NCBI GenBank assembly: GCA_030390025.1
Contig: CM059431.1
Coordinates: 110,300,001-110,364,000, forward strand
DNA length: 64,000 nt
Origin: Squalus acanthias
Taxonomy: Eukaryota
Direction of reading: 5' to 3'
Part shown: positions 1-64,000 of the stretch, in pieces
How the letters are laid out: each line of letters begins with the position of its first letter
Position numbering within the stretch: position 1 is the first letter of the stretch
Position numbers and translations under genes: made by a program
The notes under the pieces: model-generated
What the model saw: only the letters and a program-made list of their open reading frames with translations
Told to the model about the DNA's origin: nothing
Databases searched by the model: none

Positions 1-752
1 TCTTCTATGTATCTATGTATCCCTGGTGTCGCCCGGGCAGCATGTGGTCGGGTGCTGATGCCCTCTGTCCTGTGCATCATCAGTTGATTGCGGAGAAGGT
101 TGGTGGTGTTGTTGGTGCTGCTGGTGTGTCTGGTGCTGCTGGTGTTGGGGCTGATTATGGTGGGATTTTTAGGACCAAGGTGAGACAGTATAAATGGTAC
201 CCATGCTGATGGAATAGATGGCAGGTGAAGTTGAGATGCCAGACGCGATCTGTCAATGGTGAGAGAGGTTGCTCCAATGAGGTGACACTGGATAGAGAGT
301 TTGCTCCAAACACTTGCAAGCTGCATAAAGCTCAATCTGTCTTCCAAATGGAGTAAGCAACTGCTTCTGCGCTTGGAAAGTGAACAGCTGTGAGATGGGA
401 GCTTTTATAGCACATTTCAAGCTGTCAACTAATCAGCTGATTCAATAGCCATTCAACTCCCGCCTCAGGTTAACAGACGTGGTCCACGAGCTGCATGCAC
501 TCTGTGGGCGAGCAGTTAAAGTGAAAAGGTAAGGTTAAAACCATTATTAAGGGTCTGTCAACAAGCCAATAATTGCTTTAATAAGGTCGCCCGCCTCTGC
601 GGGTCGGGTCCGATCCAAAATCACAGACTTGCCATTGCGAAAGGCGTGTTGCGGTGGGATGACAGCGGGTTCCTAACCCGCTGTGAAAAAGATCAAATTT
701 CCCACCCGACCCACCACCGATCCCGCCCGCTGACCCCCGAAAATTCCGGCCC
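1..752. mobile_element. Right part of a degenerate non-autonomous Harbinger-type DNA element
   Basis: Ends in a TIR-like AAATTCCGGCCC at 741-752. Internal sequence (e.g. gatggaatagatggcagg...gcgatctgtcaatggtgagagaggtt...aatgaggtgacactgga) recurs at ~54080-54300 and ~42060-42145. Confidence 0.6.
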
Positions 753-1484
753 AGGAAATTCTTTCCCTTGCTGCTAGACTATAATTAAAGGTGCAGTGCT
801 GCCATTCTATTTGGGGCACAAAGGAACCGGCTTCACTTTGAATGTCGAGCTTACAAAGCAAGGACTAGCATCGGTGAATTGAAGTTCAGAGTTGCTCTTT
901 TACCAGACCTGAAAATTCACTGGAGGAAAACCTAATGCTGGAAGAACTCTTAGAGCCAGTCTTAGTAAGTCTTGCTTCTCTGTTGCTCCCCTAATCTGTC
1001 TACAGTTGAAGATACAGCAGAAGGTAGAGGTAAAACAAAATAAAGTGAAAGGGAAGAAGGAAAAGTGGACTCGAACTTGTTTCTACTTTGTGGCTTTTTA
1101 TTGTAAGTTTTTAAAAAAAACGTAGTTTCTGGACACGACCGGCAAGGCTACAGATGTATGTCAATATTGAAAGACTTTTTAATGGGATCTGAGGTGATCT
1201 GTTTGAAATCTTTGCTCCTCAGATGAAGTAGCCACTCAGTTATAATGATCAAACGTGGGACCTTTCCAAATTGATCATAACTGAACTTTTTCGTAACTGG
1301 AAACCATATGATATTGGCATTGAGTTTCCCTTTAAGTAGGAGTGACTACTATGAATTTTTTTTAAAAATTGCAATGAGCTGAAACGTTTTCTGGATTGAA
1401 GGCCCTTTTCAGATTGTGGGTGCCCTTAAGAAACAAGAATAATTTAGCCTATCTATGATAGCGATTGTTTGCTGAGTTTAAATC

Positions 1485-1920
1485 TCAGCTGTGGCTTAGT
1501 GGTAGCATTCTTACCTCTGAGATAGAAAGTTGTGGGTACAAGCCCCACTGCAAACACATAATCCAGGCTGACACTTCAGTGCAGTACTGATGGAGTGCTG
1601 CACTGTTGGAGGTGCCATCTTTCAGATAAGACATTAAACTAAGGCCCCATCTGCCCTCTCAGGTGGGTGTAAAAGATCCAATGAAACTATTTAAAGAGCA
1701 GGGGCGTTCTCCCTGGTGTCCTGACCAACATATATCCCTCAACCAACACGACTAAAAACAGATTATTTGATCAATTGTCTCATCAGTGTTTGTGGGAGCT
1801 TGCTGTGCGCAAATTGGCTGCCGCGTTCCCTACATTACAACAGTGACTACACTTCAAAAGTACTTCATTGGCTGTAAAGCGCTTTGGGATGTCCCGAGAT
1901 TGTGAAAGGCGCTGAATAAA
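1485..1920 (+). mobile_element. tRNA-derived Deu-domain SINE (AmnSINE1/SacSINE1-like)
   Basis: tRNA-like head (gtggcttagtggtagc...gggtacaagcccc) followed by the Deu core (gctgcactgttggaggtgccatctttcagat...aaagatcca). Near-identical copy at 38005-38460. Confidence 0.8.
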
Positions 1921-2350
1921 TGGTTGCTGCATTTCCCTACGTTGAACAGTGACTGCAACTGAAGTCTTGAAAGGCCCTATTTAAGTGCTAGTTTGTGCTT
2001 TCGTTCTTTGTACTTGCAGTGAAGAAGAAAATAACCTTCAGAAGTAACTTGAAAAAAAATGAGGTTTCTCCCATAGTTCCTACTTGGCATAGGTGAGAAC
2101 ATCTTTCAAAACGCTTTACGTTGATTGCTGGTAATTTTACCGTACTGGCTATGGAGTGATATTTAGCCTGCGTGAAGAGTAAAGTGCAGCAGTTGAATAT
2201 ATGCAGCTGCACATCACCATCAAAGGGCCGAAAGCAATACTGACTTAACGGTGCTCAGGTACACAGTGTTGATGGGCAGTCAATAGATGTACATGTCGAA
2301 AGTTGACATGCGCTGTGTATAAAACAGTGATCCACATGATGTTCCAGTAG

Positions 2351-2494
<144 letters not shown>

Positions 2495-2800
2495 TAAAAA
2501 AAATTCTGTTTACTGTTTTCAAAATGCCATGAGGGTATTTGGGTTTAAAATAGAGATGGTTGACAACTGAACGCACTCTCTTTTGATTTGTTTGGCACAG
2601 TGTTGTATAAGGGTAGCAGAATTCATGCACACCAGTGCGACAGTAGGAAATTCAAAATCAATGTCAGAAATGCTGGTGGATGTGGCCTGGTGCATTCTTT
2701 TTTAATCGGATAATTGTTGGAGCAGCAGTTCACTTTGTTTTGGAATTAATCTTGCCCAATGGTGTAGATCCAGCATAACTACAATAAGACAAAATTCTTA

Positions 2801-3314
2801 GGGGGAAAAATTTGGTTGCTTTTCGCCTCCCTTTAGCGCCCTAAGAGGGCGCTAACGGGGGCGCAAAGCAACTAGCGCCCGGGCGCGGTGCCGCCAACGC
2901 CTCCCACGAAATTCAGCGGAAGGTTAGCGGCAGCGGTAAGCGTTAGCGCCCTGCGGCGCTGCGCAGCCGGCGATGATATCATTGCCGTGCGCAGCGCCCC
3001 GCTCGCGCCCCGGCCGCGATCTTCGGTAGTGCCCCCTGACTTACCGCCGGACGCTATGTCCAATGGGGTCAGGGGGGCCTACCTGCGGCCGGGGCGGCGC
3101 TATTTAAAGGCGAGGTGCCAGGCGGCCATTTTTGTTGCTGGCCGCCTGCCAGCACCTGCCTCCGCTGCCGTCCCCGGCCTCCTGGGCACCCCCCCCCCTC
3201 CCCTGTGGAGTGCCGGCTGCGCTCCATGAGCCCAGCACTTCTCTTGAGTGCCGGGCTCTTTTGCCGGCACTCGAAGTTAGCGTCCCAAAGGGGGCACGAC
3301 TCAATTTTTCCCCC
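2801..3314. mobile_element. Harbinger-type MITE (514 bp) related to the full-length elements at 30236 and 56775
   Basis: TIR GGGGGAAAAATT / AATTTTTCCCCC with a TTA target duplication on both sides. Its left ~80 bp match the transposase-side end of the full elements (cgcctccc.ttagcgccc.taagagggcgctaa.ggggcgcaaagc). Confidence 0.9.
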
Positions 3315-3783
3315 TTAAGGTTTTGGTTGCGTGAGCCTGTAGCATTCATATTACCCATAATTTCATTGTGTTGGGTGCGGGGGGGCGGTGGGCGGTGGTC
3401 GGGGGGGTGGGGGGGCAGCGTGGAGAAGAACGGGGTGGAAGAAATGAGGAAATCAGATGAAGAAGCAGACTTGAGAGAACTTAGTCTGAGCTCAAATTCA
3501 ACTCTTGCAGTAAAAAGCAACCATGTTGTTGTGACTGTGACTGTTTATATTACTTCAGCAGGAATTAATATCTAGTAATGCTGCATTTTCAATATCGAGG
3601 GAGTTGAGGAAGGACGGAAAATAACACCAGACCCTGCATGGTTCATGAGGAATGTGTTTGTGCTGCTAATACACTTTTACCAATATTACCGATGAGGGAA
3701 CCGGCTGAAAGATTCAACTTTAACCAAACCAAAGTTTGTTTATTTCATTCTCTTGGTCCCGTGAAAGCTTTTATACAGTCGGT

Positions 3784-4900
3784 GGGGTGGATTTTAACTC
3801 TGCCCTTGAGCTTACCCACTCCTTTCCCACCCCGATCTGACCGACTTCAATTTCAAATTGCAGGCGGCAATCAAGACCCACCTTTAGCTTGAAACGCCCT
3901 TATCACTGCTGACCAGAACGGCTCACTGGGCTGGATTTCTAACTCCTGGTCGGGAAGGAGGCAACGCGAGTCGCAGGGAGGCTCGGCCGATTTTAACTGC
4001 TGGGCCTCACTAATATGCCGCTAGCCAACTTCCCGACCAAAACGGCTGGGCTTCGCATAGGATGTGCAGCACAGAAACAGGCCAATTGGGCCCAACCGGT
4101 ATTTATGCTGCACTTTCCTTTCTCCCTCATTTGTTTATCTAGCTTCCCCTTAAATGCATCTATGCTATTCGCCTCAACCACTCTCTGTGGTAGTTGAGTT
4201 CACATTCTCATCACTCGCTGGATAAAGAAGTTTCTCATGAATTCCCGATTGGATTTATTAGTGACAATCTTAAGTTCAGACCCCCTAGTTTTGGTCTCCC
4301 CCCCCCCCGACAAGTGGAGACATCTTCTCTACGTCTCCCCTGTCAAACCCATTCATAATTTGAAAGACCTCTATTAGGTCCTCTCGGCCTTCTCTTTTCC
4401 AGAGAAAAGAGCCCCAGCCTGTTCAGTCTTTCCTGATGGTTAGACCCTCTCAGCTCAGGGCACTCGGCGTGAAGCAGCTGGCTGGCCCTTAAAATCGGGT
4501 GGCAGGAGGCCACCGCTGGGGACCCAGGGGAACAGTCCCCCGGCACAAGGAGGGAATCGTGGGCAGGGGGGAGGGTGGGAGAGGCCCTTGCATTCCTGCT
4601 CTTCCTGCCCCTACAAGGAAAGCTGTAAATAAAAAAATGTTTAAAAAAAAACCCTCTTCTGGCCCTGGCTACGGTTCCCAGCAGGTTTTGCCTGGCAGGG
4701 AAGGCATCGCTGCTCCTCCACTCAGGCCTCAGGATAACATGCCTATCTGGCCCCGATGACCTCATCGGAGCCCGATCTGTAGTTATGTCGAGGACCCCGC
4801 CGGCTTGTGGTGGGTTTTGTTTGCTGCTTGCAATTTAAAATTGCAGTCAGTCCGATCGGGGCGGGAAAGGAGTGGGTAAGCAGAGATGAAAATCGACCCC
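3784..4900. mobile_element. Harbinger-type MITE with ~90-bp imperfect TIRs, interrupted by a LINE fragment
   Basis: GGGGTGGATTTT...AAAATCGACCCC termini; subterminal gcttacccactcctttccc.ccccgatc is mirrored by gatcggggcgggaaaggagtgggtaagc. TSD is not clean. Confidence 0.7.
4057..4460 (-). mobile_element. CR1-type LINE 3' fragment
   Basis: Reverse strand reads ...ERLNRLGLFSLEKRR..., the CR1 ORF2 C-terminus. Same family at 39645-40197. Confidence 0.8.
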
Positions 4901-5350
4901 ACTCCACACTTGAGCTTGGAAGAGATTCAACTATGTTGATACTGTACTTCAATGGCAAAAAAAGTGGCAAACTTTATATTATCCCAACTACATTGAAGCA
5001 GTTTGTTCTGCTGCACGACATTTGCCTCAATCTTGTTTGCAAATAATCGTTGCTGAACCCGTTTTCAACAAATGTGCCCGAACCGGAAAAGCAGTTGCAT
5101 TTGTTTATTCACATAAGGATAGACTAGTAAACTTGCCTCTGGGTAATTGTTTCAACTTGACCGGGATATGACCATCCCAGTCTATACAAGTGGAAACCGA
5201 ACTCGTTAATCAACTTGGGTTCAGATCAGGTGCACATTAAACAATATCTCTGCACAAGGTCTTAACCTCAAATACAAATCAAAGTGGCTCGGTTTGAGGA
5301 TGACCTTCCTTTTTTCGCCCCAGTGCCCTGTTTACCTGTACCCATGAGCA

Positions 5351-5656
5351 TTTTTTTTGTTATTCGTTCCTGGGATGTGGGCGTCGCTGGCAAGGCCAGC
5401 ATTTTTTGCCCATTCCTAATTGCCCCTTGAGAAGGTGGTGGTGAGCCTCTTTCTTGAACCGCTGCAGTCCGTGGGGTGAAGGTGCTCCCACAGTGCTGTT
5501 AGGGAGGGAGTTCCAGGATTTTGACCCAGCGACGATGAAGGAACAGCCAAGTCAGGATGGTGTGTGACCTGGAGGGGAACTTGGAGGTGGTGGTGTTCCC
5601 ATGTGCCTGCTGCCCTTGTCCTTCTATGCGGTAGAGGTCGCGGGTTTGGGAGGTGC
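5351..5656 (-). mobile_element. Non-LTR retrotransposon 3' end
   Basis: Reverse strand ends gctggccttgccagcgacgcccacatcccaggaacgaataacaaaaaaaa; the same tail ends the SINEs at 16275-16655 and 51981-52390. Confidence 0.65.
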
Positions 5657-6135
5657 ATTTGAGCATTTATATAAACCACAGCTTTTGTAGTTAAAACACT
5701 TGGAGACACATGGGTACAAACTCGCAACTGAAAAAATTAGGGTGTCACTCACAAACAGCAATACTGACAGAATAATCATGGGTGAAAAGATTTATTTTCA
5801 ACCATTGCAATCAAGCATTCCAAACAACTTATAATTTGCCTATCGTGGCCCACGTTCCTGACTTCACTTCTGCGAACCAATATTTTAACGTTCAACTTCA
5901 ATACCTTTTACATGACACTGACACAGGTACTGACACTAAAAGGTAACGTACAGGCTAAATGGGTATAATTGACTTTTAAATTGAATTGAAAAAAAAATTC
6001 CCCCCTATATTAATTTTTTTTTCATGCAAGACTTTAGAGGTGAACTTGCAAGCTGCAGCTATTGACCCACTTCTCTGCTTTATATAATATGGTGCCCCAA
6101 CGGCATGATTTTACAATCAACTTACACAATGGGTT

Positions 6136-6376
6136 AACAACAGAAAACGCTGGAAAAACTCAGCAGGCCAGGCAACATCCGTGGAGAGAGAAACAGAGTT
6201 AACGTTTCAGGTCGAAGACCCTTCGTCTAAAACGTCTGACGAAGAGTTCTGACGAAGGGTCTTCGACCTGAAACGTTAACTCTGTTTCTCTCTCCACGGA
6301 TGTTGCCTGGCCTGCTGAGATTTTCCAGCGTTTTCTGTTGTTATTTCAGTTTTCCAGCATCCGCAGTATTTTGCTA
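6136..6376 (+). mobile_element. Fold-back Penelope-like element, family B
   Basis: 14-bp TSD TTACACAATGGGTT (6122-6135, 6377-6390); inverted arms ~6136-6227 and ~6251-6342; a unique 3' tail; hammerhead core in the right arm. Confidence 0.8.
6243..6283 (+). ncRNA. Minimal type I hammerhead ribozyme motif
   Basis: AGAGTT-CTGACGA-A-GGGTC-ttc-GACCT-GAAAC-GTT-AACTCT: stem I of 6 bp, full catalytic core, stem II, and stem III reduced to the palindrome AACGTT. Confidence 0.75.
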
Positions 6377-9300
6377 TTACACAATGGGTTGGGACATTTC
6401 CCTTGTTCATACACTGAAGCAGGAAATAAGGAACAGTATGAAGGAAACTAGGATAATAGGAAAGAAAAAAAAATGTAAAACCAATGGAGACAGCAAACTA
6501 ATTAAGAACATTTTTCTAAAATAAAAATGGCACGCAGGTGTTGAAACGTTTGAATTTTATATGTAAAACTGAGGTACTGTCGACTTTAATGCTCTTGAAA
6601 TCCTGACATATCGAAAGAACTACAAGGACTGAATAGGGCTAGGGCTGAAAAGCAGTCAAGAAGGTGGTTTGGGGTTTTTAACATTATAGTGCAAATATAG
6701 CTGCTCAACTCCAGACAAAGCTCAATTTGTAAGTTTTGTCATTATTTGTGAAATAGTAAAACCCTTTAACTTGGAATTATAACGTGAAACTTTCATGGTG
6801 CCGAGTTTCTTTTCAACCGTAAGCTTGTATGGTCGTGCAGGATTTAACAGCTTTTCAGAGTTTGTTTCCAGTTTGTATTATTGGAATTGCCTGTCTCATT
6901 TTGGGAAGTGGGGACTCAAAACTAAACTTGATGAAGATAAGGGAATGAGCTAATGCGGTATGTTGCATCAGGTAATGGGAGACAGAGCCAGCGGTAGAAC
7001 AAGTATTTGAAAACCTGCATTTGTGTTGCTTTGAAGTGTTGAATTATGGTGGAGAGTGATTCACGTCAGGGTCGATATTACTGTACTATGGAAAGTAATT
7101 TCAGGTAAACGGGGTATTTCTCAGTTGTGTAACCCGGTCTGTCAGTGCAATACTGAACACACATAAATTTAGAATTGCCAGTCATTGCTTGTTGGAGCGG
7201 AGGACAATAAGCTGTCTGTGGTATGCACATAGAGCCAACTTCTTTGCTATTCATAATAGATTTTCTGTGTACATTTGGTGTGTGAGCGAGTACAAGAAAA
7301 TGACTCTCATGTAACTCTCTTACATTGAGAAGCTTTAAACACTTGCACAGTTTCCACATACTGGGGGTGAACAGGTTTGGATTTTTATTTTGTTAACTGG
7401 TACTAAGACGTACTGTTTTTGTCTACCTTGGCAGAGGTCCAAAACAAGTACAGATAGCTTACCTGTCGTACCTTTTTTTTAAATCTTCAGTCCAACCAAA
7501 TATATATCATTTCAGCTCAGCACACGGTGACTCGGAACAAACTTGTGTGGGGCTATGGTTTTTATTTTCACTAAGATGCTGAAAACGACCTGGTTTTGTG
7601 GGCAATTCTGCAAAAAAGCAATCTTCACCAGAGCACGGGGTGGGGGTGGGGGAAATCATCCTTTTTTATTGAGTCCTGTATCGCGTTTCGCCATCGCAAC
7701 TTAAAAGGACATTTTTTTCTCCCCCCCCCCCCCTCGTTTCCATCAGATTTATTCGCTGTCCTTTTTACCTTTATGACAAAGCTGCAGATTGCAAAAGAAA
7801 ATGCTGTTGTGTAGGTTTGAAAGGCATGTGTGGTCCTGCTGGCATGTTGATTGCATTCATTTGATCTGTGGCAACCAGAAAAACAGGGTGGAGGATCTGC
7901 CCTTCAACTCAAAGTAATTTTGAACTGAACCTTGCACAAAAAGGAGAGAACTGGTGTCTTTAAAGCAAAAACTAAAGTCTCTGATCACGAACATGAAGTT
8001 GTCAGTAACTGTCAGAATATGTGCCGCTTTTCAATCAATCAATATGGGGGGCGGCGGGGAGGGGGGGTGTGTGTGTGGGGGGGGCGGGTGCTGGGGGGAA
8101 AGAAAGACATTCAATAGAGACATTTTGTAGCGTCTGTTTCTTTCGAACTCAGTGATGTATTATCCTCAGTATAAAATCTAAGGTTGCTAAAACTATAGCT
8201 GGAGTTTTCAATTAAGAGGATTTGAAGACAAGTCATTTCTGGGAATCACTGTGTTGTCTCCATGTATAAGCCAGTTTGGTAGCAATTAAGGCTCTTAGTG
8301 CTCGTAAGCATTGGAAGATCTTTATCAAAGTACAGTATTGTGAGTCTTCTGTGGTGATCCGTGTTATTCATTGTATCGTGAAAAGGGCATTAAGGCAGTC
8401 GCTGGCAGTCTAAACAGTCTGCGTGCCACTGCTTTTGTCTCTGAAAGTCTTCAGACGTGTTTTTAGCTTTGGGATTGCCAGAATACTTGGTTTTATTTTT
8501 AAAAGGAGCTTCAGGCCCCTTCTGTCGAATTATCAGTGAATGCCGGACAGGAATTGATTGTTATGTAGAAGTCAGAAAAATACTGTGACGGTCTTCCTTG
8601 GCAGGTGCTCTTACGGCCTGAATCACAGACGCGACCCATAACTTTGGGGGTGTGGTGGTGGGGGGGGGGGGCGGGGGGGGTTAAAATCTAGTGAACAAGG
8701 TCAGCTGAATTTCATTGGAAACCCAAGTGCAGCTTTTCACATGGTGGGAGTGTATTTAAGGGAGCGGAATCTCACCACACGAGTCTTAACTAAAGACGTT
8801 CAGTGCAGTTTCTGATATATTGTAAAGGTTTGGTTCATGGAACCTTTTAAACTTTGCGAAACCTCTTAAAAGTGCTGGTGTAGCAAATGAAGAGAATGCG
8901 TGACAACTTAAGAGCTCGTGTGGTGATAGTTACATGCAGGTATGTTAAGTCAGCGGTCTTTAAGACGTGTTGTTAAGTGTCTGGCTTTTGCATTCCATCC
9001 TCTCCACATACAGAAAAGTAATAGTCTCACGTGACCTTTAAACATAATTCACCTGTCAGTAAAACCTTGGAATAGTGTGTTTGTCTTTCAACAAAAAAAT
9101 TTTAGTTCGGTGTTTGGTTGCAAGAGGAGAGAACCATGTCAAGTCATGAGTGATATTCTTTCGTGATTGTAACTCCACAGGAGGAGCAGGAGTCCTCCAG
9201 GCCCCCCGCAAGGGAAAGCATAGGCCCCCTCCTTGAGCGATATGGCCCTCCCCTCCCCTGCACTCACTGAATGCAGGAACCCCCGTGGGACGGCCTGGCA

Positions 9301-10360
9301 GTCAATCCCGTCACTCGCCCGCTGTCGACGGGTGGCATCCGGGCCGCGCGATATTTCCGCCGCTTCCCACCCTCCGGAACGAGAGGCAAGTCGGCCGGCG
9401 GGATTTAAACGAGGCCCCGGAGTAAAAATACCCTGAGGCTCATTTTTTTGGAGCAGCGGGATGAGTTTATCACTCACGGCGCTGGTCGCTGGAGGAAAAC
9501 TGACCCACACTCAAAATTGAGGCCTTGAAAGAAGATGCAACAAAGCTTGGAGAAGTGGAAGATTCCCAGCAGAAGAAACCGAAGAGTTTCTCACATCATT
9601 GGCAGCATCTTGTACGGGAATGCTGGCTTGTGGTTTGAGACAATGTGGGAATTAAGACATTCCAATACAGTAAAGGTCTGACTCAACATATAAAATTACA
9701 AGTTGCAGCAAATATAATTACACTGGCTTCAGTCTAAGCAGTGTGTTTATGCTGTTCGCTGATCTATTGTCACATTTTGTTGCAGGAAAGGTGGAGTTTG
9801 CTACATTTGTTACGGCTAGAATTTAGCATTAACAATACTATTGGTGTTTAATCTATAATCGCACTAACAAAATTGTGGGGATCTAAAATATTAGATTTTG
9901 TTAACAGTGCATTAATTAGAGAGGCAAACAGGCATTTTCATTTTCCATTCAAGGTCTGTCTCCAACAGATTATTCTAAAATTGTTTCTTCGTCATCTGCA
10001 TCACCTTACTTATGAGAAGCTTTATTCAAAATTAAAGGTGTGATATGCAGACATTAGCTGTAGAATTACTCGCATAATTCCACTCCCAATAATCTGGCAA
10101 TTTATGGCGCGGTCATATAGTTCTGGTTAGAGGCTGTTGCCCATTTGGAGCAATACAGAGCTGGTAATGTTGAGTTATAATGCTAGTTCTGCGTAGTCTT
10201 CTTGCTCGATAAAGGAAAGCTCCATGCACAGAGCTCTGCTGACTGGCATTCAAACGTTGGTTCCATTTTTTAATATGACTGACGGGATAGTACGGGTGAT
10301 CTCGCGCTCTGGCGTCCCGGGAAATGCGTCTCGGGAGTCGGGGCAACCATGGGTGGGCAG

Positions 10361-10538
10361 CAATGTTCCCTGCAGGCTGCACTATGTTCTGCGCGACCTG
10401 TTTTCTTTCACCGCGCAGTCCCGTTAAATCTCTGAGCATGCGCGGTATTTCCAGTGTAAAAGCTTTTGAGCGGCCTGCGCGGGACCTGGCAGATTACTGC
10501 GCGGCCGTGCACGCACACAGCTTAAGGGGGAACATTTG
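10361..10538. mobile_element. hAT-type MITE (178 bp)
   Basis: TIR CAATGTTCCC / GGGAACATTTG with 8-bp TSD GTGGGCAG (10353-10360, 10539-10546). Related copy at 54605-54742. Confidence 0.8.
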
Positions 10539-10801
10539 GTGGGCAGACAGTGATTTTTTTCATCGATTCACTCTCAATGGGAAGAAAATAATGGGCTGCG
10601 AGGCCCCGTTTTCCTGAGACGTGCTTCTGCCTAGGGCCGTTCCTTACTGGAAGCACCAGATTGTGAACTAACCACATGTCTATTCGCTGCCAACATTGAT
10701 CAAAAAAAAGTTGAAATACTTTGAAAAGTTCACTTTGCGCCAGTTGCATTGACGCTGCAGCCAGTGATCAGTCAAGGTGGCGCAATTCCACTTGAGCTAA
10801 T

Positions 10802-11394
10802 CAACAACAACTTGTATTTATATAGCGCCTTTAACGTCGCAAAACCTTCCAAGGCGCTTCACAGGAGTGTTATAGGACAAAAAATTTGACACCGAACCAC
10901 ATGAGGATAAATTAGGGCAGGTGACCAAAAGCTTGGTCAAAGAGGTAGGTTTTAAGGAGCGTCTTAAAGGAGGAAAGAGAGGTAGCGAGGTGGAGAGGTT
11001 TAGGCAGAGAATTCCAGAGCTTGGGGCCTAGACAACAGAAGGCACGGCCGCCAATGGTGGAGCGATTAAAATCGAGGATGCTCAAGAGGGCAGAATTAGA
11101 GGAGCGCAGATATCTCTGGGTGGGGGGGGGGTTGTGGGGCTGAAGGAAATTACAGAGATAGGGAGGGGCGAGGCCATGGAGGGATTTGAAAACAAGGATG
11201 AGAATTTTGAAATCGAGGTGTTGCTTAACTGGGAGCCAATGTAGGTCAGCGAGCACAGGAGTGATGGGTGAACGGAACTTGGTGCAAGTTAGGACACGGG
11301 CAGCCGAGTCTTGGATGACCTCAAGTTTACGTAGGGTAGAACGTGGGAGGCCAGCCAGGAGTGCGTTGGAATAGTCAAGTCTGGAGGTAACAAA
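10802..11394 (-). mobile_element. L2-type LINE 3' fragment
   Basis: Translation LHWLPVKQHLDFKILILVFKSLHGLAPPYL...GRAFCCLGPKLWNSLP is the typical L2 ORF2 C-terminus; (GTT)n tail. Confidence 0.85.
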
Positions 11395-14300
11395 GTCTTT
11401 GCAAAACAGGTGACCTTATTCCTGAGTTGTGCGTCTTCAAAACCGTTTTTGCATTGACCCACAAATAAACAATTAATAAAATTGTAAGAGAACAGCATTC
11501 CAGGTAATCAACAAGAGCCACTATTAAAACACGGGCAGCTGAAGTTAGCTGCTTAGTCCCTGCTCACCACTAGTCTGACCTCTCTCAGGAAACAATGGGC
11601 TCATTACATTTCTTACTCCAGCTGCACTTGGGAGAATAATTAGAGGTATGTTAGAAGTTTACATTCATTCGGTGGGGGGAGTTTCTTAACCAGGTTCACA
11701 ATATTACTTGAAACCATTTTTAAACGAATTGATGTGGCATTTTGAAACTTATGCTAAATGGCCATGATTTATATGTAACTGTTGTAGAACGAAATGTGCT
11801 GCACATTAGCATCATGTTACTGCAATTTCGAGATCTGACTCAGACTGGTGATTAGTCGCATATAACCAGGCTTCAATTTGACCTATCTCACGACGAGGAC
11901 ATTTTGCTCCAAATTGCATCATCTTGTCAAGCTAAACTTGAAATTAAACTTAATCAAAATGAATTTGATTGGAGTGTCTTTGATGTGTAGGATGCAAGCA
12001 CGATGGAATGAAGTGCATGCAATGTAGACATGTCAATCCTGCGTCAGAGCCAGGGGTTCTCAGTGGAAGAGTACACAGAAAGTGAAGTGAACTGTGAGTT
12101 TACTCTGGATCGGTTTGATCCACATTTGCTTCACTGCCTCTGTGTAATTTGAACTAAGACAGCCCTCAAATTAATATTTTTTGTCTGGGAACATTTAGCT
12201 CCCAACAAATAAAGCTCAAAAGTAGAAGCCAAGTTTTAACAAAAAAACACACAACAAATTGGTGCCAAGTCATATATGGAGTGTCACCAGTTACTATAAG
12301 TCAAGTAGTCAGTGACAACGAGGTGAAAATCTTATGCATCAGTGTTGGCTAAATTGAAGTTAATTAAAAATAAAATCTTAACAGAATATTCAAAGTTTGG
12401 GTTTATATGCTCCATATAAATTTGCTAAACAGGAAGAAAATAGATGTTAAATGTACTTGGAGCTCTCGCTTGGAATGTCCTATCTGGAGACGTGGCTGCC
12501 ACGTTCTTGAAGCTGGTTGCCTTTAACACTGCACCTCAAGCTCCCAGTATCTTCTGCTGCCTGACTTACAGCACTGATGGCACCTTTACTTTCAATGGAG
12601 CAGCAACAGGCTTTGGGTACAGTTTCGGAAGTTGCGTTTAAAAAAAAAAATGTTTGCACGGTCAAATGAAATAGGGTGGGAGGAGGCTCGTGTGGAGCAT
12701 AAACACCGGCACAGACCAGTTGGGCCGACTGGCCTGTTTCTGCGCTGCAAATTCTATGGAGTAGATCCCACTTAAGCTGGAGAGAAAAATCTGTACAACG
12801 CAATACTCAACCTGATACTTGAAGGAACATTATATAATATGGATGTAGAATGGTTTTATTCATGTGCGGCGCATCTAAATCTTGCCTATAGCACACACTT
12901 TTCCCATCACACTTTGTTGATAAAGCCCCTATTATTATAAAACATATCCTTTGACTCACTGAGCCATGTCATGGACGATGCGCTAAATATAGATTTTACT
13001 TCATATTTGTATTCTTTTGGTAGCAGTATTTTTAAAAATATGCTTGTGGCTGTACTCTCAGTTTCTTTGGTGTAAGGGGCGGGAAGCGATGAAGCACAAC
13101 ATTTCAGCACCGAGCCTTATACAAGTATCACTACTGGTACCCAGCAGCTCAGACTCTGCAGCAGTTGACATTTCAGTAGGAGGTGGGGTGGAGGGGAGGA
13201 TGTGGTTGGTGATGTGTTTTAAGCGAGGTACTGAATGAAACACCTTCAACGTCAGAGACTCTCTCTAAGTGTTCACTATTAACAAAACAAAAAAGGTACT
13301 TTCTGTATTCTGCCAGTTAAACACGACGCACCTGTAGTGAATGCACTGCGGTCCAGCCCTATCCGATCGCATCGCGCTACACCTATTAATTTTTTTTTTC
13401 TGAAATGCCCTTTGTGGTTGCACATGAAGTGGAGCATAAGCAATTCAGTGAAACTCTTCAATTCTTCAGCATACTGCCCTAATCTGATTCCATCAGTACA
13501 GATTTGTGATTCCTTTTGTAATGAGTGGCAGTCTCAGGATTTCCACTGAAGTGTTTGCTCAGCGCTCCACTGTCCAGCTTAATAGCTGAAAAATCATCAC
13601 ATGAAAAACTGGGAGATCATTGCATACTATCAGTTTAAAAAAAAAGCAGCAAGGCCGGAATTCTCAACATTCATTCCATTGGAATTCACAAAAATGATCA
13701 ACACTAAAGGGGCTTCTGATTGGAGATTTACAGAATACCACAATCTGACCTCATTACAAGTGTACCTAAAATCAATTCCGCGTTTAAAACATGGTGCAGG
13801 AACCTTATTGGGAATAAAGATATAATTTGTTTATTTTGTTGGCAAAACGTATTAGCATTTTGGAGTTGCAAACTGTTTTCTCAATCAAAACATTTATGGC
13901 ACCACAATCTTTGTTTTGCATGTCCACAGGAGATTGGAAAGAATGGGCAGGGATTATTTTTTTGTTGTGAAGGGTTTCCTGAAATGACTGCTCCCTGGTC
14001 CATTGTCATGGAGGTTTAAAAAGAATCTAAACACAAACAAAAATGCTTCACCTCGGAATATTTAATAAATTAACTTCTGTTGCAGTCGTGCTTACTGATA
14101 CTGAGTTATCTACCATAACCACTAGTGGTAAGAACATCTGCTCTCTACCAAAGTCTCATGCAAATGGATTGGGGCAGGGGTGCATGGTGTGCATTTCTGT
14201 GGTCATTGAATCATGCATTTTGTATTCATGATGCTACAGGTGCTTCTTCTGGCCGACATAGTCATAAAGTCATCCGGACTTCAGCAAGAAATGTGGTCGT

Positions 14301-14680
14301 CCTCTCTTCCCTGCTTACATTTGTATCTACATTTGTTTGTGGTGTTATAACTTTGTGTTTCATGTAGGGGTCCAGTAGTGTAATGCTTATGATACTGTGC
14401 TGGCAACCCAGGGGTTGTGAGTTTAAAGCCCACCATAGCAAGTTGGGGGGGGGGGAATTGAACTCAATTTAACCTGGTAATTTGTGGGCCAGCGTAGAAA
14501 GGTAAAATGACTAACTGGTTCACTAATGGCCTTCCTCCAGGGAAGGAAATCTTCCAACCCCACCCCATCTCGTTTATTCATGGGTGTGAAGTAAACTTTT
14601 AAACTCCATTCTTTCAGTAAGCCAGACTGCAAAAGCAGTTAATATATTATGATGTATCTAAACCATTTCATCTTTAATAC

Positions 14681-15177
14681 TCGGCTGCCCGTGTCCTAAC
14701 TTGCACCAAGTCCCGTTCGCCCATCACCCCTGTGCTCGCTGACCTACATTGACTCCCGGTTAAGCAACGCCTCGATTTCAAAATTCTCATCCTTGTTTTC
14801 AAATCCCTCCATGGCCTCGCCCCTCCCTATCTCTGTAATCTCCTTCAGCCCCACAACCCCCTGAGATATCTGCGCTCCTCTAATTCTGCCCTCTTGAGCA
14901 TCCCTGATTATAATCGCTCAACCATTGGTGGCCGTGCCTTCTGTTGCCTAGGCCCTAAGCTCTGGAATTCCCTGCCTAAACCTCTCCGCCTCTCTACCAC
15001 TCTTTCCTCCTTTAAGACGCTCTTTAAAACCTACCTCTTCGACCAAGCTTTTGGTCACCTGCCCTAATTTCTCCTTATGTGGCTCAGTGCCAAATTTTTT
15101 GTCTTAAAATACTCCTGTGAAGCGCCTTGGGGTGTTTTACTACGTTAAAGGTGCTATATAAATACAAGTTGTTGTTG
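14681..15177 (+). mobile_element. L2-type LINE 3' fragment
   Basis: Reverse complement of the 10802-11394 copy at high identity; ends aaatacaagttgttgttg. Confidence 0.85.
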
Positions 15178-15430
15178 TGTTGAATTACTTTTGTTTTTAA
15201 ACCTCCTTTAATTAAAAATGAAACTGTTTTCTTCGCCCTATCAGTAGTGGCTGTACTTTCAGCGGCTAAGGCCCCGTGCTCTGGAATTCCCCGTCTAAAC
15301 TGTACCTCCCCATCTCTCTCGCTTCCTTAAAACCTATCTCTTTGATCAGACTTTTGGTCCCCGCTCCTAATTTTTGCCTCGGCAGCTCTATGAAGGACCT
15401 TGGGACGTTTTTCTATGTTGAAGACACAAT

Positions 15431-15990
15431 GGGCCGGAATTTGAGGTACGCCTCCGACCTGATTAAAAAAATCCGCACCTACCTTCAGGCTCCCAGGCTT
15501 CGTAGGCTTCGGGGTCCTGGGCCTGCAGGCGTACGCCTGCGTAAAGGCCCACGGATCCCAGGGACGCAGGCGGTTCGGAAGCGTCCCTGGGATCACGTGG
15601 GCCAGGTCCTCCAATCAGAAAGGAGGATTCCTAATATGCTTATGGGGATTCCATTTACGAACAGAATCCCCATAAGCGTATGAGGAATCCTCAAATAATT
15701 AAACAATTATGTAATTGGAATAAAAATAAAAGTTCCCATTTTCACATTTAATTGAAAGTCTCTTCAGAAAAGCATTTACAATAAAAAATTAATTTTTTGA
15801 AAAATAATTTTAAACATTTTATCCGGTCAAAAATTTACATAAACTAATTTTCAATGTTTGTGCATGATTTTTTATTTTCAAATTTTTAATTTAAGATTTA
15901 TATTTACGCTGGTGAAATCAGGCCCTATCCCTGTTTTTACCACACGTAAGGGTTTTGTGGGCATTTGCTGGGCAGTAGTTGGGCAAATAG
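15431..15990. mobile_element. Truncated Harbinger-type MITE (inverted relative of 18036-18720)
   Basis: Starts GGGCCGGAATTT; shares the reverse complement of ggcccacgtgatcccagggacgctt.cgaaccgcctgcg and the AT-rich core with the 18036 element. Confidence 0.65.
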
Positions 15991-16274
15991 CCCAACTCTT
16001 ATTAACGTGTCGCAAAATTATTGTCAAGAGTTTTTTTTTGAAGAATACACAAATAGATAAAATTTGTAATAAGCAGAAAACAGTGACATAAGATCCAGAA
16101 CTTGCCGCTTGTCCATTTATACTGGCAACTGTGGTTTAATACTCAATCTATAACAGGAACATAGGAATTGTTAGCCGAAAAAGGACTGTAGTCCTGGTAC
16201 TCACATGATATAATGATAATGGAGTTGTTGACTAATCATAGCAATCAATCTCTACCAAATAGTCTACAGCAGAT

Positions 16275-16655
16275 GATAGCATAGTGGCTATGTTACTGGA
16301 TTAGTAATCTTGTTAAGCCTTGACTAATGATTTAAGCACATGAGTTCAAATCCCACTGTAGCAGCTGTGGAATTTAATTTCAGTTAATTAAATAAATCTG
16401 GAATAAAAAGCTGGTAACTAGTGTTGGATTTTAACTACCGGATTGTTGTAAAAACTCCTGAGGGAAGGAAATCTGGCCTATATGTAATGCCAAATCCACA
16501 GCAATGTGGTTGATTGCCCTCTGAAATGGCCTAGCAAACAGCCTTGTATTCAAGAAGGTGGCTCACCATCACCTTCTCAAGGGCAATTATAGAGAAGGGC
16601 AATAAATGCTGGCCTTGCTGGTGACGTCCACATCCCATGAATGAGTTAAAAAAAA
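16275..16655 (+). mobile_element. tRNA-derived SINE (second family)
   Basis: Head gcatagtggctatgttactgga...gagttcaaatccc and a LINE-derived tail; homologous to 51981-52390. Confidence 0.7.
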
Positions 16656-17374
16656 GACCTGGACGTGTGGGGTAGGGCTCCGGTGTCCTGAATGATCTCT
16701 CTTGACTTTGTGCGATAGTGTAAAATGGGTGATCGCGAATCGGCAGCATGTTTTGCACCTCTTCAGATTTTTATTTCCATTGAAGTCCATTGATAACTGC
16801 AGAACATCCCAGACTTTCTTTCTTTACACAAAGGGTGATCATCCTAGGGAACAGACTTCCAGGTAAATTAGTGGAACCAATAACCCAAGATTTTTAATGA
16901 AACAATTGGATATAGCAATGAGAGGACTGTAGGATCTTTCTGGGTGGATGAACCAAGATCGGCTCAATGGTCTCCTTCATTTGGAACTATTTTGTAAGTA
17001 TTTACGGCATTGTTGGGATCAGTGAGAATCAACAAACCTTCTATTGTTTACATACTTTTACAACTATGTAAATGGTGTCATTTTTCTTGTGTAGCAGATG
17101 ACAGAGATAATAGTATTCTTAATCGCCACTTTGAAATGGAGGAATTTCTCATTCCATTTTCGGAATGATCCCTCATTATTCTGAATGGAGAATAAAATTT
17201 GAAAATCTATGCGGCAACAAACTTTTGGTGTGACTCAAGAATGCTGTCTTTAAAGTCAATCGAGTCGCATGCAGGTTATCTGTTAGCCTTGTTGTTAAGT
17301 TCCTCAAATGTGAAGCATAAGGCATCACGACTATATGGGGCAGGCCAGATGGACCAATTGTTTTTTTTCCTGAG

Positions 17375-17712
17375 ATGCTGTCAGAAGTGCTGTCTTTTCG
17401 GCTGAGAAGTTAAGCTGAAACCCTGACCACCTGTTCAGGTAGATGGAAAGGATATCACGGCAATATTCGAGGAACATGAAGTTATCCTTGTACCCTGGCC
17501 AGCATTTCCCCTTCGACCAACATCATCAAAAACAGATACATTGATTATTCATCTCATTTGCTGTTTGTGGAATCTTGCAGTGTGCAAATTGGCTACTGTG
17601 TTTGCCTACAGAACAACAATGACTTCACTTCAGAAGTAATTCATTGGCTGTGCAAAGCTATGGAATGTCCTGAGTACACGATAAGGCGCTATATAAATAC
17701 AAGTTCTTTCTT
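17375..17712 (+). mobile_element. Diverged Deu-domain SINE
   Basis: Aligns by eye to the Deu core and 3' end of the 38005 copy. Confidence 0.7.
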
Positions 17713-18035
17713 CGTAATATCGCACTTCACGATTTCAATCCGATTATATATTACTAGAGTGTTATATTGGGATATGATAATCTGCCTATCAGTCAAAGTG
17801 CTGTAAAACTGTAGTCACCTTGCATCCTTTTTATTTTGTATTTCCAAGACACAAAGGAAAGTCAACCAGTTAAGTAACCTTCTGCAGTGCAATTTTGTTG
17901 CTTAGTCTTAACTTTACTTTTGAAAGAAATTAAAAAGTTTAGAAATATTCAGGTGGTATAGCACATTCGTACTCCAGAATGGAAGGACGAGGGGACTCAC
18001 TCACATGATCCGAGTCACGCCATTTGGTAGATACT

Positions 18036-18720
18036 GGGCCGGATATTCCGGTCATGCGCTGAAAACCGGCATTTCCGATCTGTCAAGAATGCTCTTGACA
18101 GATCGGGCGCCTGCCCTGGAGAAGGGCCTCTGTGGGTGGATAGTTCCGCTTTCTGGAGAACCTCCACCCGCAGAAAACCCTTAGAAATCTTACGCCTGGT
18201 AAAAGCCTGCGTAAGGCCTGCTTTTACCAGGATGAGTTGAAAAAAAGTTTAAAATTTTTTTCCCACTCATTTATCATTTAAAAATACTTTTAAACAAAGG
18301 TAAGTTTATTTTTAGCCCCATAAAAAACTTTAATTATTTTTTTCAAAATTTTTAATTTTTGTTTAAAATATTTAATTTATTGTAATTTCAACTAATTTTA
18401 AAATGTGCTTTTTTTTAATGTTATTTAATGTTTTAAAGTGTTTTTGGGGTGATCACCATTCATATATTTGACAGGTCTATCTGTCAAGTGTATGGAGGGA
18501 GATTCCCTTCTTTGATTGGCTCCCCATGGCCCACGTGATCCCAGGGACGCTTGCGAACCGCCTGCGCCTCTGGGATGCGCGGGCCCTGCGCACCTGCGCA
18601 GTTTGGAGAGGCCCAGGAGTGGAAGTGTCCGGACCTCGGGAGCCCTCGGGTAAGTGCGTAGATTTTTTCCAGATCGGAGGCCTCCGCACGCGGGAAGCCT
18701 CCAATCGGAAAATACGGCCC
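18036..18720. mobile_element. Harbinger-type MITE (685 bp)
   Basis: TIR GGGCCGGATATTCCG / CGGAAAATACGGCCC with 3-bp TSD ACT on both sides; GC-rich ends and an AT-rich centre. Confidence 0.85.
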
Positions 18721-19335
18721 ACTAAGTAGAGGCCAGTGCCTTGTCCTTGAAGAGGAAAATCGGAAAGCCACTCCAAGCTGTTCTTCCGTGCCTCCTCAGT
18801 AGTTTAGAGTGGTATTGGTAAAGGTATGGTGGCCTCTGGCCCACTTTTATGAATTTGTGTGTGTGTTACATGGTGAGACCTGAAAAAGAAAGGGGAATAA
18901 ACACAAAATAACTGAGTATGTTTCTAAAAGAAATTGTAATCGTGTGTATCGATTTAGCTAGAAGCAAACTTAATTACCTTTCAGCATTAATCTTATAGAG
19001 GTTTTATTTTTATGAATATGAGAATGTATTTTTTTTGCAAGTTAACACACTATTCAACAATTGATAATTCCTTAGTTCTTGGTCAACCATTAGTGAGAGC
19101 AACTCTAATGATTTGCAGAGGAGTTCCTTGTGGAATGGGATCCAAGAAATTGGCAGTGTCCACTCCTTATTGGCATGTGTTTTTAGATCTGTTGGTTTTG
19201 TTTACAGACCCATGGGCAGTTTTTATACAATATAAAAGTGCATACAGATCAGTCCCTCTTACCTCAGGGTGAAGGCACTATCTGTTTCCTGGATCCCAAT
19301 CCATGGAATCTAAAATCATAAAGGCTGTTGCTACA

Positions 19336-19645
19336 CAGTGGCATAGTGGTTAGCACTGTTGCCTCACAGCGCCAGGGACCCGGATTCAAATCTGGCCTCG
19401 GGTGACTGTCTGTGTGGAGTTTGCACATTCTCCCCGTGTCTGCGTGGGTTTCCTCCGGGTGCTCCGGTTTCCTCCCACAGTCCAAAGATGTGCGGGTTAG
19501 GTTGATTTGGCTATGATAAATTGACCCTTAGTGTTAGGGGGATTAAATACGTGGGGTTACGGGGATAGGGTGGGATATGTGTCGGTGCAGGCTCGATGGG
19601 CTGAAATGGCCTCTATCAGCACTGTGGAGATTCTGTGATTCTGTG
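19336..19645 (+). mobile_element. V-SINE (HE1-like)
   Basis: tRNA head plus the V-domain tgtgtggagtttgcacattctccccgtgtctgcgtgggtttcctccgggtgctccggtttcctcccacagtccaaagatgtgc; tail (gattctgt)n. Confidence 0.85.
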
Positions 19646-19827
19646 AAGTATTCTGAGAATCTTGGAATCACAACATTTACAGCACAGAAGGAGGCCATTT
19701 GGCCCAGCGTGCCTGTCCGATACTAGCTGTTCAACAAGAGTTGTCTACTTGAATCCAAGTTCCCTACCCTTTCTCTGTATTGTTTTTATATTCTAATTTT
19801 TCAAATGCTTATCCAATTTCCTTTTAG

Positions 19828-19960
19828 AATGATGAGGGGTCATAGATCTAAAACATTAACCCTAACTTCCTTTCTCCACAGATGCTGCCTGACTTGTTGA
19901 ATGCTTTTAGCATTTTCTGTTTTTATTTCAGATTTCCAGCATATGCAATATTTGGTCTTT
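19828..19960 (+). mobile_element. Degraded single arm of the family B Penelope-like element
   Basis: Resembles 6249-6376 (tgatgaggggtcatagatctaaaacattaac...ctccacagatgctgcctg...atttcagatttccagcat); hammerhead core decayed. Confidence 0.6.
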
Positions 19961-20268
19961 AGTTTTCCCTTGTAAATGATGTTATAGTCTCTGTCTGAAT
20001 AGTCACTTGTGATAAAGCATTCTATGCCCTAACAATAATACTGCCAGGGGATTATCTTAGTTTACATCACTGAGTCCCCAGTGCATCAACTCCAGTCTCT
20101 CGGGAACGAACTTGATGGTTTTTGAAAAGTAACACTTTTATTTGCATAAATGCGATCTACAGGTACTTGCCTGTTGACCTGTTTTTAATAAAGTGGTGTA
20201 AAGGGAGACAGTATGCGTCTTTATAATGTCCAACCAGAGTATTGGTAACATTGCTATCAAGTAATTAA

Positions 20269-20469
<201 letters not shown>

Positions 20470-22710
20470 AAGAGGTGGATCCACCCTGAGGCTGAGGTTC
20501 ATTATGCAAACAAGACATTGTTGTCCAAACAAAACACCAGACTACCATTGTGTGTACGGTAACCTTGCTGCCGGGGCTTCTTTTTCTCTGTGTAGTTTTG
20601 ATGAAACACATAACCTTGACTTAAGGTTGTAAAACTGGAACCCTGTATATTTTGTATATATCCACTGGGAATTAAGAGCTGTGTTTAATAGGCAAACTTT
20701 ATGAAATTTATAATGGGGATTGATTTTTCTTGGTTATTTGCTTTATGTATAAACTAAGCTCACGTCCATTTCATAGACACACTTGCACTACAGTGTAGTT
20801 GGTTAGTACTGGTATTTACCTCTGCCAAGTTCACAGCGTTAAACCTTTTCTAATGTTTTGACCAAAGCACTGTATGGTCTTGGCAGTGTTTAGTAAATGT
20901 AGCTGAGGACATTGAAAAGATCTCACAAAGGGCACAGTGTGGACTAATGCAGATAATATTTTCTACTGAACACAGAAAGGGAATTCAGCCTAGTTAATAC
21001 TTGAGGTTATCAAATCACTTTAATGGAAGTTCTCATCTCATCAGCAGGATGTGGGGTGTTGAATTTAACTGTATAACTACAAAAGGTTGCCTGGGGTAAG
21101 ACAGCTAACCTGAGTTTATTAAGACAAGAGTGCAGAAGCAGCATACATTTGGGGTGTTTTTATACTGCATTCAGCGAACGGAAAGCAAATTGCTTTCGAG
21201 ATCTTGGAGAGCTGATTTACACGGGCCTTGCCAAACCTTGTTCTCCTATCCTCTTTCTGAAGTCAGCTTTCAAGCCCTGTGACATTCTGACGTGATGTTA
21301 CGAGGCTGCCCACAGGAGGAAAAAAGGAGTTTGGCCATGTTTGCTAAAGACCGTGTTTAGACTTGCCGTCAGAAGAAACTGCAGCTTGGGTTCGAAACCC
21401 CAAGTTACTGGGGATTTCACTTTCCAGTTCCAAGTGCGATTAGGAATGCAATTGCTTATCTGACTTGATGTTTACACTCCAGTTTTAGCATCACCGTGAG
21501 GCTAAAGTTGGTGTGTAAATGTGGCCAAAAATAACCTCTACGTGCATTGGAAATTCTCAATGCCTTGTGGAATTGGATTAAACCTCAAAAGGCTGACTCT
21601 TACGTTTATAGTTATTTTAGCACTCCATTCCAGTTTGAAACTACTGCTGCAATAAAGATATTTATATAAATATATATATATATACTGTACAGACAGTGGC
21701 ACTGATGCTGAGTAGAACGTCTCATTCTGCACTCAAAAATAGTGGAATTATTCTTCTATTGTTTTTTATTAAGGAATTTTTTTGTCCTTTTTTAAAAAAA
21801 AAACAATTTGACGTGACTATGTTTCTGATGCACCTCTTTATTATGGATCAAGCCTGATCAGGAAGCTGAGGATTCAGCTTAACCACACCCAAAGACACAG
21901 GATCAGCGTTGTATACGGAAAGCTTCAACGCAACAGTTATCTCTTGTTTGCATATGTGGACAGTTCTATCCAAAGAAAACCTCGATTCCTGTTGCATGGA
22001 GCTCCAGATCTTCCCCCCCGCCCCCCATCTGAACTCTTTCCCCCCCCCCATTTCCTGGGGTTGGGGGAAAACAGGAGAGAAGACGGCAGTTAGTTCTTTT
22101 TTTTTTACTGTTGATCTATATTGCCGTAACTCTTAATTTGTATTGTTGTCAAATTGGTTAAATGCTTTTTCTAGTTGAATGGGAATATTATGCATTTATG
22201 AGGTGTGGAAATTATTAATAAATGGGCTGTGTAGGCTTGGGCTGGCTGATTAAAGAAAGGCATTTGAAGCCAAAGGCTAAACTCCACTTGGGTCTAACTT
22301 TTGTGGGGAAAAAAATGCTGTTCAAGATAATTATCCTCTTGTTTTATTTATTTCTAATCATAAAATGGCTTTCTAAATGGATCGTTTACAAACCTGATAA
22401 ATTATAGTGTTCTTCATTGTGATGGCTTGGCAAAATAAAGGCAGTGAGAATATGTAAATAGCATTGAAAGATGTATATAATTTTATAAGATGCTGCAAAG
22501 TTTATACTTTGAACAAAGGGGCAAATGTGGTAGCGTCATTTTGCTTCGGCTTGACTTTCTTTTTTGTTACAATGTATTTCCCTTAAGTTGTGTCTGTATA
22601 TTACTTTCTACAACCGGCATTAAATAGAATGAGAAGGTTTGTATTTGTGAGGGGGAGAAATGTAAATAACAAAAAACTTCAGTAATAAACTGTTTAAAAA
22701 AACAAACAAT
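20470..22710 (+). promoter_or_regulatory. KLF5 3'UTR with candidate poly(A) signal AATAAA at 22684-22689
   Basis: Apparently repeat-free AT-rich stretch after the stop codon, ending at AATAAA just before transposon sequence resumes (~22745). Confidence 0.6.
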
Positions 22711-22744
22711 TGCCCTTCGGTGTCATCATTAATTCTTTGTAACG

Positions 22745-23088
22745 TTTCCTACATTACAACAGTAAGTACACTTCAAAAAGCACTTCATTGACTCAGAGAG
22801 GGTGGTGAGTCTTTGGAATTCTCTGCCCCAGAGGGCTGTGGATGCTCAGTCGTCGAGTATATTCAAGACAGAGATCGAAAGAGTTTTGGATGTTAAGGGA
22901 TATGGGGATAGTGCGGGAAGGTGGAGTTGAGGTAGAAGATCAGCCATGATCTTATTGAATGGCGGAGCAGGCTCGAGGGGCCGAACGGCCGACTCCTGCT
23001 CCTATTTCTTATGTTCTTATGTTGACTGTAAAGCGCTTTGGCATTTTCTGAGGTCGTGAAAGGCGCTATATAAATGCAAGTCTTTTTA
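22745..23088 (+). mobile_element. Deu-SINE 3' part interrupted by a CR1 3' fragment (~22793-23022)
   Basis: SINE text ...cacttcattgact | gactgtaaagcgctttg resumes after the CR1 tail (cttatgtt)n. Confidence 0.7.
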
Positions 23089-23368
23089 TAATCGCGGTGT
23101 TCAGGTTGCTGCAGGTAGTTTGCTACATATCCAGCTGCCAAACTAAGGACATCTGTTCGCTCCTTGTATGTTAATTTAAAAAACTAACATATATACAATG
23201 CTACACAATAGGTTTACTTTCCAACTTTCAATCTGATCTCTAAGATATCTGTACCATTAACTAGATCGGATAATAAGTATAACACCATGCCTTATATCCT
23301 GGAGTGAGCCTGATAATGAATAAGACACTGTCTCCATCTAAGATTTGCGTGTCTTCCTACTTAAAGCC

Positions 23369-23571
23369 GGAGAAGTCGCACAACACCAGGTTATAGTCCA
23401 ACAGTTTTATTTGAAATCACAAGCTTTCAGAGCGCTGCTACTTCTTCACCTGACGAAGGAGCAGCGCTCCGAAAGCTTGTGATTTCAAATAAAAGCTGTT
23501 GGACTATAACCTGGTGTTGTGCGACTTCTCACATTTGTCCACCCCAGTCCAACACCGGCATCTCCACATCA
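23369..23571 (+). mobile_element. Fold-back Penelope-like element, family A, with a hammerhead motif at 23446-23482
   Basis: 11-bp TSD TACTTAAAGCC (23358-23368, 23572-23582); inverted arms; TCAC-CTGACGA-A-GGAGC-agc-GCTCC-GAAAG-CTT-GTGA. Confidence 0.8.
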
Positions 23572-24084
23572 TACTTAAAGCCTAGCGACAGTGATATTGT
23601 CTACCTGTGTTCATGACCTTAACTGCAATGTTAAGTTGGCTTAATGACTGTTTCCTTCAAACAAAATGAATTGGTCTCAATGCTAATGTAATTTTTAGTC
23701 CCATGCCATCTGTTTCGCAGTGAGGAGAGAAGTCGTTCTATAATTGAATTGAAATTTTCAAGACTGAGATCGAAACATTTTTGTTAGGTAAAGGTATAAA
23801 TGGGCTATGGATCAAAGGCGGGTTAATGGATTTGAGGTACAGATCAGCCATGACCTTATTGAATGGCGGAACGGGCTCGTGGGGCTGAATGGCTTACAGC
23901 TGTTCCGATGATAAAAATGCATTCAAAAGCGTTTTATTAGAAGTGCATTCAAAAGTGGTGGTGGAGTGACACTATGAAGTGGACGCAAGTTTTCTTTCTG
24001 TGCTTTCCGCATGAATTTGCCGATCCTAGCTGTGGGGCCATACAACATTGTCTGACCTCCTATGCTGCAGAATTCAGAAAGAGA

Positions 24085-24330
24085 ATAGTCAAGTCTAGAG
24101 GTAATAAAGGCTTTCAGCAGCGGATGAGCTGAGGCAGGGGCGGAGACGGGCGATGTTACGGAGGTGGAAATAGGCGGTCTTAGTTATGCCACGGATATGT
24201 GGTCGGAAGCTCAATTCTGGGTCAAATATGACACCAAGGTTGCGAACAGTGTGGTTCAGCCTCAGACAAATGTTAGGGAGAGGGATGGAGTCAGTGGCTA
24301 GGGAACAGAGTTTGTGGCGGGGACTGAAAA
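24085..24330 (-). mobile_element. L2-type LINE internal fragment
   Basis: Resembles 11370-11394 and 34630-34860 (aatagtcaagtctagaggtaa..aaagg...ttcagcagcggatgagctgaggcagggg). Confidence 0.65.
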
Positions 24331-24574
24331 ATGGCTTAAAAAATCCAAAAGGAAAGGTAACGTGCTATTTTGGCAAATTCACACGGTGAAACAAGGACTA
24401 CTTGAAGCAGAACATGTGATCAACAAAATCACACTGCAATGTTTTTGATATAATGAAACCTATCTTGTATACTCATTGATGGTAGTGATTGCGATCAAGA
24501 TGACCCAACTTTCATATGACAACCGTTGAGCAGTAAATCGAGAGAACTTAAACTTCTGAGAGCAGGTTTCGCAC

Positions 24575-26284
24575 TGTAAGGGGTTGTGTCGTGCTTGTAT
24601 CGCAGGCGGTGCTGGTACGGGGTTAGGCCTTCGTTGCCTAATACTATTGCTTGCTCTGGTCTCCGGCCAGCCTTGTTGCAATAAGCACCTGTGAGTGGTT
24701 CGACCCACTCGCCCTTACGGTTCTAACACTGGACTTAGGTGCAGAAGCAGTAATGCGGAGAAAAACTCAAATAGACCCGGTTGAATAGTACGAAATGGAA
24801 ATCTTTATTGCATAGCGTCCAAGATCATGAAGTACATGTCATAGGCGCAAATTAACGAGAGTACAAGTATACATACATTCATAAAGCTTGGTCTATGGTA
24901 ATGAAGAACGCACGGCACATCGAAAAAAGGGGAACACATTATACTTTATCCTTAATAAAACCACCCTCCCCTATCAATACCTACACTACGTCTAGATTTG
25001 TAGGATCGGGAAACATGCTCACCACTCGTCATACTTCGGAGAATTTTAAAGTGAGGCACTCGGCTCGTTTCGCTGCAGCGCCTGACTGTCACGTGTTTGG
25101 AGGGGTCTCTATACCCCACTTGTTTATCTTCGCTGCTGCGGCAAGCAGGCTGGGCTCCCCGTTGTCATGAAGAACTCGACAGCACTCGGGCCCGGCTGTA
25201 GAACTCAAAGAAAAGTCTTCCTGTACCGACACCAGTTGTCGGTAGAATTCGAAGAAGAGTCTTTGACCGGTTCGTGCAGTAACCTGTAGAGTTCAAGAAA
25301 TGGATCGTATATTTTCGGGCGCGGTCGGGGTTTACTGACCGCGGCGGCACGTGGATTCTTCTCCTCTTCTTCTCGTCTCGTCTCGTCTCTTCGGGCCTTC
25401 GGGTCCAGACACCGTTTACCGACCCTCGGGATGGTGCACTCGGCCACTTGCCCTCGTTGAGGCGGCTCGTTCCGTTTGAGCTCCACCCAACATTCGAGTA
25501 ACCGACCAGTACGGCTAAGAGTCAACAAAGTCCAGGAAAAGCACAGAAGCTCACCAGTCAAGCGAGTCCATGGAGCGGCAAGCGAATAAGAGAGTGAAAC
25601 CCTCAGCAGTCAGCAGCGAGATAAGAGAATAAGAGACCGATGGACATTTGTTGTCTATAGTTATAGTGCTGTGTTCCCTTATCTCCCGCCCAAATCTTAA
25701 TGTTTGTCCTTTGTGAAATATTGGCGCTCAAAACTCCCAGCATGGGGTGATTCTTGTCTTTAACGGGTTTCGGTAGCACCTGAGACTGGCCAACTACCCG
25801 TTAATGTTTTCCCCATTGTTGGCCCAGCCAGGATCGTATGACTCGTCTCCCTGACTGGTTTTGGGGGCCCCCGAATACTTGTTTAATCACCCGAGAATGG
25901 CTCTCTCATTGTAGAGCCGTGGGGGTATTTGTGTATTGATGTGTCTGGATGGGCCTTCGATTGCCCAGTACAATGGTCCTTACTTGTGCATGGAAAATGA
26001 TTCCAGCACTCATATCTTTTGCTATTGTCACAAATGCAAACAGGTTGCATCCTGTCTTTATCAGTGCTTATCGAGTATGACCCCGTCTTATATTGAAAAT
26101 GTTTATTCGAACGCCATCTTGTCTGCCCACTGTACTTCTGGAAACTTCTGCCACGATGCGCGGCGGCCATTTTACAGGCTTCTGTGTCCTGTTTAATCAC
26201 GACAGCATTTCGTTTAAATAAACTGATCAAACGAATCTGCTTCTATCTCGTTATTTCGAATCGCGATAATTGCGAAACTTTACA
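24575..26284 (-). mobile_element. Candidate solo LTR (1710 bp)
   Basis: TGTAA...TTACA termini with near-matching 4-bp flanks (GCAC/ACAC); CpG-rich relative to flanks; on the minus strand a TATA-like tataactata (~25655-25665) upstream of AATAAA (~24805). Confidence 0.6.
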
Positions 26285-27127
26285 ACACCTCCAACTTGCT
26301 GGTTAGTGGTGGGAGATAAAAATAACTTGTATTCATGCAGTGTCTTTCACACCCCAAAGCAATTCACAGGTGATGAAGTACTTTTAAAGTGCAGTCAATA
26401 GTCTTATGTAGGCAAACACAGCAGCTGATTTGTACATAGCAAGGCCCCACAAACAAAAATGAGATAAATGACCAGTTCAGTATTGATTCTGGGCTGATAG
26501 TGACATTAGGACAAATACAGGTGCCCCCCCCCCAAGGAGTAGGGCACTACTAGTATATAATGAGTGGCGCAGTTTAACTAAAAGTGTGTGTGTGGTGTTA
26601 AATGACAATCTGTTTCTCGTAGTCAGTAAGGCAGGTTATGTCCTGTGGTGCCCAATGGTCACGGAAGGCATCAGACATAACATTGGGCACTGTGTGATCA
26701 CACTCCAAGGTTACTTGGACGCAACACTCTGAAGAGCGGCGAGTTGTTAGAGAAACCCGGCAATCCAACGCATCCTGGACCTATGGGTGGCGGACTTCGC
26801 CAGACCCACATGGAGATTTTCAAATTTGTTCACCGCTTTGAGCAACAGGGGACCAAAGATAAGAGTGTAATGAAAAATGCAGTCAGTGGTTGAGGACTAG
26901 CCAGGTCTGGTGTAGCTAGAGCCCAGTTAAAGAGTGAATGCACCACTTAAAGCAAGGTGATATGGGGATAGGACGGGAAAGTGGAGTTGAGGTAGATGGT
27001 CAGCCACGATCTTATTGAATGGCGGAGGGGCCGTATGGCCGACTCCTGCTCCTATTTCTTATGTTCTTATGTGTCCTTCAACTCATATGTAAATCTGTGC
27101 TGCTACTAGGAGAGCAACATAACACTG

Positions 27128-28583
27128 GCAAGAGCACCGATTCTCGGACACACAGTGGAGGTACTTATGGAGCAGGTGAGACTACGCAAGCAGGTTCTGT
27201 TCCCCTCGAATGGCAGGAAGGTACCCAAGCAGGTGTTGCAACAGGTTTGGAGGGAGGTGGCAGACAATATCAATGTCATAGAATCACCCCCAGGTTAAGT
27301 GCCGCAAGCTCCTCAACGACCTGACCCGAACAGCAAGGATGAGAATGATGTCTTCCAATCTCTATTTCTTTACGTTAGATCTTGCCATAGCACTTTCCCT
27401 TCTCCAGTACTCCAAATGCTTTCTCTCCCACTCCACATGCTTCTCCATGAATGACTAGAAGACACTGTACCGACTCTCCTCATACCAATGACACACTCGC
27501 CTGTTGCTGCTTCCTTCACCACAGGCACAGGCAGCATTCTGCTTTGACCTGGTAGCAACTGCAAAGCATTTTACTCCTCTGCTGACTGCTTTCACATTTC
27601 ACACTGGAGCTACTTTCTTGTGCATGACCACCTCCCCAACTTGCTGCTTCTCACTCTCAGCATGCACACTATATGAAGCTGCCTTATACACCTGCATAGC
27701 CTTTTACAACAACCACATGTTAACTCTCTTCCCTCTTTCTCTGCTGGAGAAACTGGCTCATAATAACTGGGAGAGCACCAGAAACAGGACAGGGCCACCC
27801 TCCATCCAGGCCATCACCCAGATGAAGGAGAAAGCCATAGACATCACTGGAGCGATGAAAGTCACATTCAGCGGGCGTCTGACTATTACCTTTACCTTTT
27901 CTCTTTTCTGAAGCAATTACGTGTACAGGCAGTGTGGCAACATGGTATTGCATAGTACTGCCAGTCACCTGTTACTGCCAAGCACTTATGTCCAATGCTG
28001 ACCCTTGCCCCTCTCCCCTTTTTCTAGGTCCATCTGAACACCTGGACCCTGCAGAACATGACTTGGAGGAGGACAATCCTCTAGAAGGAGCACCGGTGCT
28101 CGCTCCAACCCTCCTAAGAACCAGTACAGAAATCGGCACCCCAGGTAGGATAGAAAGTGGGCTAGAGGATGTGCAGATGGTGAATCACAGAGCACGGGGA
28201 GCAGGGGTTAATAGGTATTGGAAAGCCTTGCCGCACCCAGGAGCTGCTGCACCATGTCTGAGAATATGGAGGTGTCTGCTTCCCAGTTGAATGGTATTCT
28301 GTCACAAGACATCAGCGCTCTGCAGTTTACCATAGAGCGTATTGTCACCTCTATGGACGCTGCAGTCTGGTCCTCACACCAGGAATCTGTATTATCAGCT
28401 CATGCAGCTTTGATTGAAGCTCAAACTGGGGCCATTCAGACTCTGGCCTCCACCATCCCCACTGCCTTTGAAAGACTGGTGGAATGCATTGATAGGGGCT
28501 TCAATCATATCACAGATCTCCTACAGTCCACGTTCCTGCAGATCAATGGGAGTAATGAGCTGTACTTCCGCTTATTCCGGTGA
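27128..28583 (+). pseudogene. Decayed Harbinger Myb/SANT-like gene of a divergent family; element end at ~28770
   Basis: Frameshifted RAHRFSD..VEVLMEQVRLRKQVLFPSNGRK..QVWREVA...CRKLLNDLTRTAR, then an exon-2-like EKLAHNNWESTRNRTGPPSIQAITQMKEKA paralleling AKLAHNRRQQQRTGGG; TIR-like AAAATCAGCCC ends at 28770. Confidence 0.75.
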
Positions 28584-29249
28584 AAATGGCGTTGGGGTCC
28601 TATTGACACCGTTGGACCCTGATTTAAATACTTAAATGAGGCTCCTGTCTGCTTTGGGCAGACCCATGGGCTGCCTTAGGATAGGCCTGACCAAAATGAC
28701 AGCAAGCGGGAACAGGGTAATAAGTACAGCACTCGATTTTCAGGCCGCTACCACAAGTTAAAATCAGCCCTACTATGTCCAGTCTTTGCAAAGCAGCAAT
28801 CAACAAAGCAACACAATGCTGAGCAAATTCCCACATCGGTATAGTATAAGTCTAAAGTTGTTGTGCTGAAGCTCTGTGATCCTATGGCCAGATAGCACCT
28901 TGAAATCTGCACTCATTCCTGTATCGCCAAAGCACAGGGGAATTATCCAACTTTCATAAATGGTGCAGAGAAGGGATAAAAGGATGATTTCTAGTATCTG
29001 AGGATTGAGTTATAAAGTTCAGCATTAGAAAGGATTGAACGAGCAGAGACTTTGTAGAGGTATAGAAGATATTAAGTGGGAATAGAAAAGGTTAAATCTG
29101 AGGACTATGATTGCAGGACAAGGGGACTTAGGTACAAACTAGAAAAAGGCAAGTCAGGGCTGATGTCGGGAAGCAGTCCAACACACAAAGTGATTAATAC
29201 CTGGAGTGGCCTTTGGCATCGGGTACATTACAACAGTGACTATTTTGAA

Positions 29250-29497
29250 GACGAAGAGCCGGGGAATTCTCCCCGGTGTCCTGGCCAATACGTATTCCTC
29301 AACCAACATCGCTAAAGCAGATTACCTGGTCATTTATCACATTGCTGTTTGTGGGAGCTTGCTGTGCGCAAATTGGCTTCTGCGTTTCCTACATCATAAC
29401 AGTGACTACACTTCAGAAGTACTTCATTGGCTGTAAAGCCTTTTTGGGACATCCTCGGGTCATGAAAAGCGCTATATAAATGCAAGTTCTTTCTTTT
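29250..29497 (+). mobile_element. Deu-domain SINE 3' half
   Basis: gaagagccggggaattctccccggtgtcctggccaata...gctatataaatgcaagttctttctttt, as in the 38005 copy. Confidence 0.8.
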
Positions 29498-30595
29498 CAG
29501 TCGAGGCCAATACTCTGGAATCATTCCAGATGCAGTAGAATGCTGCGATGGTGGGACCAAAGGTGCGATGGACGAATGGGCTCCCTCTTTTATACTTCAT
29601 GACCTTTGTGATGAATTCTATCCGTTCTGCAGCTCGCTGCCTTGTTTTGCTTGAAAAAACCTCTGTACTGTAGAAGTGGTTAATCTGTTCCAATACAGCT
29701 ACAACTTATAGCTTTGTTTTTCAACTGGCAACTTTGGCTGCTTTTACGAACCTCTACCAGTCACATTGTTTACTAAGCAGCATGGTTAGTTGCCAGTCGA
29801 GTTGATCGTTCTGTCTCAGTGCCTCCTGGCCCAATGATACAGCATGTTTAGAACAGTTTTTACAGACTCTTCCAAGTACTTGGTAATACATCTACTATTG
29901 TCTGCTCACATGCAGATTCAGGCAACCTTTCAAAAAGAGTATGCTGCACACGGTACAGAACAATCCTACTGCTCTGTGACCAGAGGAACTCATGGAAACT
30001 AAATTCCAGAGAATCAATCTAATACAGAGCGGCTGAAGGAGATATTAGGAGGGGGGTAACCAAAAAAGTTTGGTCAAAGGTGTAGGTTTTCAGCAGGGTC
30101 TTAACGGAAGTGGGAGGTGGAGGGACTTAGGGAGGGGATTCCAGAGCATGAGGCATAGACAGCTGAAGGCACGGCCGCCAATGGGGGAGTGAAGGAATGG
30201 GGGGATGCACAAGAGATCAGAGTCGGAGAAACATAGGGGGAAAAATTAGGTCGCGCCCCATTTGGGGCGCAAATATCGTCTGGACGCAAATATTAGCGCC
30301 TGGCGCTAATTATCGCCACTGACTGGAAACTTCACTTTTACCGCCCCGGGAGGTGAGTGGAGCGCTAAATCAGGCGCTGCACACCTGTCTTAAGGCGCAA
30401 AGGCCGAGCAGTGAGGCGCTAACTCAGCGCGCGAGCGCAGCACAGCTGCTGCCAGTTAGCGAGGGAACACAGACACACTGGCGCCGGCCACTTCTTAAAG
30501 CGGGGGGGGGCCAACTTGCTCCCCAGCCACACCCTGCTCATTGCAGCCTTGAATCTCGGCCTGGAGAGACCTGTGAATCCATTTTGCTGCCAAGG

Positions 30596-32406
30596 ATGGA
30601 GAGGGTGAGAGAACGAGCTCATCACTTCACCGAGCGGGCCTTGGATGCTCTGGTTGGCGCGGTGGAGCGCAGAAGATGTATACTCTTCCCTGAGAGTGGC
30701 AGGAGGCCTTTGCCACGCGAGTTCAGAAGAGTGTGGAGGGAGGTGGCTCAGAGCGTCTCCTCCAGGAGCATGGTGCCCAGGACCCATACTCAATGCCGCA
30801 AAAAGTTCAACGACCTCACTCGGGTCGTCAGGGTGAGTGGCTTTTTCTCAATACCTCTCCATCCCTCCATCTCAACCTCACTCTATGGCCAGAGGGTCTT
30901 AAAACCCCAATGCACAACACTCATCCAACACCTATGGCCCTTTCATGAAACACACACACACATTCCACACTTTGCATACAGTAAGGGCTATTCACCTATG
31001 GGAGGCACATCAGGCAAGACCATGGCTGCATACAGTAAGGGCTATTCACCTATGGGAGGCACATCAGGCAAGACCATGGCTGTATATTTACTCAGATGCT
31101 GTCCTTTTTCTTACAGGCCAAGCTGGCGCATAATCGGAGACAGCAGCAACGGACAGGTGGAGGGCGGCCTCAGCTGCAACCCCTCAGCGATCTTGAGGAG
31201 CGCGTCCACAGGATTGTGGCAAGCCGGGTGATCGGTCCCGTCGCCACTGGAGACGCCGACCCCGTTCTGGACAGCAATGGTAAGGTCATCACCTTTTTGT
31301 CCTCTGTCCTTCCACTTGTCCCTCACAACACCAGCCTTTGACACTTTCAATCCAACTTGCTAACTCGCTGCACTTATTCCTCCCTTACTGCCACCCTGTC
31401 CTCACGCTAAAGCCACTCTTGTACCTCCCTGCTTTCAGATGGTGATTCACCAGCTGAGGAGACGGGCCCTGAAGCTGCCACTGGGAGTGAAGCTGCAGCC
31501 GAGGAGGAAGAGGAAGCTGGAGCATCAGTGCCACCCTCTCCCGAGGAAGCCCATGCCCACACTGGGAACACGCCTTCCCTGGAGGGGAGCAGGGGGGAAG
31601 GGTCTGATGAGGGTGAAGCTCCAGTACCCAGCGGGCTGCAGCAACGCCATGGGGGTAGGGAAGAACGGGGGCCTTCTCCCCAGAGGGAGCGTATGCCAGA
31701 CACTCCTACTGCAATGGACGCAGAGGAGGAGCGGCTGATCGCAGAAATGAACACCCAGGCGGTGGGCATGCACACTGAGCTCATGGGTGCAGTGGGAAGG
31801 GTGCCCGAATGCATTGAGTCACTGGCAAGGAGTGTGGAGCACTTCGCTGTAGCACAGGCGGATGCCACACTAACGCTTAGTGCTGCAATTCAGTCACTGG
31901 CTGCCGTGATCCCATCTCTGACTGCTCTCATGCAGACTCAGATTGAGGCCACGCGAGCACAGACTGCTGCCAACCTCGATGGTTCGTTCACATGTCCCCG
32001 GGGCTGTCACCGCGCCGCAGCAGGCCAGCAATCTGTTCTCCAGCAGATTGCTCCGGATGCTGAAGTGCTGCCCCGTGGGAGTGCCAGTGTGTCGGGCGAG
32101 CAGGGAGTTGCTGTCCTCTCTCACGATGACAGCATTCCTGCTGCCAACACTGTCACTTCTCCACTGCACTTGCCACCGCCTGTAGGACAGACTGCTGCCG
32201 CCCATGCAGAGTTGGTGCAGTCTGCAGCCGGGCCCTCCAGGCCCAGAACTGGTCGAGGCCGTCCTTCAGGGGCATCTGCAGTGTCAGGGTCTGATGAGCA
32301 GCAGCCTTCCACCAGCCTTGCTGCAGCCACTGAGGTCCCATTACGGAGGAGCAGTAGGGTTAGAAGGGGAGAAGTGCGCAAGGGAAGGAGATCACCCTCG
32401 AAGTGA
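30596..32406 (+). CDS. Harbinger Myb/SANT-like DNA-binding protein, 3 exons (30596-30832, 31117-31279, 31439-32406), 455 aa
   Basis: Exon 1 has F.ERALDALV..VE.RR..LF...W.EVA..V...RT..QCRKKFNDL. GT-AG introns (AGG|gtgagt..ttacag|GCC; AATG|gtaagg..tttcag|AT) join in frame, and the same structure is in copy 2. Confidence 0.88.
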
Positions 32407-32726
32407 AAAAGGAGGAGGTGTGACAAAATGCTGGTCATTTTTTTATTAAAGGTCGAGGTTCATGGTCCAACTTTTGTTTAGTGTTTTGGACATTATCTCC
32501 AGGTTGTGAGAACCAGTTATGTTATTGACTGTTTTTTTGTGTTTATTTCTATGAGTTTGTCATGAGGAATTGACACACACAGAGTTTGTAAAATAAATAA
32601 GTTTCTGTATTCAAAATATACATGGTTGGTGGTTGGAATTATTGGTGCCTTGGCCGGCTTAGGGGTTGCGTGCTGGGTTCATTGATGTTGTTAGCAATGG
32701 CAGAAGCCATTTCCACAGCAGGGGCC

Positions 32727-33887
32727 CTAGAAGCGGCTTGCTATTAGCCGTTGACGGACGGCCCTTGCAGTTTCACCATTGTGGGCCGCCCTCCCGCCTT
32801 GGTGCTGCTGATGATCATCCTCCTCGTCCTCTTCCTCCTCTTCCTCCTCCTCCTCTGGTGGTGCTCCAAGGCCTGGTGGCATTGGCTGGGTCCTGAGGAT
32901 TGCCATGTTATGCAACATGCAGCACACAACTACGAAGTTGGATACTCGCTCAGGCGAGTACTGCAGGGCTCCTCCAGAATGGTCGAGACAGCAGAACCGT
33001 TGCTTCAGCACGCTGATTGTGCGCTCAATTATGTTCCTGGTAGCTTGATGGCTCTCATTGTACCGCAGCTCAGCAGGGGTGTTGGGCGTACGGAGCGGTG
33101 TCATCAGCCAGGTGCTCAATGCATACCCCTTGTCCCCGAGAAGCCAACCAACTGGCTGATGCGGTGCCTCGAAAAGTTCTGCCACAGTAGTCTGGCGCAG
33201 GATAAAAGCATCGTGGCAGCTGCCAGGATAGTGGGCATTGACAGCGAGTATCAGCTGTCTGTGGTCACAGACCAACTGAACATTCAAGGAATGGAACCCC
33301 TTTCTGTTCCGGAATTCCTCGGCATTCTCATGCGGAGCACGCAAAGCCACATGCGTGCAGTCAATGGCGCCCTGCACCATGGGGAAGCCCGCTACCCTCG
33401 CAAAGCCCAGAGCGCGGTCACGCTGCTTGTCTGGGGTCATGGGGAAAGAGATGAACTCTCGTCTCCTTTTAAAGAGGGCATTTGTGACCTGCCGGATGCA
33501 GCAATGCACCGCGAACTGGGAGATATTGGCGAGGTCCCCAGCAGCAGCTTGAAATGAGCCAGTAGCGTAGAAGTTGAGAGCCACTGTGACCTTCACTGCC
33601 ACCGACAGAGACGTCCTGGACCTCAGTTGAGGCTGCAGATCTGGCTGCAGCAGGTGGCAGAGCTCAGTGACCACCTCCTTGCTGAATCGCAGCTTTCGCA
33701 AACACAGCTCCTCAGACATATGAAGGTAGGAGAGCTGTTCACGATATACCCTGGGAGGGTAAGCTCTCCTGTACATACGCCTGTTGGCCCTCCTCCGTCT
33801 GGCCATCATTGCCACTCTCTCTCTGCGTCTCTGTGTCCTCTGATTCAGCTGGAGCAGGACGACGCCCCCAATCAGTGCAGCCCCCAT
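32727..33887 (-). CDS. Harbinger (HARBI1-like) DDE transposase, 386 aa
   Basis: Motifs GAIDCTH, NRKGFHSLNVQLVCD, YPGSCHDAFIL, LLGDKGY, RNIIERT, CCMLHN. First ATG (MGAALIGG) at 33887 matches copy 2. Confidence 0.95.
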   Translation of the reverse strand: MGAALIGGVVLLQLNQRTQRRRERVAMMARRRRANRRMYRRAYPPRVYREQLSYLHMSEELCLRKLRFSKEVVTELCHLLQPDLQPQLRSRTSLSVAVKVTVALNFYATGSFQAAAGDLANISQFAVHCCIRQVTNALFKRRREFISFPMTPDKQRDRALGFARVAGFPMVQGAIDCTHVALRAPHENAEEFRNRKGFHSLNVQLVCDHRQLILAVNAHYPGSCHDAFILRQTTVAELFEAPHQPVGWLLGDKGYALSTWLMTPLRTPNTPAELRYNESHQATRNIIERTISVLKQRFCCLDHSGGALQYSPERVSNFVVVCCMLHNMAILRTQPMPPGLGAPPEEEEEEEEEDEEDDHQQHQGGRAAHNGETARAVRQRLIASRF

Positions 33888-36035
33888 AGTCTCTTTGCAA
33901 GCAAAGTAATGAAGGACAGCAACTAAAGTACTAGCGAAGTTAGGATCAGTAGGCAAAACTACCTCACAAAGCGTTGAGTCAATGCAGAAGTCTCTCTTTC
34001 TCTCTCTCCGAATCTCTCTCTCTCTCTCAGAACGAGTGGTGCAAAAATGTCCACCACAGAAAAAGACAGGAAGAGGCCCCCTTTAAATAGCTCCCCCCCC
34101 CAGCCCCACAGCGATTGATAGCGTTCCAGTCTTCCGGTCGTTGGATGCGCCAGGCGGTAAGGCAGGGGGCGCCACTCAATTTCCGCTCCGGGGCACCACA
34201 AGGGCGTTGCACCATGGAATGACGTCACAATCTGCGCGCGCAGGTGGTCGCAGCGGTAAGGTTTAGCGCCGTCGCACAATCTCTAGTTAAGTTCCCGAGC
34301 GGCGCAAACATCGCTGCGCCTGGGCGTTAGCGGCTTTGCGCCCCATTAGCGCCCTCTTAAGGCGCTAACGGGAGGCGCAACCAACTGAATTTTTACCCCA
34401 TAGAGTTCTGAGGCTTGTAGGGTTGGAGGCGGTTACAGAGATAGGGAGGGACAAGGCCATGAAGTGATTTAAACACAAGGATGAGAGTTTTAAATTGGAA
34501 GCACTGGGGGACCAGGAGCCAGTGTAAGCCAGCGAGGACGGGTGTGATGGGTGAACGGGATATTATACAGGCAGCAGACGTTTAGATAAGCTGAAGGGCA
34601 TGGAGAATGGGAAGCCAGCTAGGAGAGCATTGGAACAATTGAGTTGGAAGGTGACAAAGACACGGATGAGAGTTTCAGCAGTAGATGGGCTAAGGCAGGG
34701 ATGGAGGCAGGAGATATTATGGAAGTGGAGGTATTAGTGATGGAGAGGATATGGGGTTAGAAGTTCGGCTCAGGGTTGAATAGGATGCTGAGGTTGTGAA
34801 CAGTCTAGTTCAACCCGAGACAGTGGCTGGCGAGGGGGATGGAATTGGTGGCAAGGGGTATGGAGTTTTTGCCAGGGACCAAAGACAATGGCTTTGATAT
34901 TCTTAATGTTTAACTGGAGGAAATTGTGGCTCATCCAAGATTGGATGTGAGACAAGCAGTTTGACAGCACAGACGCAGTGGAGGGGTCGAGACAGATAGT
35001 GGATAGGTAGAGCTGGGTGTCGTCAATGTACATGTGGAAGCTGACCCATTGTCTTTGAATGTTGACAAGTGGCTGCATATAGATGAGGTAGAGGAGGGGG
35101 CCAAGATGGATCCTTGGGAGACTCCAGAGATAACGGTGCGGGGATGGGCAGAAAAGCCATTGCTAGAGATGCTATGGCTAAGATTGGATAGGTTATTGAA
35201 CCAAGAATCTGACTGAAGATTTTGCACTTTTGCTTGGCGAATCTTGGCGCCTGTTTGTTGCAGGGCACATGCACTGTTTATCTCAGCCCAGATGGCGGGA
35301 TATTGATAGGAAATGAATGAAAGAAAAGGGAGGGAGGGGTGACCCGAACAAAGATTCAACAGTGAGAAAAAAACAGGGAAGCCAGGAAAAATGTTTCGGA
35401 GCGCAGGGACAAAAGAAGTAACATTAGATTAAACAGCAAGTAAATGCAGGATGGTATTACATCTGCGACTTTAGTCTATCTGCCTTCAGTTGTTTTATTT
35501 TATTGTTTTATTCAGCCCTATTCGATTGCTGTTTGCAGACTGGGGACATAATGGGGGGGGCGGGGGGGGAGGCGGAATAACTGCCGGTAGCAAAATCGTA
35601 AATGTGTGAAAAGAATGTGCTTACAATTTCGCTGTTAGGGAACGAAAGAAATCTTCCCCCTTCCCGTATTCATTTTTCTTACCTATTCCATCCTGTCTTA
35701 ATAACTGTTTTGCTTCTTAAAAGGTAAGTAATAATTATTTTCTAAACTGTTAGATAAAACCTCCTGCATGTACGAAAGAGAGCACTTAAAAAAGGAGCAG
35801 GTGTATTTCCACCCTACCGTTTGGAGCATTTGCACTTGCCGGAGCCAAAATCAAGCAAGGAAAAAATAGTGCCATATACAGGAAAGTCTTACGATGCAGA
35901 AGAGGTTTTGTCCTGTCTAGGGTCTGCAACTGGTTACTGTTAAAGGACACAGCCCGGGTGTGCCTTTCAATTAAAAAAAAAAATCCTGCAGATCAAAATT
36001 AAAGATTTAGTGAATCAAATGTTATAATCAGTGTT

Positions 36036-36235
36036 CGAGTCTCTTCGCCGGGAGCAAGCGGAAGCCAAGTGCAAGCAGCGCAAGGAGCGCACGCCAATCC
36101 AAGCACCCCACCCACCGTCTGCCCCACCTGTGTCAGAGACTGTATTGGACTCATCAGTCACCTGAGAACTCATTTTTAATGTGGAAGCAAGTCATCCTCG
36201 GTTCCGAGGGACTGCCTAAGAAGAAGAAGAAGAAG
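36036..36235 (+). mobile_element. 5'-truncated RTE-type LINE
   Basis: 12-bp TSD ATAATCAGTGTT (36024-36035, 36236-36247); remnant CPTC...IGLISHLRTH; (AAG)n tail. Confidence 0.8.
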
Positions 36236-37358
36236 ATAATCAGTGTTAGAGATTTTGATATCGTTGACAGTCTTTTAGTAGATCATATGGAAGTTCAGTG
36301 CTCAGCATTATGAATCCCAGTTGCATTAATCATCAGTTAGCACAAATTACCCTGTCATTATTGATTGTCAAGATGTGGTCACTTTCAACAATTGCAGTTA
36401 ACTTTCGGAATGAATTTACTCAGGAGGAGGGAAATATTGCACCATGCCACAGCATACTTGATTCAGCCTCTGAATTCTAACCGCCCTAATTAATGGTTAC
36501 TCAATTGTTTTATATTTATTCAGCTGATTATCATTGCTCCCACACCACAGAGCCTTTAACTCATTACACTCAATTAGACACAATCAGACTTGTATTAATG
36601 CTTCTGAGCCGCACAAATACACATTTCAAGTGCCATGTAATCAGCTTGCAAGCTTTAATTGTGTTAATGCACTCTGAATTTTGAGTAATTTACACACAGC
36701 CCTGTTATATGTCTCATAACTCATTGTACTTATGATTCATTTGACAGAGGGCAGCATATATTGAGTGCAGCTAAGTGAATTACTAGCAACTGAGAGGCTT
36801 AAATTACATCATAAACTACAAAAGCAAATTTGAGTAGTTTGTATTTTGTCATCCGAACCCCAGGATTACATTACCACCTAAATTCACTTACAATTTTCCT
36901 CCTAATGCAGTGAATTTTCTTTTAAAATTGCGTTGATTAGCTACTGAGTGATGCAGTGTGTTTGCAGATTGTCTTTTCTCCTCTGGAGCCTGGGTTTCAA
37001 TACAGCCCGAACTGACGGTGGATAAAAGTCTTCCCCTATGTTGGACGTCGAGGTGAACTGTAAAATGAGCTGTTGTCTCAAGCCAGCTTTTGGTGGACAC
37101 GGTGCACAGCACAAAGATTCTCATTGCCAAGTTCACCCGGGCCTTAAAGAGGGGAGTGAGGGGAGTGGAAATGTTACATTGCAGTGGGAAGTGCTTTTCT
37201 GAGGTTGAGGTTATGGCACATTGTAGCAGTGAGGTGGAGGCTGTTTATCTCTGTCTGTCTGCCTTGTTCCTGATGCGGAGATGCCGGTGTTGGACTGGGG
37301 TGGACAAAAGTGAGAAGTCGCACAACACCAGGTTATAGTCCAACAGTTTTATTTGAAA

Positions 37359-37396
37359 TCACAAGCTTTCGGAGCGACCGCTCCTTCGTCAGGTGA
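37359..37396 (-). ncRNA. Minimal hammerhead ribozyme motif
   Basis: Reverse strand: TCAC-CTGACGA-A-GGAGC-ggtc-GCTCC-GAAAG-CTT-GTGA. Confidence 0.72.
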
Positions 37397-37419
37397 AGTA
37401 AAGGAATACCTCCTTTACT

Positions 37420-37457
37420 TCACCTGACGAAGGAGCGGTCGCTCCGAAAGCTTGTGA
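37420..37457 (+). ncRNA. Minimal hammerhead ribozyme motif
   Basis: TCAC-CTGACGA-A-GGAGC-ggtc-GCTCC-GAAAG-CTT-GTGA. Confidence 0.72.
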
Positions 37458-38004
37458 TTTCAAATAAAACTGTTGGACTATAACCTGGTGTTGTGCGACT
37501 TCTCACTTTTGCCTTGTTCCTGACCAGCGAGTGCTTCGTGATGACACCGGTTTCCAAAATGTAAATGGTTCCATGCTCCAGTCTATCAGGTGGTGAGCAG
37601 AAAATAAAGTATTTTGTATTCTTCTTCGACGAAAATGCGTTCTGATATTTGAAAGTGCTATATAAGATTTATTTCCACAAGAGGTAGGAGGAAAATTCAC
37701 TATCACTATACACATATAGAGCAAGCAATTTGTTAAGTGATTTATTGCTCAGATCTGCTGAGAATCCAACAGTTTCACTGCCTTTGGGACTTTTTATGCG
37801 AAATTGTGGGATTCGGGTTCATATCTGTGCTTCTGGAAGTACAGGCACATGTTATAGTGATTACCACACTCCACTTGGAATTTCACTTCCTAAAAGAAGA
37901 TGAGCAAGTTGGTCAGGCAGGATTCCTCTTCTGAATCCATGCTGGCTGCTGTTTACTAAGTTGTTATTGTTCAAAAGAATCTTCCAAGTTTATTCCTGAT
38001 AATA

Positions 38005-38460
38005 GTGTCAGCTGTGGCTCAGTTGGTAGCACCCTTGCCTCTGAGGTTAGCAGGTTCAAGTCCCACTCCAGGGACTTCAGCACATAAAGCTAGGCTGACG
38101 CTCCAGTGCAGTGCTGAGGGAGTGCTGCACTGTCGGAGGTGCCGTCTTTCGGACGAGACACTAAACCGAGGCCCCGTCTGCTCTCTCAGGTGGACGTAAA
38201 AGATCCCATGGCACTATTTCGAAGAAGAGCAGGGGAGTTATCCCCGGTGTCCTGGCCAATATTTATCCCTCAACCAACATAACAAAAACAGATTATCTGG
38301 TCATTATCACATTGCTGTTTGTGGGAGCTTGCTGTGCGCAAATTGGCTGCCACGTTACAACAGTGACTCCACTTCAAAAAGTACTTCATTGGCTGTAAAG
38401 CGCTTTGAGATGTCCGGTAGTCATGAAAGGCGCTATATAAATGCAAGTCTTTCTTTTTTT
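38005..38460 (+). mobile_element. Full-length Deu-domain SINE
   Basis: A box (tggctcagttgg), B box (ggttcaagtccc), Deu core and T-rich tail; CpGs well preserved. Confidence 0.85.
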
Positions 38461-38699
38461 CTTAATATTAATTATTTTACATGGATTTGAAGCAAGACTA
38501 TTTGATCGGTAGTTGCCTGTGTTTGAGTTGTTGCTCTTTTTGTTTATGGGCACCACATTAAAGACAGTTTCCAATTTACTGGTAGCCTCCCAGAGTAGTT
38601 CATTGTGAACTTTTCTATTTTCCACAGGATGAACTGATTTTACTCCCCATGTGTCCCTAACATGTAGGACTACACCACCTCCATTTCTGACCATCTATA

Positions 38700-39247
38700 C
38701 TGTGTACCGTTTTTGGTCTCCTTACCTAAGGATGGATATACTTGCCTTAGAGGAAGTGCAACAAAGGTTCACCAGACTGATTCTGTGGATGAGAGGATTG
38801 TCCTATGAGGAAAGATTGAATAGACTAGGCCTATATTCCTGAAAGTTTAGAAGAATGAGAGGTGATCTCATTGAAACATCTAAAATTCTTAAGGGGCTTG
38901 ACGGTAGATTCTGGGAGGAAGTTTCCTCTGGCTGGGGAGTCTAAAACTGGGAGTCACAGTCTCAGAATAAGGGATCGGCCATTTAAGACTGAGATGAGGA
39001 GAAATTTCTTCACTCAAAGGGTTGTGAATCTTTGGAATTCTCTACCCCAGAGGGCTGTGATGCTCAGTCGTTGAGTATATTCAAGGCAGAGATTGATAGA
39101 TTTTTGGATACTAATTGACTCAAGGGATATGGGGATAGTGCAGGAAGGTGGAGATGAGGCAGAAGATCAGCCATGATCTTATTGAATGGCGGAGCAGGCT
39201 CGAAGGGCCAAATGGCCTACTCCTGCTCCTAATTCTTATGTTCTTAT
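38700..39247 (+). mobile_element. CR1-type LINE 3' fragment
   Basis: FWSPYLRMDILALEEVQQRFTRLI..GLSYEERLNRLGLYS; RRNFFTQRVVNLWNSLP; (cttatgtt)n tail. Confidence 0.85.
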
Positions 39248-39644
39248 ACTCCTATATAATTGTTACAATGCTCAGGAGTCAGTCATGCTTCAGATATTCA
39301 TATTGTCGATACAGCATTGCTCCCAAATTATGATTCAACTACCTGTGCAGATGGATTATCCTTCTTTGCCTCTGTATGCACACATATCTTATAATACAGC
39401 AAGAAAAATGAGGAGAATACCATTTCATTCATAGTTTTCTAAATAATAACTATGCAATCTACAAAGCAACAACACAGCGTTGTGCTCTTAAGTCTCTCCC
39501 AGACAAACACTTGAGAAAATCGAGCACAAGTTGTCAGGCCACCATCAAATATGCAGAAGTATTAACAGTGTGTCATAACGATCAAGGCAAAGGCTAAACT
39601 GTAAAACATGAGCATTACTTAATTTCTTACAAGAAGCATTTCAT

Positions 39645-40197
39645 TACATAGCATTACATAGTATTTTCAGCACAGAAATAGGCCATTTAGCCCAACAGGT
39701 CCATGCTGGGGTTTATACTCCACACGAGCCTCCTCCCACCCTTCTTCATCCAACCCCATCAACATATCCTTCTATTCCTTTCTCCCTTATGTGTTTATCT
39801 AATTTCCCCTTAAATACATCAATGCTATTTGTCTCAATTACTCCTTGTGGTAGCGAGTTACATATTCTAATCAGTCTCTGGGTAAAGAAGTTTCTCGTGA
39901 ATTCCTTATTGTATTTATTAGTGACTATCTTATAGTCATGGCCCCTAGTTCTGGTCTCCCCCCAAAAGTGGAAACATCTTCTCTACATCTACCCTATCAA
40001 ACCCTTTCATAATCTTAAAGACCTCTATCAGGTCACCCCTCAGCCTTCTCTTTTCTATAGAAAAAAGCTCCAGCCTGTTCAGTCTTTCATGATAGTTATA
40101 ACCTCTCAGTTCTGGTATCAATCTAGTAAATCTTTTTAGCACCTTCTCCAGTGCCTCTATATCCTTTTTATAATATGGAGACCAGAACTGTTCACAG
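39645..40197 (-). mobile_element. CR1-type LINE 3' fragment
   Basis: KRFTRLIPELRGYNYHERLNRLELFSIEKRRLRGDLIEVFKIMKG on the minus strand. Confidence 0.85.
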
Positions 40198-41431
40198 TAT
40201 ATTATAGGTTAATGTTAGATTGTGTCCATGATTTAAGTTAACTGCGCAAAAACAAATGGCAGAAAATACAATTGGCAGAAGAGAAATTTGCCTCCACTAG
40301 GCCAGTTTATGATTGACCAATCAACCCGTGGAATCTACGTTCATCCGTCTGCACAGATGAGAACGTTGGAGACCATTTTACATTCAGAGGTCTTGAGTGG
40401 TTTCCAAGTAGCCATTTTGAGCAGGAATACTTAAATCCCGCAATGCCTGGCCTGTAGCTGTATGGAAAAAGCCATGCCAAGTCAAACACAGTCATCTCTA
40501 CCTTTCTGGAAATCCTGTTGCGGCATGTGTGAGAACCCATTCTTCTATTGTTTTTGTACTTTTGCCATACCTCAGTGCTGGGCCTGTGTTCTTGTGAGGA
40601 CCTGTTGCGTGCGTGCCAACAAGATAGCAGACTTTGAACCCAGATCTCGCAGTTGATGTGCAGAATACATACATTAGCTGTGTGGTAACGTGACAGTTTA
40701 ACTTCATGAGAAGTTTTTAAAAATTCATGTTTTCTCCTCACACCCTTTCTCTTACAAGCAATAGTTTCTGCACCAATGGCTGCACACATATCACCGTCCA
40801 GAATAAAAACGACCCATTTTATTCAGACCTTCTCAATTCTCGTTCCAGCTACGAATGGCAAGTTTGAAAGATCATCGTCCCATAGCAGCTGCTGTAGGTT
40901 TGCTTAAATGTTACCGTATCAAAAATATTCCATGTGCCACCACATAAAAACAACTGGAAGGAATTTAAAGGAAAACCCCCTGTCTCAAAGAAAATAAGTC
41001 GGAGAACATGGACTTAGCAAACTTAACGGTGGTGTTTTTACAATTTCTTGGCTGTAGATCGGACTAACAATAATTTTATCAGCCAGACTCTGCAAGAGCA
41101 AACAGCCATTTTGTCCAAATGTTCACAGGAGATTTATACAACAGAAAATGAATTGAATGCAGCTTTAAAGCTCGCCTTATGGATCTCAAGGAAAAAGTGT
41201 GACTGATTTTTAAACCACTGTATTGTGGTGTCATGAAGTCATGTATCAGTGTAGTCAGAAGAAATAGTCTGGACTGAGATTTTATCAGTTTTCTTTTTTC
41301 TTCCTCGGCAAACTGCATTTGACAATAACAGAAACTCAACACACTATTATTTTAAACTAGAGGAACGCGAGTTACCCTTGTTTTTTTCAAGCACATCAAT
41401 TTTGTTTTATCCAGGCAAGGTATATAATATT

Positions 41432-42819
41432 GGCCCGGATTTTGCAGTTAGCGGCGAACGAACGGCGCTCGCCGTTCATTACGTTTACAGCTGCCCACAG
41501 ACTTTTGGTGGGCATCTTACGGTCATCGGGAATCTGACACAGCACGGCACCCTCTACAGGGGATCTGGGACCTGTGTGAACAGGGCAAGCAACAGTCTAT
41601 CTCCTCAACCAATCAGACTGAAGAATCCTTACTGAGGACGCAGAGTCTAAACCAGGAAGTGTACGTGATTTTACATTCAATTAAATATTCTTACTTACTC
41701 TTCCTGGTTTAGACTCTGCAGCCGCGATTTTATCAATGGATGGGGGTTGGGTGCGGGTCAGGTGGTTTCCGGCTTCCAGTCCCGCCCCCAACTGCATCCG
41801 GCCCACAGATGTGATTTTACATTGATTGACCTTGTTAAGCCTGCCCTGCGGGCTTGCCGGCCAATTAAGAGGAAGCAGGGTCAGATGACATCATTTGATG
41901 ACGCGTCATCTGCCGGTTTCCTTAAAGGGACCACGCACAATCGTTTTTTGACAGTTGGTTTCTCAGTGTTTGACAGCATTGAGGTGCTGCAAACACTGAC
42001 AATCACTGCACAAAGGTGAGCTCTTGCACCCAGGCTCTCCAATGACTCCCTCCATAGGCTGGAATAGATGGCAGCTGCAGGTGAGGTGACAGAAGCGATC
42101 TGTCACTGGTGAGAGAGGTTCTCCCAATGAGGTGACACTGCACATGGATTTCAAAACTTGTAGCCTAAAGAAATATGTAAATGTATTAAAAATGCATTTC
42201 CCAACATTTTCTTGCCTCTGAGACTCACCAGCGCACCATTGGATCCTTCACACCACTTCTGCAGCTGTCATCAATCCAGAAACATTACAGCAGACTCACA
42301 ACACACCACACTTACCTGGCGTGGTGTCCGGACGTCGGGAAACCCGAGCCAGAAGCGTCAAAATTCAAAAAGAGCCTGTCAACTACTAGCAACTACCTGT
42401 TAATAGGCAGGTAATTGCCTTTAATCCTCTTCCCGCCGCTAGGTGTCGGGTCCATGCGCAACTCGGGGACCCGACACTTGGGAAAATTGTTAGAAGGCGG
42501 GTGGACGGCGGGATCGCAACCCGCCGTCAATCAAAACGATTTTAACCTTTGACCCGTCTCCAAACCCGCCCTCTGAGCGCTGGCAAAATCCAGCCCTGCG
42601 TGTCTCAGTAAGGATTCTTCAATCTGATTGGTTGAGGATTCACGCTGTTGCTTGCCCTGTTCACACAGGTCCCAGATCCCCTGTAGAGGGCGCCGCGCTG
42701 TGTCAGATTCGCGATGACCGTAAGATGCCGCTCAAAAGCCCACCAAAAGTCTGTGGGCAGCTGTAAGTGTAATGAACAGCGAGCGCCGTTCGTTCGCCGC
42801 TAACTGCAAAATCCGGGCC
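41432..42819. mobile_element. Fold-back Harbinger-type MITE (arms ~230 bp) with a nested insertion
   Basis: GGCCCGGATTTTGCAGTTAGCGGCGAACGAACGGCGCTC is mirrored at 42781-42819; the right arm is split at 41719/42597. Confidence 0.85.
41720..42596. mobile_element. Nested non-autonomous Harbinger-type element
   Basis: TGC duplicated at 41717-41719 and 42597-42599; termini AGCCGCGATTTT / AAAATCCAGCCC; internal block shared with 1-752 and 53684-54472. Confidence 0.75.
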
Positions 42820-43569
42820 AATCTGTTTAAGATTAGCCTCAGCACCCGTCATTGCATCACTCTCAAACTAATCATGATGTACAGCATGGCGAATAATTTG
42901 TACTTTCTTACTTGCAATCACTTAAATGGAATCTTTATGGTCGACTGTACCATCATGCCTTGGGTGTACTACACAAACAACTCTTGTATTTAACCTTTGG
43001 ACCAGTTAGCTTTGGTATGTATGTTTTGATAAAAGTCTGAAATTTTCTTTTCAAAGAGAATCACTGTAGGCATTAACTGACATCTTATTGGTCCAGGTGA
43101 TTTATGGGTAGGCAAGTAGGGTCATATCGAAGCAAGGTCAATAAAGGCAGATGTCAGAAAGTTGCTCAAAATATTTACTGTCTTTTCTTAAACTCACAGC
43201 CTAGTTTTCTCTCATTTGCCCATTGCCTTTGCCAGTCCATGGACCCTAATCGTTAAAGAATGCAAGTTTTGAAGGGAACTCCAAATTTTACCATTATAAA
43301 CGATATACATGTAATGCCTGAATGATTATTAACAACCTGAGCCTTTTGTGTTCTGTTAATGGTCAAAAACTATAGTAATAATTTGAATTTCTCCATGTAA
43401 TTAGACAACATTTTAATGTCAGGAAGTAAAATAAACCTGTAACATTTAATCTTGTTTTCACTCACTAGTCACCTAATCCTGAGCCTGACAATGTGGAGGA
43501 GTTGAGCTAACATCCATAATGACACAAATCATTAATCCAAGGTCTTTCAGTTTTAATCAACTTTAACTT

Positions 43570-45996
43570 TGTGTGTCTTTGTGTGCCTATGTGTGTGTGT
43601 GTCTGTGTGTGTGTGTCTGTGTGTGTGTGTGTCTGTGTGTGTGTGTGTGTGTGTGCCTGTGTGTGTGTGTCTGTGTGTGTGTGTCTGTGTGTGTGTGTGT
43701 GTCTGCGTGTGTGTGTGTGTGTGTCTGCGTGTGTCTGTGTGTGTGTGTGTGTCTGTGTCTGTGTCTGTGTGTGTGTGTGTCTGTGTGTGTGTTTGTGTCT
43801 GTGTGTGTGTGTGTCTGTGTGTATGTGTGTGTGCCTGTGTGTGTGTGTCTGTGTGTGTGTGTGTGTGTGTCTGTGTGTGTGTCTGTGTGTGTGTGTGTGT
43901 GTCTGCATGTGTGTGTGTGTGTGTCTGTGTGTCTGCGTGTGTCTGTGTGTGTGTGTGTCTGTGTGTGTGTGTGTGTGTCTGTGTGTGTGTGTCTGTGTGT
44001 GTGTGTGTGTGTGTGTCTGTGTGTGTGTGTGTGTGTGTCTGCGTGTGTCTGTGTGTGTGTGTGTGTCTGTGTGTGTCTGTGTGCATGTGTGTGTGTGTGT
44101 CTGTGTGTGTGTGTGTGTGTCTCTGTGTGCGTGTGTGTCTGTGTCTGTGTGTGTGTGTGTGTCTGTGTGTGTGTGTCTCTGTGTGTGTGTGTGTCTGTGT
44201 GCATGTGTGTGTGTGTCTGTGTGTGTCTGTGTGTGTGTCTGTGTGTGTGTGTCTGTCTGTGAGTGTGTGTCTGTGTGTGTCTGTCTGTGAGTGTGTGTCT
44301 GTGCGTGTCTGTCTGTGTCTGTGTGTCATTCTGTGTGCGTCTGTGTGTGTGTGCGTGTGTCTGTGTGTGTCTGTCTGTGTCTGTGTGTCATTCTGTGTGC
44401 ATCTGTGTGTGTGCGTGTGTGTCTGTGTGTGTCTGTCTGTGTCTGTGTGTCATTCTGTGTGCGTCTGTGTGTGTGTGCGTGTGTCTGTGTGTGTGAGTGT
44501 GTGTCAGTGTGTGTGTGTGTGTGTGTCTGTCTGTGAGTGTGTGTGTGTGTGTGTGTCTGTGTGCGTGTGTGTCTGTGTGTGTGTGTCTGTGTGTGTGTCT
44601 GTGTGTGTGTGTGTCTGTGTGTGTGTCTGTGTGTGTGTGTCTGTGTGTGTGTGTGTGTCTGTGTGTGTGTCTGTGTGTGTGTGTGTTTCTGTGTGTGTGT
44701 GTCTGTGTCTGTGTGTGTGTGTGTTTCTGTGTGTGTGTGTGTGTGTGTGTCTGTGTGTGTGTGTGTCTGTGTGTCTGTCTGTGTGTGTGTGTCTGTCCGT
44801 GTGTGTGTGTGTCTGTGTGCCTGTCTATCTGTGTGTGTGAGTGTGTGTGTGTGTGTCTGTCCGTGTGTGTGTGTGTGTCTGTCTGTGTGTGTGTGTGTCT
44901 GTCTGTGTGTGTGCGTGTGTGTGTCTGTGTGTGTCTGTGTGTGTCTCTGTGTGTGTGTGTGTGTGTGTGTATGTGTGTGTGTCTGTGTGTGTGTGTGTGT
45001 CTGTCTGTCTGTGTGTGTCTGTGTGTGTCTGTGTGTGTGTGTGTGTGTCTGTGTGTGTGTGTGTGTGTCTGTCTGTGTGTGTCTGTGTGTGTCTCTGTGT
45101 GTGTGTGTCTGTGTGCCTGTCTATCTGTGTGTGTGAGTGTGTGTGTGTGTGTCTGTCCGTGTGTGTGTGTGTGTCTGTCTGTGTGTGTGTGTGTCTGTCT
45201 GTGTGTGTGTGTGTGTGTCTGTCTGTGTCTGTGTGTCTGTCTGTGTGTGTGTGTGTGTGTGTCTGTCTGTGTGCGTGTGTGTGTCTGTTTGTGTGTGTGT
45301 GTCTGTGTGTGTGTGTGTCTGTGTGTGTGTCTGTGTGCCTGTCTATCTGTGTGTGTGTGTGGGTGTGTGTGTGTGCGTGTGTCTGTCCGTGTGTGAGTGT
45401 GTGTCTGTGTCTGTGTGTGTGTGTGTGTCTGTGTGTGCGTGTGTCTGTGTGTGTGTGTGTGCGTGTGTCTGTGTGTGTGTGTGTGTGTGTGTCTGTCTGT
45501 GAGTGTGTCTGTGTGTGTGTCTGTGTGTGTGTGTGTGTCTGTGTGTGTGTGTGTCTGTTAGTGTGTTTCTGTGTGTGTGTGTGTCTGTGTGTGTGTGTGT
45601 GTGTGTCTGTGTGTGTGTCTGTGTGTGTGTCTGTGTTTGTGTGTGTGTCTGTGTGTGTGTGTGTCTGTGTGTGTGTGTGTCTGTGAGTGTGTTCTGTGTG
45701 TGTGTGTGTGTGTGTGTGTGTCTGTGTGTGTGTGTGTGTGTGTGTGTCTGTGTGTGTGAGTGTGTGTGTGTGTGTGTCTGTGTGTGTGAGTGTGTGTGTG
45801 TGTGTGTCTGTGTGTGTGTGTGTCTGTGTCTGTGTGTGTGTGTGTGTGTGTCTGTGTGTGTGAGTGTGTGTGTGTCTGTGTGTGTGAGTGTGTGTCTGTG
45901 AGTGTGTGTGTGTGTGTCTGTGAGTGTGTGTGTGTGTCTGTGAGTGTGTCTGTGTGTGTGTCTGTGAGTGTGTGTGTGTGTCTGTTAGTGTGTTTC

Positions 45997-46032
<36 letters not shown>

Positions 46033-46674
46033 TGTGTGTGTGTGTGTGTCTGTGTGTGTGTGTGTGTGTGCCTGTGTGTGTGTGTCTGTCTGTGTGTGTG
46101 TGTGTGTCTGTCTGTGTGTGTGTCTGTGTGTGTGTGTGTGTCTGTGTGCCTGTCTATCTGTGTGTGTGAGTGTGTCTATGTGTGTGTCTGTCTGTCTGTG
46201 AGTGTGTCTGTGTGTGTGTCTGTGTGTGTGTTTCTGTGTGTGTGTGTGTGTGATATGTGTGTCTGTGTGTGCGTCTGTATGTGCGTCTGTATGTGTGTTT
46301 GTGTGCCTGTGTGTGTGTGTGTGTCTGTGTGTGTATGCGTGTCTGTGTGTGTGCCTGTGTGTGTGTCTGTCTGTGTGTGTGTGTGTGTGTGTGTCTGTGT
46401 GTCTGTGTTTGTGTGTGTTTGTCTGTGTGTCTGTCTGTGTGTGTCTATGTGTGTGTGTCTGTGTGTGTCTGTGTGTGTGTCTGTGTGTGTGTGTGTGTGT
46501 CTGTGTGTGTGTCTGTGTGTGTGTCTGTGTGTGTGTCTGTGTGTGTGTGTGTCTGTGTGTGTGTGTCTGTGTGTGTGTGTCTGTGTGTGTCTGTGTGTGT
46601 GTCTGTGTGTGTGTGTGTCTGTGTGTGTGTGTGTGTGTCTGTGTGTGTGTGTCTGTGTGTGTGTGTGTGTCTGT

Positions 46675-46706
<32 letters not shown>

Positions 46707-47649
46707 CTGTGTGTGTGTCTGTATGTGCGTGTCTGTGTGTGTGTGTGTCTGTGTGTCTGTGTGTGTCTGTGTGTGTGTGTGTGTGTGTCTGTGTGTGTGT
46801 CTGTGTGTGTGTCTGTGTGTGTGTGTCTGTGTGTGTGTCTGTGTGTCTGTCTGTGTGTGTGTGTGTGTGTCTGTCTGTGTCTGTGTGTCTGTCTGTGTGT
46901 GTGTGTGTGTGTGTCTGTCTGTGTGCGTGTGTGTGTCTGTTTGTGTGTGTGTGTCTGTGTGTGTGTGTGTCTGTGTGTGTGTCTGTGTGCCCGTCTATCT
47001 GTGAGTGTGTGTGGGTGTGTGTGTGTGCGTGTGTCTGTCCGTGTGTGAGTGTGTGTCTGTGTCTGTGTGTGTGTGTGTGTCTGTGTGTGCGTGTGTCTGT
47101 GTGTGTGTGTGTGCGTGTGTCTGTGTGTGTGTGTGTGTGTGTGTCTGTCTGTGAGTGTGTCTGTGTGTGTGTCTGTGTGTGTGTGTGTGTCTGTGTGTGT
47201 GTGTGTCTGTTAGTGTGTTTCTGTGTGTGTGTGTGTCTGTGTGTGTGTGTGTGTGTGTCTGTGTGTGTGTCTGTGTGTGTGTCTGTGTTTGTGTGTGTGT
47301 CTGTGTGTGTGTGTGTCTGTGTGTGTGTGTGTCTGTTAGTGTGTTTCTGTGTGTGTGTGTGTGTGTGTCTGTGTCTGTGTGTGTGTGTGTGTGTGTGTGT
47401 CTGTGTGTGTGAGTGTGTGTGTGTGTGTGTCTGTGTGTGTGAGTGTGTGTGTGTGTGTGTCTGTGTGTGTGTGTGTCTGTGTCTGTGTGTGTGTGTGTGT
47501 GTGTCTGTGTGTGTGAGTGTGTGTGTGTCTGTGTGTGTGAGTGTGTGTCTGTGAGTGTGTGTGTGTGTGTCTGTGAGTGTGTGTGTGTGTCTGTGAGTGT
47601 GTCTGTGTGTGTGTCTGTGAGTGTGTGTGTGTGTCTGTTAGTGTGTTTC

Positions 47650-47685
<36 letters not shown>

Positions 47686-48020
47686 TGTGTGTGTGTGTGT
47701 GTCTGTGTGTGTGTGTGTGTGTGCCTGTGTGTGTGTGTCTGTCTGTGTGTGTGTGTGTGTCTGTCTGTGTGTGTGTCTGTGTGTGTGTGTGTGTCTGTGT
47801 GCCTGTCTATCTGTGTGTGTGAGTGTGTCTATGTGTGTGTCTGTCTGTCTGTGAGTGTGTCTGTGTGTGTGTCTGTGTGTGTGTTTCTGTGTGTGTGTGT
47901 GTGTGATATGTGTGTCTGTGTGTGCGTCTGTATGTGCGTCTGTATGTGTGTTTGTGTGCCTGTGTGTGTGTGTGTGTCTGTGTGTGTATGCGTGTCTGTG
48001 TGTGTGCCTGTGTGTGTGTC

Positions 48021-48051
<31 letters not shown>

Positions 48052-48343
48052 CTGTGTGTCTGTGTTTGTGTGTGTTTGTCTGTGTGTCTGTCTGTGTGTG
48101 TCTATGTGTGTGTGTCTGTGTGTGTCTGTGTGTGTGTCTGTGTGTGTGTGTGTGTGTCTGTGTGTGTGTCTGTGTGTGTCTGTGTGTGTGTCTGTGTGTG
48201 TGTCTGTGTGTGTGTGTGTCTGTGTGTGTGTGTCTGTGTGTGTGTGTCTGTGTGTGTCTGTGTGTGTGTCTGTGTGTGTGTGTGTCTGTGTGTGTGTGTG
48301 TGTGTGTCTGTGTGTGTGTGTCTGTGTGTGTGTGTGTGTCTGT

Positions 48344-48375
<32 letters not shown>

Positions 48376-48676
48376 CTGTGTGTGTGTCTGTATGTGCGTG
48401 TCTGTGTGTGTGTGTGTCTGTGTGTCTGTGTGTGTCTGTGTGTGTGTGTGTGTGTGTCTGTGTGTGTGTCTGTGTGTGTGTCTGTGTGTGTGTGTCTGTG
48501 TGTGTGTCTGTGTGTGTGTGTCTGTGTGTGTGTGTGTCTGTGTGTGTGTGTCTGTGTGTGTGTCTGTGTGTGTGTCTGTGTGTGTGTGTCTGTGTGTGTG
48601 TCTGTGTGTGTGTGTCTGTGTGTGTGTGTCTGTGTGTGTGTGTCTGTGTGTGTGTGTGTGTCTGTGTGTGTGTGTG
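43570..48676. repeat. ~5.1-kb compound (TG)n/(TGTC) microsatellite array
   Basis: Directly visible. Confidence 0.98.
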
Positions 48677-48832
48677 TTCCTACCTCTTTGACCAAGCATT
48701 TGGTCATCTGTCCTGATATCTCCTTCTGTGGCTCGGTGTCAAAAATGTTTTTATTGATATTGAGTTTGTTAAGTGCCTTGGGATATTTTGCTACATAAAT
48801 GCACTATATAAATGTAAGTTGTTGTTGTTGTT
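48677..48832 (+). mobile_element. L2-type LINE 3' terminal fragment
   Basis: cctacctctttgaccaagcatttggtca...tataaatgtaagttgttgttgttg. Confidence 0.75.
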
Positions 48833-49930
48833 TTGAGTGTGTGCGCACACATGGTTAATTCAGTCACTCACACTGTCTAAATTAGTAATTCTGCCTGGCA
48901 AGTAGTATTGATGTCATCTACACTCACCATTTAAAAGCATCGTACTGTAAAACTTAACAGAAAGGTAGAAATAAACAACAAGATTTGAAAGCGACTGACT
49001 AGTCAATTCCCTTCTTTAAAGGATACCAGTGGTATCAATAACCTTTTAATGATAAGAAAGAAATGCTCTGCTAACTCCTCCTGCAAGTAAACGGTTTTTT
49101 GTAAAGACTAATGTAAACATTACCACTTCAGTTAATCATAAATGAAGGATTACTCACATAACTTTTAATTGAGGGCTACTTTCAATTTCTATCTTTCTCT
49201 GTTGGACAAACTGTAAATGGAGGCCCATTGGCAACAGCAATTCTCCTGCAGACAACAGCTAAAGGAAACAGAGGATGCGAGAGTCTTTAGGATAATATTA
49301 TGCATTCGACTAAGTCGACTAAACTAACTGATGAGTTTTTGGGTTGTATTTTGCCAGCCCTTTAAACTTTTACTTCCTTTGCAAAGTCTCCAGTCAGTTT
49401 TATCTGCTCAAATGGAGATGATCATGTTTGACTTTTGTTTCTGTGAGTCTAAGTACTCTGCTATTGTTTCAGATTATTTTCCTTCCTTTTTCCTATATCC
49501 TCTGGAGGGTGACATGTTCTCAGACCCTCAACTATGCTCCTGTTCATCTGACTGGTCTTGTGGGATACATTATAGCCCCTATGAGGGCCAAAGACATCTA
49601 TCTCTATCTATCTAACTCTATCTCATCACTATCTCATCTCTATTTCATCTTTATCTCTATCTCATCTCTATCTCGATCTCTATTATTTCTTCTCCAAATC
49701 CCTCACCATGCTAAGCACTAATCTAAAGGCACAAATCATGTTTCTCCACCCCATGAGACGCACGCTAAAGCTTCAATGTGCGGTTCCCCCATTTAATCAT
49801 CTCCTTTTTCTAGCTACATTGCGATAAACTGTGATAAACTCTCTAAACTGCTTAAAAGGTCATGCATGCATCATATCAGGAAACAGCTTGGAATATCTTT
49901 ATTTTTGTTTTGAACAGCTTGAGAACATTT

Positions 49931-50960
49931 GGGATGTTCTTTTGGCCCAAGAGTGAAAACAGGTGCTAAATGGGTGCAGTGCCAATAAGACACGCCTGTT
50001 TGAAAGGCTGGATTTAGCACACAATTTTGGTCCTAATAGCTGACTCCCTTAATTTGAACTTGCTAAACCAGAAACCTGCAGGTTTAGCACTCAAGCGCTG
50101 ATTAGACGCCAGTTTGATGGCGCAGTCTATGTGGGCACCGTACACCCACTTCCACTGAAGGTGTGGAGTGTGCTGGCTGGCTCACAGCGGCACATTTCGG
50201 GATGGCTCAGGGACCGAGGGAGAGAGCGCACAGTTTCTCGGAATGTGGCACTGGATGTCCTGGTGGAGGAGGTTCAGAGGAGGAGGGATGTCCTGTACCC
50301 ACGGGGGACGGGGGTGGGGGGTAGGAGGGAGTCAACCTCGCCCTCCTGTCCCTCTCTCCTGCTGCAGCTGGTGCTGCTCTGCCTGGCCTCATGTCCTCCT
50401 CCCATGCCTCCTGTAGACCAAGGGGGACTCCTAGCAAGATGCCCATGACCAAGCACTCCCTTTCTCCTGGTGACTCCTATAAGGTGTCCAATAAGGTAGA
50501 GTAGCACAGCACTTACTCTTTTTAGGTGAATCCCTCAGAGAATTTCCGAAATAAATGTTGATAGAGTGTTGGTGAAGTCTTGGAAAAGTCTCCCGATGTG
50601 TTTCAAACCTCCAGCAGCAGGTGAACAGTAAAAGGTGATATACCTGTAAGTAGCCCTCGCAATACTCAGCCACAACTTGTTTACTCCCAATCAGCTGATC
50701 ACTATTAGGAGAGGATGTTAAGTCAAGCGCTCTCCACTAAAATACCGTGCAGCCTCTTTAATGAGCGCTGGCAGGCAATTGAAGTGGCAGTAAGTCCCTT
50801 AACGATCCTCCGGGCGACTGTTCCTAGCGCCTCTTCAACCCTTTACCAAAATGGCATCTGGCACTAAATGCGGGCTAAACCGGCATTTCAGCTTAAGACC
50901 CCATCTTGGCCACCTGGGAGGCTCTTTAGTGCCTAAAGTATCCGGGGAAAAATCGCACCC
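49931..50960. mobile_element. Internally deleted Harbinger derivative
   Basis: Myb 5' remnant (ERAxFxNVALDVLVEEVQRRRDVLYP) on +, joined to an antisense MGILLGVPLGL... remnant; homologous over its length to 61448-62502. Confidence 0.7.
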
Positions 50961-51980
50961 TGTGTTTTTTTTTTAAACATTAGTTTTAGTAGCATACAAA
51001 ACAAATTTGCGGAATGAGAAACACATCTGTTGAAAGGCAAATGTGATATAATAGGTACAAGAGACCTGATTAAGCCAGCACATTGATTCGGAAATTAAAA
51101 TACCAGGGTTTAGAGCCCATAGAAAGGACAGACATAACAAAGCACATGGAGCAGTGGCAATATGGGCAAGAGAGGACGTTGTATCTTTTATTCAGATCTT
51201 TTCTCAGGCTCAGCGCAAAATGGCACAGCAGTGAGTGAGCCCGGGTTCACTATGGCGGGAGCTTGATAGGCTTGGTAATGTAACGAGCCCAGGGGCCAAA
51301 AAGTAGCCCTTTTTGCTGCATCTGGTTTACTAGGTATGACGCAAGCCCTTTCATGACCTCCTAGGTTTAAGAAAGTGTTAGAATAGTCACTGTCAGATTG
51401 TGGCTTTGGCTACAAACTACAGAACAAATTTACTGACAGCAGCAGATGAGCAGTAGTAAAGACGACGCAGCAGATTGTAAATAGTTTAATGAACATTTAG
51501 CCGCGCTCCCTTCGCGGATACAAAAAAATGATAAACAAACGCAACCCTTCCAAGCCTTTACTGTCACTTAACTTGGACCAGCATCAGTGCGCCAATCCTT
51601 TACGTGGGGGATTCATATCGCCCACGGAGTCTTGATGCGCCATCACTACACGCATTGTACGCAATGGGATGCGAAGGACTGGTGAGTCGGGAGAAGAATC
51701 ATTGCGATATACCCATGACACCTTTTGAAATTCGACAAAGATAAAAAGAGACAAGGAATGCATCTTTCAAAATCAAATAAGGCTGCCAAACGGGCTCGTA
51801 AAGGCACAAGAGAATGCGCTATCTACTAAACTTGGAAGCCACGGCTCGCATCTGAAGTGGCTTCTGCATCAACAGGATGCTGACTGCAGCAGTAAACAAC
51901 ATTTGAAGAGGTGCCCAGTTTCTAATAAATGTTAAAATAAATAACTTACTAATTATAAGTTAATGGTCGCATATAAGGGA

Positions 51981-52390
51981 ACGGTAGCATAGTGGTTATG
52001 TTACTGGGCTAGTAATCTAGAGGCCTGGACTAATGATCTTGGAGATGTGAATTCAAATCCCACCATGGCAGCTGGGAATTTAAGTTCAGTTAATTAAATA
52101 AATCTGGAATTAATCTACCAGATTGTTGTAAAAACCCATCTGGTTCACTAATGTCCTTTAGGTGAAAGAAATCTGCTGTCCTTACCTAGCCTGGCCTACA
52201 TGTGATTCCAGACCCACAACAATGTGGTTGACTCTTAACTGCCCTCTGAAATGGCCTAACAAGCCACTCAGTTGTACCAAAGTCACTGTGGGAGTACATT
52301 CACCACACGGACTGCAGTGGGCAATTAGCGATGAGCAATAAATGCAGCCTTGCCAATGACACCCACATCCTGTGAATGAATAAAAAAAAT
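51981..52390 (+). mobile_element. tRNA-derived SINE (second family)
   Basis: Homologous to 16275-16655; ends acacccacatcctgtgaatgaataaaaaaa. Confidence 0.7.
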
Positions 52391-53683
52391 AGAAGTGAGA
52401 CGGAAACTCCATATTTGCCACACATTTCTGACTGACAAAACATCAGAGCAAAATCTAAAGAGGGGTGTGTGTGTTTCTAGAGCTGGTGAATAATTGCTTC
52501 CGATTCAGTCAGCAGCTATTCTATAGCTAACCTTGAATGATCTGGGTATGGCGTAGAAGGAGGGAATATCTAGGATCCAGTGATCATAATATTAATGGAA
52601 ATGCTTATGCAAAATGGATGGTAACGCAAACTTTTGTATTTAAAAACACAAACTTTAATGAAATGTAAAATGTAAGGTTTTTTATTTTAATGAAAAACCG
52701 TCAGTTGGAACACAATAGTAGTTGAGAGATTTACTCTTAGAAAAGTAGGAAATACTTAAAGAAATATTGGTGATTTTATAATCAAGTTTGAATCTGGCCA
52801 AATTAAAACAGATTTAAGGGCCGCAGAGCCCAGTTGTATTATGGATAAGCAGCCAGCTTTCAAAATGTACAAGAAATCCAATAGGCAAGAGGGTTCAGTA
52901 CATTCTGCAGACTCGCTAATGTACTGTGGTGTGTGGGGAGACTGGGGCCTGGAGCTGCTACCCTGGGCTGCCCCTCCTTGCTTCCTGCTCAGGTGCACTG
53001 GTGGAAGTGGTTACACAAGATCCAAGCTTGGGAAGACTGGTGGGACAAGCACAGCTTTTACGTAGTGTGGAAGCGCTGGAGGAGAGCAATTAGTGAAGGG
53101 CAAGCTTAGAAAAAGGTCAGGTCTCCTTAAAATAGACAAAGTACGTGATCTCGATGAACTCAGGACACATTCCTGACAATTAGAGTGTGCTTAACACAAC
53201 CCAATCATTTAAAAAAAGGACTAAGAGGCATCATTAGATGAGTAAGTACCTGTTGTGCGAAAAAAATGTTAAAACAATCTTGCGCAATCTAGGGTTATAT
53301 TTTCCTCCTTTACTGTAAAAAAGGCTTAATAATGCTTCTTCCATTGTCAGTTACGTCCTGCTAATAAAATGGCAAACGTGTGTGTTTTTTAAATGAGCTA
53401 TTTCATAAAATCGGATTTTAATAGCGGGAACATCAGAAAGGGACTATTAATCATGAAGCTGTCGGAATGAAGCTTTAACATTTCTCAAGCAGCTAATGAC
53501 CCACTTAACTGGTTTAAATGATAAAAAGTTGCAGCAATCCAGCTGTGGATCTTACAATATTTATGACTAATACCACAACAGAAATATCAATATACCCATA
53601 AACACCTTCGTATAGATGTAACATTAATTGATATTATCTGCAATGGCAAAATCACTTACAAAATTATGTTCAGGCACACTATG

Positions 53684-54472
53684 GCTGAGATTTCACCTAC
53701 CAGTTTCTGTTAATGTGCTGTCAAACATTGAAATCTTTATTTTCAACACTTTGCGTTCTTGGACAGATTTGTGTGCACCTTTGGAAGTGTATTAGCGGCT
53801 TCATGTTGCTGGTGTGAGGTGGTGCCAACCCGGCGCATCATGTGGCAGGCAGGGTGTACAGCATCAAGTGAAGTAAATCTGGCCATGGTGAGGCCATCCC
53901 TGGCGTCCCAGGCAGCAATGTGATCAGGTGCTGATGCCCTGTGTCCTGTGCAGCGCCAGTTGATTGTGGAGAAGGTTGGTGTTGTTGTTGGTGCTGCCGG
54001 TGTGCCTGTTGCTGCTGGTGTTGGGGCTGATCGTGGTGGGATTCTGAGGACCAAGGTGAGATTTTTTCAAGGGCACTGATGCTGATGGAATAGATGGCAG
54101 GTGAGGTTGAGATGACAGAAGCGATCTGTCAATGGTGAGAGAGGTTGTTCCAATGAGGTGACACTGGATAGAGAGTTTACTCCAAACACTTGCAACCTGC
54201 ATAAAGCTCAATCTGTCTTCCAAATGCAGTAAGCAACAGCTTCTAACCTTGGAAAGTGAAGACCTATGAAATGGGAGCTTTTATAGACCATTTGCAGCTG
54301 TCAAATTAGTAAATCATCCCATGCTGACACAACACCCGACCTCCTTACCTGACGTGATCCCCGAGCAGCGGGGAAGCCGTTGGCGAACTCTAAAAATCTA
54401 AAGGTAAGCTTAAAATAAGACTTAATTGCCTCTTAACAATCCAGCTAATGATGTAAATTGCCTCCCCCGCCG
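53684..54472. mobile_element. Degenerate Harbinger-type element (same family as 1-752)
   Basis: Extended similarity to 20-600; minus-strand HIAAWDARDGLTMARF resembles a Harbinger transposase C-terminus. Confidence 0.6.
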
Positions 54473-54475
54473 CTT

Positions 54476-54965
54476 GGTGTTGGAGCTGCCGTCTTTCAGA
54501 TGAGAGGTTAAACCGAGGCCCCCATCCGCTCTCTCAGGTGGACGCAAAAGATCCCATGGCACTATTCCAAAGAAGAGCGGGGGATTTCTGCCCGGTTTCC
54601 TGGCCAATGTTTCCCATAATTTTTTGGGGGGGCCATGTGGCCCATTCAAAAGTCTGCGCGTGCGCACTTTTTTTCCAATTTAAAAGCTGGCTCACCGGCT
54701 GCGTGGGACTCCTGGAGCACTACGCAGCTGTGCAGCTTAAAGGTCCTGTACAATATTTACCCCTCAACCAACATCGCTAAAAATACAGATTATCTGGCCA
54801 TTATCACATTGCTGTTTGTAGGAGCTTGCTGAGCGCAAATTGGCTGCTGCGTTTCCCACATTGTATCAGTGACTGCACTTCAAAAGTGCTTTATTGGCTG
54901 TAAAGCACTTTTTGACATCCTGAGGTTGTGAAAGTCGCTATATAAATGCAAGTCTTTCTTCTTCT
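54476..54965 (+). mobile_element. Deu-domain SINE interrupted by an hAT-type MITE (54605-54742)
   Basis: The Deu core is split at tcctggc|caatattt; the insert begins CAATGTTTCC and resembles 10361-10538. Confidence 0.7.
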
Positions 54966-55308
54966 TTCTTTCACTTCTGCTCTTTACCGTCTCCAGGTTT
55001 TATTTTCACTGTTTTCATTCTGCTCTTATATGAGTTGTTACTTTGTTGAACGAGGCATTAAACTGACATCCCGTCCGCCTGTTCCGGAGGTTCGGGCGGA
55101 TGTTAAAGATTCTGTGGCGCTTTTCAAAGGGGAGCAGGGAACCCTCCCAGTGTAATGGCCAACATTCCTGCCTCAACCAATGCCACCAAGAAACAGCATA
55201 TTGCTGTCAGTGGGCCATCGTTGATGCAGAATATCTGCATATCAACAATGAGTGCACTTCCAAAGTAATTCATTGCATGAGGCGTTTTGAGATGTTTAAT
55301 TGTGATAA

Positions 55309-55755
55309 AAATGAGAAGTCACACAACACCAGGTTATAGTCCAACAGATTTATTTAAAATTACAAGCTTTCGGAGCTATCGCCCCTTCCTCAGGTAAAGT
55401 TACAATGAGTGAATCTACAAAAGTTCACAGAATATAAACACAGAAACTGCAGAGATACAATCTTTCAGGGAAGGTGTCCTTACATCAAAGACACACCAAG
55501 AGCACAGCCAAGACAATGAGATGTGTCCCAGGGGGTCCAACGTGTCAAATCCTGCTGTCTGAAAGATTGTATCTCTGCAGTTTCTGTGTTTATATTCTGT
55601 GAACTTTTGTAGATTCACTCATTGTAACTTTACCTGAGGAAGGGGCGATAGCTCCGAAAGCTTGTAATTTTAAATAAATCTGTTGGACAAAAACCTGGTG
55701 TTGTGCGACTTCTCATTTTTGTCCACCCCAGTCCAACACCGGCATCTCCACATCA
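55309..55755 (+). mobile_element. Fold-back Penelope-like element, family A variant, with hammerhead motifs at 55360-55397 (-) and 55630-55667 (+)
   Basis: 12-bp TSD TAATTGTGATAA (55297-55308, 55756-55767); ~160-bp arms around a ~90-bp spacer; TTAC-CTGAGGA-A-GGGGC-gata-GCTCC-GAAAG-CTT-GTAA. Confidence 0.85.
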
Positions 55756-56389
55756 TAATTGTGATAAGGCACTATATGACTGCAAGTATTATTTTGCCAG
55801 ACATTTTTATTTTAAAATTTGTTTCACCACATTTCTTAATATTTTACTTTCAAAATATTACTTGTGCCGCCATGAACCTGGCCTCCATTCCTTAGCTGGG
55901 ATCAATATTTGGTCCCAAATTGGCTAAAAGCCATCTCCAACGGCTGATTTTTCAGCAATCAAGTTTTAGCACATTAAGAATGACTGAGTTATGTCACTGA
56001 AGAGAGCAGGTCGATAATACGATGCTCATTTTGGAACAACCCATGTCTGTTCAATAAGCACTTGGTGGCCTTTGCAAAATGGGTACCACAAAAAAGCCGT
56101 CATCCTGTCAGTGGTGCTCAAGGGGTTAAACGGACTTTATCTTCATGGAACAGTGCTTGGCAACTATTTTTCTCTGTTCTTTACAGACACAGAATGGGGC
56201 TGATTTTCCCCTTCAGGTGTAAATGGGTTTGCATTGTTTAAACACCCAGCTAAATTTTAAATGCTATGAGAACTTGGTTTCTGGACAAACTCTATTTGCA
56301 TAATTATTCAGAGTTCCAGGTGCAAATGCAAGTGGGCCGAGGGATAATACGACTAAAAGGAGAGAAAATCGTGCATAAATCAAATTTAA

Positions 56390-56774
56390 AGGAGGCTGAG
56401 GGGAGACTTGATTGAGGTGTATAAAATTATGAGGGGGCTAGATGCAGTGGATAGGAAGGACCTATTTCCCCTTGCAGCGAGGTCAATAACCAGGGGGCAT
56501 AGATTTAAAGTACTGGGTAGAAGGGTTAGAGGGGAGTTGAGGAGAACGTTTTTCACCCAGAGGGTGGTGGGGGTCTGGAACGCACTGCCTGAAAGGGTGG
56601 TAGAGGCAGAAACCCTCATCACATTTAAAAAGTACTTGGATAGGCGCTTGAAGTGCCGTAACCTACAGGGCTACGGACCAAGAGCTGGAAAGTGGGATTA
56701 GGCTGGATAGCTCTTTTTTGGCCAGCACAGACATGATGGGTCGAATGGCCTCCTTCTGAGCTGTAAATTTCTAT
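56390..56774 (+). mobile_element. CR1-type LINE 3' fragment; its tail resumes at 61011
   Basis: LIEVYKIMRGLDAVD...TRGHRFKV...FFTQRVVGVWNALP; tail ttctat|gattctatgat is split by Harbinger copy 2. Confidence 0.85.
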
Positions 56775-57288
56775 GGGGTAAAAATTCAGTTGGTTGCGCC
56801 TCCCGTTAGCGCCTTAAAAGGGCGCTAATGGGGCGTTAAGGCGCTAATGCCCGGGCGCAGCGCTGTTTGCGCCGCTCGAGAACTTAACTTGAGATTGTGC
56901 GGCGGCGCTAAAACTTACCGCTGCGACCACCTGCGCGCGCAGATTGTGACGTCATTCCGTGGTGCAACGCCCTTGGGGCGCCCCGGAGCGGAAATTGAGT
57001 GGCGCCCCCTGCCTTACCGCCTGGCGCTTCCAACGACCGGAAGACTGGAACGTTATCAATCGGTGTGGGGCTGGGGGGGGCGCTATTTAAAGGGGGCCTC
57101 TTCCTGTCTTTTTCTGTGGTCGACATTTATGCACCACTCGTTCTGAGAGAGAGAGAGAGATTCGGAGAGAGAGAGAGAGAGAGACTTCTACATTGACTCA
57201 ACGCTTTGTGAGGTAGTTTTGCCTAGTTCATCCTAACTTTGCTGCTACTTTCGTTGCTGTACCTCATTACTTTTCTGGCAAAGAGAAT

Positions 57289-58449
57289 ATGGGGGCTGCA
57301 ATGATTGGGGGCGTCGTCCTGCTCCAGCTCAATCGGAGGATAGTGAGACGCAGACAGAGAGTGGCAATGATGGCCAGACGGAGGAGGGCCATCAGGCGCA
57401 TGTACAGGAGAGCTTACCCTCCCAGGGTATATCGTGAACAGCTCTCCTACATCCACATGTCCGAGGAGCTGTGTTTGCGAAGGCTGCGATTCAGCAAGGA
57501 GGTGGTCACTGAGCTCTGCCACCTGCTGCAGCCAGATCTGCAGCCTCAGCTGAGGTCCAGGACGTCTCTGTCGGTGGCAGTGAAGGTCACAGTGGCTTTG
57601 AACTTCTACGCCACTGGCTCATTCCAAGCTGCTGTTGGGGACCTCGCCAATATCTCCCAGTTTGCGGTACATCGCTGCATCCGGCAGGTCACCAATGCCC
57701 TCTTCACAAGGAGACGAGACTTCATCTCCTTCCCTATGACCCCAGACAAGCAGCATGACCGTGCTATGGGCTTTGCGAGGGTAGCGGGCTTCCCCATGGT
57801 GCAGGGCGCCATTGACTGCACGCATGTGGCTTTGCGTGCTCCGCGAGAGAATGCAGAGGAGTTCCGGAACAGAAAGGGGTTCCATTCCTTGAATGTGCAG
57901 TTGGTCTGTGACCACAGACAGGTGATTCTCGCTGTCAATGCCCACTATCCGGGCAGCTGCCACGATGCTTTCATCCTGCGCCAGAGTACTGTGGCAGAAA
58001 TTTTCGAGGCACCGCATCAGCCAGTTGGTTGGCTTCTGGGGGACAAGGGGTACGCATTGAGCACCTGGCTGATGACACCGCTCCGTGCGCCAAACACCCC
58101 TGCTGAGCTGCGGTACCAGGAAAGCCAACAAGCAACCAGGAACATTATTGAGCGCACAATCGGCGTGCTCAAACAACGATTCCGCTGTCTGGACCATTCC
58201 GGAGGAGCCCTGCAGTACTCGCCTGAGCAAGTTTCCAAATTCGTAGTGGTGTGCTGCATGTTGCACAACATGGCAATCCTCAGGACGCAGCCAATGCCAC
58301 CAGGCCTTGCTGCACCACAAGAGGAGGAGGAGGAAGAGGAGGAACAGGCCGAGGACGATGATCAGCAGCAGCACCAAGGCAGGAGGGCGGCCCACAATGG
58401 TCAAACTGCAAGGGCCGTCCGTCAACGACTAATAGCAAGCCGCTTCTAG
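57289..58449 (+). CDS. Harbinger (HARBI1-like) DDE transposase, 386 aa
   Basis: Intact ORF with GAIDCTH, GDKGY and IERTIGVLKQRFRCL. Confidence 0.95.
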   Translation: MGAAMIGGVVLLQLNRRIVRRRQRVAMMARRRRAIRRMYRRAYPPRVYREQLSYIHMSEELCLRRLRFSKEVVTELCHLLQPDLQPQLRSRTSLSVAVKVTVALNFYATGSFQAAVGDLANISQFAVHRCIRQVTNALFTRRRDFISFPMTPDKQHDRAMGFARVAGFPMVQGAIDCTHVALRAPRENAEEFRNRKGFHSLNVQLVCDHRQVILAVNAHYPGSCHDAFILRQSTVAEIFEAPHQPVGWLLGDKGYALSTWLMTPLRAPNTPAELRYQESQQATRNIIERTIGVLKQRFRCLDHSGGALQYSPEQVSKFVVVCCMLHNMAILRTQPMPPGLAAPQEEEEEEEEQAEDDDQQQHQGRRAAHNGQTARAVRQRLIASRF

Positions 58450-58743
58450 GGCCCCTGCCATTGCTACAAACACGAATCAACCCAGCACGCAACCCCTAAG
58501 CCGGCCAAGGCACCAATAATTCCAACCACCAGCCATGTATATTTTGAATACAGAAACTTATTTATTGTACAAACTCTGTGTGTGTCAATTCCTCATGACA
58601 AACTCATAGAAATAAACACAAAAAAACAGTCAATAACATAACTGGTTCTCACAACCTGGAGATAATGTCCAAAACACTAAACAAAAGTTGGGCCATGAAC
58701 CTCGGCCTTTAATAAAAAAATGACCAGCATTTTGGCACACCTC

Positions 58744-60653
58744 CTACTTTTTGCCCTTCGAGGGTGATCTCCTTCCCTTGCGCACTTCCCCCCTTCTAAC
58801 CCTACTGCTCCTCCGTAATGGGACCTCAGTGGCTGCAGCAAGGCTGGTGGAAGGCTGCTGCTTGTCAGACCCTGACACTGCAGATGCCCCTGAAGGACGG
58901 CCTCGACCACTTCTGGGCCTGGAGGGCCCGGCTGCAGACTGCACCAACTCTGCATGGGCGGCAGCAGTCTGTCCTACAGGCGGTGGCAAGTGCAGTGGAG
59001 AAGTGACAGTGTTGGCAGCAGGAATGCTGTCATCGTGAGAGAGGACAGCAACTCCCTGCTCGCCCGACACACTGGCACTCCCACGGGGCAGCACTTCAGC
59101 ATCCGGAGCAATTTGCCGGAGAACAGATTGCTGGCCTGCTGCGGCGCGGTGACAGCCCCGGGGACATGTGCACGAACCATCGAGGATGGCAGCAGTCAGT
59201 GCTCGCGTGGCCTCAATCTGAGTCTGCATGAGAGCAGTCTCAGATGGGTTCCTGGCAGCCAGTGACTGAATTGCAGCAGTAAGCTTTAGTGTGGCATCCG
59301 CCTGTGCTACAGCGAAGTGCTCCACACTCCTTGCCAGTGCCTCAATGCATTCGGGCACCCTTCCCACTGCACCCATGAGCTCAGTGTGCATGCCCACCGC
59401 CTGGCTGTTCATTTCTGCAATCAGCTGCTCCTCCTCTGCGTCCATTGCATTAGGAGTGTCTGGCATACTCTCCCTCTGGGGAGAAGGCTCCCGTTCTTCC
59501 CTCCCCCCCCCATGGCGTGGCTGCAGCCCGCTGGGTCCTGGAGCTTCACCATCATCAGCTCCTTCCCCCCTGCTCCCCCGTTCTTCCCTCCCCCCCCAAT
59601 GGCGTTGCTGCAGCCCGCTGGGTCCTGGAACTTCACCATCATCAGCCCCTTCCCCCCTGCTCCCCTCCGGGGAAGGCGTGTTCCCAGTGTGGCCATGGGC
59701 TTCCTCGGGAGAGGGTGGCACTGATGCTCCGGCTTCCTCTTCCTCCTCAGCTGCAGCATCACTCCCAGTGGCAGCTTCAGGGACCATCTCCTCAGCTGGT
59801 GAATCACCATCTGAAAGCAGGGAGGTACAAGAGTGGCTTTAGCGTGAGGACAGGGTGGCAGTAAGGGAGGAATAAGTGCAGCGAGTTAGCAAGTTGGATT
59901 GAAAGTGTCAAAGGCTGGTATTGTGAGGGACAAGTGGAAGGACAGAGGACAAAAAGGTGATGACCTTACCATTGCTGTCCACAACAGGGTCGGCGTCCCC
60001 AGTGGCGACGGGACCGATCACCCGGCTTGCCACAATCCTGTGGACGCGCTCCTCCAGATCGCTGAGGGGTTGCAGCTGAAGCCGCCCTCCACCCGTCCGT
60101 TGCTGCTGTCTCCGATTATGAGCCAGCTTAGCCTGCAAGAAAAAGGACAGCATCTGAGTCAATATGCAGCCATGGTCTTGCCTGATGTGCCTCCCATAGG
60201 TGAATAGCCCTTACAATATGCAGCCATGGTCTTGCCTGATGTGCCTCCCATAGGTGAATAGCCCTTACTGTATGCAAAGTGTGGAATGTGTGTGTGTGTT
60301 TGATGAAAGGGCCATAGGTGTTGCATGAGTGTTGTGCATTGGGGTTTTAAGACCCTCTGGCCATAGAGTGAGGTTGAGATGGAGGGATGGAGAGGTATTG
60401 AGAAAAAGCCACTCACCCTGACGACCCGAGTGAGGTCGTTGAACTTTTTGCGGCACTGAACATGGGTCCTGGGCACCATGCTCCTGGAGGAGACGCTCTG
60501 AGCCACCTCCCTCCACACTCTTCTGAACTCGCGTGGCAAAGGCCTCCTGCCACTCTCCGGGAACAGCATGCATCGTCTGCGCTCCACTGCGTCAACCAGA
60601 GCATCCAAGGCCCGCTCGGTGAAGCGATGAGCGCGTTCTCTCACCCTCTCCAT
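58744..60653 (-). CDS. Harbinger Myb/SANT-like protein, 3 exons (60653-60417, 60132-59970, 59810-58744), 488 aa
   Basis: Same exon 1 and 2 lengths (237, 163 nt) and splice sites as copy 1; frame open to the stop. Confidence 0.88.
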
Positions 60654-61447
60654 GCTTGGCAGCAAAATGGATTACAGGTCTCTCCAGACTGAGATTCAAG
60701 GCTGCAATGAGCAGGGTGTGGCTGGGGAGCAAGTGGCCCCCCCCGCTTTAAGAAGTGTCCGGCGCCAGTGTGTCTGTGTTCCCTCGCTAACTGGCAGCAG
60801 CTGCGCTGCGCTCGTGCGCTGAGGTAGCGCCTCACTCCTAGGCCTTTGCGCCTTAAGAGAGGTGTGCAGCGCCTAATTTAGCGCTCCACTCACCTCCCGG
60901 GGCGGTAAAAGTGAAGTTTCCTGTCAGTGCCGATAATTAGCGCCAGGCGCTAATATTTGCGCGCGGACGATATTTGCGCCCCAAATGGGGCGCGACCTAA
61001 TTTCTACCCCTATGATTCTATGATAAAGGGATGGGGACAATTAATTGGAAATGTCCCAAGGAGGGGGACAAACATTTAGAAAGCTTTTGGCAAGCATTAA
61101 TTCAGCATCTCAACCCATCAGGAACCAAGGCTGATGGGGCATGGGATTTAAAAGTGGCAGGCCAGGGAGAAGGGAAAGAGTCCCTCGGAGCAGACGAATG
61201 ACAGTGCTCTCATTGTGATGTGACCAGGGCACGGCGGTTTCTGGGAAGAGGAATCTCCAGCATTGTGCCTCTGGCTTTTCTTCTTTAGTTCCAAAAACAG
61301 GTTTACCAAACATTTTTTTTTGTGAAAAAAGTGTCGCTTTTTACTTATGGTGAGACTCCTATTTTAAAACAAAGCAGACACCATGCAGCTTCATCTGGAG
61401 AGGATAGTTACAAAATATACAATTGCTGTAGTCGATATACAATGTAT

Positions 61448-62502
61448 GGGGGTTTATTTTGGTGAAAGGGTGAAAACAGGCACGAAGTGGGTGCTGTGCT
61501 AATAAGACACACCTGTTCGAAAGTCTTGTTTTAGCCCGCAGTTTTGGGGCTATATTGATCCTGACCATGATGTTAAACATGACTGGAGGTGCTAAAACAG
61601 ACACCTGCAGGTTGAGCACTCAAGTGCTGATTAGCAGCAATTTTCATGGCGCAGTATATGCAGCCTCCACACACCCACTTCCACTGAAGGTGCGGCGCGC
61701 ACTGGCTTACACAGAACAGAACTTTTCAGGATGGCTCAGGGACCGAGAGCGAGGGCGTACAGATTCTTGGATGTGGCACTGGAGGTCCTGGTGGAGGAGG
61801 GTCCAGAGGAGGAGGGATGTTCTGTACCCGCGGGGGCAGAATGAGCACCCCTTGCCCTCCTGTCCCTCTTGCCTGCAGCAGCTGGTGCTGCTCAGCCTGG
61901 CCTCATGTCCTCCTCCCATTCCTTCTCCAGACCCAAGGGGTTCCCCCTAGCAAGATGCCCATGACCAAGCACTCCCTGTCTCCTGGTGACTCCTATAAAG
62001 TGTCCAATAAGGTGGAGTAGCACAGCACTTACTCTCTTTAGGTGAAGTCTCAGAGAAATTCTGGAATAAATGTTGCTAGAGTGTTGGTGAAGTCTTGACA
62101 AGCGTCCCGAGAAAGTCTCCCGATGTGTCTCAAAAGTCCTCTTCAAACCTCCAGCAGCAAGTGAGCAGTGAAAGCTGAGCATGGCTTTAAGTAGCGCTCG
62201 AAATCCTCAGCAATGACTTGTTTACTCCTGTTCAGCTGGTCGCTGTTAGGAGAGGTCGTTAATTGAAGCGCTATCCACCAAAAGGCTGTGCAGCCTCTTT
62301 AATGAGCGCTAGCGGGCAAGTTAATTGTAAATCAGACCCTTAACGATCGTCCGGGCGGCCGTTCCTAGCGCGTGCTTAAACTCCTTTACCAAGATGGCGT
62401 CTTGCACTGAAGGCGGGCTATATTGGCATTGCAGCTTAAGACCCCATCTTGGCCACCTCGGAGGCTATTTAGCATCTAAAGCATCCGGGGAAAATTGCCC
62501 CC
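61448..62502. mobile_element. Internally deleted Harbinger derivative (second copy)
   Basis: Termini GGGGGTTTATTTT / AAAATTGCCCCC; colinear with 49931-50960. Confidence 0.7.
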
Positions 62503-62885
62503 TTTATGTTTTAGTCCATATACAGTGTATATGTTTTAGTTCATGGGGTCAATTTTAACTTTTCCCGCCCATTTTCCACCCTGCCCGTTTTAAAATCAAC
62601 CCCTTACATGCTTCTTTTCTGACATGTAAGAAAACCCGTCACTATAATTAAAAATTTCCAAACCAAACTTCAGAGAAATCCACAGGAAGGGTTTTTATTT
62701 GCCCAATATGGACTCTCAAAGGACACAGCCCATTCAGTAATGCCAGAGAATTTCGATGCAGGTTAGCAAGCCAGGATTAGGAACTGCCACATGTGCATAG
62801 GCATACTTTTGGAATTTAGCTAACTAAAACCATGCAGCTTGCGACCACAGAATAACTAGAAAGCTTCCTGCTCGGTTTTGATAGT

Positions 62886-63748
62886 CTCATCCTTGTGTTC
62901 AAATCCCTCCGTGGCCTCGCCCCCTTCCCTATCTCTGTAACCGCTTCCAGTCCTACAACCCTCCGAGATCTCTGTGCTTATCCAATTCTGGCCTCTTACG
63001 CATCCCCGATTTTCATTGCTCCTCCATTGGCGGCCGTGCTTTCAGCTGCCTAGCCTCTATCTCTGGAACTCCCTCCCTAAACTTCTCCGTCTCTCTACCT
63101 CTCTTCCTTTAAGTCGCTCCTTAAAACCTACCTCTTTGACCAAGCTTTTGGACATGTGTCCTAATATCTCTTGGGATGAGAGGGCTGTCCTATGATGAGA
63201 AATTGTGTAGATTGGGCCTATACTCTCTGGAGCTTAGAAGAATGAGAGATGACCTCATTGAAACCTATAAGATTCGGAGGGGGATTGACAGGGTAGATGC
63301 TGAGAGGTTGTTTCCACCGGCTGGAGTGTCTAGAACTAGGGGGCATAGTCTCAGGATAAGGGGTCAGCCATTTTAAGACTGAGATGAGGAGGAATTTCTT
63401 CACTCAGAGGGTTGTGAATCTTTTGAATTTTCTGCCCCAGAGGGCTGTGAATGCTGAGTCTTTGAGTATATTCAAGGCTGAGATAGATAGATTTTTGGAC
63501 TCTAGGGGAATCAAGGGATATGGAGATCGGGCAGGAAAGTGGAGTTGAGGTTGATGATCAGCCTTGATCTTATTGAATGGTGGAGCAGGCTCGAGGGGCC
63601 GTATGGCCTATTCCTACTCTTACTTCTTATGTTCTTATGTTCTCTTTAAGTGACTCGATGCCAAATTTTGTTTGATAACACTCCTGTGAAGTGCGCTGTG
63701 ACATTTTTACTATGTTAAAGGCGCTATATAATTGCAAGTTGTTGTTGT
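62886..63748 (+). mobile_element. L2 3' fragment interrupted by a CR1 3' fragment (~63172-63642)
   Basis: L2 text stops at ctaatatctctt and resumes at ctctttaagtgactcg; the insert encodes MRGLSYDEKLCRLGLYSLELRRMRDDLIETYKI. Confidence 0.8.
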
Positions 63749-64000
63749 TACCAGCTCGAACCACCCTATCTATTTGGATATTGGTTTGCATAGTTGTCTG
63801 GAGCCAAGTGGGAATAATCTCAACCCTAGTGATAGGTCTATCGCTTTCGGTTCCATTCAATTATTAACAGTGCCCTGGAGTACAGGAATACCTGGCTCAT
63901 GTATCATATTACTGGATCTACCAGACACGATTGTCTCAGTTCCAATCTTGCTTCACTAGCTGTGTCACCTTGGGGTCAACATGAACTCAAAGAGACCCTA

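What the first reader, a model, noticed from the sequence alone, without database searches (positions are those of the whole stretch)
55309..55755. Covariation across copies supports a selected hammerhead structure
Seen: relative to the 23369 and 37274 copies, stem I changes compensatorily (TCAC/GTGA to TTAC/GTAA), the free core position changes (CUGACGA to CUGAGGA), stem II stays paired (GGAGC to GGGGC against GCTCC), and loop II differs in every copy (agc, ggtc, gata). The invariant core is untouched. Family B (6243-6283) has the same architecture with entirely different stems and a different palindrome (AACGTT). Inference: structure, not just sequence, is conserved. This copy also has longer arms and a ~90-bp unique spacer that could lead to the parent element.
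Basis: partly seen in the sequence, partly recalled or inferred. Interest (0 to 1): 0.7.

Follow-up and report, generated by a model that had tools for sequence, protein, structure and literature searches.

The report
Penelope retroelement stump with minimal hammerhead
This is a short, back-to-back double insertion of the end of a Penelope-like jumping gene, carrying a small self-cutting RNA motif whose shape is kept while its letters vary, which is real but is a pattern already described for these elements.

Summary
The described differences are all real. 55309-55756 is a 5'-truncated insertion built like a Penelope-like element (PLE): two outward-facing 160-nt arms, a 33-38-nt one-sided tail, and an 11-12-bp target-site duplication (TSD) inside an older repeat. 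Each arm carries a minimal type I hammerhead with all features of the published PLE min-HHR. Support for selection is modest: within family A there is one compensatory pair (about 0.1 by chance), but all six changes together spare the motif (about 0.003; one contrast). Most of the covariation comes from family B, which shows no similarity to A downstream of the ribozyme. This copy folds into one long hairpin with no hammerhead pairs, so selection most likely acted on parent RNAs. The spacer is not unique: similar sequence is deeply covered in runs of three organisms and joins the left arm, so it is family sequence. The parent ORF was not reached and cleavage was not tested. Covarying min-HHRs in PLE repeats were published in 2014, and the scan has noted the same elements before in this genome and in others.

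The parts
55297..55308 (+). Left copy of the target-site duplication (11 bp, 12 with a T shared with the element's end)
   Evidence: Exact 12-bp match to 55756-55767
55309..55468 (-). Left arm: tail-less inverted copy of the element's 3' end, with its 3' end at the left TSD
   Evidence: 157 of 160 nt identical to the right arm
55360..55397 (-). Minimal type I hammerhead of the left arm, identical to the right one; predicted cut after 55364
   Evidence: Descriptor hit with C3 at 55393
55469..55558 (-). 90-nt spacer: further upstream family sequence that continues the LEFT arm on the minus strand; probably non-coding
   Evidence: Listed contigs cross 55468/55469 in 4 of 4 runs, one with 72 nt and no difference. 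Only 29 nt of the left side were in the laid stretch, under the tool's 31-letter rule for bridging. Loose ends before 55561 repeat the spacer's reverse strand. Its one open frame has no credible relative.
55559..55561 (.). Copy-specific inversion joint with a 3-nt overlap (CTG)
   Evidence: Family contigs in 3 of 4 runs match through 55561 and then go on with other letters; none of the 32 listed pieces bridges 55558/55559, but 21365 pieces are not shown
55559..55718 (+). Right arm: second 5'-truncated copy of the same 3' end
55630..55667 (+). Minimal type I hammerhead: stem I 4 bp, CUGAGGA, extra A, stem II 5 bp (G10.1-C11.1), loop GAUA, GAAA, palindromic GC, UU; predicted cut after 55663
   Evidence: Descriptor hit; stems I and II pair at 0.88-1.0 in the isolated motif
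55719..55756 (+). One-sided AC-rich 3' tail (33-38 nt, depending on 5 nt shared with the TSD). It ends at the family's common 3' end, perhaps at the ORF's ATG
   Evidence: 139, 111 and 18 contigs in X1, X5 and X11 leave the stretch after 55756 with low agreement (0.37-0.43); all three consensus strings begin GACT, giving ATG with the last two letters
55756..55767 (+). Right copy of the target-site duplication
55243..55790 (+). Older dispersed repeat (SINE/LINE-tail-like; label recalled) interrupted by the insertion; its remnants are 55243-55308 and 55768-55790
   Evidence: The flanks joined with one TSD align across the junction to 38358-38451 (74%, E 6e-10) and 54867-54956
23369..23572 (+). 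Family A sister insertion: 11-bp TSD, tail of about 42 nt on the + arm, left arm cut inside stem II
37271..37511 (-). Family A sister insertion: 14-bp TSD, tail of 31-34 nt on the - arm, arms identical
6135..6377 (+). Family B insertion with the same layout: 14-bp TSD, tail of about 34 nt, left arm cut inside the core
19830..19953 (+). Decayed family B copy (77% identity) that has lost C3 and G12 and the helix III palindrome

Best explanation
A dead, 5'-truncated insertion of a Penelope-like retrotransposon. Shown: two outward-facing copies of the same 3' end, a one-sided tail, an 11-12-bp TSD inside an older repeat, a min-HHR motif in each arm, and high-copy relatives in three organisms. Inferred mechanism: the element's GIY-YIG/RT protein cut both target strands 11-12 nt apart and primed reverse transcription from both ends, once from the distal start (with tail) and once from the proximal start (without). 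Both cDNAs stopped early (198 and 250 nt) and were joined head to head over a 3-nt overlap. The hammerhead belongs to the parent's pseudo-LTR, where it would cut long tandem RNAs as a dimer through the AAGCUU palindrome, possibly with help from the protein. Purifying selection on transposing parent RNAs explains the structure-preserving differences between subfamilies. The inserted copy itself is probably inert, and it was copied from RNA not cut at this ribozyme.
For: All 4 of 4 well-preserved elements in the window have inverted arms, a 31-42-nt one-sided tail and an 11-14-bp TSD. This is the PLE pattern in PMC3846280 and PMC8557442 (passages). The empty site is continuous with another repeat. 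The motif has the four signature traits of PLE min-HHRs in PMC4209133. All six subfamily changes are compatible with the structure, P about 0.003, and both arms share them, so they most likely predate insertion. A further loose end in organism B combines the TTAC stem with N7=C and another loop, and a 4-nt insertion falls at loop II in all 4 runs. PAc extends both target strands, its tail lies between two RT starts, and it uses uncut RNA (PMC11167929). All 8 of 8 arms of the four elements extend 5' of the cut site.
Against: No PLE ORF was tied to family A or B: none was seen in the window, no genome is held, and the collection scans gave nothing usable. Rfam gave no hammerhead match up to E=1. 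Only one true compensatory change exists within family A, and it alone is not significant. Cleavage was not tested; published metazoan min-HHRs cut weakly, and PAc insertion in vitro does not need cleavage. Dual priming is inferred from layout; PMC3846280 proposes self-priming on an antisense template for inverted junctions.
Confidence: 0.87

Rival explanations
1. Same PLE origin, but the fold is kept as a binding or pausing signal for the element's protein (or the hammerhead rides along as a passenger), and self-cleavage is not what is selected.
For: PAc hammerhead mutants still insert in vitro and no RNA-seq reads end at its cut site. Naiad PLEs thrive without canonical HHRs. All 8 arms were copied from uncut RNA, and 6 of 8 arms stop within about 25 nt of the core.
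Against: The 11 catalytic core letters are identical in families A and B, while stems, loop, N7 and the palindrome differ. That is the pattern expected if catalysis is kept, and PAc's HHR does cut when protein is added.
Confidence: 0.2
2. The palindrome is a non-autonomous element (MITE- or retrozyme-like) that moves as a unit.
For: Short, high-copy, flanked by TSDs, with inverted ends. Non-LTR retrozymes are PLE-derived and occur in a chondrichthyan.
Against: Arm lengths, centres, tail side and TSD length differ in each element. The spacer/right-arm joint looks private, while the spacer/left-arm joint is shared. There is no head-to-tail tandem of hammerheads as retrozymes need, and the hairpin blocks the ribozyme.
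Confidence: 0.05
3. The covariation is chance drift between two subfamilies, with no selection on structure.
For: Only one independent contrast in family A. One compensatory pair arises 9-10% of the time and an untouched core 11% of the time. Both changes in the pair are transitions. The hammerhead is no better conserved than downstream DNA (6 of 38 against 4 of 88; Fisher p=0.065).
Against: The joint probability that all six changes spare the motif is about 0.003, or about 0.01 with loop II set aside. The same core sits within different stems in family B.
Confidence: 0.07
4. This copy is a host-adopted ribozyme or small-RNA hairpin under selection at this locus.
For: A near-perfect 160-bp hairpin (-298.8 kcal/mol) could feed dsRNA processing. 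Runs guessed to be RNA hold the family.
Against: The Rfam miRNA matches are all below gathering scores and reflect the palindromes. Hammerhead pairs have zero probability in the whole element. The hammerhead letters are the subfamily's, not private to this locus.
Confidence: 0.03

Closest known systems
Minimal hammerheads (min-HHR) of metazoan Penelope-like elements (Cervera and De la Pena 2014, PMC4209133; parts 1-2 of 4 of the main text read)
   Same: [quoted passage not shown]
   Different: Stem II is 5 bp (7-8 in the Schistosoma families). Sharks are not named in the parts read or in the 2 supplementary files searched (file 1 could not be searched). Density here is six intact motifs in 64 kb.
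Inverted-pLTR plus tail insertions of EN+ PLEs (Arkhipova et al. 2013, PMC3846280; Craig et al. 2021, PMC8557442; passages)
   Same: An inverted 5'-truncated copy, a 30-40-bp tail on one side, a TSD of about 8-10 bp, and a pLTR/tail that reaches into the ORF start.
   Different: Both copies here are stumps of 200-250 nt with no ORF; TSDs are slightly longer (11-14 bp); the clade (Poseidon or Neptune) was not determined.
PAc, Poseidon PLE of Anolis carolinensis (Frangieh et al. 2024, PMC11167929; parts 1-2 of 4 read)
   Same: AT-rich target, both strands primed, tail between two start sites in an AC-rich stem-loop, and an uncut hammerhead in the template.
   Different: In PAc the start codon lies at stem II and RT starts 111-118 nt into the ORF. 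Here the only candidate ATG is at the tail's end, about 90 nt past the hammerhead, and it rests on loose-end letters alone.
Non-LTR retrozymes (bioRxiv 10.64898/2026.07.22.740005; part 1 of 5 and passages)
   Same: Non-coding, PLE-derived, type I hammerhead; reported in one chondrichthyan.
   Different: Retrozymes are head-to-tail tandem repeats; this element is a head-to-head inverted pair with a TSD and a tail.

Membership tests
PLE minimal hammerhead (min-HHR) | Catalytic core CUGANGA / GAAA / UH in type I order | tested here: met
   6 hits, 0 in 200 shuffles
PLE minimal hammerhead (min-HHR) | Unpaired base between 9 and 10.1; G10.1-C11.1 | tested here: met
   Extra A55641 and G55642-C55655; family B has G-U at this pair
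PLE minimal hammerhead (min-HHR) | Palindromic 15.2-16.2 and no loop III (dimer type) | tested here: met
   AAGCUU in A, AACGUU in B
PLE minimal hammerhead (min-HHR) | Statistically significant covariation across family members | tested here: inconclusive
   One compensatory pair within A (P about 0.1), joint P about 0.003, three A sequences
PLE minimal hammerhead (min-HHR) | Self-cleavage as a dimer or with protein | not testable with these tools
   Needs a bench assay; only contigs were available and they cannot show RNA ends
Curated Rfam hammerhead families | Match to an Rfam hammerhead model | tested here: not met
   No hammerhead family among 11 matches up to E=1
EN+ Penelope-like element | Inverted 5'-truncated copy next to the element | tested here: met
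   4 of 4 well-preserved elements
EN+ Penelope-like element | 30-40-bp tail on one end | tested here: met
   33-38 nt here and 31-42 nt across the four elements; the family ends at 55756
EN+ Penelope-like element | Target-site duplication | tested here: met
   11-14 bp in 4 of 4; empty site continuous
EN+ Penelope-like element | Parent with an RT + GIY-YIG ORF joined to this repeat | tested here: inconclusive
   No such ORF seen in the window; spacer frame has no family or credible relative; no genome held
Non-LTR retrozyme | Head-to-tail tandem units, each with a hammerhead | tested here: not met
   The two hammerheads lie on opposite strands
MITE | Copies of uniform length and centre with a fixed-length TSD | tested here: not met
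   Arms of 65-160 nt, different centres, TSDs of 11-14 bp among the three family A copies

The most novel reading that the evidence does not exclude
The hammerhead region sets where reverse transcription stops. Six of 8 arms in the window end within about 25 nt of the core, though the RNA was uncut, and laid depth rises steeply at the motif's 5' edge in 4 of 4 runs. Either the folded (possibly dimeric) ribozyme stalls the PLE reverse transcriptase, or short RNAs starting just upstream of it are the templates. The tens of thousands or more stumps likely in this genome would then be a natural data set for two open questions: what PLE hammerheads are for, and whether inverted insertions come from priming at both target ends.
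Probability: 0.2. Interest if true: 0.5.

Novelty: new member of a known kind. Interest (0 to 1): 0.17.

Why it matters
As it stands it adds one more example to a described class: covarying min-HHRs in PLE repeats were reported in 2014. Its practical value is that it names what this 450-bp hairpin is, corrects the 'unique spacer' idea, and gives a probe (55469-55558, minus strand) for the subfamily's parent. The purpose of PLE hammerheads is still open (PMC11167929, PMC8557442), and a genome this rich in dated, TSD-bounded stumps would allow a well-powered covariation and end-point census.

Tried and rejected
Whole-genome search: no genome is held. Collection scans for more copies: family A 20-mer, 0 hits in metagenome and 0 in viral contigs; family B 22-mer, 0 in metagenome contigs; family A 21-mer, 1 hit in genome contigs, with no similarity beyond the pattern on inspection, rejected as chance. 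Rfam: 11 matches, ten miRNA families and one cis-regulatory family, all below gathering score. Table 3 lists no change at core positions, but it also omits differences that the window's own copies show (55631, 55638, 55666, 55671, 55706), so it was not used as evidence of invariance or covariation. A frequent T>C at 55630 could not be paired with its partner, because the partner change would fall below the 3% cut. Depth is not a copy number. X5, X6 and X11 give little or no cover of the 3' flank, so presence or absence of the insertion in other individuals could not be read. The spacer as the end of a PLE endonuclease (a resemblance recalled from memory): its 47-residue frame has 0 Pfam families, a best Atlas score of 0.75, and 2 phmmer hits that are tandem-repeat ORFs scoring by summed repeats; gaps of 1, 2, 5 and 12 nt among relatives also argue against coding. 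Folds downstream of the family A hammerhead were not better than shuffles (z -1.2 and -1.4; family B -3.8). The downstream comparison printed was out of register and was redone. The bacterial promoter scan is not relevant to this genome. Literature: no paper held all of 'Penelope', 'shark', 'inverted', 'hammerhead ribozyme'; 3 papers held 'Penelope', 'shark genome', 'repetitive elements', listing only; none of the 15 listed of 35 papers had 'twin priming'. These searches cover open-licence papers only, not Repbase or Dfam.

Full report
Observation. Stem I reads TTAC/GTAA at 55630-55667 and TCAC/GTGA in the copies at 23446 and 37420; N7 is G against C; stem II has a G-U in place of A-U; loop II is GATA, AGC or GGTC; the core is unchanged; family B at 6245-6281 has other stems and the palindrome AACGTT. 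A descriptor for minimal type I hammerheads finds 6 motifs in the window and none in 200 dinucleotide shuffles. Rfam has no hammerhead match here.

Anatomy. The element runs from 55309 to 55756 between two copies of an 11-12-bp duplication. With one copy removed, the flanks align across the junction to another repeat in the window (38358-38451, E 6e-10), so this is an insertion into an older repeat. It has a minus-strand arm (55309-55468) and a plus-strand arm (55559-55718) that differ at 3 of 160 sites, a 90-nt spacer, and a 33-38-nt tail on the plus arm only. The three other well-preserved elements (23369, 37271, 6135) share this plan, with TSDs of 11, 14 and 14 bp, tails of 31-42 nt, and different arm lengths and centres. 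Passages of PMC3846280 and PMC8557442 describe an inverted truncated copy, a 30-40-bp one-sided tail and a short TSD as typical of Penelope-like elements. That the genome is shark-like comes from my recall of its repeats and from earlier scan notes, not from a test.

Other copies. No genome is held and the collection scans gave no true copy. Of 24 listed runs I laid 4 on 55440-55900: 11590, 6477, 1976 and 1046 contigs from three organisms were laid. Summed depth in X1 is above a million over the hammerhead, the tail and the middle of the spacer, against 16-80 on the distal flank; this is not a copy number but shows a very abundant family. In 3 of 4 runs many contigs leave the stretch after 55756 with unlike flanks, which fixes the family's 3' end; their consensus begins GACT, which would make an ATG, a weak hint of the ORF start.

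The spacer. It is unique in the window but not in the genome. Listed contigs cross from the left arm into the spacer in all 4 runs (only 29 letters of the arm were in the stretch, short of the tool's 31-letter rule), loose ends before 55561 carry the spacer's reverse strand, and at the spacer's right end family contigs go on with other letters after a 3-nt overlap. The spacer is therefore the upstream continuation of the left arm. The element is a 250-nt copy and a 198-nt copy joined head to head. The spacer's one open frame has no Pfam family and no credible relative. It does not map to anything unrelated, but it was not tied to a PLE ORF either.

How strong is the covariation? The 55.6-kb and 37.4-kb motifs differ at 6 of 38 sites. 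With 6 random substitutions (two-thirds transitions, 2 million draws from each sequence), the core is spared in 11%, a compensatory pair arises in 9-10%, and the whole motif survives in 0.3%, or about 1% with loop II set aside. The single compensatory pair proves little; the joint pattern is fair evidence from one contrast. The four-sequence count is strong (6 of 9 pairs changed on both sides, 0 of 500 shuffles), but five of those pairs come from family B alone, which was chosen for fitting the motif and shows no similarity to A downstream. The motif changes at least as fast as the DNA after it (6 of 38 against 4 of 88, p=0.065), which fits the variability reported in PMC4209133. One search adds a further structure-compatible variant in organism B and a loop II insertion, but its table of differences is incomplete and cannot test pairs.

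Where selection acted. Both arms share all six differences, so these most likely came from the template RNA (conversion between arms is not excluded). In the inserted copy the arms pair with each other (-298.8 kcal/mol) and hammerhead pairs have probability 0.000 on either strand, against 0.88-1.0 for the isolated motif. Two of 8 arms are cut inside the motif, and the old B copy at 19830 has lost C3 and G12. Selection most plausibly acted on parent RNAs, and inserted copies decay.

Mechanism. Shown: layout, TSD, motif, family abundance. Inferred: priming at both ends of a staggered cut, from two start sites, with joining of two truncated cDNAs over a 3-nt overlap. The Anolis PLE protein extends both target strands and its tail lies between two RT starts; its hammerhead cuts only with protein and is not needed for insertion in vitro (PMC11167929). 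All 8 arms here extend 5' of the cut site, so their templates were uncut. PMC3846280 offers self-priming on antisense RNA as another route to such junctions. In tandem parent RNA the AAGCUU palindrome would supply helix III of a double hammerhead, as proposed in PMC4209133; this was not tested.

Comparison and verdict. The motif meets every sequence feature of the PLE min-HHR class, and the insertion meets the structural features of EN+ PLE insertions; the ORF link and cleavage remain untested. It is not a retrozyme array or a MITE by the features tested. PMC4209133 already reports covarying families and opposite-strand pairs. I found no paper on this shark-type family (one supplement of PMC4209133 could not be searched and may list it; repeat databases were not searched). 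The scan has noted the same kind of element before in this genome and in others; I formed my reading before seeing those notes and treat them as leads only. Verdict: real, a new member of a known kind, low interest. The one open lead is the clustering of arm ends at the hammerhead.

Noticed in passing
window 30227-34404 and 56770-61019: Two Harbinger-type transposon copies, 90-97% alike and in opposite orientation, each with a long DDE_Tnp_4 frame (Pfam E about 1e-38). The 60162-60671 frame matches Myb/SANT, and its counterpart lies at about 30323-31231. They look young.
   Followed up: partly
window 41429-42822: A 1.4-kb non-coding element with about 200-bp imperfect terminal inverted repeats (91%), an internal 80-nt hairpin at 41640-41719, and TA/AT-rich ends; probably a non-autonomous DNA transposon.
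   Followed up: no
window 3810-4881: Another element of about 1.07 kb with 73-nt inverted ends, 88% complementary.
   Followed up: no
window 43430-48700: A 5.3-kb complex (GT)/(GTCT) microsatellite with higher-order internal repeats and very strong strand skew.
   Followed up: no
window 6223-6257: The centre of the family B palindrome holds a tandem duplication of the core start (CTGACGAAG twice, 13 nt apart), suggesting template slippage at the hammerhead during insertion.
   Followed up: no
window 55689-55691: Two T>A changes two bases apart, private to the right arm (96-99.9% of laid depth reads T at each), creating an A5 run; perhaps one multi-base mutation or an RT slip.
   Followed up: partly
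window 55488-55551: Laid depth peaks over the middle of the spacer, above the 55552-55631 stretch nearer the hammerhead, in X1, X6 and X11 (not clearly in X5). It may be a block conserved across subfamilies, such as a promoter, but contig depth cannot rank parts.
   Followed up: no
window 55668-55669: A common TT>AA variant just after stem I (23% in X1, 35-36% in X5, 14% in X11, about 0% in X6) would add a fifth pair to stem I.
   Followed up: no
window 6284-6378: The region from the family B hammerhead to the tail folds better than all 200 shuffles (z -3.8), with the tail pairing back on the arm; a candidate for the stem-loop where RT starts. Family A's counterpart was not significant.
   Followed up: partly
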